Shown in pieces: positions 1 to 64,000 of a stretch of 64,000 nt of DNA (positions within the stretch are counted from its first letter, which is position 1; each line of letters starts with the position of its first letter). Source of the stretch: an uncultured delta proteobacterium (GTDB lineage: Bacteria; Desulfobacterota; Desulfuromonadia; Desulfuromonadales; BM103); contig CAVQRZ010000009.1 of the NCBI GenBank assembly GCA_963715335.1, positions 64,001-128,000 on the forward strand, given 5' to 3'. The notes under the pieces were generated by a model. The model searched no databases. It was not told the DNA's origin and saw only the letters and a list, made by a program, of their open reading frames with translations. A program made the translations under genes and the position numbers.

Positions 1-1844
1 TCGTGATGAAAGGCGTAGGGTTCGGACACGATGACGGCATCGCTCTGCAGGAAGGTCTGGTAGATCTCCTCCGGCTCGCCCTCGGCAAACCAGTAACTCA
101 GGAAAGTCGCGGGGGGGATTTCGGCGACAAACAGGTCACTGGTCCCCTGCGCGGATTCCAGGGTGATGTGGCGGGCCGCGACGATCCGCGCGATGCCGTC
201 GATCCGGCGTGCTGCCCGCAGATAGTCATCCTGCAGAGGCTGCCGTCCGGGGCCGAACGTCGAGCCCGATGTGGACACGTAAATATCGGCCTGCAAATAG
301 CTTTGCAGCCAGGTCTCCACGGTTGAGCGGAAGCTGTTGATCATCAACCCGACGCCAACCGTGGCTGCCACGGCAATCACCAGGGCCGAGGTCGCCACGC
401 CGGTCCGGCTCAGCCCGCCCAACAGGTTGCGCACCGCCAGCTTGCCGAGGATCCCCGAGAAACGGCCCAGCAAAGGCTGGATTTTCCTCAGGATCCATAC
501 GAACGCGCCGGGGACGATCAGGGCATAGCCGGTAATCAGCAGGAACATGAAGAGGAAACTCGCCGGGATGCTCTTGCCGGGGACTATCAGGCCGAACACG
601 CCCAGGGCCATCAGCCCCAGCCCGCCGCCCACGCCCCAGGGAAGCAGCCTGCGCTGCCGGCTTTCGACGTTGGAACGGAGCAGCGCACCGCGCGGGGCGG
701 TCCTGGCCGCCTCCAGCGCAGGCATGAGAGCGGCCAGGGTGGTCGCGCCAAGGCCGAGCAGAAGCCCCTTGGCAAGGGACAGGGGGGTCACGAAAAGAGT
801 CTGGATGTTGAGGACGAAATACAGGTCGTTGATGGTGCGCGTGACAATGGCGAGCAGCCCGTTGGCGAGCAGCACCCCGGCCGCGAGCCCCAGCGCCGTG
901 CCCACGGCGCCGATCAGGAAGGCCTCGACCAGGACCATGCTGAAGATTTCGCGGCGGGTCACTCCCAGGGTGCGCAAGGCGCCCAGCAGCCCCCTGCGCT
1001 GCAAAATCGAAAACGTCATGGTGTTGTAAATGAGAAACATCCCCACCACCAGGGCCAGCAGGCTCAAGGCGGTGAGGTTGAGCTGAAAGGCCCGCGTCAT
1101 CTGCGCCATGGTTTGCGCGCGGCTGTCGGCAGGGAGGATTTCGGCGTTGGCGGGGAGCAGCGGGCGCAGCGCGTCGAGGCTGGCCAGGCCGGCCGCATCG
1201 AGGGGCACAATCAAATCGATGCGGGACAGCCGGCCCTTTTGCGAAAAGAGCTCCTGCGCGGAGCTGAGGTCCATGACGACGAGGTTGTCCAGGGCCCTGG
1301 CGGTGACCTGCTGGCGCGGTTCCAGCAGGCCGACCAAGGTGATCTCACCGGGCTTGCCGCCAATCGTCAGAGGCAGCCGGTCCCCTTGACTGAGACCCAG
1401 TGAACGGGCTGTTTCCCTGGTCATCAAAGCCGCGCCCGGCTCGGTGACCAGGCGGCCCAGGTCGAGCCGGCGGTCGGTGGCCGGCGCATAGTTGCGAAAA
1501 GGCCTTTCGGCGAAGGGGTCGACCCCCAGCAGCTTCAGGGTGAGGCCGGGTTGGCCCGGCACGGTTGCGTAGCCCTCCACGACCGGCGCGCTGTTGCGCC
1601 AATCGCCATTGAGCCGGATCTGCCGGTAGCTGTCCTCGGGCAGGCCGTTGGAACCGCCGACAATCATGTGGGTGGTGCGGCCCGTCAACGCCTCGGCCGA
1701 GAGGTTGAAGGCGCGCTCGGCGCTGCTGTTGGCCAGGTCGATCGCAACGACAACCGCGACCCCCAGGGCGACGCCGATCACCGCAAAGACAAGCTGCAAG
1801 GGATGGCGCAGAAGATATCGGAAGCCGGCTCGCCACAGGATCAT
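1..1844 (-). CDS. FtsX/MacB-family ABC transporter permease (runs off window start)
   Basis: Manual translation from ATG at 1844: [46 protein letters not shown]..., many TM segments; ATGA overlap with stop of upstream ATPase. Confidence 0.85.
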   Translation of the reverse strand, partial: MILWRAGFRYLLRHPLQLVFAVIGVALGVAVVVAIDLANSSAERAFNLSAEALTGRTTHMIVGGSNGLPEDSYRQIRLNGDWRNSAPVVEGYATVPGQPGLTLKLLGVDPFAERPFRNYAPATDRRLDLGRLVTEPGAALMTRETARSLGLSQGDRLPLTIGGKPGEITLVGLLEPRQQVTARALDNLVVMDLSSAQELFSQKGRLSRIDLIVPLDAAGLASLDALRPLLPANAEILPADSRAQTMAQMTRAFQLNLTALSLLALVVGMFLIYNTMTFSILQRRGLLGALRTLGVTRREIFSMVLVEAFLIGAVGTALGLAAGVLLANGLLAIVTRTINDLYFVLNIQTLFVTPLSLAKGLLLGLGATTLAALMPALEAARTAPRGALLRSNVESRQRRLLPWGVGGGLGLMALGVFGLIVPGKSIPASFLFMFLLITGYALIVPGAFVWILRKIQPLLGRFSGILGKLAVRNLLGGLSRTGVATSALVIAVAATVGVGLMINSFRSTVETWLQSYLQADIYVSTSGSTFGPGRQPLQDDYLRAARRIDGIARIVAARHITLESAQGTSDLFVAEIPPATFLSYWFAEGEPEEIYQTFLQSDAVIVSEPYAFHH

Positions 1845-2545
1845 GGCAAACCCTTTGCTTCTGCAACCTGTTCGACCAGGATCCCGTCGCGGATCGTCAG
1901 GACGCGGTCTGCCAGCCGGGCGATTTCCGGACTGTGCGTGACCATCAGGGTGGTCATCCGGTTGGTTCTGATCAGTTGACTCAACAGCTTGAGAACCTCT
2001 GCGCCGGTCTCGACATCCAGGTTGCCGGTCGGTTCGTCGGCCAGCAGCAGCAGCGGTTTGTGGATCAAGGCCCGGCAGATGGCGATGCGCTGCTGCTCAC
2101 CTCCGGAAAGACGGTCCGGATAACTGTCGGCACGATCGGCGAGGCCCACCTGGCCGAGGATGTCGAGGGCCTGTTGTTTTGACTCGGTCGTGATGCTCTT
2201 TTTCAGCTCCAGCGGCAGGAGCAGGTTCTCGATAACGGTGAGCGTCGGGATGAGATTGTAGAACTGGAAGACAAAGCCGATGTGGTCGCGCCTGAAGAGG
2301 GTCCTCTGCTGCTCGGTCATGGTGGTCAGGTTCTGCCCACCGATCCGAACCTCTCCTGCGGTAGGCAGATCGATGCCACTGATCAGGTTCAGCAGGGTAG
2401 ATTTCCCCGAGCCGCTCCGTCCTAACAGGACGACAAAGTCACCTCTGTTGATCGATGCATCAAGCCCATGGAAAACCACCCGTTGACTCTCGCCTTCGGC
2501 AAAAGTCTTGCTCAGATTGCAAATTTCGAGGATTTCATCAGACAC
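1841..2545 (-). CDS. ABC transporter ATP-binding protein (LolD/MacB-like)
   Basis: Walker [18 protein letters not shown] signature, [13 protein letters not shown]-loop VTH. Confidence 0.95.
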
Positions 2546-2843
2546 AGGCAGAAGGTCCTTTTGAAGTCGGTGTCATCGGGGTCCGGTGTCAGGCTTGACT
2601 GATGGGTATTTCGCATACCACCTCTCCGGCAAAAATAAAGAGGAATGCAACGCCTGAAACAGCGTCACAGCCCCCTCCCGTAAAAATAGACGACATATTA
2701 GACCAGACTAAAGCACCCTGTTAAAAATACCCTTTCAACTGTGATTGTCAATTATTCTGATGACCTGCCAAAAGCAACCGGCACCACCCGGATCATGAAA
2801 TCGGGACAGGCCGCGGCGCAGCAGCCGCAGAGCCAGGAGTCTA

Positions 2844-2868
2844 GGGACACTTGTTTTTAAGTGTCCCC
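2844..2868. repeat. REP-like palindrome, family A (GGGACACTT-gttttt-AAGTGTCCCC)
   Basis: Inverted repeat; near-identical copies at 4059, 4818, 5873, 11192. Confidence 0.8.
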
Positions 2869-2912
2869 GGCTCTGAGCTGGTGAAAAAGGGCGGTTTCCG
2901 GACAGAAACGAA

Positions 2913-3422
2913 TTAGCTGATACCCGCTTCCTCCTGCAGCAGAGACACCCAGGCGGCCAGGCGCTGCTCGGTAAGCTGGTCCTGATTTTCGACATCAAGG
3001 GGCAGACCGAGGAAATAATCCCCTTCAACCGCGGCGGAGGCAGAGTAATCGTAGCCTTTATCCGGCCATTTGCCGATGATGGTCGCTCCGGCCGCCACCG
3101 CCAGATCATGCAGTGCCTTCATCCCGTCGACAAAGGCATCAGGGTAACCGACCTGATCTCCGACCCCGTACAAAGCGACCTTTGCCCCCTCCAACTGTGC
3201 CTCGCGCAGGCAGTCATAGGCGTCGTTCCAGTCGTTTTGCAGGCGATCCCCCTCATCGTGCCAGCTTGAAGTGCCGAGAATCAGCAGGTCACAGCTTTCC
3301 AGATCCGCCCGGGTTGCGTTGGCAATGGGATAAAGGCGTGCGGTGGTGATTCGCTCCGCAAGACGTTGCGCGATTAAGGCGGTATTGCCAGTGCTGCCGC
3401 CGTAAAATATTCCGATTTTCAT
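2913..3422 (-). CDS. fldA: long-chain flavodoxin
   Basis: IFYGGSTGNT FMN phosphate loop, LILGTSSW, GVGDQVGYPDAFVDGM; GGAG RBS. Confidence 0.9.
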   Translation of the reverse strand: MKIGIFYGGSTGNTALIAQRLAERITTARLYPIANATRADLESCDLLILGTSSWHDEGDRLQNDWNDAYDCLREAQLEGAKVALYGVGDQVGYPDAFVDGMKALHDLAVAAGATIIGKWPDKGYDYSASAAVEGDYFLGLPLDVENQDQLTEQRLAAWVSLLQEEAGIS

Positions 3423-3509
3423 GATGACTCCTTTATCGACGAAGATAAAATCAATTTAAAACGTTAACCAGTTTGACATGTTAGCATATCAGCGCGGTCA
3501 GAGTGGAGT

Positions 3510-3559
3510 GGGGTCAGGTCTAGAAATTTGAATTGACTCAAGATTAACGACCTGACCCC
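3510..3559. repeat. REP-like inverted repeat GGGGTCAGGTC...GACCTGACCCC
   Basis: 11-bp perfect arms around an AT-rich spacer, between fldA and the MazG-like gene. Confidence 0.6.
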
Positions 3560-3589
3560 GTCAGGAGTGCCCCCGACTCAGTGTCCCAA

Positions 3590-3958
3590 TTAATTATCCC
3601 GACTCTTAGCCTTGTATTCATTGTATTTTTTTGACGAGCCTTTGACCTGCTCGGCAGGATATTTCTGTTCATTCAGCGATATCTTTTGCTGGGCGGCCTG
3701 AACCAAATCAACCCCTAACTTTTCTGACATGCGCAGCAGATAAACAAAAATGTCGGCAAGTTCCAAACGCACCTCCGCCAGCTTGTCATCTGACAAATTA
3801 TAGCTCTGTTCTTCGGTTAACCACTGGAAGTGTTCCACCAGTTCAGCAGCCTCGGCGATCAGAGCCATGGATAAATTTTTCGGCGAGTGAAACTGGTCCC
3901 AATCACGTTCGGCAGCGAAACCGTTTATTCGTTCAATCAGTTCAGTAAGTTCTGACAT
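3590..3958 (-). CDS. MazG-like nucleotide pyrophosphohydrolase
   Basis: ERDWDQFHSPKNLSMALIAEAAELVEHFQW and ELAD motifs; start MSELTE after GGAG. Confidence 0.9.
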   Translation of the reverse strand: MSELTELIERINGFAAERDWDQFHSPKNLSMALIAEAAELVEHFQWLTEEQSYNLSDDKLAEVRLELADIFVYLLRMSEKLGVDLVQAAQQKISLNEQKYPAEQVKGSSKKYNEYKAKSRDN

Positions 3959-4025
3959 GACTATCTCCAGGAACAATCATTGAATATCCTTGCTTAAAAG
4001 GGGCTCTCTGCTTTAAGTGTCCCCA
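3942..4025. repeat. 84-bp direct repeat, copy 1 (mazG 5' end, upstream region, half REP)
   Basis: Identical to 4951-5034. Confidence 0.95.
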
Positions 4026-4058
4026 TTTCCAAATAAATCTGCAAGAGAAACATTGATT

Positions 4059-4084
4059 GGGGACACTTGTTTTCAAGTGTCCCT
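4059..4084. repeat. REP palindrome family A, directly downstream of RAYT stop
   Basis: GGGGACACTTG-tttt-CAAGTGTCCCC perfect 11-bp arms. Confidence 0.85.
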
Positions 4085-4085
4085 T

Positions 4086-4718
4086 TTATAATGTGCGGCC
4101 CAACAATTGTTCAAGCTTCAGCAACATTGCGGGATTACACAAAGGGCGCCCACTTCGGGTCGCCTGATCAATCTTTCTCCTCACCTCCACATCCGCCTCC
4201 AAAATAAACTGGCGATAATCATGTCGCTCATCCTCTTTGAGCCAACCAGGACATGACAGTAGAGGATCTGCACGACCTTCAAGATGGAAGCGGGCACTTG
4301 ACCAAAGATACTCGGCAGCGGTCGGTACCAGGCCCGCTTTCACAGGATTGTTCTCTATATACCTTGCTACTGACCAGAGATATTCATCGCTATCAACAAT
4401 GCAGGAATAGAAACGGTTCTGCCAAACACGACCAGAGCGCAAGTACTTGCGGTTTACATATGTCGTATAAACCTGATTTGTCCGCCCGATACCCAGAGCC
4501 AAGGCCCCGGGCTCTTGAGGGACCGCCAACAGATGGACGTGGTTTGGCATCAGGCAATAAGCCCAGATATCAACCTGAAATTTTTGAGTGTAATGTTTAA
4601 GAAGGTCAGTGTAGATCAGCCGGTCTTGATCATCGAGAAATACCGGCTCGCGGTTGTTGCCACGTTGAGTGATATGATGCGGATAGCCGACGGCCACCGC
4701 GCGAGCATTGCGTGCCAT
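4086..4718 (-). mobile_element. REP-associated tyrosine transposase (RAYT, Y1 HUH family)
   Basis: HHITQRGNNR, YCLMPNHVHLL HUH motif, VWQNRF, YIENNPVKAGLV, YLWSS; REP palindromes on both sides. Confidence 0.9.
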
Positions 4719-4803
4719 GTCCCCCTCCATTAAAAGTCATAACAAAACAAATCTAATGTTGGGATTGTAGCAATGATGAATACGAAGGGCAAATGACTAT
4801 TAT

Positions 4804-4940
4804 GGGGACACTTGAAAGGGACACTTGTTTTCAAGTGTCCCCGGGCCTGAAGGCAAATGACTAAATGGTGACACTGAAAGGGACACTTGATTTAAGTCCC
4901 GGCTCAAGGCAAATATTTGGGGAACTGAAAGGGAACTTTT
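4804..4940. repeat. cluster of tandem and degenerate family A REPs upstream of RAYT
   Basis: GGGGACACTTGAAAGGGACACTTGTTTTCAAGTGTCCCC, then two decayed GACAC/GAACTGAAAGGGA units. Confidence 0.8.
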
Positions 4941-4950
4941 ATTCGTTCCG

Positions 4951-5034
4951 TCAGTAAGTTCTGACATGACTATCTCCAGGAACAATCATTGAATATCCTT
5001 GCTTAAAAGGGGCTCTCTGCTTTAAGTGTCCCCA
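4951..5034. repeat. 84-bp direct repeat, copy 2
   Basis: Identical to 3942-4025. Confidence 0.95.
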
Positions 5035-5037
5035 ATT

Positions 5038-5820
5038 CTATTTCTTAGTTCTGGGTGGAGAAGATTCCAGGATCCCCCTGCTGCGGAGTGCCAGCCAGAC
5101 GGGTGCTGCACCGAGATCGTGCCGGACTTCGAAAAGCTCCATCGGGACGACACCGGCGGCATACTCGTTAATCGCTTTGCGCCAGTTTGCATCGTCTGTG
5201 AACGGGGCTCCCGCATCACGGATGCCCTCGTCACCGGTGAACCCCAGATAAACCAGGATGACAGGGATGCCGAGGCTACCCAACTTCCAGGTAAAAGCCA
5301 GCCGGTTCGCAAGTTGGTAATGCGAGTCGCGGGAGATGTTGACGTGTGGATTGATGCGTTGCCAGGCTTTGCATGCTTCGTCGATCGCATCGCCAATACG
5401 CTCGTGGTTCTCGATCCCTTTAGGTGAAGACGTCTTGTCGAGTCGCTTGCCAGCCGCACCCAACTCAGGCCAGTTCGCTTTCGCTTCAACAAGGACGAGT
5501 CCAGCTTTCCCCTCGATTTCACAGGTCGCAGCGATATCCCAATTCGGCGTATTTGCGCCGCGTCGATGAGCCAGCCACCAGTCCTGCAACTGTTCCCAAA
5601 CAGCATGCCCTGGCATGACTGCTGGCCCGAAACGCTCAAGACGTGCTTCCATTGGATCAGTGTAACCACGGGGCATAAAAATGGTGTCAGGTGGGAAATG
5701 GACGGGGAGCGGGGCAAGAAGTGATGCAAACTCCCTGAGGAAGTTGGGGCTTTCGGTCCAGTCGAGAACGTGTTTGCGGCTACCTCTTTCCAAAATTCCC
5801 TCTATTTTCTTAGTCTTCAA
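5038..5820 (-). CDS. hypothetical protein, putative PD-(D/E)XK restriction-endonuclease-like
   Basis: NWDIAA...LVLVEAKAN (D...ExK) and downstream HYQLANR motif; defence-island context. Confidence 0.55.
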   Translation of the reverse strand: MKTKKIEGILERGSRKHVLDWTESPNFLREFASLLAPLPVHFPPDTIFMPRGYTDPMEARLERFGPAVMPGHAVWEQLQDWWLAHRRGANTPNWDIAATCEIEGKAGLVLVEAKANWPELGAAGKRLDKTSSPKGIENHERIGDAIDEACKAWQRINPHVNISRDSHYQLANRLAFTWKLGSLGIPVILVYLGFTGDEGIRDAGAPFTDDANWRKAINEYAAGVVPMELFEVRHDLGAAPVWLALRSRGILESSPPRTKK

Positions 5821-5821
5821 T

Positions 5822-8800
5822 TTAATTGGGACAAAAACACAGTATCAAGTTTCTGGGCCACTTCATTATTAAAGGGACAGTTGTTTTTAAGTGTCCCCGG
5901 TTCCGTCCTCTGGAATCAGTCCAAACCACCTCAAGAACCGGCACTTCCCAACTATCAACCTTGAGCAACTTTTTAAAGTCCAGGTCCTTCGAATCGTCGG
6001 GACGACGTTCGATCATTGCAATGACCTTGACGCTCTCAATCTGCTCATTTGCTGCCGCCCATTTATCTCTGGCACTTTTGGACAATATCCCAATGGGGTA
6101 ACCGGCCGAGTTGCAGATTTCAAGCTTCTCGCCTGAAATCTTGAAATGGACAGGATCGCCGACATTGATCTTTTCCAGATGCTTATGAACGGGATTCGTC
6201 TCAGCCAATTTCCCTGCGAAATCAAGGTAAACATCCTTCATGCCGATGGTGTCATAACGTCGTTGCAACACTGAATCAGGTATCGACTTTTCTCCAGGTG
6301 GAAATGTCACCAGTTGGTCCCCGCTCAGTTTGCTCTGCAAAGTTTCACAAAACGGGTTTCTCTCATCGGCACGACGGAAGAGACTCAAGCGTCTGCTTGG
6401 CCCTAGTTATCGCCACGTAATAGACGCGCCGTTCCTCTTCTTCTTCTCCTTTGCGTGGAGCCCAGCCACCATCTGCAATGAATACGTGATCGAATTCTGT
6501 ACCCTTCGCGAAATGAACTGTGCTCAGGAATACGCCCCGTCCCATAAAGCGATCACGCTTCTGTTCGACCAGGGCTTCCCAAAGATAATCGATAGCCTGC
6601 TGAACCGGTAGCTCGGAATTCCCTGTCTCCACATGCCAGGCTTGAAGACAAGTGGCCAGGAGACTCCACCAGGGTTGCTGCGGTACGACTTTGGTTCCGG
6701 CGGATTCGACGAGTAAGGTTTCCAGTTCTGTGGCGCGCTTCAAATCGTGCCGCATTGGTTCCAAGGTCGCAAAAAACTGGTGGATCTCACGTACTCTGCC
6801 AATCGGTAGGCTCAAGTCCTGTCGAGCATAAGCGACAGGTATGCCGACATATTCAAGGGCAGCACGAATGGTTGCAAGTTCTTCGTGGGTCCGTGACAAC
6901 ACGGCGCAGTCAGACCACTGCAACGCGGGATTACACTTCTTGAGTTTTTCCAGTTGCGAGACAAGGGCCTTGGCCTGCGCATTGCGATCAGACACCTGAA
7001 GAATCTGAACACGCCCTTTGGCAAACGGGTCAAGGTGTGTCCAATCGCCACCTGGCACCAGCCGCTCTCGTCCTTTGTTGATCCGGATGGGATACTCAGT
7101 TTTCATCCGATCGCGGTTCTCAGAGATATGAGCATTCCCCGCAGCAATGATATTGGCTGTTGAGCGGAAGTTCTCAACCAGGTGATGAAAGCGGGCCTGG
7201 TAATCCTTTTCGAATTGCCGAATGAAGGCGACATTAGCCCCACGAAACGTGTAAATATTCTGGTCGTCGTCCCCCACAGCCATGATCGTCAGCTTGGCGT
7301 CGTCGTCTTCCAATGTCCGCCCGGCAATGGCAGAGACCAGATCATACTGACGCTGATCAATATCCTGATATTCATCCACCAAAATGTGCTGATACCCGGC
7401 CAGCAGCCTATCGCGAAGTTCATCTTGCACCAAGCCAGGCAGGTCCTCCTCGCCTTTCAGCAAACGGATCGCCTGATCAATCAGGGCATCGAAATCGATC
7501 CCTTCATCCCCTTCTTTGGCCAGTCTGTCGGCAAAGGATGTCCCGGTCAGCCGCATCGCCAACCCGTGATAAGTGAGGACCGTCACTCCGATGGCATCGG
7601 AGCCAACCAGTTCCCAGAGCCGATGCCGTAATGAACTGGCGGCCTGACGATTAAAGCAGAGAATGAGGACGCTACTGGCTGGGACACGAGCGACACGCAA
7701 CAGATAAGCGCAGCGATGCACGACGACACGGGTCTTTCCCGAACCTGGGCCTGCCAGCACCAACATGTTTTCGTTGACAGGAGCCGACACGATGGCCATC
7801 TGCACCGGGTTTTCCAGATTGTCGACGATCCGCCGGTAGGAGTCCTGACTGGTTGCCCGATCCAGAATCTCTTTGCGACCGGCAAAGAAGCGTTGTACGA
7901 AGTCACGTTTATCCATGGCGAAGTAAGCCGCAACCAAACCAAGCGCCTGCTTGATCTTTTCCACACCGAGGCGGGCGTACTCGTTCATGACGTGCACCTG
8001 GAATGTCCGCTCTTTATAGTGGTGCTCCAGTGGGTTGTAGTCCCCCTTGGTGTATTTCCGTTTGCTTTCAAGCAGACGGATCGTCATGGCCTGACGAAAC
8101 ACGGCCAGACCTTGTTGAAGGACGATCACCTTCTGCTCATGCAGAAACATCAAGGCTCGCTCAATCGCAGCCAGCTCATTTTTAACCTGGCCGGAGAGGA
8201 ACATGTCGCCTTTCAAGGCGGCAACCAGATCATCGAGAGAGAACTCAACCAGGATATCTGCACCAGCCGGGGTTGATTGAGGGATCTTGTCGATAATGGC
8301 CTCAAGGAGGACTTTTGCCAGACTGGAACGCAATTGCGAGGTCTTGATCAAGGCCTCCCAGTCTCGATGCAACTTGACCAGATAGTGCTCCGCATTGCGA
8401 TAAATCAGATCAAGGCTGCCTCGCTGACCTGCCAAGGCCCTTCCCGTCCCGGGCTAGGCTGCTCAAAATGGACAGTAAAAATTCTGGGACACTGGCAAAG
8501 TTCTGATCCAGGAGGCGCTGGTTCACCCGGCGTGGCGAAAGATGCAACCAACCCTCGGCATCTGGTTCTTCTTCCTGAAGCACCTTCAATAGAGCAGTTT
8601 CCAGCTCACAGACCTTGTCCAAGGCCAACAGGGAGTGATTGGCAATTTTGTAGCGTACAAAGGCCGTAAGCAGCAGGTCCCGCTTAATCAAGCCCGCTTC
8701 AGCCATATCATTCATTGTTTTGAGAATGCGCTGGGAATCCGCCATGCGTATTTGATGACCGCCCTCAGCGACCTGTTCAGGCGGGTCTATGAATTCCGGC

Positions 8801-11117
8801 AACTCGGCCAGTTGATCAGCACTCAAACCCTCATCGGGATTGGCATTCATCAGCGCCGTGAGGATTGCCATCCAGCGCCGCTTGGTCAGGACCGGCAAAT
8901 TCAAACTGGAAATTTTTTCCTGCGCTTCATCCAGATTGCGAATCGCCGGACGCCCCTGAAACACGCCAGTGCTATTGTGATTGCGCTCGACAAATCCGGC
9001 CCGCTCAAGCCAGGCAACTGCGGTTTTCACCTTGGTGTCAGCCTGACTGTCGTCGTACTCAAAACTGGTATCGACAACATCGCTCCGGAGAATTTCTCCG
9101 GTCGTGATTACAATTTCACCGTCTCGGTTCTTCTTAGCCAGCCGCAGCCCACGCAATATCTGCCAGATATCTCGAAGACTCAACTCCGACATTGCACCCA
9201 TCTTGAACTGGGTCTCGATATCCTGTTCGTCGTAGAGGAGAATGCACTCAGCATCTTTCTGATCACGACCGGCTCGTCCTGCTTCCTGAAGATAGTTCTC
9301 CAACGACCCGGGAATTTCAGCATGAATGACCAGGCGCACATTGTCCTTGTCGATCCCCATGCCGAAGGCATTCGTCGCAACAATCACCTGAATCTGCCCG
9401 GCAATGAAATCTTCTTGTATCTGTTTTTTGATCGGAGCCTTCAACCCGGCATGGAAGGCAGCAGAAGAGAGCCCCTTCTTAATCAGATATTCATTGATGT
9501 TTTCGGTCTGGCGCCGTGTTGCGGCGTAGACGACCGCAGCACCTTCCGGGGTCAAACGTTCGGCGAGGAGATCATAAACCCGCTCCATCTTCTCGGCACG
9601 GCTGACGGTCTGGACTTCGAAATGCAGATTGTCACGATCGACACCACCTTCGAAAAGTCGCAATTCCTGACCAAGCTCACGTCGGAAGTAATCAACAATC
9701 TCCTCTTCCACAGCCTTTTTCGCGGTGGCCGTGAAACAAGCGATTGCCGGAATCGGCACCCCCTGATCTTTGGAGAACTCACGGATAAACCGTGCGGCAT
9801 AGAGATAATCAGTGCGGAAGTCATGTCCCCATTTCGAAAGACAGTGCGCCTCATCGAAGACCCAGCAACCGATCTCACGCTGACTGATGACTTCCTTAAA
9901 CGAGCGATTGCGCAACTGTTCCGGGGAGACATAGAGGATGGCGGTATCGCCCAGGCGAACCGATTCGAGCACCTGCCCTCGCTCAGGCGGTGTCAACATC
10001 CCATAGAGGGCTGCGGCAAAAGGAGTGCCGGTTTTGGCAACCAGATTGTCGACCTGGTCCTTCATCAATGCCTGAAGGGGTGAAATGACAATCGTCAGCG
10101 TGCCACGTCGGTAGTTCCGTACCAGAGCAGGCAATTGAAAGCAGAGGGACTTTCCACCACCGGTGGGCAAGATTGCTAACTGTGCCTGATCACTCATGCC
10201 GTGCCGAACGATCGCTTCTTGCAGGCTGGTCCCATCTGGTGTGGAGGGCTGTGGACGGAACGCTGAAAACCCAAAATAGCGCTGCAATTGACCGACAGGA
10301 TCATGATTTAACCGGCAGTATTCACAATTCGGGTCTTCGCAGGGAACATCGCGCAATTGTCTGAGGATCGATACCGTACCAGCGAAGTTCTTTCTGACCC
10401 AGGGTGGCAGGACGGAGTTGTGCCCAGAGACCCTCAGCCAGGCAACACAGTATGCGAGGGTGGCGCACTCATCCGGGTCCCAGATGTACTGTTTGGAAAC
10501 GGTTCTCAGGGCCGACTTACAAACTTTCCCATCTGTTATTTCATTCAGAAGCTTGATTGAATCTTCGAGCTGAATTGGCTGTGCACCAAGACTCTTGAAA
10601 ACCTCGCGAAGCCCTACCCACTTGGTCGTCTGCTCATCCGAGTTTTCAAAACAGAACCGGTAGAAATCCAAAACCCGGGGGCTGTGCTGATGGAGTTGTT
10701 CAAATGCTTCCCATTGATCAGCAAAGATCGATGCTGCAAGTTGGGCGTCTGCAACGGGGTCGTTTACTGATTGACGAACCAGTTTGTAGTCTTTGACAAG
10801 ACGGTGGTAGGGGTTTTCCGGAAAAGCGAGAGGAGAAAGATAGAGGGTATCGATGACCGGCTTTTTCAGCAGGTCAAGTTGCGGGGCGATATGTCTCCAG
10901 TAGCGGTAAGTCGTGGCCAAGGATGATTGTGACCAAGGACATAGGTTGCCTCGGCACCGAACTGATCAAGTTCAGACAGAGCTTCTTTAAGGTTGAATCG
11001 GCCTTGTCTCTCAAAAGTCTGATCCTGAAAAACAGCACCGATTTTGAAGATTTTCCCTTCAGGGGTGGTTTCTAGATCAAGAAGCAGAGATTTTGTGAGA
11101 AGCTCTTGTAATTTCAT
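5822..11117 (-). pseudogene. large DEDD-exonuclease-like + RecQ + UvrD helicase fusion (~1750 aa) split by four +1 frameshifts (real lesions or assembly errors)
   Basis: Four ORFs join after single-base removals: LDLET..LGHN|ILGHDLPLL|RHIAPQ; PTGGGKS, DEAHC, ATNAFGMGIDK, QEAGRAGRD (RecQ); DGKG|LAGQ; AGPGSGKT, VDEYQD, GDDDQNIY, YYVAITRAK (UvrD); KQT|LSLF. Confidence 0.8.
5873..5898. repeat. REP palindrome family A at the helicase/nuclease junction
   Basis: GGGACAGTTGTTTTTAAGTGTCCCC. Confidence 0.75.
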
Positions 11118-11191
11118 TCAGTATCGCAATCTATAAAAATTTCCAACTCACTACAACAAGGACAAGACAATGGTCAGCCTGACATCCAATG

Positions 11192-11230
11192 GGGGACACT
11201 TAAAAGGGCCCCTTGTTTTTAAGTGTCCCC
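11192..11230. repeat. REP palindrome family A between DUF2075 and the RecQ fusion
   Basis: GGGGACACTTAAAA...TTTTAAGTGTCCCC, 14-bp arms. Confidence 0.85.
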
Positions 11231-11266
11231 GGCTCGAATTGCACAGGTCAATCTTCAGAAGTGTTA

Positions 11267-13240
11267 TTACAAAACTGAGAAACCAATTCTGCGGAGGTAA
11301 TTAAATGTAGTGTCATAATAATCTGGATTCCGTGTCACATCTTCTGCATCTCCTGGCGGAATGACGATCACCATGCCTTGGCGGGCTCTTGTAAGCAAAA
11401 CTCGATAAGCATTTTTAAGGTAAGATTTACGCTCTTCCTTGTTGATGTTGCACCATTTACTGCCCCTGAAAGACTTGCAATCCCAACCTTCTCGTGAAAA
11501 ACGAAAATCAGCATCCCACGTCACACACACCCAGTCTAACTCAAGCCCTTGAACATGAAATTCCGTTGCGACAGCTTCTAAGTAATATGAGGATCTGACA
11601 TCGCTTTTACCATCAAGAAACCAGTTAACAGGATTCATTGGCGAGCGAACATCTATAGCATGCGGCTTGAGTCGTTCGGCTTGCGAAGAAACTACAATTC
11701 CATAACGTTCCGTACCGCGGGCTTTCAATTTTAACCATTTTTTGGCTTTATCAATATCGCGGGTAATAACAATAGGATATTTTTCCGTCACACAGTTCAA
11801 TGTCTCGCGAGCGCCTTCAATATCTATATCTAAGATCTGCTTTACCAACAGAGATACATGCTCGGCGCGAAAGGACCTCATTGATACCGAAAGATGCAGG
11901 TCATCATTGAAAAATACATTTTGTCTTGATGACAAATTCATCAAGTTAGCTTCAGCAGAGTATTCACTGTCTGATAGTTTCGGTGAAATATGTACATGCC
12001 ATTCAGGAAATTGATCATTCAGGGCCTTAATCCATTCCGTAATACCAGCTTCACCAGTATTAATTTCTTGTCCTCCACCAACTAGGCAGATGATCACAGC
12101 CCAATCATTGTGTCGATCTAGACAGGAGATTAGAAACTCCGGTTCAGATCGATTAAAGTCAGGCATATTTTTTTTGCGGCGCATGAAAAAAGATGTCTGC
12201 TCAACGTCCCAAGCACGTTGAGCCTCATCAAAAAGGACCACATGTTCGATAGGCGGAGAAGAGTCCTTAAGACACTCGTCTCTGAAATGATGGACATTTT
12301 GGATGAACGCTTTGACTTCACTCAATGCGGTAGACTTTTTTAGTTTCACTCCTTTCTCTTTGGCACGAGTAACCTTGTCTCTGGCTAAAGCTTCGCAAAG
12401 AATTGACACAAGGGGGCCATTACCAGAGAGAAAAACGCTATAAAGATCATCTTTTTTCTCAATATGTTTGGTCGCTACATTTAAGCCGACCAAGGTTTTC
12501 CCTGCACCAGGTACACCAGTTACAAAGCATAGGGCCTTATTTCTGTGTGCCCTTGAAACTTTAATCACTTCATCAATAGCATCTGATGTTTTCGTCAAGT
12601 TTATAGCTGTTGCATCACTACGTGAAATATCAGCTACAGAATGCTCGTTGTATAAAGCAGTAGCAGCCTCAATAATTGTAGGTGTAGGTTTATATTTCCC
12701 CCCTTCCCAGTCATCCCTATCAATGGGCACCCCATCAACAAATGACAGCACATTCTCTATCACAGAGTTTAGTAATGACGTGTTAGTCACAATAGGAGAA
12801 AGCAACCTGTCGTCTTGATGTGTGAAGGAAACTAATGGACTGCAAGAAGAGGCTTCTGTGGCAACAAGTATTGGGACTACATATTTTTCATGACTAGTTT
12901 CGTGGAAATTTTTTAAATCGAGGGCATAATCCCAGACTTGATCAATTGCATGCGCCTTAAATTCTGTTTCACCGACTTTAAATTCAAGCACAAAAATTGC
13001 TGGCCCAATCAATAAAACAGTATCTATTCGACGCCCCATTCGAGGGATAGCATATTCGAAATAAATACTCCCTTCGTATGCTTTAGTCAGTTGTTTCAAG
13101 ATTTTAATTTGTTCTTCCCATGCATACCTTTGGGTTTGTTCAATAGCGAACTCACTATTCGATGCAAGAGCACCAAGGACCTCATGAATTGGTGAGGTTT
13201 GAAAGGAATTGATATTGTCTGAGTAATAGGCGCGTTTCAT
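11267..13240 (-). CDS. DUF2075 (Schlafen group 3-like) helicase with N-terminal nuclease-like domain
   Basis: [48 protein letters not shown]; visibly AT-rich. Confidence 0.85.
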
Positions 13241-13264
13241 ATGATGTGATTACCTAAGAAGAAT

Positions 13265-13672
13265 CTAAACAAGACGACCAATGACAGTCAAATATGTCGA
13301 CAAAACCGGCAGGTCTGCTTCTGCCCAATCAAGCTCGTGAAGTTTCTCTGGGGGCTTCCAATTTACAGCAGCATGCTCATGCAAAACGATCTCACCGCTT
13401 TCAATGAAACAGATGAATGGGTACAGAGTTATCGTAAAATCCGGGTAGTTATGCGTGTGTCTCGGAAGAGCCTTTTGGATGTCCACTGCAATACTCATCT
13501 CTTCAAACATCTCTCGCTTCAAACACTCCTCAGGGGATTCACCCTCATCGATTTTCCCTCCAGGGAATTCCCATTTAAAAGGAAGCTTCATATTTGCCCC
13601 TCTTTGAGCAGCAAGCACAAAACCACCATTTTCGACAATTGCACAAGTTACATGAAGATGTTTATGTTCCAG
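13265..13672 (-). CDS. NUDIX hydrolase, MutT/NudG-like; start uncertain
   Basis: WEFPGGKIDEGESPEECLKREMFEE Nudix box; frame open upstream of the GTG (KHLHVTCAIVENGGF) to a CTG right after the HIT stop. Confidence 0.85.
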   Translation of the reverse strand: MEHKHLHVTCAIVENGGFVLAAQRGANMKLPFKWEFPGGKIDEGESPEECLKREMFEEMSIAVDIQKALPRHTHNYPDFTITLYPFICFIESGEIVLHEHAAVNWKPPEKLHELDWAEADLPVLSTYLTVIGRLV

Positions 13673-14062
13673 TTAATAACCCATCTTCCCAGGCACACAT
13701 CCTCGTACCCCACCACGCGGATCAGCAACATCCCCTGCTCGTCTCGGAATCAAATGAATATGCGCATGCATCACTGTCTGCCCGGCAACTTCGCCGCAAT
13801 TCATCCCTATATTGAACCCTTCGACACAGGGATCGTCCTCCAGAATCTTGCTCTTAAGTATGAACAACAAGGATTCCGCATCACGACGCTCACGCGACAT
13901 AGCGAAGAAGTCATGCACGTGTCGTTTGGTGATGACAAGATGATGCCCTTCAGTGACCGGAAACTTATCGCGTACCGCGCAGACCGTGCCATGCTCGACG
14001 ACCACGCGGGGGCCATTAATCAAGTCACAGAAAACACAACCGGATTCAGTGACAGCACTCAT
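13673..14062 (-). CDS. HIT family nucleotide hydrolase
   Basis: CVFC, FPVTEGH, AGQTVMHAHIHLIPRR histidine triad. Confidence 0.92.
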   Translation of the reverse strand: MSAVTESGCVFCDLINGPRVVVEHGTVCAVRDKFPVTEGHHLVITKRHVHDFFAMSRERRDAESLLFILKSKILEDDPCVEGFNIGMNCGEVAGQTVMHAHIHLIPRRAGDVADPRGGVRGCVPGKMGY

Positions 14063-15042
14063 GCGCTCAACCTGAACTCTTTACGATGCCAGCCAAGAAA
14101 CTCCTGTGCCGGCCATAATTCACGATCAGCAGGCGGTAAAACACCTCGCCCTGCCATGGTCTGCAAAACTCCAGGCACATTCGGATCGGCACCGATCTGT
14201 CGTGAGGCAATCACATTGTAATCGCACGACACACCGACCACGCCGCGATCAAATGCCCAGTGACAGAGTTTGCAGAGCGCCATACCGTTGCGCACATCAT
14301 CGTTCCGGCTCTTGCTCCAGGGGACAATATGCGCGGCATCGACAGCCGTATGCCCTTCAGGCGTGATAATGCGGAGTCCGCACAAGGCACAGCGATGATC
14401 GTAGGCCGCAACCACCACACGGCGGAAACCCTGGTCACGCACAGCCGGCTTGTAACTGTCTGTGTCAACGATGTCCTTGACGAGTGGTTGGTGGGCCTTT
14501 TCGTACAACACCTGGCTGTAAACGTACGCTTCGTCGTTGATGGCGATCTGTTCGGAAAGGGAAGCCTGGGCCTCAGTCGAAAAGCAAGACATCAACAAGG
14601 TGTTCCTTAACGCCTCACGACTTTCAGCAATCTGCATGAAGCGAAAAAGCTCTTCATCAACCTGGGCAGCCACAGCATACTTGCGCAACTGCGTTACATT
14701 GTTGATGCTATTCAGAACAGCGGGTTCGAAGGGCTCGCCACTTATAGATACCAACGTCCAAAAAGGTTCATTGTGCAACCGTGAAAAGGGAAAGGCGATA
14801 CTGCTGGTATGTCCAAGTGGAGCAACACGACGCCAGTAACCATTAAACAACTCGTTGGCTTCAACCAGGTCATCAGTGACACCCAGCACCGGCGAATCAA
14901 ACACCCCACGACTGACCAGATCGATAATCGACAAGAGCAGGATTGGCTTGTGCGGTGCACGCTTCAACGTCGCCTCGTTCCAAATTGGACCGGGCGCACG
15001 GTTGAGTTGTGCAAACATTTGCAGATATGTGTCTAAACTCAA
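14059..15042 (-). CDS. HNH endonuclease with SBD-like N-terminus (putative modification-dependent restriction nuclease)
   Basis: RAPHKPILLL and FPFSRL N-terminal motifs; C-terminal RDQGFRR..CALC..AAHIVPW..NGMALCKLCHWAFD. Confidence 0.8.
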   Translation of the reverse strand: MSLDTYLQMFAQLNRAPGPIWNEATLKRAPHKPILLLSIIDLVSRGVFDSPVLGVTDDLVEANELFNGYWRRVAPLGHTSSIAFPFSRLHNEPFWTLVSISGEPFEPAVLNSINNVTQLRKYAVAAQVDEELFRFMQIAESREALRNTLLMSCFSTEAQASLSEQIAINDEAYVYSQVLYEKAHQPLVKDIVDTDSYKPAVRDQGFRRVVVAAYDHRCALCGLRIITPEGHTAVDAAHIVPWSKSRNDDVRNGMALCKLCHWAFDRGVVGVSCDYNVIASRQIGADPNVPGVLQTMAGRGVLPPADRELWPAQEFLGWHRKEFRLSA

Positions 15043-15591
15043 AATCCCAACCTTAGCTATTCACAGACATTCCAACAAAAAACCGTCTCTCCAGATACAC
15101 TGGCTCAGACGGTCGACAAAGTTTTAGCTCTCTCCCCCTGCTATTACCATAAATCCCTCAAAAAACAAAAAGAGCACCGGCAATAATGCGCAGCACCCCC
15201 CTTTTTTTGAATCAAAAAAAGCAACAAAAACGTATCTTCCAAAGTGAAGACAACTCGTTGAAAATACTCTTTTGGTTTCGATACGTCAAGTTGAACAAGG
15301 CCGCGTAACGCGGGACGAGAAACACGACAACCTATAATTCTAGGGGCACCCCACTTAATACCTAATGCCAGCTTCTTTATAAAAAACCTGAGCATAGAAA
15401 AATCCCAGCCTCCTTGAGAAAACCGGGATTCCTTGCCAACTAATGGTCAATAATTGTTCGAGTCCGGCACGGCTCCCCGAGCTGGACGATAATGGGCACT
15501 GGGATGAAGGATTTGAAATCTGAGCCTTAGGACCTAATTAGCCGGCAAGAGAGAGAGTGCCATTCGGCTGAACAAAGTATCCAGGAACCGA

Positions 15592-16857
15592 CTAATTTTC
15601 TACAAGAGAGAAGGAGTTTAAGAATTGTCGGCGCCACATCAGTCCTCTGTCGATTTCGCTCAATTGAGCTTCGTCGCAGACATCTGCCCAATTATTCTCT
15701 ATGACCTCTTTTTGCCTATCAAAAATCGTTCGGGCATCGTCCTCTGAAATCAGGAAATTATGTGCTGTTGCCAGGCAATTTTTCAATTGGCTTAGGTTGT
15801 TGTTACCACAGATCAACATGGCCTGTGATGCTTCATTACCAGAGCGCCCTTGTGGGCAGATATCGTAGGCAGGTGTAAGGCTAAGACTTTTGCCGTCCCA
15901 AAAAGCGGCATGGTTGCGAGCGTGGTCATCCGTATTGCCACACAGGACATTAAAAACAAGCCTTGAATACAACTCTTTTAACGTCTTCTTTGGTTCAGCG
16001 AATCGATATCGGACAATTTCTGCAAAGGTTTCATAGCTGGCATAGCGCGCCATCATATCATCCAGGCCAAACAAGGTTAATGCTGAAACCATAGCTTTCC
16101 GTGTCCATTCATTATTTATTTTTTCCCGATCGAACCTTTCTATGAGCAACACGTCTTTGTGTGCGGCCCTCACCAACCTAACAGGCGCAACATCTAAATC
16201 TATAAGTGCAGCGAGTTTCATAGCAATAAATTCCGCCTTAACAACGCTGTACAAATCAGAGCGAGAGGAGAACTTGGCAACGTACTTCTTGCCTTGGTCC
16301 TCCACTAAAGCCTTGGGTCGCGCGCCGCCGATAGAGCTGCCGTGAAACAAAGCTTGATCAAGGTCTGGGGTTAACGGCACACCTTTTTCTACTCTTGCCG
16401 CAGACTCAAGGAGTTCTTCCAGCGTGGCATTTGTAGATAAGCGAGGCACATATTCTGTCGGTGAGACTTGAAAATCCAGCGCACCAATTCGATCAGAGCC
16501 CGACTCGAGAAGGTATGTCAATTCATCAAGCACTGCGGTATCTGTCTCGGCGCTCTTAAGTCCCAGTTTTTTATTGATGATGACACGTCGCCCCCACGCA
16601 TCCGGGGACGCGTCCCTGATGCATCCTGGCATTTTAAGACCGTCCAGCAAAGGGAGATCTCCGGCCTTCAGGGGAAGTTCAGGTTCATAAAGGGATATGG
16701 CAGGCGTGGTGCTGTTAACTCGGTCCAGATAACTTTTACCATAGTTAAACAGAAGAGTGTCTTTGTTCGCTTCCAGCCTGCCGGCAACAACAGGCCTGGT
16801 TGCTCCGGGCAACCAGACCCAGACATAGGCTTCATCATACTGACCATTAGAAGTCAT
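15592..16857 (-). CDS. hipA: HipA-family kinase toxin
   Basis: SSIGGARPKA P-loop, IERFDR, GNTDDHARNH, LTPAYDI. Confidence 0.9.
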   Translation of the reverse strand: MTSNGQYDEAYVWVWLPGATRPVVAGRLEANKDTLLFNYGKSYLDRVNSTTPAISLYEPELPLKAGDLPLLDGLKMPGCIRDASPDAWGRRVIINKKLGLKSAETDTAVLDELTYLLESGSDRIGALDFQVSPTEYVPRLSTNATLEELLESAARVEKGVPLTPDLDQALFHGSSIGGARPKALVEDQGKKYVAKFSSRSDLYSVVKAEFIAMKLAALIDLDVAPVRLVRAAHKDVLLIERFDREKINNEWTRKAMVSALTLFGLDDMMARYASYETFAEIVRYRFAEPKKTLKELYSRLVFNVLCGNTDDHARNHAAFWDGKSLSLTPAYDICPQGRSGNEASQAMLICGNNNLSQLKNCLATAHNFLISEDDARTIFDRQKEVIENNWADVCDEAQLSEIDRGLMWRRQFLNSFSLVEN

Positions 16858-17179
16858 CTCGGATTTCCCTCTTCTTTCCTTGGGTACGTTTAGGCAACAA
16901 CGCAATTTTGTCTCTTGTCTGATTGAGTTGCATTGACAAAGGCGATTCATCACTTTCAAACAGAGGGAACCCGACCAGGGCGGCAACTTCAAAATACGAA
17001 CCGATGGCGCAACTCACTTCGCCATTTTCAATTTTCTGCAATGTTGCTCTGGAGATACCGGCGCGTTCAGATAGATCGCGCTCCGACCAGTTCCGTTGTT
17101 TGCGTCCCAATTTAATTTGTTCCCCAAACAGAGAAGCTGCTTCTTGAGCGTATTTTGAATGGATTTTCTTCTTTCCCAT
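16847..17179 (-). CDS. XRE-family HTH antitoxin (HipB-like)
   Basis: LSERAGISRATLQKIENG HTH; overlaps hipA start. Confidence 0.85.
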   Translation of the reverse strand: MGKKKIHSKYAQEAASLFGEQIKLGRKQRNWSERDLSERAGISRATLQKIENGEVSCAIGSYFEVAALVGFPLFESDESPLSMQLNQTRDKIALLPKRTQGKKREIRDDF

Positions 17180-17197
17180 TTCAGCACCTTTCAGGAT

Positions 17198-17329
17198 TGC
17201 CTATTTTATTAGTCATAGGATGCGCCTGTGACCATTATGTTGGTCAATATTGCATTAGCAGTAACCATTGTCAACACAATTGACCATTATAATAGCCTTT
17301 ATGCGGCCATATGGACAATATAATGGTCA
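17198..17329. promoter_or_regulatory. four 18-bp imperfect palindromes, putative HipB operators
   Basis: TGACCA-N6-TGGTCA variants at 17198, 17229, 17281, 17312, upstream of the HTH gene. Confidence 0.7.
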
Positions 17330-17653
17330 ATTGTGCGTTTGGCGCTGCGCCCCCTGAACGCCTCAGCGGAAACTCAGGCCCTGAGGCTTGTCACCGTTTA
17401 GCCCCCACTCGCACAGGGTTTTACAATTACAAACGTCCATTTTAACAAGCATTTGTCTGCGTTTAATCCAAAAGGGTGTTTGCTTTGCAACGGCTATATC
17501 CCACCAGCTAAGCTTCGTTGACTGGCTATACACAAAGGGCCCAAGCTTTTTCACTTGGGCCCTTGCCAAATTTCCTGCGAAAATTGGCGATTCATATAAT
17601 TAAGACTGGAATCCCACCCTCTGCAAAGTCCCGCTTTGCGTAGAAACAGACAG

Positions 17654-18600
17654 CTATTCCCTTAATTTTGGCAGCATGCCGCTAAATCCTTGACCAATCA
17701 CCAGTCTTCCCAGCTTGAGAATCCCCCAGAGAAACAGCAACGGCAACGCAATCGTGCTCAAGACAAACACAACGATGAGATCAACCAGCCGGTCAACCAG
17801 TTCCAGGGCCGCTTTTTTGATCGCTTCAATCTTCACCTTGACGTCCAAGATTTTTTTACCTTGATCGAATAAATCGCCGATCACGGTTTTTTGGCGATCA
17901 AGCCAACCATTCTCTTTGGTCGGTTGATTGCCGCCCTGATTTTCCAAAGGTGTTGCCACCGATTCGTTGAATTCCTGGGCCTCCAGCTTTTTGACCGTTT
18001 CGCCCAAGACCTCCACCGACTGATCATGTCTATTTTCAAGAAACGCCACATAAACTTGTTGATTCAGATAAGACATGGCCGGAACGGCAAATCTCAACAA
18101 GATTGCCGAAAGCAAGTAGAACTCTGCCGAGTTGCGAGAAATCGTAGCGGATTTTCGCAGGAACCCATAAGCCAACCAGCAGAGACAACAGCGCCAGCAC
18201 CAAAACGATTTGCACACTCACAAAAGGTGTGATCTCAATCAGGACTTTCTGGATGCCAAGCGAGGTCAAGCTGGCCAGCATCACCCAGGAAAAGCGCTCA
18301 ACCAGATCATTTACCGGATCCAGGGCCTGGCCAAGCGCCAAAGAGACCCCGACACCGCCGGGCTCAAGCTGCAACTCGCTCTCCTGGAAGACCGAGACGA
18401 TGGCGTTGAAACTACGCGCCATGACAAAAGCGGCGGTCGCGCGCACCAAACCATCATCAACGTACTCTGTGGCTTTTTTATCAACCAGGCTGAAAACGGA
18501 TTTTTCGAAAAGCAGGTTTCTGGAGGTGGGAATAAAAATCAGCGTTAAAACGACCAGGATAATAATGGTCCAAACCGCTCTTTTTGTGATGAGATATCAC
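17654..18600 (-). pseudogene. hypothetical membrane protein with two +1 frameshifts
   Basis: GGAGG RBS + GTG at 18600; hydrophobic frame YLITKRAVWTIIILVV..ATAAFVMARSFNA..GRVL| continues as LLSAILLRFAVP.. Confidence 0.6.
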
Positions 18601-18790
18601 TTTCGACCTCCCACTCAACCATGGGGCCTGAAATTCAGGGTGCCGTTTTCAATAACTCAGATATTCGACAAACAAAAACCGCTGCAAGCAGAGAGTCGAA
18701 CAGCGGTGCATAATCCGCAGAAAATGATTGCCTGGCAGAGGCTCGCCTGCGGCAACGACATTAACCGGTCTTCTGTGCCCCGCTTCGAAA

Positions 18791-19954
18791 TCAATCCTGA
18801 ATATAATCGAGCGTCGTCGTCCAGAAGGACAGCGCGTTGCGGGTCTTTTCGTAGATCCGGACGTTCATGATGGCGACGCCGGCAATTTCAGCGAGGGCCG
18901 AGAGGAAGGTGATCTCCTCCTGGCTGTACTGACGCACATCGGCGCTGTAGAGCCGCAGCACCCCCACCACCCTTTTTCGCGCGATGATCGGCATGGAGAG
19001 GATCGAAGCGATCCCTTCGGCAACCGTCTCTTTCGGGAACTCGAGTCGCGGATCGTTGGCGGTGTCGGTGATCAGCACCGGTCGTCCGGTCAGGGTCTCG
19101 CTGATGCTCTGATCGGTGTGCGGCTGCCCCTTGGCCAGGAACGTTTCGCTCAAGCCGGTAGTGGCGATCAGTTCCAGCTCGTGGGTGGTCTCGTTGCGCA
19201 GGCGCAAGGCCCCCGCCTTGACCTTCATGATGGCAACCGACTTGTCGACAATCAACTGGATGACTTCGTTCGAATCGAGCGTCGACAGAACCGCCCTGGT
19301 CACCTCGTGCAGGGTGCGGAAATACGCCAGGCTCCTGGCCGGGTCGATGGTCTTGACGACGGGGGTTACAAATTCCGAGACGAGCACCTCTTCGGCCAGG
19401 TGCATGTCGACACCGATCTCGTCGAAGAGCGCCGCGAGCTTATCGTCCTTGTCCTGATACTGACGGGCGTTGGCAATCGCCATGCCGCCCATCTCCGCCA
19501 GGGCCGAGACGAACTCGATGTCCTCTTCGTTGTAGTCGCGCTGCTCCGTACTGTAGAGTCGCAACACCCCGACCACCTTGTCGCCGACGATCACCGGCAC
19601 CGAGAGCACCGCAGCGATCCCCTCGGCGACCATCGCCTCGGGATACTCGATGCGCGGGTCACTGCCGGCGTCCCTGATGTAAACCGGTTTGCCGTCGAGC
19701 ACCTCGGGGATGCTCTGGTCGGCGTGCAGCGCGCCCTTGTTGAGGTAGCTGTCACTCAGTCCGTAAGCGGCGGCCTGCTTGAGGAGATTGCTCTGCTCGT
19801 CGATCAGGCGCAGCACGCCGCCTTTGACCTCGAGTGCGGCGACCGTGCCCTGCACCAGGGAATCGAGGGTCTTCTGCAAGTCGCGGGCGGAAATGATCGC
19901 CTGGGCGGTTTCAAAGAACAGGCGGAAATATTCGTTGGCATTTGCCTGGAGCAT
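18791..19954 (-). CDS. tandem-GAF-domain protein with no output domain
   Basis: Two internally similar repeats (GLS..L.KG..H.DQSI.E.L.G.PV.I.D...DPR..P...AEGI..LS.P..VVGVLRLYS). Confidence 0.85.
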   Translation of the reverse strand: MLQANANEYFRLFFETAQAIISARDLQKTLDSLVQGTVAALEVKGGVLRLIDEQSNLLKQAAAYGLSDSYLNKGALHADQSIPEVLDGKPVYIRDAGSDPRIEYPEAMVAEGIAAVLSVPVIVGDKVVGVLRLYSTEQRDYNEEDIEFVSALAEMGGMAIANARQYQDKDDKLAALFDEIGVDMHLAEEVLVSEFVTPVVKTIDPARSLAYFRTLHEVTRAVLSTLDSNEVIQLIVDKSVAIMKVKAGALRLRNETTHELELIATTGLSETFLAKGQPHTDQSISETLTGRPVLITDTANDPRLEFPKETVAEGIASILSMPIIARKRVVGVLRLYSADVRQYSQEEITFLSALAEIAGVAIMNVRIYEKTRNALSFWTTTLDYIQD

Positions 19955-20061
19955 GTCTCGGGCCCTCCTAAAGGGATACAGCGCAAGAACAGAAGATTAA
20001 ACTATAGCCGATAACCGGGAAAAATCGAAATGATAACGTCTGTGTTCTCCCTCGCGCCAAT

Positions 20062-20116
20062 CTTTACATAAACTTTACCGTTCCATTAAACGGGCTTTAA
20101 ACAATTCCGCTATGCT
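20062..20116 (+). promoter_or_regulatory. four CTTTAC-like repeats at 11-bp period plus -10 (TATGCT)
   Basis: CTTTAC 20062, CTTTAC 20073, CATTAA 20084, CTTTAA 20095, TATGCT 20111. Confidence 0.7.
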
Positions 20117-20177
20117 CCTGGCCAGAGCAAGATCCAATCGGATCTGCAACGACTCAAACTAAAGAATGGAGGCCACA

Positions 20178-20930
20178 ATGAAAACCATGACGATCGCAAT
20201 CCTCAGTTTAACCCTGGTCATGCTCGGATTTCTGCAGGTGCAGAGTATGGCTATGGACGACACCATGACCAAGCCCGGCGACATGCAGATGAAGTCCGAC
20301 GGCAAGGAGATGAAGCCTGATGAGATGAAGGGCGACATGAAGATGGAAGCCGACGACATGAAGGGCGACATGGAGATGAAGCACGATGACATGAAAATGG
20401 AATCTGACGACATGAAGGACGACATGAAGATGAAGCACGACGATATGAAGAAAGACGAAAAGATCATGGAGGGAGACCCGATGAAAAAGAGCCAGGCCGT
20501 CATCCCGACCGATGCAGAGCTCCGCGATCGATTGACCCCGCTGCAGTACAAGGTCACCCGCAAGGACGGCACCGAGCCTCCGTTTAACAATACCTACTGG
20601 AACAACCACGAGGCGGGCATCTATGTCGACATCATCTCCGGAGCACCGCTGTTCAGCTCGACGGACAAGTATGAATCGGGGACGGGCTGGCCAAGTTTCA
20701 CCAGACCCTTGAATCCTGACGAAATCGTTGAGAGAGAGGATCGCAGCTTCTTTTCGGTGCGCACCGAAATCCGCAGCAAACAGGCCGATGCGCATCTTGG
20801 CCATCTGTTTACAGACGGCCCGGCCCCGACCGGCTTGCGCTACTGCATGAATTCGGCATCCTTGCGCTTCATTCCGAAGGACGCTCTGGAAAAAGCAGGC
20901 TACACAGAATACGTGGCGTTGTTTGAGTGA
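20178..20930 (+). CDS. msrB: secreted MsrB with Met-rich repeat N-terminal region
   Basis: Signal peptide, DDMK/MKM repeats, [30 protein letters not shown]. Confidence 0.92.
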
Positions 20931-21041
20931 TAGACAAACATCGCCACCCGGCTAGATCGCCAGGAGCTTAAAGCTTACCGGGAATCGTCGACGCTGGGGC
21001 CGTCATATGCACCATGACAACGCCGAAAGACGATGGCGTGG

Positions 21042-21977
21042 TCACTGCCGGCGCAGTTTCAGGAGCCGGACAAAGGCCAGGTCGCGACTACGGATTTTGT
21101 CAGCAATGAACTCCTCGGTCGGGTAGATGTAGAAACCCTGTCCGGACTTGACGCCGAGGTGACCCTGCCGGTTAAGCTCCTTGATCACCTCGGGTGCCGA
21201 GCGCGCATCGTTAAGCTCTGGTGCCAGGTTGTTCATGACGCTCTGCCAGGTGTCCAACCCGCCGAAATCAGCCGTTTCCAGCGGGCCGATGGTCGACCAG
21301 CGGAATCCCGGCCCGCAGGTCATCGCCGTATCCACATCCTGCATGTCAGCGACGCCGCTTTGCACCAGGTGCAAAGCCTCGCGCAGCACTGCGGCCTGCA
21401 GGCGGTTGGCGATAAAGCCCGCCACCTCCTTCTTCAGGACCACCGGAACCTTGTTGATTTGACGCAGGAAAGCCAAAACATCGGAGAGCATTTGGCCTGG
21501 CGTCGCTTCAGCCTTGATCACTTCCACCAGCGGCACCAGATGGGCCGGGTTGAAAAAGTGGGTGATGATCATTCGCTCCGGCCTCGCCAAGTGCCTCGCC
21601 AGATCGGATAAAGGTAATGTCGAGGTGTTCGAGGTGATGATCGTGCTTTTGCTCGAGAGTTCCTCGATGCGGGCAAACACCTGCCATTTCAGTTCCAGGT
21701 TTTCAGGAACCGCCTCGGTGATGAACTCGGCCGAGGCGACAGCCTCCCCCAGACTTGCAGTGGCAACGATATTGTCGAGAATGTCCCGGCACCTGGATGC
21801 CGGACACAACCCCTCTTCTACCATCACTTCAAGATCGGCCCCGATGAGACCTTTGGCCATCTCCAGGGGTTTAATCTCAGTATCGAACAGGCGCACTTTG
21901 CAACCGTTCATGGCATACACAAGAGATATCCCGCGGCCCATGATACCGGCACCGATCACTGCTGTATTGTTAAACAT
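21042..21977 (-). CDS. 3-hydroxyacyl-CoA dehydrogenase family protein
   Basis: VIGAGIMGRGI, EAVPENLELK, SNTS, HFFNP, GFIANRLQ. Confidence 0.9.
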   Translation of the reverse strand: MFNNTAVIGAGIMGRGISLVYAMNGCKVRLFDTEIKPLEMAKGLIGADLEVMVEEGLCPASRCRDILDNIVATASLGEAVASAEFITEAVPENLELKWQVFARIEELSSKSTIITSNTSTLPLSDLARHLARPERMIITHFFNPAHLVPLVEVIKAEATPGQMLSDVLAFLRQINKVPVVLKKEVAGFIANRLQAAVLREALHLVQSGVADMQDVDTAMTCGPGFRWSTIGPLETADFGGLDTWQSVMNNLAPELNDARSAPEVIKELNRQGHLGVKSGQGFYIYPTEEFIADKIRSRDLAFVRLLKLRRQ

Positions 21978-22482
21978 CACACATTCCTCCAGATAACCGG
22001 ACAACGCACTACAGGGTTGCCGCCCCTTCGAAAGCAGGGCTTTGACCACACCTTGCATGCATCACACATTGCTCAAAGCATTAAGGAGGTTACACAAAAA
22101 ACCAAGAACAAACAATATTTTAAAATACATGTAAATTGCCATGAAAATGATTTCATATAATCTGCTGTGTGTAAATCCCCACGGGTTTCCAAACAAAAAA
22201 CAGTAATTATATTTTCAACAGTTATTTCATTATGTTGTAATACTATTAATCCGCCATATTTGCGTTTGACTTACATTCTTTGGTGTTGTAGAACAGTGTT
22301 TCACGTCTTCGTGCTTTGGTGATAAAACCACTCACATCTGGCATAGCCATGGTACGGCACGTCAGCAAACAGAACGCAATCCGTCACAACGCGAACCTCT
22401 CCAAGCTACTCAAAGAAGAATTGGAGGGTATACTTGACGGCGTAAACTTTCAGTGCACGGCCAAAGAGAAACAACGACAAGC

Positions 22483-23238
22483 ATGAATACAGAGTACATC
22501 ATCGAAACGCGCAGTCTGACCAAGGAGTTCTCAGGATTCATCGCCGTGAGAGGTGTCAATCTCAAGGTTCGCCAAGGCACAATACACGCCATGATTGGCC
22601 CCAACGGCGCAGGCAAGACCACAGTCTTCAACCTTCTGACCAAATTTCTCGAGCCCAGTTCCGGGCAGATTTTCTACAAAAACAAAAACGTCACAGGCAG
22701 AAACTCCGCGGCCCTGGCGCGCCGAGGCCTGGTGCGCTCTTTCCAGATCTCAGCAGTTTTCCCTCACCTGAGCGTGTTGGAAAACGTCAGGGTCGCTCTG
22801 CAGAGAGAGACCGGAACATCCTTTCACTTCTGGAAATCTGACCATAGCCTGAACAACCTCAACGCCCAGGCAATGGAGGCGCTTGAAGAGGTCGACCTCG
22901 CGGATTACGCGAAAACCATCGCGGTGGAGCTCCCATACGGCCGTAAACGCGCTCTGGAACTGGCCACCACCCTTGCCCTCAAACCTGAGGTAATGCTGCT
23001 CGACGAGCCCACATCGGGGATGGGTCATGAAGATGTGGGAAAGGTCATGGAGCTGATTCGCAAGGCGGCGGCAAATCGCACGGTCCTCATGGTCGAACAC
23101 AACCTCAAGGTTGTGGCAGACCTTTCGGACACCATCACGGTGCTGCAGAGAGGCCAGATTCTGGCCGAGGGGAGCTACGCGGAGGTCTCGGAAAACCCGG
23201 CCGTCCTCGAGGCTTATGTTGGAGGCCAACATGCATGA
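22483..23238 (+). CDS. livG: branched-chain amino acid-type ABC ATPase
   Basis: GPNGAGKTT, LPYGRKRALE, LDEPTSG. Confidence 0.88.
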   Translation: MNTEYIIETRSLTKEFSGFIAVRGVNLKVRQGTIHAMIGPNGAGKTTVFNLLTKFLEPSSGQIFYKNKNVTGRNSAALARRGLVRSFQISAVFPHLSVLENVRVALQRETGTSFHFWKSDHSLNNLNAQAMEALEEVDLADYAKTIAVELPYGRKRALELATTLALKPEVMLLDEPTSGMGHEDVGKVMELIRKAAANRTVLMVEHNLKVVADLSDTITVLQRGQILAEGSYAEVSENPAVLEAYVGGQHA

Positions 23239-23944
23239 TGTTCCCAACGAAATCCTGCGTGTTGTCGACCTGCACGCTTTTTACGGCGAATCCCACGTGC
23301 TCCACGGTATCGACTTCAACGTCGGCGAGGGAGAGCTGGTCACCCTGCTCGGAAGGAACGGCGCCGGCCGCACCAGCACCCTCAAGTCAATCATCGGGCT
23401 GATCTCCAAGCGTTCCGGTTCGGTGATGATCAACGGGCACGAAGCGATCAGCCTGCCGCCCTACAAAATCGCCCCTCTCGGGATCGGCTACTGCCCTGAA
23501 GAGCGCGGCATTTTCGCCGGGTTGACCACGGAAGAGAACCTGCTTCTGCCGCCAGTGCTGCATAGCGGCGGCATGGAACTGGAAGAAATCTACACCATGT
23601 TCCCCAACCTCAAGGAACGTCGATCAGCTCAAGGAACACGGCTCTCAGGTGGCGAACAGCAGATGCTGGCACTGGCCCGCATCCTGCGTACCGGGGCCCG
23701 CCTGCTGCTGCTCGACGAGATCACCGAGGGCCTGGCCCCGGTCATTGTCGAAGCCATGGGCAATGTTATCTCAATGCTCAAGGAACGTGGCTATACCATT
23801 GTCCTGGTCGAACAGAACTTTCATTTCGCCAAAGGCCTGGCAGATCGTCACTACGTACTCGAACACGGTCGCATCGTGAAGATGATTATGAATCATGAAC
23901 TAGAAGCCAATCTCGATGAGCTGCATGAACTTTTGGGCGTGTAA
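23231..23944 (+). CDS. livF: branched-chain amino acid-type ABC ATPase
   Basis: GRNGAGRTS, LSGGEQQML, LVEQN. Confidence 0.88.
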   Translation: MHDVPNEILRVVDLHAFYGESHVLHGIDFNVGEGELVTLLGRNGAGRTSTLKSIIGLISKRSGSVMINGHEAISLPPYKIAPLGIGYCPEERGIFAGLTTEENLLLPPVLHSGGMELEEIYTMFPNLKERRSAQGTRLSGGEQQMLALARILRTGARLLLLDEITEGLAPVIVEAMGNVISMLKERGYTIVLVEQNFHFAKGLADRHYVLEHGRIVKMIMNHELEANLDELHELLGV

Positions 23945-23973
23945 CACGCCCAAATCAACCAAGGAGAAAGAAC

Positions 23974-25191
23974 ATGAAAAAGAAACTATTTTTATCGGCA
24001 TTTGGCACCGGACTTGCCCTGGTCGTGGCAGTTTCCTTAGCATCAGCGGCCGGTCTAACTGACGGTGTGCTCAAGGTCGGCGTCATGACCGACATGTCCG
24101 GGGCCTACTCGGACCTCAGTGGCCCGGGCTCGGCGCTTGCAGCGCAGATGGCTATCGAGGACTACGGCGGCAAAGTACTCGGCAAGAAAATCGAGTTTGT
24201 TTCAGCCGACCACCAGAACAAAGCCGACATTGCTGCCAACAAGGCCCGTGAATGGTTCGACTCTAATCAGGTCGACGTCATAGCCGACCTGTCAACATCG
24301 TCCACGGCACTGGCCGTTATGGAGATTGCCAACCAGAAAAACAAGGTCACGCTGATTTCGACCGGCGGCTCGACCAAGATCACCAACGACAACTGCATCG
24401 CCACCAATGTCCACTGGACTTATGACACCTACGCACTGGCCGTCGGCACAGGCAAAGCGGTCGTCGCCAACGGCGGCGACACCTGGTTTTTCATTACCGC
24501 TGACTACGCCTTTGGCCATTCGCTCGAAGGTGACACGGCCAACGTCGTTACCGCCAGCGGCGGCAAAGTGTTAGGCAAGGTGCGTGCTCCTTTCCCGAAC
24601 ACAGACTTCTCCTCCTTCCTGCTGCAGGCCCAAGCCAGCGGCGCCAAGATTATTGGCCTGGCCAACGCCGGCGCCGACACCATCAATGCCATCAAGCAGG
24701 CCAAGGAATTCGGCATTACAGAGAACCAGACCCTTGCCGGCCTGCTGATCTTCATCACCGACATCAACAGCCTCGGCCTCGAAACCGCCCAAGGGATGAT
24801 GTTGACCACCGGCTTCTACTGGGATCGTGATGACGAAACCCGAGCCTGGTCCAAACGCTTCGAGGCGCGTCACAAGAGCATGCCGACCATGAGCCAGGCG
24901 GGCGTCTACTCTTCACTGATGCACTACTTCAAGGCGGTCGATAAAGCCGGCACAGACGAAGCTCTGGCGGTCATGGCAGCCATGAAGTCGTTACCGATCA
25001 ACGACATGTTCGCCAAGAACGGCTACATCCGTGACGACGGCCGCATGGTGCACGACATGTACCTGGTGCAGGTTAAGAAACCTTCTGAGTCCAAGGGCCC
25101 CTGGGATTACTATAAAGTTTTGCGGACCATCCCCGGCGATGAGGCTTACATATCGCCTGAGAATAGCACCTGTAAATTGCTGAAGAAGTAA
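23974..25191 (+). CDS. HAAT-family ABC substrate-binding protein
   Basis: Signal peptide, ADHQNKADIA, FITADYAFG, IRDDGRMVHDMYL. Confidence 0.9.
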   Translation: MKKKLFLSAFGTGLALVVAVSLASAAGLTDGVLKVGVMTDMSGAYSDLSGPGSALAAQMAIEDYGGKVLGKKIEFVSADHQNKADIAANKAREWFDSNQVDVIADLSTSSTALAVMEIANQKNKVTLISTGGSTKITNDNCIATNVHWTYDTYALAVGTGKAVVANGGDTWFFITADYAFGHSLEGDTANVVTASGGKVLGKVRAPFPNTDFSSFLLQAQASGAKIIGLANAGADTINAIKQAKEFGITENQTLAGLLIFITDINSLGLETAQGMMLTTGFYWDRDDETRAWSKRFEARHKSMPTMSQAGVYSSLMHYFKAVDKAGTDEALAVMAAMKSLPINDMFAKNGYIRDDGRMVHDMYLVQVKKPSESKGPWDYYKVLRTIPGDEAYISPENSTCKLLKK

Positions 25192-25225
25192 GCCAGGGAG
25201 TGGTAGCGAGCACAAAGGGTATTTT

Positions 25226-26116
25226 ATGATGATTCAGGTTTTCGGCATTCCGATCCAAGCCCTGCTGGGGCAGCTGCTTATCGGGCTTATCAATGGGTCA
25301 TTCTATGCAATCCTCAGCCTGGGGCTCGCCATCATTTTCGGCCTTCTCAATGTCATCAACTTCACGCACGGTGCCCAGTACATGCTGGGAGCCTTTCTCG
25401 CATGGATGAGCCTCACCTACTTCGGTGTTAACTACTGGGTGGGGCTCATCCTCGTACCCCTCGCCGTCGGAGCTTTCGGCATCCTCATGGAGCGCCTCAT
25501 GCTGAGGCGCCTCTATCACCTCGACCACCTCTACGGTCTGCTGCTGACTTTTGGCCTGGCCCTGATCCTCGAAGGCCTCTTTCGTCAACTATACGGCGTC
25601 TCCGGTCTCTCCTACCCGATCCCGGATATTTTTCAGGGCGGGGTCAACCTCGGCTTCATGTTTCTCCCCTACTACCGAGCCTGGGTCATCGTCGCGTCGC
25701 TGTCGGTGTGCTTTGCCACCTGGTACGTCATCGAACGCACCAAACTCGGATCCTACCTGCGTGCCGCGACGGAGAACCCGGAACTACTTCAGGCATTCGG
25801 CGTCAATGTGCCGTTCATGATCACACTCACTTTCGGCTACGGGGTCGCCCTGGCCGGGTTTGCAGGGGTGCTGGCCGCTCCCATTTACCAAGTGACTCCG
25901 GTAATGGGCTCCAACCTGATCATCGTCGTGTTCGCGGTGGTGGTTATCGGCGGCATGGGTTCGATTTTCGGTTCCATCGTCACCGGTATCAGCCTGGGAC
26001 TTCTCGAAGGTCTGACCAAGGTCTTCTATCCCGAAGCTTCCGGCATCGTGGTTTTCGTCATCATGGCGCTGGTTCTTCTCATCCGCCCGGCCGGCCTGTT
26101 CGGGAGAGAGAAATGA
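25226..26116 (+). CDS. livH: HAAT ABC permease
   Basis: GLAIIFGLLNVINFTHG, VVVIGGMGS. Confidence 0.88.
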   Translation: MMIQVFGIPIQALLGQLLIGLINGSFYAILSLGLAIIFGLLNVINFTHGAQYMLGAFLAWMSLTYFGVNYWVGLILVPLAVGAFGILMERLMLRRLYHLDHLYGLLLTFGLALILEGLFRQLYGVSGLSYPIPDIFQGGVNLGFMFLPYYRAWVIVASLSVCFATWYVIERTKLGSYLRAATENPELLQAFGVNVPFMITLTFGYGVALAGFAGVLAAPIYQVTPVMGSNLIIVVFAVVVIGGMGSIFGSIVTGISLGLLEGLTKVFYPEASGIVVFVIMALVLLIRPAGLFGREK

Positions 26117-27066
26117 TCCTGAAAGGCAAAATCAATCGCCCATTGATCGGCGCGACAGTAATGCTTGCAATCCTGCTGATCGCTCCTCAACTGGTCTACC
26201 CGGTGTTCCTCATGAAGGTGCTCTGTTTCGCGCTGTTCGCCTGCGCCTTCAACCTGCTGCTCGGCTACGTCGGCTTGCTCTCCTTTGGACACGCGGCGTT
26301 CTTCGGTTCAGCCAGCTACATCACCGCCTACTCGGTGAAAGCCTTAAATTTCAGTCCTGTCATAGGCATCCTGCTCGGTGTCGCAGTGTCATCCCTGCTC
26401 GGGCTCGTCATCGGTTGGCTGGCGATTCGCCGCTCCGGCATCTATTTCGCCATGATCACGCTCGGCTTTGCCCAGGTGGTGTACTTTCTCAGCCTGCAGC
26501 TGCAATTCACCGGCGGCGAGGACGGCATTCAGGGTGTGCCGCGCGGCACGCTGGTCGGTCTGATTGATCTCAAAGACACCATGTCAATGTACTACTTCGT
26601 CCTGGTAATCTTCCTCTGCGGTTTCTGGCTGATTTACCGGACGATCAACTCGCCTTTCGGCCAAGTTCTCAAGGCAATCCGCGAGAACGAGCCGCGCGCC
26701 AGATCCCTCGGCTACGATACCGACAAGTACAAACTCATGGCATTCGTCATCTCGGCTGCCCTAAGCGGCATGGCCGGAGGCACCAAGTCACTCGTCTTTC
26801 AGCTCGCATCGCTCACCGATGTCAGCTGGCACATGTCGGGCGAGGTGGTCCTGATGACACTCCTGGGCGGCATGGGTACAGTGCTCGGACCGGCGGTCGG
26901 CGCCCTGCTGGTCGTGACCCTGAATAATTATCTGGCCGGCTTCGGCTCTTGGGTCACCATCATTATCGGTGTGATCTTCGTGTCCTGCGTGCTGGCCTTT
27001 CGCAAGGGGATCGTCGGCGAAATTTTGGAAAAGTTCAGAAGCTGGGACTCAAAAGACTCGGGATGA
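26113..27066 (+). CDS. livM: HAAT ABC permease
   Basis: LLSFGHAAFFG, YFAMITL, TGGEDG, AIRENE; ATGA overlap with livH. Confidence 0.88.
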   Translation: MILKGKINRPLIGATVMLAILLIAPQLVYPVFLMKVLCFALFACAFNLLLGYVGLLSFGHAAFFGSASYITAYSVKALNFSPVIGILLGVAVSSLLGLVIGWLAIRRSGIYFAMITLGFAQVVYFLSLQLQFTGGEDGIQGVPRGTLVGLIDLKDTMSMYYFVLVIFLCGFWLIYRTINSPFGQVLKAIRENEPRARSLGYDTDKYKLMAFVISAALSGMAGGTKSLVFQLASLTDVSWHMSGEVVLMTLLGGMGTVLGPAVGALLVVTLNNYLAGFGSWVTIIIGVIFVSCVLAFRKGIVGEILEKFRSWDSKDSG

Positions 27067-27150
27067 TCTTGCCGAAATCGGAATCGGGGGACATAATACC
27101 TATTCTAATGTTTAATCTCTTCCTCAACCCCCATCCAACACCCCCAACCC

Positions 27151-27900
27151 CTAATCCTCCCCCTTCTCCTTCCCCCCCGCCTTCGGCGCATGGGCCAAAA
27201 TCCGGTCCGCCAGACGGCTGAACGGCAAACTCTGGATCCAGACCCGGCCATGGCCGCTCAAAGTCGCCAGGAACAGGCCTTCGCCACCGAAGAACATACT
27301 CTTCAGGTTGCCGGCCCGCTCGATGCTGTAGTCGATGCTCGACTCGAAGGCGACCAGGCAGCCGGTGTCGACGCGCAGCGTTTCGCCCTGCATCTGCCGC
27401 TCGACGATGGTGCCGCTGGCGTGGACGAAGACCACGCCGTCGCCCTGCAGGCGCTGCAGGATAAACCCCTCGCCGCCGAAGAAGCCGGCGCCGAGCCGGC
27501 GCTGGAAGGCGATGCCGACCCGGGTGCCGGAGGCGGCACAGAGGAAGGCGTCTTTCTGGCAGAGGATCTCGCCGCCCAGCTTGCCCAGGTCCATCGGGAT
27601 GATCTTGCCGGGATAGGGCGCGGCGAAGGCGACATGGCGCTTGACGCCGCCCCGGTTGCTGAAGTGGGTCATAAAGATCGACTCGCCGGTCAGGGCGCGC
27701 TTGCCGGCGCCGAACAGCTTGCCCATCAGGCCGGACTCGGCCTCGGAGCCGTCGCCCATGCGGGCCTCGAAGACGATGTCGGGCTCCATGTAGTTCATCG
27801 CCCCGGCCTCGGCGATCACCGTCTCGCCGGGATCGAGCTCGACCTGGACCATCTGCATATCGTCGCCGATGATGGTGTAATCAACTTCGTGACATTTCAT
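27151..27900 (-). CDS. TIGR00266/AIM24 family protein
   Basis: [40 protein letters not shown]. Confidence 0.88.
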
Positions 27901-27979
27901 GATTCAACCTCCGTGGCACTAGCGCGAGGTGCGAGGCGTGAGGCGCGAAAAAACTCTGCGCTCCTGCGCTACGCAACAT

Positions 27980-28174
27980 TTACCCTTTGGCGACCAGGAA
28001 CACCCCCGCCACCCCGCAAGCCGCGCCGCCAATATACCGATACATCACCTCATCGGGCAGCGAACCGGAAATCGTCGCCGTCAACTGCGCGGTCAAGGTC
28101 TCTGAAATCTGGTAACCCCAGTAGGCGAGGCCGACGCCGATGACGACCAGGGCCAGGCCGAGAGCTTTGTTCAT
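27980..28174 (-). CDS. small membrane protein (DUF3185-like)
   Basis: 64 aa, two hydrophobic helices, KALGLALVVIGVGLAYWGY. Confidence 0.7.
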   Translation of the reverse strand: MNKALGLALVVIGVGLAYWGYQISETLTAQLTATISGSLPDEVMYRYIGGAACGVAGVFLVAKG

Positions 28175-28268
28175 TTATGTAAACCTTTCTTGGTTCGTAG
28201 ACATTTCAACACCTGAGGCGCGAGGTGCGAAGCGCGAAACATCACTTCCCACTTCCCACTTCCCACTT

Positions 28269-28766
28269 TTATTCAATCGTGATCCCGGCTTCTTTCAACC
28301 GGACCTTGAGCCGTTCAAGCAGCGCCTGCTCGAAATTCTCATTCCACAAGCGCACAAACTGCTGGCCTTCAGCGGCAATCTGGCCGCTGACCCGGATCGA
28401 CTTGCGGGCGACCTCGGTCTGGTAAAAAGACAACAGCTGGTGGATCTCGTCGGCCGTATAGTAGCGCCGGAAGATCGGCACCAGGGAGTCGAGCAGGCGC
28501 TGGTGCTCCTGGTCGGCGAGGGCCTGGAGCTCCTCCTCAATCAGCTTGGCGGCGTCCTCGGCCGACACCTTTTGCGCGGTCAGCACCGCGCCGAGCTGGT
28601 TGACGTAGTTATCCTGGATATTGGTCATGATCCGGTCGGTCAGGCTCAGCCGCACCAGCTGCTCCGCCTCGCGAACCTGCTCCGCCTCGTCGGTCGGCAC
28701 CGCTGCGGCGGCGAAAACATTGACGGACAGCATGGTGGCAAACAGTAAAATAATCAGAAAACGCAT
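28269..28766 (-). CDS. exported DUF2059-like protein
   Basis: Signal peptide; YTADEIHQLLSFYQTEVARK motif. Confidence 0.75.
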   Translation of the reverse strand: MRFLIILLFATMLSVNVFAAAAVPTDEAEQVREAEQLVRLSLTDRIMTNIQDNYVNQLGAVLTAQKVSAEDAAKLIEEELQALADQEHQRLLDSLVPIFRRYYTADEIHQLLSFYQTEVARKSIRVSGQIAAEGQQFVRLWNENFEQALLERLKVRLKEAGITIE

Positions 28767-28871
28767 AGGGTTGGTCCTTTCTACAGTTTATTATTCGAGG
28801 TGCGAGGTGCGAGGTGCGAAGCGTGAAATATCACTTCTCACTTCCCGCTTCGCGTCTCCCACTTCCTGTTT

Positions 28872-29936
28872 TCAAACCTTAGCCCGCTCGTACTGCACCG
28901 GCCAGGGATGCTCGGCCTTGAGTTCGGTGGCGGCATGGATCGGCCAGTAGGGATCGCGCAGCAGCTCGCGGGCGAGCAGGACCACATCGGCGGCTTCGGT
29001 GGCGATGATCTGCTCGGCCTGCACCGCGGCGGTGATCAGGCCGACGGCGCCGGTAGCGATGCCGACTTCCTTGCGGATCGCAGCAGCAAACGGACTCTGG
29101 AAACCGGGCGCGGCCGGGATCACCGCATCCGGGACCAGGCCGCCGCTGGAACAATCGACCAGGTCCACCCCGAGCTCTTTTAAATGCCGGCACAGTTCCA
29201 GCGACTGGTCCAGATCCCAGCCGCCGTCCACCCAGTCGGTGACCGAAAGCCGCACCATGACGGGAAGGTCCTCGGGCCAGGCCGCGCGGACCCGGCGCAC
29301 CACCTCAAGCGGCAGGCGCATGCGATTCTCCAGGCTGCCGCCGAACGCATCGTCGCGCCGGTTGCTCAAGGGCGAGAGGAACTGGTGCAGCAGGTAGCCA
29401 TGGGCCATGTGCACCTCGACGACCTGGAAGCCGGCCTGCAGGGCGCGCCGCGCCGAGGCTTCAAAGTGCGCAGCGATCTGATCCAGTTCGTCCTGCCTCA
29501 GTTCGCGCGGCTGCGGCGAGCCCGGACCGAAAGGCCGGGCGCTGGGCGCGAGCGGCTGCCAGCCGCCGGCATCTTCCGCCGCGGCGCTTCCACCCTGCCA
29601 GGGCGGCAGTACCGAAGCCTTGCGGCCGGCGTGGCCGAGCTGGATCGCCGGCACCGCGCCCTGCTCGGCGATAAAGTGCGCGATCGGCGCAAACGCCTCG
29701 GCCTGGGCCGCGTTCCAGAGACCGGTGTCGCGCGGGCTGATCCGCCCTTCCGGCGCCACCGCGGTCGCTTCAACGATCACCATCGCCGCACCGCCGACCG
29801 CCCGGCTGCCGAGGTGGACCATGTGCCAGTCGTTCGGCAGACCGTCCTCGCAGGAGTACTGGCACATCGGCGAGACGAAAATCCGGTTGCGCAGTGTCAG
29901 CGAGCGCATCTGCAATGGAGAAAACAACTTACTCAT
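28872..29936 (-). CDS. NADH:flavin oxidoreductase (Old Yellow Enzyme, NamA-like)
   Basis: VSPMCQYS, HAGRKAS, HMAHGYLLHQFLSP, ARELLRDPYWP. Confidence 0.93.
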   Translation of the reverse strand: MSKLFSPLQMRSLTLRNRIFVSPMCQYSCEDGLPNDWHMVHLGSRAVGGAAMVIVEATAVAPEGRISPRDTGLWNAAQAEAFAPIAHFIAEQGAVPAIQLGHAGRKASVLPPWQGGSAAAEDAGGWQPLAPSARPFGPGSPQPRELRQDELDQIAAHFEASARRALQAGFQVVEVHMAHGYLLHQFLSPLSNRRDDAFGGSLENRMRLPLEVVRRVRAAWPEDLPVMVRLSVTDWVDGGWDLDQSLELCRHLKELGVDLVDCSSGGLVPDAVIPAAPGFQSPFAAAIRKEVGIATGAVGLITAAVQAEQIIATEAADVVLLARELLRDPYWPIHAATELKAEHPWPVQYERAKV

Positions 29937-30023
29937 GACAAGCTCCTTAAGCTGGAGGTGCGAAGCGCGAGACGCGAGACGCGAAAAAAATCACTTCACA
30001 CTTCACACTTCGCACGTTCCTCT

Positions 30024-30473
30024 TTATCTTTTATGCGCCGACCGGAACACCAGGATCGTCTCCTGGTTGCCGTCCATCAGGCGCACCATCTTCATGTCGT
30101 AGCCGTCGAACTTCGGGTAGTAATGCGGCGTGCCGCCCTGCCGGATGAACCGGATCTCGTCCTTGTTGGTGGCGATCTCGGTGACCGTGGCCGGCCACTG
30201 TTTGCCGAAGGTGCCGACGCGCAGGAAACCCGCGGCGAGCTGATCGTCAACCAGCTCGGTGTGCGAGGCGAAGCGCGCCCCCACCGCCAGGCGGCTGGCG
30301 ACTCTCGGCGCCGCCTGGCGTGCCGGCTGCGACTGCTGCAGCGGCCGGCTCTCCGCCTGGTCACCGTAGACCGGGTCGAGGGAGACCTTTTCCACCGAGC
30401 TGAACTCGACGTACAGCGCAAAGCTTAAGGCGATGACCAGAAAAGGCAGCCAGATTTGGATGAGCTTGTTCAT
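30024..30473 (-). CDS. hypothetical membrane-anchored protein
   Basis: ORF from MNKLIQIWLPFLVIALSFALYV with GC3-biased codons. Confidence 0.6.
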   Translation of the reverse strand: MNKLIQIWLPFLVIALSFALYVEFSSVEKVSLDPVYGDQAESRPLQQSQPARQAAPRVASRLAVGARFASHTELVDDQLAAGFLRVGTFGKQWPATVTEIATNKDEIRFIRQGGTPHYYPKFDGYDMKMVRLMDGNQETILVFRSAHKR

Positions 30474-30678
30474 AACGGCCGGAACGTTTTTCGTGTCGAC
30501 CCGCAAATGAAAAAGAGCATCGCGCTGAGCATGCGCAATACCCTCCATGTGGCCCGACAAAGACGGCAGAACCGTGTCTGCCCAATTCAGTTTAACGTTT
30601 TGAAAGTACTTCTTTTCGACGGGACCGTCAAGTTTACTCGGGATGCGGGACGAGGGATGCGAAAACCGATAAACCTGT

Positions 30679-30769
30679 TTAACGCAAAGGTGCAAAGAGA
30701 ATCCGTCTGTATCTGTTTATAAAAGCTCTGCGTCTTTGCGCCTTGAGTGAGCAAAGCGAACGGCGTTAA
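30679..30769. repeat. intergenic inverted-repeat element, family B (AACGCAAAGGCGCAAAG...CTTTGCGCCTTGAGTGAGCAAAGCGAACGG(G)CGTT)
   Basis: Related copies at ~31459-31502, 32221-32330, 35819-35931, 43418-43523, 47564-47646, 62935-62963. Confidence 0.75.
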
Positions 30770-31005
30770 GCGCGGGGGCTGGAAGCTGGGGATTGGGGGC
30801 TGGCGTAAATCCCCTGCATCCCTGTGCATAATTGTTCTCAAGGGTGCGCTTTTTCGCGTCTCGCACTTTCCCCTTATTTCTCTTCACGAAAATTTCGCAA
30901 AATTTTCACGATCACATTACTGATGGGATTCTATCATTGCGCCTGTATCAGGAGATGGTTTTTCCTCCTGAAGCACTGGCAACCCAACCCATCAAGGAGA
31001 AAACG

Positions 31006-31449
31006 ATGAAAAAGTTCTTCAAGGCCCTGCTTTCGATTTTTTGCGCCATGAACGTCGCCGCGCCGGCGGCAGTGCTGGCAACTCCAAGCCAGAATTTCGA
31101 AGAGGTCAGCGAGGAGTGCGAGACCAGATCTGCCGATGCTGACGATTACACCCTGACCTTTCTGAATGCGGATTTCGGCTTGAGCCAGGACCGCAGCAAT
31201 ATCCGCGACCAGGCCGAGTCGCTGGTCATCTTCATTGCCGACCCTTATGGCAAAATCGTCAAGGATGCCCAGGTGGTGACGACCATCGTCGGGCCGCACG
31301 GCTCCCAGTTGATGCGCCGGGCGCACCCGTACAAGGGCGGCTACGTGATCAACACTCAGACTCTGGCCCCCGGCAACTACCGCCTGGAAGCCGAAATCAT
31401 CACCAACGGCTCGCTGTTCACCGATGAGTTCAACTTCCGGCGAACATAA
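31006..31449 (+). CDS. exported hypothetical protein with Ig-like (FixH/YtkA-like) C-terminus
   Basis: AAGGAG RBS, signal peptide MKKFFKALLSIFCAMNVAAPAAVLA, C-terminal PGNYRLEAEI. Confidence 0.65.
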   Translation: MKKFFKALLSIFCAMNVAAPAAVLATPSQNFEEVSEECETRSADADDYTLTFLNADFGLSQDRSNIRDQAESLVIFIADPYGKIVKDAQVVTTIVGPHGSQLMRRAHPYKGGYVINTQTLAPGNYRLEAEIITNGSLFTDEFNFRRT

Positions 31450-31576
31450 GCCTTAAAACTCTGCGTCTTCGCGCCTTGAGTGAGCAAAGCGAACGGGCGT
31501 TAGGGGCGGGTTAGGGGCGGAGGCTGGGGGCTGCTGGGGGCTGGACCAGAAAAGCGGATAAAACCTGGAACATGAA

Positions 31577-31604
31577 AAGGGGATCGAATGATTTCGGTCC
31601 CCTT
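31577..31604. terminator. putative bidirectional intrinsic terminator
   Basis: AAGGGGATCGAA-tgat-TTCGGTCCCCTT hairpin between convergent genes. Confidence 0.55.
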
Positions 31605-31618
31605 GTTGTCTTTAAATC

Positions 31619-31765
31619 TTAGTTGAACAGCTTGGCGCCGAGGTAGGCCAGGGCCGGCCAGGCGATCAGCACGGCAGAGATGATGGCGAAGATGCCGAGG
31701 ACACCCATAACGGCGATCGTGTAACTGGCTTTGACGGAATTGATGATGTTGGCTGCGCTTTGCAT
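31619..31765 (-). CDS. 48-aa hydrophobic small protein (paralog 2)
   Basis: AGGAG RBS; MQSAANIINSVKASYTIAVMGVLGIFAIISAVLIAWPALAYLGAKLFN; below ORF-track cutoff. Confidence 0.85.
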   Translation of the reverse strand: MQSAANIINSVKASYTIAVMGVLGIFAIISAVLIAWPALAYLGAKLFN

Positions 31766-31821
31766 GATGTGTCTCCTATGGGTGTCTCGCGCTTCAAGCG
31801 ACGAGGTTAAAGTGAATAATC

Positions 31822-31968
31822 CTAGTTGAACAGTTTCGAGCCGATGTAGGCGAGTGCCGGCCAGGCGATCAGGACCGCCGAGATGAAGGCGAAGATGCCG
31901 AGGGCGGCAATGACGAGAACCAGGTAAGAACTTTTTACGGTATCCATAAAGCGGCTTTGAGTTTTCAT
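31822..31968 (-). CDS. 48-aa hydrophobic small protein (paralog 1)
   Basis: GAGGAGG RBS; MKTQSRFMDTVKSSYLVLVIAALGIFAFISAVLIAWPALAYIGSKLFN. Confidence 0.85.
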   Translation of the reverse strand: MKTQSRFMDTVKSSYLVLVIAALGIFAFISAVLIAWPALAYIGSKLFN

Positions 31969-32495
31969 GATGTCCTCCTCTTTGTTAGTTCTTCTTGATT
32001 GATCTTGATTAGAGTTTTAACATTAGAGATCATTCATGTCAAGCATAAAAGTTAAAAATATTTCATAATTATTTAATATTTACTAACTAACTGTTTTTAT
32101 TGATGGATAAATCAGGTGAAGAGCCGCAAAAGCGGATTGTTTGGGCCCTATTCTTAAATTAATTTTGCGTTTTTTAGTAATAAAATAAGAAAAGCGGGAA
32201 CGAAAAACCAAAAAAAATTCAACGCAAAGGCGCAAAGCACGCAGAGAAAATCCGCTTCTATTGTTTATAAAACAAATCTTATAAGCTCTGCGTCTTCGCG
32301 TCTTGAGTGAGCAAAGCGAACGGGCGTTAAGGGCGGAGGCTGGGGACTGGGAAGCTTGATCTGTGGCGAACAACCAGCAGCCAACCCCCAGCCCCGGCTT
32401 TTAGCTCCCGCCTTATAGCCACTGATCAAATCGGTACCAGCGGATTAGACAATCTAAAGCATATTTACAGTTTTAGCTTTGTCGCGTTTCGCTGT

Positions 32496-32816
32496 TTACT
32501 GATGCACAGCACGCACCTCGAAGCGGATCTGTTCTTCCTGTTGGCAGGCATGCAGCAGTTCGATGAAATTATTCAGGGTGGGGTTGCCTTTCGGGCCAAG
32601 CATGCGGCGCAGACTTTTGTCATCCTTCTGCAACGAGCGGGCAATTCGGGCGAAAGATTCCGTGGCATTCAGGTAATCCCGCAACAGGCTTTTGCCCATG
32701 ACGACATCGCCATCGAGAAAAGCAACCGCCGCTTCGCTGATCAGTTCGGCACGGAATTCCGAATCGGTTTGCGCCCGGACCATAACAGTTTCGCGGAATG
32801 ATCTTGACAACGGCAT
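32496..32816 (-). CDS. HTH antitoxin (addiction module antidote-like)
   Basis: MPLSRSFRETV..LRDYLNAT..LRRMLGPKGNPT; directly downstream of toxin. Confidence 0.8.
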   Translation of the reverse strand: MPLSRSFRETVMVRAQTDSEFRAELISEAAVAFLDGDVVMGKSLLRDYLNATESFARIARSLQKDDKSLRRMLGPKGNPTLNNFIELLHACQQEEQIRFEVRAVHQ

Positions 32817-32817
32817 A

Positions 32818-33147
32818 TTATGACTCCCTCCCTGAGGCTTTGCGCTTCTTGTAATCTGTCCAGCACTGTTTGGCTGATATGATGTCTTTGCTCTGGGTTC
32901 TCTTGGTGCCACCACCCAGCAACAGAATCAAGACATCTCCATCACGACCGAAATAGATTCGATAGCCTGGCCCGTAAACAAGTTTGTATTCAAAAATACC
33001 ACCCAGACCCTTGACGTTTGACAGGTTGCCCTGCTCCATACGGCTCAGAGCAATGGTAACCCGCACCGCCGCCCGGGCATCAAGCTTATTGAACCACTCG
33101 GCGAACGGACTGCGCCCATCCTCCGTCAAATACTCGCGTACCTCCAT
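32818..33147 (-). CDS. RelE/ParE/HigB-like toxin
   Basis: YLTEDGRSPFAEWF, GPGYRIYFG, LLGGGTKRTQSKDI. Confidence 0.88.
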   Translation of the reverse strand: MEVREYLTEDGRSPFAEWFNKLDARAAVRVTIALSRMEQGNLSNVKGLGGIFEYKLVYGPGYRIYFGRDGDVLILLLGGGTKRTQSKDIISAKQCWTDYKKRKASGRES

Positions 33148-33421
33148 ACTCCCTCCAATGACATTCCATTACACACAATGATAGTAACATATACGTTACC
33201 AATTAAAACACAAATAATCTGCCACAGACCAACTCTATACAAGCGGGTTTGTGAGTTTCAAAAGAATATTTACAGGGATGAAGGGGACCAACGCCAACCC
33301 CCAATCGCCAGTCTCCAAACCCTGCCTCACAACCTTTATCCCTGTGAAGAATTGTTTTCAGGTTTCGGGTTTTAGGTTTTAGGTGTCCGCGTCCTTCGCA
33401 CCACGTCGCGCGTCCCGGCCC

Positions 33422-34936
33422 TTAGCAGAAGTTCCGCCACGAAGGATGCCCCTGGTCCGGATCGATCAGGCCGACCTGGTGGACGCAGGCGTAGCTGCCG
33501 AGCAGGCCGGTGATCTCCTGCTGCAGGGTGGCGAGGCTGGCGTCGATCAGCTGCAGATCGAAACCGCGCGCGCCGAGCTGGATGACCAGGTCCATGGCAA
33601 TGATCCGGCTGATCACCTGGCCGAGTTCGACCAGCTTGCGCTGCGCCATCGCGGCGTCGAGCTCGAATTGAAGCAGCGCCTTGAGCCGGCTGCTGGCGTG
33701 ACGGGTCAGCTCGAAGTCTTTGAGGAAGCCGTAGAGGTTATGCTGTTTGGCGACCTTCATCTGCTTGAGCAGCGATTCGCTGATCTGGGCGTAGAGGATA
33801 TCGTTGGAGCCTTCGAAGATCTGGAACGGCCGACTGTCGACCACGGCGCGGCCGGCGATGTGATCGAGCCGGTAGCCCATGGCGCCACAGAGCTGCAGCA
33901 GCGACTGGGCGGCATCCTGCATCAGGTCGGTGATGCAGGTCTTGACGGCGTTGGCCTCGAGGCCGTGCGGCGCCAGGTCTTTGGCGATGCCGGCGCGTTC
34001 GGTGGTGTTGACGCACATCGCCGAGCAGACCGTGAACGCCGACTGGATCCGCGCCAGGCGAGCCTGTACCTGGTCGTAGCCGAGCAGCGGTTTGCCGCCG
34101 ACCAGGCGGTCGCGGCAATGCACGGTGGCCTCGTCGAGCAGCCGGGTCAAAAATCCCATCGCCATCGAGGGGAACTGCATGCGGCTGCGGTGCAGCAGAT
34201 CAAGCATCATCTTGATGCCGGTGCTGTGCGGCACCAGGCGCTGACTGGGCGGGATCTTGACGTCGATGTGGTTGCGGCCGTAGGGGATCATGTACAGGCC
34301 GAGGTTATTGTAGCGCTCCTCGACCACCACCCGCTGGCCGGGGGCGTTGGCGTCGCAGACAAAAAAATCGATGTCGCGGGCCAGGCCGCGCGGGCCGCCG
34401 CTCTTGCGCGCCGTCAGCAGCCAGTAGTCGCCCCAGCCGGTCAGCCCGGCCCAGTGCTTGGTGCCGCGCAGGTGGCAGAGGCCGTCCTGCTCGCTCCAGG
34501 AGGTCTGCATGTGCAGGGCGTCGCTGCCGTAATCCGGCTCGGTGATCATCAGCCCGCCCATCTTGCGTTCGCGCAGGAAGCCGTTGAAGACCGGCTGCTT
34601 GGCCTCCTCCTGGCCGTACTTGGCGACCGGCTGCAGAAACAGCGCCCAGTTGATGCCGAAGATCAGCGCCAGGGCCAGCGACTCGTAGGACGCCGCCTCG
34701 ATCACCGCGATCCCTTCCTCGGGGTCGGCGCCGCGCCCGCCGTATGCGGCGGGGATGAAAACCGAGAGCGGATTGCACGCCATCACCTCGCGCAGCACGT
34801 AGGGCGGCAGGCCGCGCCCGGTGCTGAGCCGGTTCATCTCCTCGCGCTCGTGGAAGACGTTGTGCATGCGGGCTTTGAAATTATTCAGAAACTCGTTAAA
34901 GGGTATGGTCGCTGGTGGGATCTCTGCAGGGCTCAT
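33422..34936 (-). CDS. acyl-CoA dehydrogenase family protein
   Basis: MITEPDYGSDA, LRGTKHW, QLCGAMGY, QIFEGSNDIL. Confidence 0.88.
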   Translation of the reverse strand: MSPAEIPPATIPFNEFLNNFKARMHNVFHEREEMNRLSTGRGLPPYVLREVMACNPLSVFIPAAYGGRGADPEEGIAVIEAASYESLALALIFGINWALFLQPVAKYGQEEAKQPVFNGFLRERKMGGLMITEPDYGSDALHMQTSWSEQDGLCHLRGTKHWAGLTGWGDYWLLTARKSGGPRGLARDIDFFVCDANAPGQRVVVEERYNNLGLYMIPYGRNHIDVKIPPSQRLVPHSTGIKMMLDLLHRSRMQFPSMAMGFLTRLLDEATVHCRDRLVGGKPLLGYDQVQARLARIQSAFTVCSAMCVNTTERAGIAKDLAPHGLEANAVKTCITDLMQDAAQSLLQLCGAMGYRLDHIAGRAVVDSRPFQIFEGSNDILYAQISESLLKQMKVAKQHNLYGFLKDFELTRHASSRLKALLQFELDAAMAQRKLVELGQVISRIIAMDLVIQLGARGFDLQLIDASLATLQQEITGLLGSYACVHQVGLIDPDQGHPSWRNFC

Positions 34937-35195
34937 AAGGCCTCTCTCGGCTGGAATAATTATTTGCGCTCAATTGTATCGTTGTTCGCCGGAACTACAA
35001 CCCGAGAGGTGCGAGGCGAGAGGCGCGAACAAGCTAAAACTTTTTGGGCCACTGATCAAATCTGACAGGACGGATAGCTGTAGTCATAAAGCTCTAGAGC
35101 CTTACAGCCGTTATCCTGTTCACCCCCTTCATCCCTGTAAATAACGGATTTTCTTGTTTGTGTTTTTTCGCACCTCGCTCTTCGCCCTTCCGATT

Positions 35196-35726
35196 TCACG
35201 ACTCCTTGAACACCTTCGCGCCGCTGCAGATGTAATGGATGCAGGCAATCGTAGTCACCAGCGCGGTGACGGTGAACAGGAGGTTCAGCAGGGCAGGGGC
35301 AATAGCGGCTAAGGTGCTTAGCAGGACCAGGGCGACGGTGACGATCTGCAGCAGGGTGGCGAATTTTCCCCAGAAGCTCGGCAGGGCGACGCTCAGGTTG
35401 CCGGAGTAGTGCAGGATCCCGGCGCCGAGGGCGACGTAGACGTCCTTGGCGACGACGATCACCGCCAGCCAGGCCGGCAGCAGCCCCTGAACGCTCAGGG
35501 CGATGAAGGCGACGGTGCCGAGCAGCTTGTCGCCGAGGGGGTCGAGGAAGGTGCCGAGCACCGACTTCTGGTCGAGGCGGCGGGCCAGGTAGCCGTCGAG
35601 AAAATCGGTGAAACCGGCAAGCACGAAGATCACCAGCGCCAGGCCGTGGCGATCGTAGATCACCGCGATCAGAAAGGGTGCCACCATGAAGATGCGCAGC
35701 AGGCTGAGCAGGTTGGGCAGGTTCAT
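35196..35726 (-). CDS. CDP-alcohol phosphatidyltransferase (PgsA-like)
   Basis: PNLLSLLR, TDFLDGYLARR..GTFLDPLGDK. Confidence 0.9.
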   Translation of the reverse strand: MNLPNLLSLLRIFMVAPFLIAVIYDRHGLALVIFVLAGFTDFLDGYLARRLDQKSVLGTFLDPLGDKLLGTVAFIALSVQGLLPAWLAVIVVAKDVYVALGAGILHYSGNLSVALPSFWGKFATLLQIVTVALVLLSTLAAIAPALLNLLFTVTALVTTIACIHYICSGAKVFKES

Positions 35727-35959
35727 GCGATGCCTCGCTCTTAGAGTCCTACAAGTATGCCGTGTTCTTCGGGGTTTACAAACCCCGGTTCGCGAGACGG
35801 GACAAACCTAAAAACCTGTTTAACGCAAAGGCGCAAAGATCGCAGAGAGGACCTGTTGCTTTTGTTCGTACAACAAAGCTATTCCCTTTGCGTCCTTCGC
35901 GCCTTGAGCGAGCTAAGCGAACGGGCGTTAAACGAAAAGCTCAAAGGGCTTTTGCTTTT

Positions 35960-35994
35960 TCGCACCTCGCACCTCGCACCTCGCACCTCGCACC
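35960..35994. repeat. heptamer tandem repeat (TCGCACC)x5
   Basis: Direct reading; related GCGAGGT/CACTTCC heptamer runs at ~27922, 28215-28267, 28796-28866, 29955-30012, 35005. Confidence 0.85.
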
Positions 35995-36061
35995 TCGCGC
36001 TTCGAATAACTATTGTGCCTCCACAATTCAGCATGGTATGAAATTCAGCAGAGGGCGACAG

Positions 36062-36559
36062 ATGAACCAGGACGACGATACGACATTCATGCAGGCGGCG
36101 ATTGCCGAAGCGCAGCTGGCCAAAGCGCTGGGCGAAGTGCCGATCGGCGCGGTGATGGTCCATGACGGGCAGGTCATCGGCCGCGGCCACAACCTGCGCG
36201 AAACCAGCAACGACCCGACCAGCCACGCCGAGATGGTGGCGATCCGCCAGGCCGCAGCAGCGATCGGCCACTGGCGCCTGCTCGAGACCACCCTGTACGT
36301 GACGCTGGAGCCGTGCGTGATGTGTATGGGCGCGATCATCCTTGCCCGCGTCCCGCGCCTGGTCTACGCCTGCCGCGATCCGCGCGCCGGGGCGGCCGGT
36401 TCGATCTACGATTTTGCCCGCGACGAGCGCTTCAATCACCGGGTCGAAGTCAGCGAGGGGGTGCTCGGTGACGAATGCAGCACGATGCTGAGCAGCTTTT
36501 TTCAGGAATTAAGGGCAGGTAGGAAGGCGGCCAAGCCGCCTTCGGCAGCTGGAGGCTAG
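36062..36559 (+). CDS. tadA: tRNA adenosine(34) deaminase
   Basis: GEVPIGAV, HAEM, TLEPCVMC, FFQELR. Confidence 0.93.
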   Translation: MNQDDDTTFMQAAIAEAQLAKALGEVPIGAVMVHDGQVIGRGHNLRETSNDPTSHAEMVAIRQAAAAIGHWRLLETTLYVTLEPCVMCMGAIILARVPRLVYACRDPRAGAAGSIYDFARDERFNHRVEVSEGVLGDECSTMLSSFFQELRAGRKAAKPPSAAGG

Positions 36560-36721
36560 GGGCTGGGGCCTGGGGGCCATGATCTGGACGCCATGTTTGC
36601 AATTGGCCATAATTTGGGCTGGAAAAAAATCCCGGAATTCTATATAACTGTGAATCCGCTGAAGAACGTGGGGTTTGAGCTTTTGCCAACCCCAAGACTC
36701 CAGCCCCCAGTAGCAGCCCCT

Positions 36722-36809
36722 GGAGGGGTGTCCGAGCGGCCGAAGGTGACAGACTCGAAATCTGTTGTGGCGCAAGCCACCGGGAGTTCGAATCTCCCCC
36801 CCTCCGCCA
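36722..36809 (+). tRNA. tRNA-Ser(CGA)
   Basis: Cloverleaf with long variable arm; ACAGA-CT-CGA-AA-TCTGT; GTTCGAATC; CCA. Confidence 0.95.
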
Positions 36810-36815
36810 TACAAA

Positions 36816-36855
36816 ACAAGGGCTTAGCCAGAAATGGTTAAGCCCTTGTTGTTTT
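36816..36855. terminator. intrinsic terminator after tRNA-Ser
   Basis: AACAAGGGCTTAGCCA-gaaa-TGGTTAAGCCCTTGTT followed by T-run. Confidence 0.75.
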
Positions 36856-36866
36856 CCTCCTTGTCT

Positions 36867-37871
36867 TCACCGGTCACCGGCTTCCCTCGGCCCGGGCTTG
36901 CCCCACAAGATTGATTGCGGCTGCTGCTCAAGGGCTTCGACCAGCATTCTCGTCGCATGTGCCGCGCGGGAAACCTCCTGCAGCATCTCGTAAAAGCCCG
37001 CAGCCGTCGGCGAACCTTCGGAGCCGAGCCTTTCGACAGCCAGGGCCGCGCCGGAAAGATCTTCGCTGGCGCGGACCAGGTTCTGGAACAGCGGGGCTTG
37101 CGGGTCGGTGAGCGTTGTGACCTGGTCGGCGGCTTTTTTCAGCGAACCCAGCGCCTCGTTCAGGACCTTAAGGTCGGCCCGCAGCTCCTGCAGCATGGGC
37201 ATGCTTTCACGGTCCAGTTTTTTCATCAGGGATTCCAGGTGCTGCAAGGTCCGGTTGAGCCTTTGCGGCAACTCGGCGGTCTCGTCCGTAGCAAGCAGTT
37301 TATTCATCGAGGCGCTGATTGACGCGACATCCTCGAGAAACTTTCTCATGGGGAACTCCTCCAGCGTCAGGGAAAGCCTCTCGACGGTCGTCGGGATGGT
37401 CGGGATTTCACTCAATGCAGGGTTGTCCGAGACAAACCGCAGAGCTTGGTCCGGGTAGAAATTGAGCCCGATGTAGAGTTGCCCGGTGAGCAGGCTCTGC
37501 ATCCGCAGTTGGCCACGCAGCCCACGCTCGATCAGTTCGCGCAGGGTTTTGGGGTCGCCCAGGTCGACCTGCTCGCCATTGCTGGCCTGCACCACTGCCG
37601 GCTCTATTTCTATGGTGACCGGCACAACGAAGGTCTGCCCGTCCTGCAGCAGGCCAAGCTGGATCTGCTTGACGGTGCCGACCTTGACGCCGAGCAAAAC
37701 CACCGGAGCCCCGACCTGCAGCCCCTGGGCCGCGCCTTCAAAATAGAGGACATGCTGCCGACGATCCTGAAACCATTGCCCGCCCGAGAGCAACAACAGG
37801 GTGATCACGCCGAGGATAAAGGCGCCGAGGACGAAGACTCCGATCATGGCAGGATTGGCCTGTCTGCTCAT
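36867..37871 (-). CDS. MlaD/MCE family protein
   Basis: N-terminal TM, GLQVGAPVVLLGVKVGTV, QSLLTGQLYI, helical C-terminus. Confidence 0.9.
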   Translation of the reverse strand: MSRQANPAMIGVFVLGAFILGVITLLLLSGGQWFQDRRQHVLYFEGAAQGLQVGAPVVLLGVKVGTVKQIQLGLLQDGQTFVVPVTIEIEPAVVQASNGEQVDLGDPKTLRELIERGLRGQLRMQSLLTGQLYIGLNFYPDQALRFVSDNPALSEIPTIPTTVERLSLTLEEFPMRKFLEDVASISASMNKLLATDETAELPQRLNRTLQHLESLMKKLDRESMPMLQELRADLKVLNEALGSLKKAADQVTTLTDPQAPLFQNLVRASEDLSGAALAVERLGSEGSPTAAGFYEMLQEVSRAAHATRMLVEALEQQPQSILWGKPGPREAGDR

Positions 37872-38617
37872 AATTCCCCCCTGCTCAGGAAATGCCGCAC
37901 TTTGGCATCTCCGGTTCGAGCGGCCTGTTGCGGGTTGCCCGTGGCGATCATGGTATGGGTTTCGGCGTCAAGATAGATCGAGTTGTTGCCGATCGACAGG
38001 ATGCTGGCCAGTTCGTGGGTTACGACAACGATCGTCGTGCCCAGGCTGTCGCGCAGTTCGAGGATCAGATCGTCGAGGTGACGGGCATTCAGCGGGTCAA
38101 GCCCGGACGACGGTTCGTCGATCACCAGGATCTCCGGGTCCAGGGCCATGGCCCGTGCCAACCCCGCTCTTTTGCGCATGCCGCCGCTCAACTCGGCGGG
38201 GTAAAAGTCCTCGAAGCCGGCAAGTCCCACCAGGGCCAGCTTGAAAGAGACGATCTCGTTGATCCGAGCTTGCGCAAGGGCCGTGTACTCACGCAGCGGC
38301 AGCGCCACGTTCTCCGCCAGGGAGAGCGAGCTCCACAGGGCGCCGCCCTGGAACATGACGCCGAAACGGCGCTTGAGCCGTTGCTGGTCATCCGCAGAGA
38401 CGTTCCAGAAATCCTCGCCGGCATAGTACACCGTGCCGACGGCAGGCTTCTGCAGCCCGACCAGGGCGCGCATCAGGGTCGTCTTGCCGCAGCCGTTGCC
38501 GCCCATGATAATGAAGATATCGCCCTTCTGCACCACGAAATTGAGGTCGTGCTGAACGACATAGTCGCCATAAGCCATGGTCAGGTCACGAACTTCGATG
38601 TGCGGTGTCCCCGGCAT
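37868..38617 (-). CDS. MlaF-like ABC ATPase
   Basis: GGNGCGKTT, LSGGMRKRAGLARAMALDP. Confidence 0.9.
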   Translation of the reverse strand: MPGTPHIEVRDLTMAYGDYVVQHDLNFVVQKGDIFIIMGGNGCGKTTLMRALVGLQKPAVGTVYYAGEDFWNVSADDQQRLKRRFGVMFQGGALWSSLSLAENVALPLREYTALAQARINEIVSFKLALVGLAGFEDFYPAELSGGMRKRAGLARAMALDPEILVIDEPSSGLDPLNARHLDDLILELRDSLGTTIVVVTHELASILSIGNNSIYLDAETHTMIATGNPQQAARTGDAKVRHFLSRGEL

Positions 38618-38621
38618 TGCT

Positions 38622-39789
38622 TCATATCCCCAGTCGGTAAAAAAGAATGGTCATGAGAGAGGCCATGATGGTGATCAGCAGAATCCCGGTCACCACCGCC
38701 GAGGTTGCCGCCTCGCCGACCGCCTCGGCACTGCGCCCGCAGTGCATGCCTCGCAGGCAGCCGGCATAGGCAACCATGGCGCCATAGACGCTGCCCTTGG
38801 CAAGACCGACCATGAAATGCTTGATTTCCAGCGCCCGCAGCGTTTCCGTGTAATACTCGAAGAAGCCGATATCAAAGATAAAGTACGAGACCAGCAGCCC
38901 TGCCGACATGCCGACAAAAGAGGCGTAGAGGGTTAGCAGCGGCACCATCAGCATCAGCGCCAGGATCCGCGGCAGAACCAGAAAATCGATCGCCGAAACG
39001 CCGAGGGTCCGGAAGGCGTCGATTTCATCGTTGACCTGCATGGTCCCGAGCTGCGCGGCAAACGCCGCGCCGGTTCGACCGGCGATGATGATGCCGGTCA
39101 TCAAGGCCCCCACTTCCCGCACCATGCCGATTGCCACCAGGTCGGCGATGAAGATTTGCGCCCCGACCAGGCGCAACTGATCGGCGCCGAGATAGGCGAG
39201 GATCAAGCCGACCAGAAAACTGATCACGGTGACAATCACCAGGGCCCGCGGCCCGACCTCTTCCACTTCAAGCCAGAAATCGCTGCGCCGGAATTGTGCC
39301 CGGCCGGTCAGCAGCCGGCCTATGGACAAGGTGACCTCGCCCAGAAATTGCAGCATTTCCGGAAAGCCCCGATAAAAATCGATCGCCGCGGCCCCTAGCC
39401 GCGCAAGCATGCCGGTCTGGTTTTGCCGTCTCCCATCGATACTTTGTTCGGGCCCGGCAAAGGCCATCTTCAGCAGATGCTGAACACCGGCGGGCAGGCC
39501 GCTGCAATCGACTGTGATGTCATGCCCCGCAGAGAACTTCAGCACACCGGCGAGAAAGGCCAACAGGCCGGTATCCCAGGCAACCAGCTGGTCCGTCTGG
39601 AAGGAGAGTCGCCGCAGACCGTGCTTGCCCAGTTCAGGGCTCAGGACCTCCCAGGAAGGCAACGCCTGGTCCAGGCACCAGCGGCCGGCGAGGATGAATC
39701 TCCAGGCCCTGGTCGCCCTGGAGCTGCTGTTCCAGCTGCCAGCCTTGCAGACCGGGTTCACCTGCATCGGAGCTCTGTTTCCCCATCAT
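38622..39789 (-). CDS. MlaE permease with STAS-like N-terminus; probable +1 frameshift near 39697
   Basis: REVGALMTGIIIAGRTGAAFAAQLGTMQVNDEIDA; N-terminus MMGKQ..DQGLE joins ILAGRW after removing one base. Confidence 0.85.
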
Positions 39790-40142
39790 TACCAGTTCCC
39801 TGTCCAGAGGGGCGCCAGCACACTGCGCACCACGAGGCCGTCGAGTCAATATAGTTAATATTATCATTGGTTTGCTTAAAGAGAAGACGGGCCGGCCAAA
39901 CCGGAGCACTTTTTGCGCAGGCAGCCGCTGGTGAGCAGCGGGCGCAGCAGGTTAATCGGTGCGCTTTATCGACGGCAAAGCCCTGGTTGTCAATGAGCAG
40001 GGCACCTCTTCAGCCGGTAAGGATTGAACAGGCCGGAACCAGACCACCACCACGGCCACGCTCTTTCCTTCCCCCAACAAAAAGGGTATATTGGCCTGTC
40101 GTTTATCTCTGAAAGTTATGGTGTTTCCCGAACGGCCGAAGC

Positions 40143-41360
40143 ATGACACAGTTTTTCGCTCAGCTCGATACCGGCATCATCTGGCTGCTCGTGCTCCTGA
40201 TGCTGCTCTTCATGGCCGATCTGCTTTTTGTGCTGGTCAAACGCCGCAAAACCGAAAACATCCTGACCGAAAGCAGCCTCAAGAGCAGACTGCTCCTGAA
40301 TTCGGCAGCGGAAGGAATCTACGGCCTCGATCTCGAAGGCAACTGCACTTTCTGCAATCCGGCCTGCCTGAAGTTGCTCGGCTACCAGAGTGAAAATGAA
40401 CTGCTGGGCAGAAACCTGCACGAACTCACCCACCACACCCGCGCCGACGGTTCCCCCTACCCGGCAGACGAATGCCAGATCTGCCACGCCTACCTGCACG
40501 ACAGCAAGATCCACCTTGAAGACGAGGTCCTCTGGCACAAGGACGGCACATCCTTTCCCGTCGAGTACTGGTCGTACCCTCTCTATCAGGGGAAAGAGAC
40601 CATCGGTGCGGTGGTTTCATTTCTCGATATCACCGAACGCAAGCTCGCCGAGCTGAAACTGAGGACCGCCAACGAAGAACTGGACGCCTTCGTCCACACG
40701 GTATCCCACGACCTGCGCACACCGATTTCGGCCGTGATCGGGTACTCTGACCTGCTCAAGGAACTGCACCGGGAAGAGCTCAGCGAGGCAGCCCTGGAGC
40801 TGGTGAATATCATCGAAGAGCAGGGTGAAAAGATGGCGATGATTGTCGAGGACCTGCTCGCCCTGGCGACGACCGGCAACATCGAACCGCCGAACCAGCC
40901 GATCAATACCGACGGAGTCCTGCGCTTCATCCTCACCGAGCTTGCCGGCGAGATCGCAAAAAGCAGGGTCGAGGTGCGAGTCGAACCGCTGCCGCCGGTC
41001 CAGGTCCCGGAGTCGCTGCTGATCCAGATCTTTGAAAATCTGCTCGGCAACGCCTTGCGCTATGCCGGCCCGAACGCCGGCCCGATCGAAGTCGGCGGCG
41101 AACGCCTCGGTCAGAAAGTCAGCTATTTCGTCCGCGATCACGGCAGGGGGATCCCCCTTGATGAACAGGCGAAAATATTCAATGCCTTCTACCGCGGCAC
41201 GGGCGGCAAACTGAAGCCAGGCAGCGGCATCGGCCTGACCACGGTACAGAAAATTTGTCACCTGTATGGCGGACAGGCCAGCGTTGAGGATACGCCCGGC
41301 GGCGGGGCCACTTTCCGGGTTGAGATTATGGATGCGGCGGCGCTCAATCCTGCCTGTTGA
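40143..41360 (+). CDS. PAS-domain sensor histidine kinase
   Basis: TM, PAS (HHTRADGS..KDGTSFPVEY), SHDLRTP H-box, NLLGNALRY, DHGRGI, GSGIGL. Confidence 0.92.
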   Translation: MTQFFAQLDTGIIWLLVLLMLLFMADLLFVLVKRRKTENILTESSLKSRLLLNSAAEGIYGLDLEGNCTFCNPACLKLLGYQSENELLGRNLHELTHHTRADGSPYPADECQICHAYLHDSKIHLEDEVLWHKDGTSFPVEYWSYPLYQGKETIGAVVSFLDITERKLAELKLRTANEELDAFVHTVSHDLRTPISAVIGYSDLLKELHREELSEAALELVNIIEEQGEKMAMIVEDLLALATTGNIEPPNQPINTDGVLRFILTELAGEIAKSRVEVRVEPLPPVQVPESLLIQIFENLLGNALRYAGPNAGPIEVGGERLGQKVSYFVRDHGRGIPLDEQAKIFNAFYRGTGGKLKPGSGIGLTTVQKICHLYGGQASVEDTPGGGATFRVEIMDAAALNPAC

Positions 41361-41452
41361 CTGTTGCAGACACGACCCTCAAAGGCATCGATTATGGGGA
41401 CACAATACTTGATTGCATTGTGTCCCTTTTCGTTTTGACCGTTGAAAGCTTA

Positions 41453-41892
41453 AAGATCAAAACAGAACCGGCGGGTCGCGTCCCGCCAGACGCCATACTT
41501 TTGTCCGGCAACAAAAGTATGCAAAAACGCCTTCTCCTTGCGGAGGGCATCTCCTTTGCCGGATTTCTGTGACTTCAAGAACCTGCTGTAATGGGAATCC
41601 GGCCCTGTGTCAAAGGGCCTGACCTTTCTGTGTGATTTACCAGGGAAAAGCCAAAACAATTTCTACCGACGCAAGCCTCCACGAAAGGAGAGGCTCTCAA
41701 GAGCCTCGGCTCCTACGGGGGAAGCGTAAACATTTAGTCGGTTAATATAGCCTGAATTGAGGTTGCCGCCATGCCGAGCCAGACATGCCCAGCGCAGCGC
41801 AGGCCCTTTTCTGCTTACTCTTTTGGGCCAGCAAAAGAGTAAGGCGCAGTCGGGGGGCGCGACCCCCGGGTTCTGCTTTTGCTTTTGATCTT
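41453..41892. repeat. ~440-bp hairpin-rich noncoding element, copy 1 (MITE-like or structured RNA)
   Basis: Imperfect terminal IRs AAGATCAAAA..GAACC / GGTTC..TTTTGATCTT; homologous to 41911-42190 and to reverse complement of 54055-54484. Confidence 0.85.
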
Positions 41893-41910
41893 ATGAGCTT
41901 AATAGGATTA

Positions 41911-42190
41911 AAAGCAGAACCGGCGGGTCGCGTCCCGCCGGACGCCATACTTTTGTCCGGCAACAAAAGTATGCAAAAGCGCCTTTCTCCTTGCGGAGGG
42001 CATCTCCTCTGCCGGATTTCTGTGGCTTCAAGAACCTGCTGTAATGGGGATCCGGCCCTGTGTCAAAGGGCCTGACCTTGCCGAGTGATTGACAAAGGAA
42101 AAGCCTAAAATCATAACCTTTTGGGCCAGCAAAAGAGCAAGGCGCCGTCGGGGGTCGCGCCCCCCTGACGGCACCTTACTCTTTTGTTTG
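41911..42190. repeat. same element, copy 2 (internally deleted)
   Basis: First ~195 bp match copy 1, then jumps to the terminal TTTTGGGCCAGCAAAAGAG hairpin region. Confidence 0.8.
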
Positions 42191-42273
42191 ACAAGCCCCT
42201 TTGCGTACGGTAGAAGTGACGGAATTATACTGACCCACGCCACTCCCCACCCTGATATCGAAAGGACGCGAAG

Positions 42274-43341
<1,068 letters not shown>

Positions 43342-43533
43342 GCCCTTTGCATAGATTAACTAGGGCACGTACCTGAGTTTTGGTACGTGCTTTTTTTTGC
43401 GCCATGAAAAACCTTGTCACGCAAAGACGCAAAGAGGTGACTCAAGACGCAAAGATAAAGTATCTTTGTTGGAAGCAGCTTCTTTAGCGCTTTTTTTCTT
43501 CGCGCCTTTGCGTCATCGCGTTAGCTTTTCAGC

Positions 43534-45051
43534 ATGGCTTCTATGACCGACCTGCTACAAATCCGGAATATCCGCAAGACCTTCCCCGGGGTTGTCGCCC
43601 TCGACGAGGTTTCCCTGTCGATCGCGCCGGGAGAGATCCACACCCTGCTTGGCGAGAACGGCGCCGGCAAGAGCACCCTGATGAACGTGCTCACCGGGCT
43701 TTATCGTCCGGAACGCGGCGAGATCTGCTTTGACGGCGAACCGGCGACCTTCAGCAGCCCCCGCGAGTCGCTTGCCATGGGCATCGGCATGGTCCATCAG
43801 CATTTCATGCTGGTGCCTGCCCACAGCGTGTTCGAAAACGTTCTGCTGGCCCTTGATGGCGTGCCCAACTTCTATGTCCGCCGCACCTACCGGCAGCAGG
43901 TCCAGCAAATCCTCGACAAGTTCAATCTCGATATCGACCTCGACACACCGGTCTGGAAACTGTCGATCGGCGCCCAGCAATGGATCGAGCTGATCAAACT
44001 GCTGCTGCGCGACTGCCGTCTGCTGATCCTCGACGAACCGACCGCGGTGTTGACCCCTCAGGAGAGCGCCCGCCTGTTCGCCGTGCTGACCCAATTGCGC
44101 GACCAGGGCAAGAGCATTCTCTTCATCTCGCACAAGATGCGCGAAGTGATGGAGATCTCCGACCGGGTCACCGTGTTGAAAAAAGGCCGCAGCCTGGTTA
44201 CCCTGGCGCGCGGCGAGTACGATGAAAACCGCCTCGCCTCGCTGATGATCGGCGAGGACCATATCCCCGGCTGGCAGAAGAGTTTCCGCACCAGCCCGGA
44301 GCTGGCCCTGGAGATCAAAAACCTCTCGGTGCGCAACGACCGCGGCCTGGCCGACCTCGACAATTTCACTATGAAGCTGCATCGCGGCCAGATCCTCGGT
44401 ATCGCCGGGGTTGCCGGCAACGGCCAGAAAGCGCTGGCCGAAGTGCTGACCGGGCTCAGGGAACCGACCGGGGGACGGATCCTGGCCGGCGACCGGGATA
44501 TCACCAACAGCTCGGCGCGCGGCTCCTACATTGCCGGCATCGCCCATATCCCGGAAGACCGCAAGACGATCGGCATCGCCCCGGACATGACGGTCGATGA
44601 CAACCTGATCATGAAGAATTTCAACTCGCGGGCTTTCCGCCGCTGGATCTTCCAGGATCGCGCCGCGATCCGCCGCAACGCGGCGGACAAGATCGAACAG
44701 TTCTCGATCAAGGCAGGCCCCGCCGGCAACCCGGTGCGCTACCTCTCCGGCGGCAATATCCAGAAGGTCATCATCGCCCGCGAACTTTCGGAGAATCCAG
44801 CGGTTCTGGTTGCCCTCTACCCGACCCGCGGCCTCGATATCGGCAGCGCCGAGTACGTCCACAAGGTGATCGTCGACGGCTCCGGCAACGGCATGAGCAC
44901 CATCCTGATCTCCGAAGATCTCGACGAGCTGCTCAAACTCTCCGACGAGATCGTGGTCATGTTCCGCGGTCGCCTGGCCGGCTCGGTCGACCCGCAGGCC
45001 ACCACCCGCGAGGAGATCGGCCTGCTAATGGGCGGCGAGGTGCAACGATGA
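43534..45051 (+). CDS. nucleoside ABC ATPase (CUT2, tandem domains)
   Basis: GENGAGKST, DEPTAVLTPQE, LSGGNIQK, PTRGLD. Confidence 0.92.
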   Translation: MASMTDLLQIRNIRKTFPGVVALDEVSLSIAPGEIHTLLGENGAGKSTLMNVLTGLYRPERGEICFDGEPATFSSPRESLAMGIGMVHQHFMLVPAHSVFENVLLALDGVPNFYVRRTYRQQVQQILDKFNLDIDLDTPVWKLSIGAQQWIELIKLLLRDCRLLILDEPTAVLTPQESARLFAVLTQLRDQGKSILFISHKMREVMEISDRVTVLKKGRSLVTLARGEYDENRLASLMIGEDHIPGWQKSFRTSPELALEIKNLSVRNDRGLADLDNFTMKLHRGQILGIAGVAGNGQKALAEVLTGLREPTGGRILAGDRDITNSSARGSYIAGIAHIPEDRKTIGIAPDMTVDDNLIMKNFNSRAFRRWIFQDRAAIRRNAADKIEQFSIKAGPAGNPVRYLSGGNIQKVIIARELSENPAVLVALYPTRGLDIGSAEYVHKVIVDGSGNGMSTILISEDLDELLKLSDEIVVMFRGRLAGSVDPQATTREEIGLLMGGEVQR

Positions 45052-46118
45052 AGCTGGTCACGGAAAAACGCGAGCTCTCATCCAGGCTGTTTCGCTGCAG
45101 CGCGCCGCTCGTCTCGATCCTGGTGGCGCTGTTCGTCGCCGGGTTCCTGCTGTTGGCCGCCGGCGTCAATCCGCTGCAGGCCTATCTCGAAATCGTCCAG
45201 GAGGCGCTCGGCTCAGTCTACGGCATCTCGGAAACCTTGGTCAAAACCACGCCGCTGATCTTTGCCAGCCTCGGCGTCTCGCTCGCCTTCCGCATGCAGA
45301 TCTGGAATATCGGTGCCGAGGGGCAGATCTACCTGGGCGCCTGCGGTGCCACAGCCGTGGCGCTCTTCTCGGGGCTGGAGAATCCAGCCGTGATGATCAC
45401 GGCGATGTTCTGCGCCGCCTTCTTAAGCGGTGGGCTGTGGGCCGGCGTCGCCGGGCTGCTGCGGGCCCGCTGGCAGGTCAACGAGGTCATTGTCACCCTG
45501 CTGATGAACTACATCGCCATCCTCGGCGTCGACTATCTGATTTACGGGCCCTGGAAGGACCCCAAGGGTTTCAACTTCCCCCTGACCGCCCAGTTCAGCG
45601 ATGCGGCGCGGCTCACCGAGTATTTCGATACCCGCCTGCACAGCGGCTTCCTCCTCGCCCTGTTTTGCGCCCTGGTCCTTTACCTGTTCATGGAGCGTAC
45701 GATCTGGGGCTACGAGATCAAGGTGATCGGCAGCAACCCGAAGGCCGCCAAGTATGCCGGGATGAACACCGGGCTGGCGATCTTCTGCGTGCTCTTCTTA
45801 AGCGGCGCGATCGCCGGGATCGCCGGGTTCGGCGAGGTGGCCGGCCTGCAGCATCGCCTGCAGCACGGCATTTCCCCCGGCTACGGCTACACGGCGATCA
45901 TCATCGCCTGGCTGGCCAGGCGCAGCGCCCTGGGAGTGGTGATCGTCTCTTTCCTGATGGGCGTGCTGCTGGTCGGCGGCGACAGCCTGCAGCTGACCTG
46001 GCAGCTGCCGGTCGCGTTCGTATATGCCTTCCAGGGGCTGATCCTGTTCTTCCTGCTGGCCTCGGACTTCTTTATCCACAACCGACTGAAGCTGGTCCGG
46101 GGAGAGCGCCATGCTTGA
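45048..46118 (+). CDS. nucleoside ABC permease
   Basis: WNIGAEGQ, NEVIVTLLMNY, GYGYTAI. Confidence 0.9.
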   Translation: MKLVTEKRELSSRLFRCSAPLVSILVALFVAGFLLLAAGVNPLQAYLEIVQEALGSVYGISETLVKTTPLIFASLGVSLAFRMQIWNIGAEGQIYLGACGATAVALFSGLENPAVMITAMFCAAFLSGGLWAGVAGLLRARWQVNEVIVTLLMNYIAILGVDYLIYGPWKDPKGFNFPLTAQFSDAARLTEYFDTRLHSGFLLALFCALVLYLFMERTIWGYEIKVIGSNPKAAKYAGMNTGLAIFCVLFLSGAIAGIAGFGEVAGLQHRLQHGISPGYGYTAIIIAWLARRSALGVVIVSFLMGVLLVGGDSLQLTWQLPVAFVYAFQGLILFFLLASDFFIHNRLKLVRGERHA

Positions 46119-47031
46119 GATCCTGCTCGACGCAACGGTCCGCTCCGGCACGCCGATCCTGTTTGCCACCCTCGGTGCGATCATCAACGAGCGCGCCGGG
46201 ATCATCAACCTCGGCATCGAGGGGCTGATGCTGATCGGCGCCCTGGCCGGGTTTGCCGGCACCCAGGCGAGCGGTTCGCTGCTGGTCGGCGTGCTCGCCG
46301 CATTCGTCGCCGCGATGCTGGCAGGGAGCATACATGCCTTCATCACCGTGCCGTTGCGCGGCAACCAGATCGTCAGCGGCCTGGCCTTGACCATGTTCGG
46401 CGTCGGCATCACCGCCCTGTTCGGCCGCAGCATGGTCGGTCTGACCATCGCCGGCTTCGAACGGGTCGCGATACCCGGCTTGAGCCGGCTGCCGGTGATC
46501 GGCAAGCCGTTTTTCAACCAGGATATGCTGATCTATTTCAGCTTCCTGCTGGTGGTTGCGATCGCCTTCTTCTTTTACCGGACCCGCTGGGGGCTGGCCC
46601 TGCGCACGGTCGGCGAGAACCCGGCGGCAGCGGATACCTGCGGCGTACCGGTGCTGCTGACCCGCTTCCTGGCGGTGACGGTCGGCTCCGGGATTGTCGG
46701 CATCGGCGGGGCCTACCTGAGCCTGGCGACGACCCCGATGTGGATCGAAAACATGTCGGCCGGGCGCGGCTGGATCGCCGTGGCGCTGGTCATCTTCGCC
46801 TCCTGGTCGAGCTACCGGGCGCTGGCCGGCGCCTACCTGTTCGGCGGCATCACCGCCATGCAGCTGCGTTTCCAGGCGATGGGCACCACGGTCAGCGCCC
46901 ATATTCTGCAGATGCTCCCCTACTTTTTCACTATCCTGGTCCTGGTGATCTCGACCATCCGGCTGCAAAAAGGCGCGTCGCAGCAACCGGAGAACCTTGG
47001 CCAGCCCTATGATCGAGAGGATCGCAAATGA
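46111..47031 (+). CDS. nucleoside ABC permease
   Basis: ERAGIINLGIEG, GENPAAAD, AGRGWIAVA, MLPY. Confidence 0.9.
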   Translation: MLEILLDATVRSGTPILFATLGAIINERAGIINLGIEGLMLIGALAGFAGTQASGSLLVGVLAAFVAAMLAGSIHAFITVPLRGNQIVSGLALTMFGVGITALFGRSMVGLTIAGFERVAIPGLSRLPVIGKPFFNQDMLIYFSFLLVVAIAFFFYRTRWGLALRTVGENPAAADTCGVPVLLTRFLAVTVGSGIVGIGGAYLSLATTPMWIENMSAGRGWIAVALVIFASWSSYRALAGAYLFGGITAMQLRFQAMGTTVSAHILQMLPYFFTILVLVISTIRLQKGASQQPENLGQPYDREDRK

Positions 47032-47558
47032 ACCCGGTCGCCCAGGAGCTCTATCAACGCGTCAGGCGCGAGGGCGCAATCGACGGCCAGGTGATCAAGG
47101 TCGATCGTTTTCTCAATCACATGGTCGACCCGCTCCTGATGAATCGCCTCGGCGCCGAGCTCTACAGCCGGTTTGCCAAACGCAAAATCGACAAGGTCAT
47201 TACCGCAGAGAGCAGCGGCATCATGATCGCCCAGGCGATCGCCGGGCACTTCGGTGTGCCTTTCATCTATGCCAAGAAGAAGCGCCCCCTGACCATGCAG
47301 GAATTCTACGCCGCGGCGAGCTACTCCTTTACCAAGCAGGAATCGACGACCCTGTACGTTTCACGGGAGGTGCTCCAGCCGCGCGAGCGCCTGCTGTTTG
47401 CCGACGACTTCTTCGCCGCCGGCTCGACCTGCAAGGCGATCGAACAGATCATCGAGCAGGCTGGCGCGACTCTGGTCGGTACGGCGGTGATTATCAACAA
47501 GTCGGACCGTCGGGATATAGAGTCGATTTTAACTATGGCTGATTTTGCCAGCGGGTAA
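47028..47558 (+). CDS. xpt: xanthine phosphoribosyltransferase-like
   Basis: IKVDRFLNH, TAESSGI, YSFTK, ADDFFAAG PRPP motif; follows nucleoside ABC genes. Confidence 0.8.
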   Translation: MNPVAQELYQRVRREGAIDGQVIKVDRFLNHMVDPLLMNRLGAELYSRFAKRKIDKVITAESSGIMIAQAIAGHFGVPFIYAKKKRPLTMQEFYAAASYSFTKQESTTLYVSREVLQPRERLLFADDFFAAGSTCKAIEQIIEQAGATLVGTAVIINKSDRRDIESILTMADFASG

Positions 47559-47694
47559 ATTCTTCAACGCAAAAGCGCAAAGGAACACCCTCAAATATCC
47601 ATGCTTTCTTTGCGTCTTGATGCATCCCTTTGCGCCTTTGCGTTAAATATATTTCGTTTCACATTTAACCTTTCACCCCCGAACGGAACAGTCC

Positions 47695-48144
47695 ATGTCG
47701 ACCGCAACCCTGTTTATCCTGATGGCCCTGGTCGCCGGCATTTCGGTGCCGACCCAGGCAGGTATTAACGCCCAACTCGGGCTCTGGACCAAGTCACCGG
47801 TCCTGGCCGCGACCATCTCCTTTGCCGTCGGCACCCTGACCCTGGTCGCCTATACCCTGATCGCCCGCATCCCCCTGCCGGCGCTCGCCGGGATCGGCGG
47901 ACACCCCTGGTGGATCTGGATCGGCGGCGCGCTCGGCGCTTTTTTCGTCACCGCGACGATCATCCTGGTCCCCAAGCTCGGTGCGACGACCATGGTGACG
48001 ACGGTTTTGGCCGGACAGATGTTCGCCTCGCTGCTGCTCGACCACTTCGGGGCCCTCGGTTACCCGTTGCACCCGGTCAGCCTCGGTCGGGTTGCCGGCG
48101 TGCTGCTGGTGTGCGTCGGGGTCTGGTTGATCAAGGCCTTCTGA
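47695..48144 (+). CDS. DMT family transporter (DUF606/YdcZ-like)
   Basis: QAGINAQL, PWWIWIGGALGA, GQMFASLLLDHFG. Confidence 0.88.
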   Translation: MSTATLFILMALVAGISVPTQAGINAQLGLWTKSPVLAATISFAVGTLTLVAYTLIARIPLPALAGIGGHPWWIWIGGALGAFFVTATIILVPKLGATTMVTTVLAGQMFASLLLDHFGALGYPLHPVSLGRVAGVLLVCVGVWLIKAF

Positions 48145-48223
48145 TAACGCCCCTTCTAAAAGGGGCCCCGTACCAATCGCTGGAATTTGCGTTATAGTTG
48201 TTCGACCAAGGCTTAAGGAGGTC

Positions 48224-48697
48224 ATGATGAAACGATTGATTCGGGCAGGGACTGTCGCCGCGGCAAGCCTGCTGGCAGCCAACGCGGCGGCGCTGGAAGT
48301 CGGCACCCCGGCTCCCGACTTTACCGCAACGTCCACGCAGGGCGAGATTGTCCTCAGCCAGAGGGTGCTCAAGGGCCCGGTCGTCCTGGCCTATTATCCC
48401 GCTGATTTCACCCCTGGCTGAACCAGTGAAATGAAGGCTTTTCAGAACGACATCGCCCGTTTTGAAAAGCTCAACGTCCAGGTCCTGGGCGTCAGCGGCG
48501 ATTCACTGGAAACCCATCAGGCGTTTGCCGAAGAACTTGGGCTGAGCTTTCCGCTGCTGGTCGACGACGGTAGCATCCGCAAGCACTATGGCAGCGGCCG
48601 GATCACCCACCTGATCGACCGGCACGGCATCGTTCGCTATGTCCACAAGGGGATGCCGGACAACGAAAAGCTGCTGCAGGAAATCGGCAACTTGTAA
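48224..48697 (+). CDS. exported BCP/AhpC-type peroxiredoxin, probable selenoprotein (in-frame TGA at peroxidatic site)
   Basis: YYPADFTPG-TGA-TSEMKAF: both ORFs in one frame; TGA sits at the C of the PxxxTxxC motif; hairpin follows. Confidence 0.88.
48437..48470 (+). promoter_or_regulatory. candidate bacterial SECIS hairpin
   Basis: GCTTTTCAGAACG-acatcgcc-CGTTTTGAAAAGC 13-bp stem starting 16 nt after the TGA. Confidence 0.65.
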
Positions 48698-48742
48698 ACC
48701 CGCTGGTTGAATCCGGCGACACAGGACGAATCGGTTGCCGAA

Positions 48743-49576
48743 TTATTTGTGCCGTGATTCGTAGCCGAGTATGGCCTTTTTACGCGCCGTGCCCCACCGG
48801 TAGCCACCAACGGCACCGTTTGACCTGAGCACCCTGTGACAGGGGATCAGGTAAGCGATCGGGTTGCGACCAACCGCGGTGCCGACCGCCCGGCCGGCGC
48901 CGGGGCGACCGACCGCTTCGGCAAGCGCCCCGTAGGAGACCGCAACGCCTTCCGGGATCTTCAATAGCGCCTCCCAGACCTTGACCTGGAAATTGGTCCC
49001 CTTGAGCAGGACCCTGATCGGCGGCTGGCCGGCGCAGGCGGCCGGCGAAAAGGCCTGCCTGATTGCCAGCCTGCCTGCCTCGCAATGTTCGGCGAGGGAG
49101 GCTTCAGGCCAGTTCCGCCGCAACTCCGCCAGGGCCTGGGTCCGGTTGGCCCCAGCGACAAAACCGAGATGACAGATGCCGCGGCGCGATTCTGCAACCA
49201 GGCAGGTGCCGAACGGTGTGTCATGAAAGGCGTAGCCGAGCTCGAGGTTGACGCCGGCGCTTTTGAATTCGCCCGGGGTGACGGCATCGACGCTGACAAA
49301 CAGATCGTGCAAGCGTCCCGGGCCGCTCAGACCGACCTCATACGAAGCGTCCAGGACCGAGGCCGAGTCCCGCAGCAGCTGCCTGGCGTGCTCGACGGTG
49401 AGGTATTGCAGAAAGCGTTTCGGGCTGACTCCGGCCCAGCGCTTGAACAGGCGCTGGAAGTGGCAAGGACTCAGGCCCACATAATCGGCCACAGCGTCGA
49501 GCGACGGCTGCTCAACCGCATGTTTTTCGAGAAAGCGGATCGCCTCTTCAATACGTTGATAGTCTGGGTGATTCAC
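48743..49576 (-). CDS. AraC-HTH + methylated-DNA-protein-cysteine methyltransferase (Ada/Ogt-like)
   Basis: HFQRLFKRWAGVSPK, GTNFQVKVW, IPCHRV active site; GTG start after GGAG. Confidence 0.9.
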   Translation of the reverse strand: MNHPDYQRIEEAIRFLEKHAVEQPSLDAVADYVGLSPCHFQRLFKRWAGVSPKRFLQYLTVEHARQLLRDSASVLDASYEVGLSGPGRLHDLFVSVDAVTPGEFKSAGVNLELGYAFHDTPFGTCLVAESRRGICHLGFVAGANRTQALAELRRNWPEASLAEHCEAGRLAIRQAFSPAACAGQPPIRVLLKGTNFQVKVWEALLKIPEGVAVSYGALAEAVGRPGAGRAVGTAVGRNPIAYLIPCHRVLRSNGAVGGYRWGTARKKAILGYESRHK

Positions 49577-49904
49577 AACTGCGACTCCATCATCATCTGT
49601 CCTGCACACTGTTACGCCAAAAGATATCACCCCTCGAACTACGCGCCCACCCGTTTCTTGCGCCAGGAGCCTTGAACGCGTGGGCATTGTTGTGTCAGAA
49701 CAGCTGACAACAGCGTGTCTCGATAGCGCATAATCGGTTCGGCACGGCAGGACCGGCAAACCACCATCCCTTTTTAAAATGCATGATTTCAGACACTTAA
49801 CTTCGCATAGCGGGCGGCAAAGAGTTTCTGGTACGTACTTTGCGACAGATCTTCTTTGCCAGCTCGGGCTAGGCGTAAAATCATGGCTTAACGGTGAACC
49901 CATC

Positions 49905-50333
49905 ATGCATAACTATAAAATTGCAACAGACCACAAACTGGTCTTTGTGCAGATGAATGGCGAATTCTCGGTCCGGGATCTCGTCAATATCATGACCGAA
50001 GTGTCAAGGGACACGGATTATGATCCGTCTTTCCACTCGATTGTTGACCTACAGAATTCGGCAACCATCATCCCCGCGCTGGAATCCCAGCGCGTCATTG
50101 AAGCCGCGACGCTGATTATTGGCCAGGCCCCTGCCAAAAGTGCCGTCGTCACCAGCAGCATATTCCGGAAAAACATTGTCGACATGGCCGGTTGGTTGAG
50201 TAAAAGCAAGAATATCGAAATCAGGGGCTTTACGAACCTGACAGAGGCCTGCGCCTGGCTGCAGGTTGATGACAAAATACTGCCCTTCCCCTGCAAAGGA
50301 TTCCGCGTCGCAACGACAGGATGCGACGGCTGA
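49905..50333 (+). CDS. hypothetical protein (SpoIIAA/STAS-like)
   Basis: SIVDL..KSAVV..IRGFTNLTEACAWL pattern. Confidence 0.55.
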   Translation: MHNYKIATDHKLVFVQMNGEFSVRDLVNIMTEVSRDTDYDPSFHSIVDLQNSATIIPALESQRVIEAATLIIGQAPAKSAVVTSSIFRKNIVDMAGWLSKSKNIEIRGFTNLTEACAWLQVDDKILPFPCKGFRVATTGCDG

Positions 50334-50454
50334 AAAGCCCTTGCCTGCCGGCAAAAGTGGCAGCAGAAGCCTTTTCCATGTAAACTGCTGGTATCTTGCC
50401 GCCATGGCCATGCGTTATGCTGGCGATCATATCAATGCTTGACAAAGGTTCCGC

Positions 50455-51162
50455 ATGCTCCCGCCCAAACCGATCAACCCGATCCTGATCGTCGAGGACG
50501 ATCGCAACACCGCGGCCCTGATTGCGACCTATCTCGAACGGGAGGGTTTCGCGACGCAGACTGTGCATGACGGCGCCGAAGCACTGGCCCTCGCCGGCAG
50601 GCAGGCGCCCGGGTTCGTGATCCTCGACATCATGCTGCCTGGCGTTGACGGCTGGGAGATCTGCCGCGAACTGCGCAAGCTCTCCGATGTGCCGATCCTT
50701 ATGCTGACTGCCCGCGAGGAGGAGATCGACCGGGTGCTGGGCCTCTCCCTCGGCGCCGACGATTACGTCGTCAAGCCCTTCAGCCCGCGTGAACTGGTGG
50801 AACGGGTCAAGGCGATCCTGCGGCGAACCTCGCGGCGCGCCGAACCGGTCTGTGAACTCAGGCACGCCGAGCTGGTCCTCGATATCGACAAACGCCGGGT
50901 GACCCTCGACGGACAACCGGTCGAGCTGACGGCGGTGGAGTACAAACTGCTGCAAGCGCTGATGAGCGCGCCGGGCAAGGCCCTGTCCCGTGATGACCTG
51001 CTCAACCACATTTACCAGCGCGGCGAGGCGGTTGTTGACCGGGTGGTTGACGTACACATCGGGCATTTGCGGCAGAAGCTTGCCGACGATGCCGCGGAGC
51101 CCCGCTTTATCGAAACCGTGCGCGGCTTCGGCTACCGCTTCGCCGATCGGCAACAGCCATGA
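50455..51162 (+). CDS. OmpR-family response regulator
   Basis: ILIVEDD, LDIMLP, GADDYVVKPF, ETVRGFGYRF. Confidence 0.95.
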   Translation: MLPPKPINPILIVEDDRNTAALIATYLEREGFATQTVHDGAEALALAGRQAPGFVILDIMLPGVDGWEICRELRKLSDVPILMLTAREEEIDRVLGLSLGADDYVVKPFSPRELVERVKAILRRTSRRAEPVCELRHAELVLDIDKRRVTLDGQPVELTAVEYKLLQALMSAPGKALSRDDLLNHIYQRGEAVVDRVVDVHIGHLRQKLADDAAEPRFIETVRGFGYRFADRQQP

Positions 51163-52226
51163 AGCTTCGCCTGCACTGGAAGCTGATGCTGGTGACCACG
51201 ATACCGGTGATTGCGGTGATCACCGGCATTATCTGGCTGGCCTTCGATCAGCTGGCCGCAGACTACTTCATGGTGCTGATGGACAAGTACATGGTCTCGC
51301 CCACTGACACGCACCGGGCCTTTTTGACCGCCGTCCACCGTTACCTGCTCTGGGCAAGCCTGGTCGCTCTCTGCCTGGCCTTCCTGCTCAGCTACCTGTT
51401 GACCCGACGCGTACTGCGCCCCCTGGTGCAGATCAGCGAAGCCAGTCGGCAGATTGCCGCCGGCAACTTCTCAAACCGTGTCGAAGCTGTCTCGGGCGAT
51501 GAGATCGGTGACCTCGGCCAGGCCTTCAACCGCATGAGCGACAGCCTGGAACGCCTTGAACAGCTGCGCAAATCGATGGTCTCCGACGTTGCCCACGAAT
51601 TGCGCACCCCGCTCACCAATTTGCGCGGCTACCTGGAAGGCTTGAGCGACGGCGTCATCCCGCCGGACAAGGCGACTTTCGAGATGCTGCAGCAGGAGAA
51701 CCTGCGTCTGGTCAACCTGGTCGAGGACCTTGGTCAGCTGGCGCGGGCCGATGCCGCCCGGGCCTTTCTTGATCGCCGGCCGGTCGATCTGAACGGCTGC
51801 ATCAGTGAAATGCTGAACCTCTACCGGATGAGCCTCGACGAGAAGCAGATCCGGCTCACGACCCGCTTCACCGGCGAGGTGTCCACCGTTCCTGCCGACC
51901 GCGACAAGCTTTTGCAGGCGGTGCGCAACCTGATTGACAATAGCCTGAAGTACACTCCGGCAGGCGGTACGGTGTCGATTACCAGCGCCCGCACCCCGGG
52001 CGGCATGCGCGTCGACTTTGTGAACGACGGTCCGGGCATCCCGGCCGCCGAACTCCCTTATGTTTTCGAAAGATTTTTCCGCGCCGAATACTCACGTTCG
52101 AGAGATGCCGGCGGCGCCGGGATCGGTCTGGCCATCGTCAAGCAGCTGATCGAAGCCCACGGCGGCCAGGTCGGCGCCGCAAGCGTTGCCGGCGAAACCC
52201 GCATCTGGTTCGAGCTCCCCGCCTGA
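51159..52226 (+). CDS. HAMP sensor histidine kinase (BaeS-like)
   Basis: Two TMs with a short Met-rich loop, HAMP, AHELRTPL, NSLKYT, GAGIGLAI. Confidence 0.93.
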   Translation: MKLRLHWKLMLVTTIPVIAVITGIIWLAFDQLAADYFMVLMDKYMVSPTDTHRAFLTAVHRYLLWASLVALCLAFLLSYLLTRRVLRPLVQISEASRQIAAGNFSNRVEAVSGDEIGDLGQAFNRMSDSLERLEQLRKSMVSDVAHELRTPLTNLRGYLEGLSDGVIPPDKATFEMLQQENLRLVNLVEDLGQLARADAARAFLDRRPVDLNGCISEMLNLYRMSLDEKQIRLTTRFTGEVSTVPADRDKLLQAVRNLIDNSLKYTPAGGTVSITSARTPGGMRVDFVNDGPGIPAAELPYVFERFFRAEYSRSRDAGGAGIGLAIVKQLIEAHGGQVGAASVAGETRIWFELPA

Positions 52227-52271
52227 CCCCCCTTCCCCCTTTCCCTTCACCCCTTCCCTGGGGTTAAAAAA

Positions 52272-52326
52272 CTTTACCGAATCTTTACCGACCCTTGCTC
52301 ATCTGTTTACAGCCGTTTGTTAGCCT
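52272..52326 (+). promoter_or_regulatory. four CTTTAC-like repeats at 11-bp period plus -10 (TAGCCT)
   Basis: CTTTAC 52272, CTTTAC 52283, CTTGCT 52294, GTTTAC 52305, TAGCCT 52321. Confidence 0.7.
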
Positions 52327-52363
52327 CTGTCACAAGCAAGCCCCAAGTGAAAGGACCAAGGCC

Positions 52364-52690
52364 ATGCAAACCTCAATACTTGTTACAGCAACTCTTCTGA
52401 CCATTCTGCTGGTCGCATTCAGCGCTGCCGCAGAGCTCCCCCCGGGGATGGCGAAGGCCACCTTCGTCGTCCACTGTTATGACGTCGGCGCCCATGCCCT
52501 TGATGGCAAACCCGGGGTCATCTCTGTCGAGCGCGGCTGGAGCGGCTCGCGCGAAGTCGACCGGGTGGTATATAATCCTAAAGAAGTATCGATCGTACAA
52601 CTCGAAGACTGGCTCAGGGCTGCGGACACCTACGTCAGCACCCTGGAGCAGACGATGAGCACCGAATCCGCAAAGGAGATCTCACAATGA
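52364..52690 (+). CDS. exported single-Cys protein resembling a minimal MsrA/HMA fold
   Basis: Signal peptide; KATFVVHCYDVG..GVISVERGW..EVDRVVYNPKEVS parallels the MsrA N-terminus; ATGA-coupled to msrB. Confidence 0.65.
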   Translation: MQTSILVTATLLTILLVAFSAAAELPPGMAKATFVVHCYDVGAHALDGKPGVISVERGWSGSREVDRVVYNPKEVSIVQLEDWLRAADTYVSTLEQTMSTESAKEISQ

Positions 52691-53256
52691 AAAGACGCGA
52701 TTTTCTGAAGAGCACGGCTGTTGTGGCCGCCGGCACCTCGGCCTCCCTGGCCACGCTCAACTTGATCGATGCCCGGCTGATGTCGTTTTTTTCCCCGAAC
52801 GCCGCCAACGCGGCAGAGCAGATCAAGGTCTATGCCGTCTCAGAGGGGCAATACATCATGACCGGGAAAGTTGCAAAGAGTGCCGCTGAATGGCGCACAC
52901 TGCTGACGCCGGAACAGTTCCATATCCTGCGAGAAAAAGGCACTGAGCCCGCGTTTACCGGCATCTACGATAAACATTACCAAGCGGGTGTTTACCAATG
53001 TGCCGGTTGCCGCCTCGACCTGTACGCCTCCAAGGACAAGTTCGATTCCAGGACCGGCTGGCCGAGCTTTACCGCCCCGGTCGCCGCAGAGAACATCGCC
53101 ACGGAAGACGACTTCAGCTTCTTCAGCCATCGCACCGAGCTGCTCTGTGCCCGTTGTGATGGACACCTTGGACACGTCTTTGACGATGGCCCTCAGCCTA
53201 CCGGTCTGCGGCACTGTATCAACTCGGCCTCGCTCAGCTTTGTTGCCAGCAAGTAA
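52687..53256 (+). CDS. msrB: Tat-exported Zn-type MsrB
   Basis: KRRDFLK twin-arginine, CAGC/CARC, GWPSF, HLGHVFDDGP, RHCINS. Confidence 0.93.
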   Translation: MKRRDFLKSTAVVAAGTSASLATLNLIDARLMSFFSPNAANAAEQIKVYAVSEGQYIMTGKVAKSAAEWRTLLTPEQFHILREKGTEPAFTGIYDKHYQAGVYQCAGCRLDLYASKDKFDSRTGWPSFTAPVAAENIATEDDFSFFSHRTELLCARCDGHLGHVFDDGPQPTGLRHCINSASLSFVASK

Positions 53257-53362
53257 GGCAGAGAGGTCTTGAAACCCTTGCCAAGCGTGACTTGTCTGCC
53301 TGGTCATAGTTGCCGGTTTCGCAGTTGCTGCTAAGCTGGACAGGAAGGGAGAGAGGAAAGCT

Positions 53363-53905
53363 ATGGAAGAACCCGTGACGGCCAAGGCCATTTTTGCCGG
53401 CGGCTGCTTCTGGTGCATGGAGCCGCCCTTTGAAAAACTTGACGGCGTACACGCCGTGGTCTCCGGCTACATCGCCGGCCACAAGGAGAATCCAACCTAC
53501 CAGGAAGTTTCGTCCGGGACGACCGGACATACCGAGGCCGTCGAAATCAGCTATGACCCGGCCAAAGTCAGCTTCGCAGAATTGCTCGACGTCTTCTGGA
53601 TGAACGTCGACCCGACCGACGCCGGCGGCCAGTTTGTCGACCGTGGCAGCCAGTACCGTACCGGCATCTACTATCTCGACGACGAGCAGAGGCAGCTGGC
53701 CGAAGCATCAAAGGACCGGCTTGACAAGTCAGGCCGCTTCGACCGGCCGGTGGTGACCGAGATCGTTGCCGCAACCAGATTCTACCCGGCCGAAGCTTAC
53801 CACCAGGATTACTACAAGGAGAGCCCGATCCGTTACAAGTCCTACCGTTACAATTCGGGCCGTGACCAGTTTATCGACCGGGTCTGGGGGAAGGACGAGA
53901 CATAA
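53363..53905 (+). CDS. msrA: peptide methionine (S)-sulfoxide reductase; likely extends upstream to a frameshifted signal peptide
   Basis: [38 protein letters not shown]. Confidence 0.95.
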
Positions 53906-54054
53906 ACGAACCTATTCCTCAAGGCAGCCAAACACGCTCCGGCACTTGAATATGCCGGGGCTCCAGGCTGCTGACAAAGTTCAGCCTGACTTCATTATAG
54001 AGAGGGCAACAGAGAGATAATCTGTTGCCCTTTTCCATTGGACTTTGGAATTCA

Positions 54055-54484
54055 AAGACAAAAGCAAACCCCGGGGGTTGCGCCCCCCGACTGCGCCTTA
54101 CTCTTTTATTGGCCTAAAAGAGTAAGCAGAAAAGGGCCTGCGCTGCGCTGGGCATGTCTGGCGCGGCAGGGCGGCAACCTCAATCCGGATCGTTTTAAAC
54201 GATCAGGAGTCTACGCTTCCCCCGCAGGAATCGAGGCTCTTGAGAGCCTCTCCATTCGTGGAGAGTTGCATCGGTTGTGATGTTTTTACGCTTTTCCCTG
54301 GTAAATCACACGGCAAGGTCAGGCCCTTTGACACAGGGCCGGATTCCCATCACAGCAGGTTCTTGAAGTCACAGAAACCCGGCAGAGGAGATGCCCTCCG
54401 CAAGGAGCAGGCACTTTTGCATACTTTTGTTGCCGGACAAAAGTATGGCGTCCGGCGGGACGCGACCCGCCGGTTTTTGTCTTT
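54055..54484. repeat. ~430-bp hairpin-rich element, copy 3 (inverted)
   Basis: Reverse complement aligns along the whole of copy 1. Confidence 0.85.
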
Positions 54485-54620
54485 CAAGAAAAAGCACAAG
54501 GGATGCCCCGTTGCGGAAACCAAACATGCCCGCCTCACAGGTAAAACGGCATGACCGCAAGTCACAATATAGCCGCTTGCAGCGGGGCTGCCTACCTGGT
54601 GGCGAATTGGCCGGCTGTGA

Positions 54621-55022
54621 TTATGGCAGCGTCAGATCCGGAGTGCCGCTGCCAATCAGGTCAAGGGCCTGCTCTATTGCAAAGTAGACGAGAAATTTTG
54701 GCCCTTTTGAAGAGTCTTCTTCGGGCGTCAGGCAACGCCTGGTCAGCTGCTGAAGCAACGCGGCGTCCTGGTCCTCCCTGACTTTTTTCAGATGCAGCCG
54801 TATCCCCTTGTAGCCGCGCTCTGCGGCGATGAACAGGTAGCAGGCATAGGGATTCTTCTCCAGGTTTTTATGGGTAAGCCGGTCGCGCATGATAAAAGCA
54901 AGGGTCCCGTCAGCCATGACGTGCGGCCGGGCATAGATGGCGGCATTGACCTTGCCTTGACTGTCGGCACTTGAGAAAACCCCTGTGCCGCTCGCCTTTT
55001 CGAAATATTCTTTCAATTGCAT
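54621..55022 (-). CDS. pyridoxamine 5'-phosphate oxidase-like FMN-binding protein
   Basis: GVFSSADSQGKVNAAIYARPH, THKNLEKNPYACYLF; AAGGAG RBS. Confidence 0.75.
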   Translation of the reverse strand: MQLKEYFEKASGTGVFSSADSQGKVNAAIYARPHVMADGTLAFIMRDRLTHKNLEKNPYACYLFIAAERGYKGIRLHLKKVREDQDAALLQQLTRRCLTPEEDSSKGPKFLVYFAIEQALDLIGSGTPDLTLP

Positions 55023-55329
55023 GATTATTCTCCTTGGCAGGTTTTGTCTGCTCCTCTAAGGGTACCCGAAAAAACCCCTGGCACAATTCGGAGCCTGACG
55101 ATTTCCGCGCCTGAGAGGCCACTGGCCCTCCTCCCGCCCCCTGACAGACCATCCGCTGCCAAAACACCCAGGATCCCGGCACCGCTAGGGGCTGTAGCCT
55201 TTGTTGATATGGCGCACCGCGGAAGATCCGGGCTCCCGGACCGCTGCCCTCCTGTCAGCGGTTTTGCCACGTCTCACCTGTAGCGGGGAGAGGTGACACT
55301 CTAGAGTGTCACCGTTTCAGAAAGAAAAA

Positions 55330-55357
55330 GGGAGCCAGACAAATTGTCTGGCTCCCT
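55330..55357 (-). terminator. hairpin terminator beyond the att repeat
   Basis: GGGAGCCAGACA-aat-TGTCTGGCTCCC with A-run on the + strand (T-run on -). Confidence 0.7.
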
Positions 55358-55366
55358 AATCTGAAA

Positions 55367-55411
55367 TGGCGCGCCACGAGAGATTCGAACTCCCGGCCTT
55401 CTGATCCGTAG
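55367..55411 (-). repeat. att-like 45-bp copy of tRNA-Arg(ACG) 3' half
   Basis: Identical to 60179-60223 and 56118-56162; match ends in the anticodon loop. Confidence 0.95.
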
Positions 55412-55423
55412 AAAATGCGCAGG

Positions 55424-55927
55424 TTACCTCTTGAACGCTGAGAGCATCAATTCAAAGTCTTCTAAAAGGGCCTGCAGATCCTCTTCGTGTTCTACTTCTT
55501 GTTCGATAATCTGCAGAGCCATGTTGTAAGTTACCGGATCCTTATCCTTGGTCATGTCCATTAACCTCTTGTAGACACTGATGGCACACTGTTCACCAGC
55601 AATGTTCTGCTCCAGAAGTGTTTTCACAAAAGGGTCATCCGGCGGTTCGTACGCGCAGTTCGTCAGCTTGAACCAGTCGCGCGGATCGGTCACAGGATCA
55701 CCTCCCAACTGGATGATGCGGTTGGTCACCATCAGAGCATGATTAAGCTCCTCTGTTGCATGTAGTTCAAGTTCGGCAATAACCGCTTCCTTCATCGGCC
55801 CTTTAGCCACCTTTGCACCCGTCCAATACTGGTAGTATGCAAGCCATTCGTCGGCATAGGCCTTACGCAGCACTGAGATCAGTTCATCAACATCCAACCC
55901 GACTATTTCACGTCCCCTGCTTCCCAT
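55424..55927 (-). CDS. ferritin-like DPSL/bacterioferritin-related protein
   Basis: AYADEWLAYYQYW, EELNHA, EQCAI, EVEHEEDL; Cys pair; AGGAGG RBS. Confidence 0.88.
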   Translation of the reverse strand: MGSRGREIVGLDVDELISVLRKAYADEWLAYYQYWTGAKVAKGPMKEAVIAELELHATEELNHALMVTNRIIQLGGDPVTDPRDWFKLTNCAYEPPDDPFVKTLLEQNIAGEQCAISVYKRLMDMTKDKDPVTYNMALQIIEQEVEHEEDLQALLEDFELMLSAFKR

Positions 55928-56072
55928 AAATACCTCCTGATTTATTGATGATTGTCTACATCAGTCAGTAAACATACTACATTGTTTGTTTTGAGTTTCC
56001 AGTAACGTCAGGCATTTCGGATAAACCTTGTTGCCTAATAAACAGGTAGGTCGCAGTTCTGTAGAAAATTAA

Positions 56073-56114
56073 AACAAAGGCCTCAACACCGATGAAGTGT
56101 TGAGGCCTTTGTTT
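56073..56114 (-). terminator. hairpin terminator beyond the middle att repeat
   Basis: AAACAAAGGCCTCAACAC...GTGTTGAGGCCTTTGTTT. Confidence 0.75.
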
Positions 56115-56117
56115 TTA

Positions 56118-56162
56118 TGGCGCGCCACGAGAGATTCGAACTCCCGGCCTTCTGATCCGTAG
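56118..56162 (-). repeat. att-like 45-bp copy of tRNA-Arg(ACG) 3' half
   Basis: Identical to 60179-60223. Confidence 0.95.
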
Positions 56163-56462
56163 GCAGCTGGCTCTTTGGCGCAACGGGAGCCCTAACCTAA
56201 TGAAATACAGTGTTTTTTCTTTTGGTTTTGCTCAACATCCTTTTAGCTCAAAATCGAGCGTAAAATGGGCTAAAAGCCCATAAAACCTGAAGAGTACAGC
56301 GCAACACAGGTGAAACATTTACCACCATGGGACCACCCAAAACAATGGCTTTAACCAAGCGCGACAATCTTCATTGGCCGCTGCCAAGTTCAGCCTTCTC
56401 GCAAGAGACAGGATGTTTACACCATACTTTTAGTCCTTTTTCATATCTGATATATTGCGCCT

Positions 56463-58871
56463 ATGGAAGAGAATGACAAAGCTGCTATGGGGGAGACTCC
56501 CTCGCATGAGACCGCAGATCAATACCAAAAATTACAGGAAGAGAACTCCCGTCTTAAAGCATTGCTGAAACAGCATGGAATCTCGTGGGATGAAGAACAA
56601 ATTAATGCTTCCCGTGTGCCATTGACAAACGACCTGCCGGTATACCTTTCTACCGATCAAAAAGTTACACTTTTCCGACGTCTTTTTCGCGGGCGAGTGG
56701 ACATTTATCCAACACGCTGGAAATCAGCAAAAGGGAGGTCCGGTTACTCCCCTGCCTGTGGCAATGAATGGAAGACAGGTCTGTGTAATAAACCAAAAAT
56801 AAAATGTGCTGATTGCAACTATCGTCTCTTTCTTCCAGTCACAGATCAGGTTATTTACGACCATTTGTCAGGCAAGAATATCGTCGGAGTCTACCCGCTT
56901 CTTGAGGATGACACTTGCTATTTTCTTGCTGTTGATTTCGATAAATCCGAATGGAAAGAAGACTCCAAGTCTTTTATACAATCGTGCATTGAACTAGATA
57001 TCCCTGCAGCATTGGAGATCTCACGTTCTGGAAAAGGTGCTCATGTTTGGGTCTTCTTCTCCCATTCTGTGCCTGCCCGTGAGGCCAGGCAGTTGGGTGC
57101 TGCACTGATCAGCTATACCTGTGATAAAACCCGCCAACTTTCCCTTGCCAGCTACGACCGGTTCTTCCCGAATCAAGATATTATGCCCAAGGGTGGCTTC
57201 GGCAACTTGATTGCTCTGCCATTGCAGAAACAACCCCGTGAAAACGGCTGTAGCGTCTTTGTTGACCACGACCTAACCCCATACTCAGACCAATGGCAAT
57301 ACCTGTTGTCACTGAAGCCAATGGCCCCGTCTGAACTTGAGGGTGCGCTGCTCCGTGCATGTGATGGCAAGCATCCCCTTGATGTGGCTTTTCTGTCTGA
57401 AGAAAATGATTACAAGCCGTGGCAAAGGCCGTTAGCTGCTCAGAACCAAATTTCCGGGTCGCTCCCAGAGGAATTAAACCTGGTCGTAGCCAATCAGGTT
57501 TTCATTGCAAAAAATGATCTCCCCCAAACCTTGGCAAATCGACTGATTCGCATAGCGGCGTTTCAGAATCCTGAGTTCTACAAGGCTCAAGCAATGCGCT
57601 TGCCCGTTTGGGATAAGCCACGCATCATCGGATGCGCTGAAAACTTCCCACATCATATCGGTCTGCCAAGTGGTTGTCTGGAACCTGTGCTTGAATTGTT
57701 GGCGCAGAATAACGTCCGGGCGGTAATTCAGAATGAGCAAGTATCAGGCAAGAAGATTACAACCAAGTTTACCGGTCAGTTGCGTAACGACCAAAAGACT
57801 TCAGTCAGAAATATGATGAAGCACAACATGGGTGTGCTTTGCGCCCCAACAGCTTTTGGAAAGACTGTTACGGCTGCCGCGATGATTGCACGCCGTAAGG
57901 TGAGTACCTTGATTTTAGTTCATCGAACGGAACTTCTGACTCAATGGAAGGAAAGAATGGCGACATTCCTTGATCTTCCCAAGGGGCTACCTGGTGCCCT
58001 TGGAGGGGGCAAAAACAAACTCTCTGGGGAAATTGATATTGCCGTTATGCAGTCACTATCTAAGCGGGAAGATATACATGAGATTCTTGATTCTTATGGC
58101 CAAATCATTATCGATGAATGTCATCATATCTCAGCTTTTTCTTTTGAGACGATCCTTAAGCAGGCAAAAGCCAAATTTATTCTTGGCCTGACAGCAACAC
58201 CCGTAAGACGTGATGGTCATCATCCCATAATTTTCATGCAATGCGGTCCCATTAGGCACACTGCTGCCCAACCAAAGAACCTGCCAACGGAACTTAAGGT
58301 ATGGCCACAATATGTTCCTGCACCGAGTTGTCCACATGATGCAGAAATCCAGGAGGTCTTTAAAGCACTTGTCAACGATGTTAAGCGAACAGAGAAAATT
58401 GCCAGTGATATTGTCAATGCGTATCAAGAAGGAAGAAAAGTCTTGGTTCTGACCGAGCGAACTGAACATTTGAGCCTGCTGCAGACTTGTTTGGCTGAAG
58501 CTGTCCCAACCTGCTATGTTCTTCATGGTCGTCTGTCAAAAAAACAGCGGGCAGCAACATTCGACTCACTTAGCGAACTCGATGAAAAGGCCCCCAGAGT
58601 TCTTCTGGCAACAGGCCGTTTCATAGGTGAAGGCTTTGATCATCCACCTCTTGACACGTTGGTGCTCGCCATGCCCATTTCATGGAAAGGAACACTGCAG
58701 CAGTATGCTGGCCGGTTACACCGTGAGCATTCGGAGAAAAAGGACGTTCGAATCTATGACTACATTGAGCGCGACCAGCCAAAACTCGCTAGGATGTGGG
58801 ATAAACGTGAACGAGGTTATCGTGCAATGGGGTACAAGGTTTGCTCACAGCAAATTAAGTCTGACGGTTGA
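56463..58871 (+). CDS. AEP/primase-like (TOTE-type) domain + SF2 DEAD/DEAH helicase
   Basis: FLAVDFD, SRSGKGAHVW, GNLIALPLQ; APTAFGKT, DECHH, LTATP, QYAGRLHR. Confidence 0.85.
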   Translation: MEENDKAAMGETPSHETADQYQKLQEENSRLKALLKQHGISWDEEQINASRVPLTNDLPVYLSTDQKVTLFRRLFRGRVDIYPTRWKSAKGRSGYSPACGNEWKTGLCNKPKIKCADCNYRLFLPVTDQVIYDHLSGKNIVGVYPLLEDDTCYFLAVDFDKSEWKEDSKSFIQSCIELDIPAALEISRSGKGAHVWVFFSHSVPAREARQLGAALISYTCDKTRQLSLASYDRFFPNQDIMPKGGFGNLIALPLQKQPRENGCSVFVDHDLTPYSDQWQYLLSLKPMAPSELEGALLRACDGKHPLDVAFLSEENDYKPWQRPLAAQNQISGSLPEELNLVVANQVFIAKNDLPQTLANRLIRIAAFQNPEFYKAQAMRLPVWDKPRIIGCAENFPHHIGLPSGCLEPVLELLAQNNVRAVIQNEQVSGKKITTKFTGQLRNDQKTSVRNMMKHNMGVLCAPTAFGKTVTAAAMIARRKVSTLILVHRTELLTQWKERMATFLDLPKGLPGALGGGKNKLSGEIDIAVMQSLSKREDIHEILDSYGQIIIDECHHISAFSFETILKQAKAKFILGLTATPVRRDGHHPIIFMQCGPIRHTAAQPKNLPTELKVWPQYVPAPSCPHDAEIQEVFKALVNDVKRTEKIASDIVNAYQEGRKVLVLTERTEHLSLLQTCLAEAVPTCYVLHGRLSKKQRAATFDSLSELDEKAPRVLLATGRFIGEGFDHPPLDTLVLAMPISWKGTLQQYAGRLHREHSEKKDVRIYDYIERDQPKLARMWDKRERGYRAMGYKVCSQQIKSDG

Positions 58872-58994
58872 TTTTTGAGACAGGTCGAACTTTGACGTTT
58901 CAGGTCAATAAACGTATATTACCGAGTGTGACAGTTGCTTGGTCACGACACGCTGCTCGCAACTGACTATTTTGCAGATAAAAGAAAAGACCTA

Positions 58995-59969
58995 ATGAGT
59001 GATATTGTTATTTATCAGGCTGATGACGGACATCCGGGACTACAAGTCCAGTTGGACCAAGAAACGGTCTGGTTGACCCAGAAACAGATGGCTGAGCTGT
59101 TTGACAAAGACATTAGAACGGTCAATGAACATCTGAAAAATATTTTTAAAGAGGATGAGTTGGAGGAGGATTCAGTTGTCCGGAAATTCCGGATAACTGC
59201 CGCTGATGGGAAATCCTATAATGTGGGCCACTACAATCTCGATGTCATTATCTCCGTAGGGTATCGAGTAAAGTCTGTTCAGGGGACCCGTTTTCGTCAG
59301 TGGGCCACCCATACCCTCCGCAGTCACATTGTCGAAGGCTATACAGTCAACCAGCAACGCTTGGAAGAACAGGCTCAAAAATTTGTTGAGCTGCAAAAAG
59401 TGGTTGATCTCTTTTCCCGCACCCTGGATCAGCAGCAACTGATCAGCGATACTGGACGAGATGTGTTACAGGTCATCACCGACTACTCCTACGCCCTGGA
59501 CACTCTCGACCGTTTTGACCACGGAAGCTTGTCTGTAGAGGCAACCAGTGGTCCTGCAAGTTTCGTACTGCAATATAATGAGGCAATTTCAATCGTTCAG
59601 TCTATGAAAAAAGATTTCGATGGGCTCTTCGGTCAAGAAAAGGACCAAGGTTTCAAGAGCGCTCTCGGCGCCATCTCTCAGACCTTTGATGGCAAGGATG
59701 TCTATGTTAGCATTGAGGAGAAAGCCGCCCATCTACTTTACTTCATCGTCAAGAACCACGCTTTTACCGATGGAAACAAGCGCATTGCCGCTGCTGTTTT
59801 TATCTATTTTTTGGCGCGGAACGGAATCCTCTACCGTCCCGACGGAAGCAAGCGTCTGGCCGACAATGCCCTGGTGGCGCTCACATTACTGATTGCCGAA
59901 AGTCGACCGGAAGAGAAGGACACCATCATTAAGGTTATTGTTAATCTAATTAACCAAAGCAACGATTGA
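58995..59969 (+). CDS. RhuM + Fic/DOC family protein
   Basis: VWLTQKQMAELF, YNLDVIISVGYRV, FRQWA; HAFTDGNKR Fic motif. Confidence 0.9.
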   Translation: MSDIVIYQADDGHPGLQVQLDQETVWLTQKQMAELFDKDIRTVNEHLKNIFKEDELEEDSVVRKFRITAADGKSYNVGHYNLDVIISVGYRVKSVQGTRFRQWATHTLRSHIVEGYTVNQQRLEEQAQKFVELQKVVDLFSRTLDQQQLISDTGRDVLQVITDYSYALDTLDRFDHGSLSVEATSGPASFVLQYNEAISIVQSMKKDFDGLFGQEKDQGFKSALGAISQTFDGKDVYVSIEEKAAHLLYFIVKNHAFTDGNKRIAAAVFIYFLARNGILYRPDGSKRLADNALVALTLLIAESRPEEKDTIIKVIVNLINQSND

Positions 59970-60178
59970 CAAGAGTGAGTGCCAGTCGCACGGTCCTGAC
60001 AGATCTCTTTTCAAGTCAAGCCATCACATCACCATCCTGTTTCGCAAGTCTGCAAACTTCCTATAAACCTAGCCCCTACGACGAACCACTAAAATAGTCA
60101 CCGGAACCTCCACAGACCACACAGCACTAAAATTAAAAAATGACTTAGCCTTATAATGGGCTAAGTCATTGATTTAAT

Positions 60179-60255
<77 letters not shown>

Positions 60256-60321
60256 AAAGGAACGAGGTTTATCGCTTAATGGTAACCGAATGTCAAGCCT
60301 TTTCAAGCCGGACGGTTAAAC

Positions 60322-60457
60322 TGGCGGAGAGGGGGGGATTCGCCCACTCCCTCGCCAACTCGCGTTGGCTCCTGCGTAGGCTCCCCTACACTCACTGCCG
60401 CGAACCTCTCGGTTCGCTCTTCTGTCACTGGCAGCGTTCGCTCCGCTTCGAATCCCC
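60322..60457 (-). repeat. tRNA-linked structured element ending in a duplicate of the tRNA-Ser(GCT) 3' end
   Basis: 21-bp copy of the tRNA 3' end plus ~110-bp core shared with 60637-60771. Confidence 0.8.
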
Positions 60458-60481
60458 GGAAGCGTTACAAGTAAGTTAAAC

Positions 60482-60571
<90 letters not shown>

Positions 60572-60636
60572 GCTAACCACAAGTTTCGCGGACGCACAGT
60601 GTAGTGCCGTCGTCCGCAATTTTCAATCCTTAAATT

Positions 60637-60771
60637 TGGCGGAGGAGGTAGGATTCGCCCACTACGTCACCAGCTTCGCTGGTTCCTGCGTCGGCTCCCC
60701 TACGCTCACTGCCGCGGACGTGCCGTCCGCTCTTCTGCCACTGGCAGCGTTCGCTCCGCTTCGAATCCTAC
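60637..60771 (-). repeat. tRNA-linked structured element ending in a duplicate of the tRNA-Ser(TGA) 3' end
   Basis: 21-bp copy of the tRNA 3' end plus shared core. Confidence 0.8.
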
Positions 60772-60797
60772 AGAATCCTGCGAAGCAAACTTGAATT

Positions 60798-60883
60798 TGG
60801 CGGAGGAGGTAGGATTCGAACCCACGGAACTTTCGTTCAACGGTTTTCAAGACCGCCGCCTTAAGCCACTCGGCCACTCCTCC
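60798..60883 (-). tRNA. tRNA-Ser(TGA)
   Basis: GCGGT-CT-TGA-AA-ACCGT, variable arm, CCA. Confidence 0.96.
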
Positions 60884-60918
60884 GTGCTGATACCTTTTAT
60901 ACGAAGCGGCGCTCCGTA

Positions 60919-62187
60919 TCAACCGATTTTTTCCAAACCGCCCATATAGGGGCGCAAAACCGCCGGGACGACGACCGATCCGTCTTCCTGCTGGTAGTTT
61001 TCCAGAACCGCCACCAGGGTGCGACCGACAGCCAGCCCCGAACCGTTCAGGGTGTGCACGAACTCCGGTTTGCTGCCCGCCTCGCGGCGGAAGCGGATGC
61101 CGGCGCGGCGCGCCTGGAAGTCGCGGAAATTCGAGCAGGACGAAATCTCGCGGTAGGCCTGCTGGCCCGGCAGCCAGACTTCGATATCGAAAGTCCGGGC
61201 GGCGGAGAAGCCGATGTCGGCGGTACACAGATCGACCACCCGGTAGGGCAGCTCGAGCGCCTGCAGGATCCCTTCGGCATCGGCAAGCAGTCTGGCCAGT
61301 TCGGCGTCGGAGTCTTCCGGCCGGGTGAACTTGACCAGTTCAACCTTGTTGAACTGGTGCTGGCGGATCAGACCCCGCGTATCGCGGCCGTGCGCACCGG
61401 CCTCCTTGCGGAAGCAGGGTGTGTACGCTGCAAAACAGATCGGCAGCAGGGCGCCGTCAAGGATCTCTTCGCGAAAGACGTTGGTCACCGGCACTTCGGC
61501 GGTCGGAATCAGGAAGTAATCGGGGTCGTCAAGGTGGAAGAGATCTGACTCGAATTTCGGCAGCTGGCCGGTGCCGGTCATGGCATCGCGGTTAACCATG
61601 AAGGGCGGCAGCATCTCGGTATACCTGTCGCCAGCGGTATGGGTGTCGAGCATGAAATTGATCAGGGCGCGCTCGAGCCGGGCACCGGCGCCCTTGGAGA
61701 GGGCGAAGCGGGCACCGGTAATCTTGGTCGCACGTTCGAAATCGATAATGTCCAGATCCTCGCCGATATCCCAATGGGCCTTCGGTTCGAAACTGAACTC
61801 GCGTGGCGTCCCCCAGCGGCTGCGCTCCGGGTTGTCCTCTTCCGAAGCGCCGATCGGGCATTCCGGATCGGGCAGGTTCGGCAGGGTCAACAGCAGGCCG
61901 TTGAGGTTGTCTTCAACCTGGCGCAGCGCCTCGTCAAGCTCCTTGATCGCCGCCGAGACCTCCTTCATCCGGGCAATCTCGCCCTGGACCTGGCCCTTGT
62001 CTTTAGTCTTGCCGATCAGCGCAGAGACCTGGTTGCGTTCGGCCTTGAGGGTTTCCGCTTCGCCGAGCAATTCACGGCGGCGCCCGTCGAGTTGACGAAA
62101 GCTGCCGAGATCGACGACTCCACCACGGGTGGTCAGGCGATGTTCGATATCGTGCAGATTGTCGCGCAGAAATTTGAGATCGAGCAT
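60919..62187 (-). CDS. serS: serine--tRNA ligase
   Basis: [55 protein letters not shown]. Confidence 0.98.
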
Positions 62188-62322
62188 TGGAATTGCTCCG
62201 CAATTCAGATAAGCGTTGAAGGTGAAAAGTAAAAGGGAACCGCTGTACAGCATTCCCGAGTCAAGAGAGGGAGTTCTAACACCTCTTGTTGGTCGCGTCA
62301 AGCCTCCGCCAGCCCCCAGCCC

Positions 62323-62895
62323 CTAGCCCCCGCCTTTAACCCACCAGTCGATATCGTCATCGAACCACCAGCGCGTCGAATCGGTTTCCCAGATCGTTTC
62401 TGCCAGGGTCCTCGCGTTCTCGGTCTGCAGCCGTTTAACGGTGGCCGGATACCATTCATCGGCGTAGCGATTGCCGAGGTCCTTATACTCCTTGAGCGCC
62501 AGGATCATCTCCAACTGGTCTGCGTCGTGGGCCAGGCACGCTTCACGGGTCAGGTTCGCCGCGAATTCTTCATGCAGGCTGCGGTAGTCGTCGCCGAAGG
62601 GCAGGGTGCGGGCCAGGTCCTCGACGGCCTTGCGTTCATCAACCTTGACGTACTTCTTGTTGACATAGTTGAGATCGCCGGTGCGCGCTTCGGGAATATC
62701 ATGGAACAGGCAGAGCAATACCACCCGGCCGGCATCGGCTTCGGCATCAAGCTGGGCCAAGGTGTAGCCGATCAGGCTGGTGCGAAAGATATGCTCGGCA
62801 ACCGATTCGGCACCGGAACCGAGGAACTGGAAACCGGTGCGTGGCGTACGCTTGAGCATGCCTGCTTCGAAGAGAAAGTTGGCGATGTTTTTCAT
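62323..62895 (-). CDS. HD-domain hydrolase (YfbR/HDDC2-like)
   Basis: LKRTPRTG, ESVAEH, LFHDIPEARTGD, DADQLE. Confidence 0.9.
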   Translation of the reverse strand: MKNIANFLFEAGMLKRTPRTGFQFLGSGAESVAEHIFRTSLIGYTLAQLDAEADAGRVVLLCLFHDIPEARTGDLNYVNKKYVKVDERKAVEDLARTLPFGDDYRSLHEEFAANLTREACLAHDADQLEMILALKEYKDLGNRYADEWYPATVKRLQTENARTLAETIWETDSTRWWFDDDIDWWVKGGG

Positions 62896-63064
62896 AGCAT
62901 GTCCATGGTTCGGGAGGATGGGTACAGGTAAGTTTTAACGCAAAGGCGCAGAGGACGCAAAGAAATATCGGGACGAGCAAGGCTGGCGACAAACCAAAGC
63001 ATGTCAATCGACTTTTACTTTTGATTTTCCGCGTTCCTCGTACCGCGTACCGCGTCCCTGGCTT

Positions 63065-63934
63065 TTAACCAAGTCTTATCAGCGCCGCCCCGCAGACAAT
63101 CAGAACGGCTGCGGTGAAGCGAATCCGACCGGAGGTCTCGCCGAGGAACAGTACGCCGATCAGGACACCGATCAGCAGGCTGACCTGACGCACCGGCACC
63201 GCGTAGCTCATCGGCGCCAGCTGCAGACCGTAACGGAAACTGAGGAAAGACGCCATGATCACCGGCCCCGCAGCGAGCACCAGGAACCGGTGGCTGCGGT
63301 ACTCGGCCATGATCCGCCCGCGGTACTTGGGCCGCATGATATTTATGGTCATGAACTGCAGCATGAAAAAAATCAGCAGGAAGGTGAAATGGAAGGGCGG
63401 GTAGAGCATCACGCCGGTCTTGTCGATAACCGCGCCGATCGAGTAGATGAAGCCCGCAGCGAGGGCAGCCAGTACGGCCGGGTCACGCAAACTGCGAAAC
63501 GGCCGGACGACTTCGCTCCAGGCCAACGCCTTGAGCTGGATCGAGTAGGCGCCGAACAGGATCAAAAGAATCCCCGCGATGCCGAGCCCGGAAACCTTTT
63601 CGCCGAGCAACAGGATGCCCCAGATCGGCGCCCAGAACATCGCCGTCTGCGCCAGCGGATAAATGATCGAAAGGTCGCCGTCACGATAGGCGCGGCCGGA
63701 GAAGAGGTGATAGAGCATGAAGCAGAGCGCCCCGACCGCGGCGAGGCCGATGACGCGCCAGGAAAGGGCAGGGAACGGCCCGACCAGCGGTAGCGCCAGG
63801 GTCATCAGGCCGCATGAAGAGGCAAACATCCACCAGATGAAGACGGTCTTGTCCCCGCTGCGTTTGACCAGCAGATTCCAGATAGCGTGCATCAGCGCGG
63901 AAAACAGAATTAATGTGAAAGCGTATGACGACAT
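63065..63934 (-). CDS. EamA/DMT family transporter
   Basis: SALMHAIWNLLVK, GDLSIIYP, VLFLGE; ~10 TMs. Confidence 0.88.
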   Translation of the reverse strand: MSSYAFTLILFSALMHAIWNLLVKRSGDKTVFIWWMFASSCGLMTLALPLVGPFPALSWRVIGLAAVGALCFMLYHLFSGRAYRDGDLSIIYPLAQTAMFWAPIWGILLLGEKVSGLGIAGILLILFGAYSIQLKALAWSEVVRPFRSLRDPAVLAALAAGFIYSIGAVIDKTGVMLYPPFHFTFLLIFFMLQFMTINIMRPKYRGRIMAEYRSHRFLVLAAGPVIMASFLSFRYGLQLAPMSYAVPVRQVSLLIGVLIGVLFLGETSGRIRFTAAVLIVCGAALIRLG

Positions 63935-64000
63935 GAGGGAGCCATCATAGCGGAGACAAAACTTTAGCGAAACTAAAATTATTTCGAGAGCCTAAACATG

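Follow-up and report, generated by a model that had tools for sequence, protein, structure and literature searches.

TIRtrons are described as Y1-HUH transposase genes of the TIRYT type (TIR-associated tyrosine transposases) flanked by repeats that fit GGGGWSAS (Di Nocera et al. 2013, PMC3733652; PMC6006769; group 1 RAYTs in Bertels et al. 2017, PMC5581495). In these accounts, small families of inverted repeats surround the transposase gene and cargo is not mentioned, and the cited TIRYT literature does not report binding or cutting of the repeat by the enzyme. The E. coli enzyme TnpA-REP cleaves some distance from the REP, can recombine REP substrates in vitro and has been proposed to sequester genes (PMC3333891). 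How hosts benefit from RAYT-family transposases is treated as unanswered (PMC5581495, 10.1101/2024.07.17.603846), and no substrate is on record for the large subclass 2.1 (PMC6006769).

Here, we analyzed a locus in a stretch of 64,000 nucleotides (the window) on contig C9 of an uncultured delta proteobacterium, for which an initial annotation had proposed a RAYT-centred array of defence-type genes, possibly forming an integron-like system run by an HUH transposase. Our results favour, with moderate confidence, a model in which polar hairpin repeats are the joints where units of one to three genes exchange neighbours, are duplicated or lost and are acquired from other genera, and a TIRYT-type HUH transposase likely makes these joints, in an integron-like manner without integron parts.

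Hairpin repeats and the units between them

The array starts 11.5 kb to the left of the window and ends on the right with the repeat at 11192..11232 (Table 1). A repeat was found at six of the six gene junctions between 2844 and 11232, including every palindrome listed in the initial annotation, which was also accurate regarding the genes, their location on the minus strand and the stop codons at 4086 and 5038. It had overlooked the second repeat family (GGGGTCAG..CTGACCCC) and the 88-bp duplication (3942-4029 / 4951-5038). The RecQ-UvrD gene is broken into four frameshifted pieces.

Table 1. Features of the array and its right-hand border (positions in the window).
Position	Strand	Feature	Basis or remark
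1..2817	-	Unit E, right part: lipocalin/CrtC, ABC permease, ABC ATPase	Pfam; three-gene unit
2844..2873	-	Full hairpin GGGACACTT..AAGTGTCCCC, GAGCC foot	Fold z -3.5
2913..3422	-	Flavodoxin gene (unit F)	TIGR01752 over cut-off
3510..3559	-	Second repeat family GGGGTCAGGTC..GACCTGACCCC	z -4.2; fixed 5' border of unit F
3565..3587	-	Degenerate and half repeats at MazG-like stop	
3590..3976	-	MazG-like nucleotide pyrophosphohydrolase gene (unit M)	PF12643
4015..4084	-	Half-site 4015 and full hairpin 4059-4084	Between unit M and transposase stop
4086..4730	-	Y1-HUH transposase, TIRYT / RAYT type, 214 aa	NF047646, PF01797; repeat-bounded unit
4758..4800	-	Putative promoter-like module TTGCCC-17-TACAAT	Predicted; just inside repeat
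4804..4950	-	Extended repeat 4804-4844, then two decaying copies	
4951..5038	-	88-bp second copy: MazG-like start and upstream half-site 5024	99% identical to 3942-4029
5038..5820	-	Unit N, 260 aa	Nuclease-like by language-model look-alike only
5822..11117	-	RecQ-UvrD fused helicase gene (unit RQ)	Four frameshifted pieces
5873..5900	-	Repeat fused into last RecQ-UvrD codons	Inside the gene's last piece
11192..11232	-	Last array repeat, extended form	Same repeat, same place in G002
11267..15042	-	DUF2075/Schlafen-g3 helicase, Nudix, HIT, HNH block	Candidate defence genes bordering array

The hairpins at 2844, 4059, 4804 and 11192 are full (fold z -3.5 to -6.0), the repeat at 5873 carries one mismatch and folds weakly (z -0.8), and 3580, 4015 and 5024 are right half-sites (z -0.2 for the 4015 stretch). 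Both GGGGACAC and GGGGTCAG fit GGGG[AT][CG]A[CG], and the foot consensus is GAGCC-like, with no GTAG foot. We discarded a C/T cut site like that of E. coli TnpA-REP, as the foot reads GGCTC (other strand) in many copies and not in the GAATC, GAACC and GCGCC feet; the natural joints disagree in position and give no single cut dinucleotide. Repeat polarity is uniform in both arrays of the assembly (9/9 in C9, 9/9 in C10) and mixed in G007 and G006. With GC skew close to zero, the loci are uninformative on lagging-strand bias.

The repeats are concentrated in the arrays. Inside 37 kb (1.1% of the genome) lie 58 of the genome's 113 8-mer half-sites, for which a Markov model predicts 43 genome-wide, and 17 of the 24 full hairpins are found in the two arrays. 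Repeats occupy 22 of 34 junctions inside the arrays versus 24 of 2778 elsewhere; the inside figure is circular, as the arrays are delimited by the repeat itself, and the outside figure is not. The repeats are thus rare between core genes, where some isolated hairpins are static and common to congeners.

A repeat situated 1.9 kb outside the window, to its left, opens unit E, whose block has a 98.4% identical copy on contig C10 with different neighbours on both sides. Unit F travels with 87 nt of upstream DNA and has a duplicate 5.4 kb to the left (98.8% identity); one public contig joins 3510 to 3586, skipping the second-family repeat. Unit M has other neighbours in C10, G002, G003 and L123, and the stretch between it and the transposase stop is spanned by a public contig with 0 differences. 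The promoter-like module recurs as 35-40 bp upstream of the nitroreductase unit, and in G003 it is found by itself with a repeat on either side. The decaying copies that follow the extended repeat may be a consensus error, and no public contig spans 4900-5016. Unit N has no family match in Pfam, NCBIfam or PADLOC; its nearest ESM Atlas neighbour, a 'putative restriction endonuclease' (0.95), serves as a lead only. RecQ-UvrD is a 1578-aa frame in G002, where the counterpart of the 5873 repeat provides its stop codon; in public contigs, one base each is missing at positions 8432, 10893 and 10926, and in C10 its position is occupied by NERD-UvrD.

The description of the array as defence-type is not supported. 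The majority of its units are metabolic or membrane genes (left of the window by Pfam scan only), and PADLOC gave 0/3 matches for flavodoxin, MazG-like and unit N and, for RecQ-UvrD, nothing beyond generic helicase matches. By this measure the repeat-bounded units do not make up a defence island. The genes that are clear defence candidates, DUF2075 (PDC-S41, E 8e-291) and Nudix (PDC-S07, PADLOC), sit beyond the last repeat; repeats are absent between the DUF2075, Nudix, HIT, HNH and HipA genes, and the region also carries Fic and, in G002, a tRNA-Leu gene. Nor does the MazG-like gene appear parted from a usual neighbour, as had been suggested: 0/6 copies (C9, C10, G001, G002, G003, L123) adjoin DUF2075.

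Unit order and content in related loci

A second array is present on contig C10 of the same assembly, and both it and the arrays of relatives hold the same units in other orders. C10 may represent another strain's array and not a second locus; its left-flank genes are single-copy and the bin is rich in strain duplicates. C9 and C10 share seven blocks (84-99% nucleotide identity) in differing order, with MazG and flavodoxin swapped, and 14 of 14 block ends lie within 30 bp of the motif in at least one array. The repeat at 2844..2873 coincides with a shared-block end in the C9, G018, L123 and L135 comparisons.

When 38 loci were compared, 145 distinct block ends were obtained, of which 62 fall within 30 bp of the motif (null 16.6, maximum 31 in 2000), a count in which BLAST alignments run through repeats common to both loci and pull ends toward repeats, from which L127, L141 and L128 (redundant) and flavodoxin loci below 88% identity were left out, and in which the near-redundant L125 and G018 were both kept. 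In the same set, junctions were broken in 58 of 66 cases with a repeat versus 34 of 71 without. A re-run without G000, its genus and flavodoxin, and with seven new loci, gave 23/59 (null 7.1, maximum 16), and two scrambled motif sets gave 0/59. At the same time, 73 of the 145 ends have no exact motif within 60 bp; some are near degenerate repeats or on the donor side and others, such as the loss of unit E in G002, are without any repeat. Overall, gene content and order in relatives change at repeats. The two outcomes that the initial annotation had named as refuting it, repeats equally common between core genes and breakpoints away from repeats, were thus not observed.

Single units provide finer resolution. 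Between C10 and G002, one whole transposase unit differs at a 10-bp shared core, forming an empty/filled pair. The flavodoxin unit is present at 93-99% nucleotide identity in 6 of 44 family genomes from four genera, and rpoB is 79.5-81% identical between G000 and three of these genera. The 14 flavodoxin copies with upstream DNA stand in 10 distinct contexts and have one shared 5' border, next to a repeat of one or the other of two families, which have no more than CCC(C) in common; homologues at 85-87% are repeat-free. The 3' borders of units are ragged (0-45 nt past the stop, sometimes within the last codons), and foot-side joints to unrelated DNA show 0-3 nt of overlap, for example inside the L122 phosphorylase gene. 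Circle joints of units were not detected in the assembled contigs of six public runs. The joint 4798->2843 (run X9) was rejected as a circle, being the nitroreductase/zincin junction, which shares the promoter module and a repeat, as were 4841->5885 and 5905->5032, which are supported by repeat sequence only.

The HUH transposase and routes of shuffling

The transposase matches PF01797 and scores 81.5 bits against NF047646 (cut-off 80), with weak sequence similarity to PDB 4ER8 (E 0.006). Its catalytic motifs H64-x-H66 and Y124-x-x-x-N-P are intact, and H64, H66, Y124, N128 and P129 are invariant across 38 aligned sequences. Judged by the HUH motif and Y-x-x-x-N-P, it is a Y1-HUH TnpA-REP (class 2), and it probably belongs to subclass 2.1 of Quentin et al. 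2018 (PMC6006769) / TIRYT as outlined there. It has a WSS extension and a conserved C-terminal stretch and lacks the final GRP motif; Pfam gave no HTH. The array-linked clade (at least 57% identity) is without this GRP tail, which is kept in relatives with plain inverted repeats (G028, G034, L046); pairs of plain inverted repeats were seen only around the 54-57% relatives G028 and G034.

Each of eleven close orthologues of the HUH gene is either flanked by the array repeat or has a copy no more than about 110 bp away. On average, 10.0 hairpins are present in family genomes that have a close orthologue (n=12) versus 2.8 in those without (n=32), the genomes compared being akin and not independent. 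The initial description of the array as RAYT-centred is not supported: the transposase gene is itself a gained or lost unit with changing neighbours inside the array and is absent from the orthologous locus of G002. G002 and G011 have arrays for which this query found no close orthologue, as is also the case for G020 and G053, with 13 and 17 hairpins.

Based on the analogy to E. coli TnpA-REP, we propose that the TIRYT-type enzyme would bind the hairpin on exposed single-stranded DNA, cut at the hairpin or a few bases away and use the tyrosine-linked end for strand transfer. Transfer from repeat to repeat would release a unit, most likely in the form of a single-stranded circle, and re-insertion at another repeat would build and reorder arrays, while transfer of the repeat foot onto unrelated DNA would create new units. 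Selection would keep those joints that spare a gene and its promoter, to which the ragged 3' borders and the fixed flavodoxin 5' border conform. The array has no fixed platform: units carry their own promoters, and the transposase gene comes and goes as a unit itself. That the transposase drives the shuffling we infer as the likelier case. Of the integron-like system run by an HUH transposase that had been suggested, the changes of order and content at repeats are supported and membership among integrons is not.

The main rival is host template switching at hairpins, in which the transposase would only make and spread repeats locally and host replication or repair (template switching, short-homology recombination) would shuffle units, a course that we regard as possible but rather unlikely. 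In E. coli, 22 of 90 amplification junctions lay at REPs, 14 with 5-20 bp of homology, and were ascribed to secondary structure (PMC3161906); REP hairpins thus figure there as rearrangement hotspots with no transposase invoked, and a test of TnpA-REP is not reported. In line with such a route, arrays persist where no close transposase orthologue was found and the 10-bp core of the empty/filled pair is within microhomology range. Deletion and tandem duplication are easily obtained in this way; repeated precise events would, however, be required to reverse the order, to place single foreign genes between repeats, to keep one 5' border with two dissimilar repeat families and to leave the short foot-side overlaps. 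It is less probable still that the repeats are passengers, dropped by the transposase into gaps of a region variable for other reasons. Repeat-free junctions are also breakpoints (34/71), the region holds HipA, Fic and (G002) tRNA-Leu, and some hairpins do not move; yet, compared with random intergenic positions, block ends are nearer to repeats by a factor of 3-4, borders match repeat edges to the base, and repeats are joined inside genes and provide stop codons.

IS110 elements are known to target REPs, and the genome encodes two tyrosine recombinases, both of which could speak for another recombinase (integron integrase, Xer-type or IS110-type) using the repeats with the HUH gene as bystander. 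This is very improbable given the repeats beside each of the eleven HUH orthologues, the lack of a recombinase among the annotated array genes and the best TIGR02249 (IntI) score of 88 bits, against a cut-off of 265, on other contigs. A simple pattern scan for the attC core motif RYYYAAC..GTTRRRY gave 0 core pairs in either array. Finally, contamination of the bin amounts to 6.9%, with numerous stretches duplicated at 88-99%, the region 4843-4950 decays like bad consensus and is unbridged, and the helicase gene is frameshifted, as would be expected if the differing orders were assembly or binning artefacts at short repeats. This explanation is largely refuted: public contigs of other studies span the F/M (3484-3969) and M/transposase (3995-4256, 0 differences) junctions, the independent assemblies G002, G003, G011, G024, L123 and L135 give further orders, and copies of units differ by 1-16%.

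Taken together, the model in which the transposase makes the joints can be addressed at a locus where the enzyme is named, its site is defined to 24-45 nt, an empty/filled pair is available and one cargo gene can be traced, which turns the question of RAYT function into a direct cleavage and strand-transfer assay. Should the enzyme move units, bacteria would possess a gene-cassette route missed by integron finders, and a 214-aa enzyme with short sites might be of use in DNA assembly. The origin of integron cassettes is unsettled, and such an enzyme would make cassettes creatable from chromosomal genes.

Comparison with known systems

We found no description of such hairpin-jointed arrays in the literature searched. 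HUH chemistry, with capture of neighbouring genes leaving one precise and one variable end, is also known from IS91/ISCR and IS200/IS605, both named in PMC3333891. Elements of these kinds move DNA attached to themselves, whereas the units at this locus are non-autonomous, lie between repeats and move separately from the gene of the enzyme. TnpA-REP of the same subclass accompanies prochlorosin genes in picocyanobacteria and was proposed to drive localised diversification, a causal claim withdrawn by the authors (10.1101/2020.03.09.984088); no inverted repeats were found there and one gene family is involved, in contrast to the mixed cargo here.

REPtrons and BIMEs with E. coli TnpA-REP (Ton-Hoang et al. 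2012, PMC3333891; Corneloup et al. 2021, PMC8266576; PDB 4ER8) probably share the enzyme fold family, and hairpin binding, distant cutting and strand exchange between repeats are reported for that enzyme, with capture of flanking genes proposed. The repeats here are, however, tens and clustered, compared to hundreds spread over the chromosome, and with 24 hairpins and no GTAG foot the locus falls outside the classical REP/REPIN-RAYT groups 2 and 3. Gain and loss of the transposase and reordered multi-unit arrays shared across genera are not part of the REPtron descriptions cited. Similarity exists to TIRYTs in flanking repeats of the same consensus, low repeat number (tens), the Y-x-x-x-N-P motif and WSS extension, and horizontal transfer, which is reported as greater than in other RAYT groups. 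C-terminal extensions are given for subclasses 2.1.1 (conserved) and 2.1.2 (HTH-like); the protein here has the WSS extension and a conserved stretch, without the final GRP and without an HTH match in Pfam. Unlike the published inverted repeats, full hairpins of the same polarity, and not terminal inverted repeats, flank the transposase on both sides, and polar full hairpins stand between genes of changing order.

In comparison to integrons and CALINs as treated in PMC8618304, IntI, attC, attI and Pc were not found here, HUH replaces tyrosine-recombinase chemistry, and units carry promoters, occur in both orientations and in multi-gene blocks and have ragged 3' borders; in place of a fixed platform with attI, Pc and enzyme at one end, the transposase lies inside the array with shifting neighbours. 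Shared with them are tandem single-gene units whose joints each carry a site of folded DNA, the shuffling of units and their exchange between lineages that live together, arrays outlasting the enzyme and a promoter-only mini unit (PMC8618304). Reordering, excision and insertion of units at a repeated site are supported by our comparative evidence. It is tempting, though tentative, to suggest that TIRYT transposases and GGGGWSAS hairpins constitute a second, HUH-driven integron-like system, by which group 1 RAYTs would gain a function and in which cassettes would be minted when a hairpin is joined beside the stop codon and promoter of a gene, reordered through excision and insertion as single strands, accepted at hairpins of sister TIRYT families and fed into a pool shared across genera.

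Repeat distribution and unit order in two arrays

All repeats that the initial annotation had placed in the interval 2844-11232 were found in the sequence at those positions, and a repeat occurs at each of its gene junctions (6/6); the inventory had, however, overlooked a second palindrome family and an 88-bp duplication of the start of the MazG-like gene. In the source genome (G000), 58 of 113 8-mer half-sites fall inside two stretches totalling 37 kb, on contigs C9 (where the window occupies 64001-128000) and C10, and the predicted scarcity of repeats between genes elsewhere was borne out, as 24 of 2778 gene junctions outside both stretches carry a half-site. Repeat polarity is uniform on C9 (9/9) and C10 (9/9), and mixed in the related genomes G006 and G007. 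Isolated symmetric hairpins between core genes (C1:78500 and C14:12243) look static on sequence comparison, since G003 and G002 contain hairpins that match them.

The C9 and C10 arrays have seven blocks in common (84-99% identity), and each of the 14 block ends has a motif no more than 30 bp away in one array or in both, in agreement with the earlier proposal that gene order changes at repeats. As the bin contains many strain duplicates, C10 may represent a second locus or another strain, and constitutes a second order in either case. The congener G002 has a third unit order, with an extra Fic gene and no transposase in the array, and its junction between flavodoxin and unit N (a gene with a putatively nuclease-like product) is the empty form of the C10 junction, with a common core of 10 bp. 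In G003, the MazG-like gene lies immediately at the left flank of the C9 array, and G011 and G024, from another genus, contain several common units (89-95%) in different orders and orientations.

Features of the arrays and of related loci
Feature	Location	Remarks
Full hairpins	2844, 4059, 4804, 11192	folding z -3.5 to -6.0
Weak hairpin	5873	with mismatch
Right half-sites	3580, 4015, 5024	
Second palindrome family	3510-3559	
88-bp duplication	4951-5038	
Half-site-rich stretch 1	C9:52.4-75.3 kb	begins 11.5 kb left of window
Half-site-rich stretch 2	C10:27.2-41.5 kb	
Unit order	C9	metallo-hydrolase, nitroreductase, zincin, two haem proteins, MscS, ABC1 kinase, phosphorylase, flavodoxin, lipocalin-ABC block, second flavodoxin (98.8%), MazG-like, transposase, unit N, RecQ-UvrD, DUF2075
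Unit order	C10	metallo-hydrolase, CDP-alcohol transferase, RluA, unknown, nitroreductase, zincin, lipocalin-ABC block, MscS, MazG-like, flavodoxin, second transposase (66% aa), unit N, NERD-UvrD
GGGGACACAA..TTGTGTCCC hairpin variant	41397-41427	single, distant from array
Promoter module	4758-4800; C9:54601-54635; C10:32300-32337; L204:1459-1498	sigma-70-like, 35-40 bp, adjoins repeat
HipA-like kinase and XRE-type partner	15592-17179	right of defence-candidate block; other genes there in G002
c-di-GMP-I-UAU riboswitch	L002:19864-19939 (C10)	upstream of NERD-UvrD gene, end of second array
tRNA-Leu(CAA)	L203:6624-6709 (G002)	beside repeats, inside right flank of array
tRNA-Leu(CAA)	L008:6069-6154 (G000:C33)	adjoins repeat and multihaem cytochrome paralogue
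Dispersed repeat, ~450 bp (examples)	C10:1-486, 20794-21094, 22906-23149, 26268-27176	dozens of copies, 80-90% identity, most G000 contigs; also four congeners; no Rfam match in loci scanned
Duplicated TIRtron	L034:7021-7789 and 10343-11110 (G034)	98.4%, repeats at ends
Duplicated lipoprotein-like unit	L030:9602-10309 and 13063-13734 (G007)	80%, repeats at all four ends
Same-strand short ORFs in a row	L036 (G028:C1:3542001-3562000), ~9500-14750	complete genome, near TIRYT; no GGGACAC repeat; appearance of classical integron array

Using contigs from public sediment and salt marsh runs, we found that 3484-3969 and 3995-4256 are spanned in other studies; loose contig ends concentrate at 2844-2908, 3510-3515, 4804 and 4842, with further ends within the transposase and at 3435, 3920, 4754-4763 and 5815. 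Because no public contig compared bridges 4900-5016, a stretch which decays as poor consensus would, the transposase/N joint and the 88-bp duplication in this window are provisional. No circle joint was found in the public assembled contigs compared. The RecQ-UvrD fusion (5822-11117) is frameshifted near 6380, 8430 and 10890-10930; since single bases at 8432, 10893 and 10926 are absent from public contigs, some of these frameshifts may be consensus errors.

Breakpoints and unit borders

Comparison of 38 loci, counting blocks that reached 250 bp and 88% identity, yielded 145 distinct internal ends, whose positions are to be read with the caveat that BLAST alignments extend through repeats common to both loci. 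For 62 of these the nearest exact motif lay within 30 bp, and for 72 within 60 bp; random intergenic positions (2000 draws) gave 16.6 (maximum 31) and 26.4 (maximum 43), respectively. In the same loci, junctions beside a shared gene were broken in 58 of 66 cases with a repeat versus 34 of 71 without. A re-run that dropped flavodoxin, G000 and the genus of G000 and took in seven more loci (21 loci, 14 common to the first set) placed 23 of 59 ends within 30 bp (null 7.1, maximum 16; scrambled motifs, 0), these tests not being independent because the compared loci are related. The 73 of 145 ends whose nearest exact motif is more than 60 bp away count against repeats as joints. Some of them have degenerate repeats or are repeat-free donor sites, and others, for example where G002 has lost the ABC block, show no repeat at one end.

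A metagenome scan with flavodoxin recovered 23 close loci, in which copies of at least 95% identity stand among repeats with varied neighbours and copies at 85-87% have no adjoining repeat. In the 14 close copies that extend upstream (10 distinct contexts), the flavodoxin unit has its 5' border at a single point ~87 nt ahead of the ATG. This point directly follows the CCC(C) terminus of a repeat from one family or the other, or falls within a half-site. The 3' border is placed 0-45 nt past the stop codon, immediately ahead of a repeat foot. Foot-side joints with unrelated DNA overlap by 0-3 nt, one of them within the phosphorylase gene. RecQ-UvrD homologues at 8 loci bearing 0-1 repeat motif end soon after a conserved VVW-like motif, and in G002 a repeat joined at this point supplies the stop codon. 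Of 44 family genomes, 6 that represent four genera carry the flavodoxin unit at 93-99% identity, whereas rpoB of G000 and of three of these genera is 79.5-81% identical; the repeat-bounded unit has therefore been transferred horizontally. These comparisons show the repeats to be joints between units.

The transposase and the origin of the joints

The 214-aa protein scores above the cut-off of NF047646 (REP-associated tyrosine transposase) and an alignment covering 38 relatives shows that it retains H64, H66 and Y124-x-x-x-N-P. The closest genomes among the matches listed are titled as Desulfuromonadales, Geobacteraceae, Pelobacter and an uncultured deltaproteobacterium. Array-linked transposases (at least 57% identity) terminate just before a repeat (alignment A1; window 4086-4110) and have no C-terminal GRP motif, which is retained in relatives whose flanks are plain inverted repeats; the reading frame runs on through the repeat in L014 and L015. 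The promoter-like module lies upstream of the window transposase and of nitroreductase in both arrays, and in G003 stands alone between two repeats, resembling a promoter-only cassette.

According to PMC3333891 and PMC8266576, E. coli TnpA-REP cleaves single-stranded DNA hundreds of bases from REP and performs strand exchange between repeat substrates. By analogy, repeat-to-repeat strand transfer would excise and re-insert a unit, and foot-to-anywhere transfer would create new units. Consistent with such a model are the uniform polarity on C9 and C10 and the larger number of hairpins per family genome with a close transposase orthologue (10.0, n=12, versus 2.8, n=32; exceptions G020 with 13, G053 with 17 and G016 with 1). 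The main rival holds that host template switching at hairpins does the shuffling; of 90 amplification junctions in E. coli, 22 lie at REPs and are ascribed to this process (PMC3161906). With some reserve, we consider that the TIR-associated tyrosine transposase (TIRYT) probably makes the joints.

Comparison with known systems

The depiction of the locus as a RAYT-centred defence array did not hold: the transposase is no fixed centre, the cargo consists chiefly of metabolic and membrane genes, and PADLOC returned no match for flavodoxin, the MazG-like gene or unit N, clear candidates lying beyond the last repeat. An integron was likewise rejected, the arrays differing from integrons, as defined in PMC8618304, by the absence of IntI above cut-off in G000, of attC-like pairs in a pattern scan of both arrays and of a platform. 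Both repeat families match GGGGWSAS, the consensus for TIR-associated tyrosine transposases (PMC3733652 and PMC6006769), and their foot is GAGCC-like across 62 distinct copies, none carrying the GTAG foot of classical REP/RAYT systems; together with the profile score and catalytic motifs, this suggests that the pair works like a TIRYT rather than a classical REP/RAYT pair.

Enzyme type and repeat type are already known, as is the 2012 proposal of gene capture, the sequestering of neighbouring genes by TnpA-REP (PMC3333891). Reordered cross-genus arrays at such repeats were not found described in the literature searched, which covered few subscription papers and in which TIRYT terms appeared in just two works. 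The authors of a similar proposal on picocyanobacteria have withdrawn its causal part (10.1101/2020.03.09.984088). Were the enzyme proven to drive the shuffling, these arrays would represent a new kind of cassette system.
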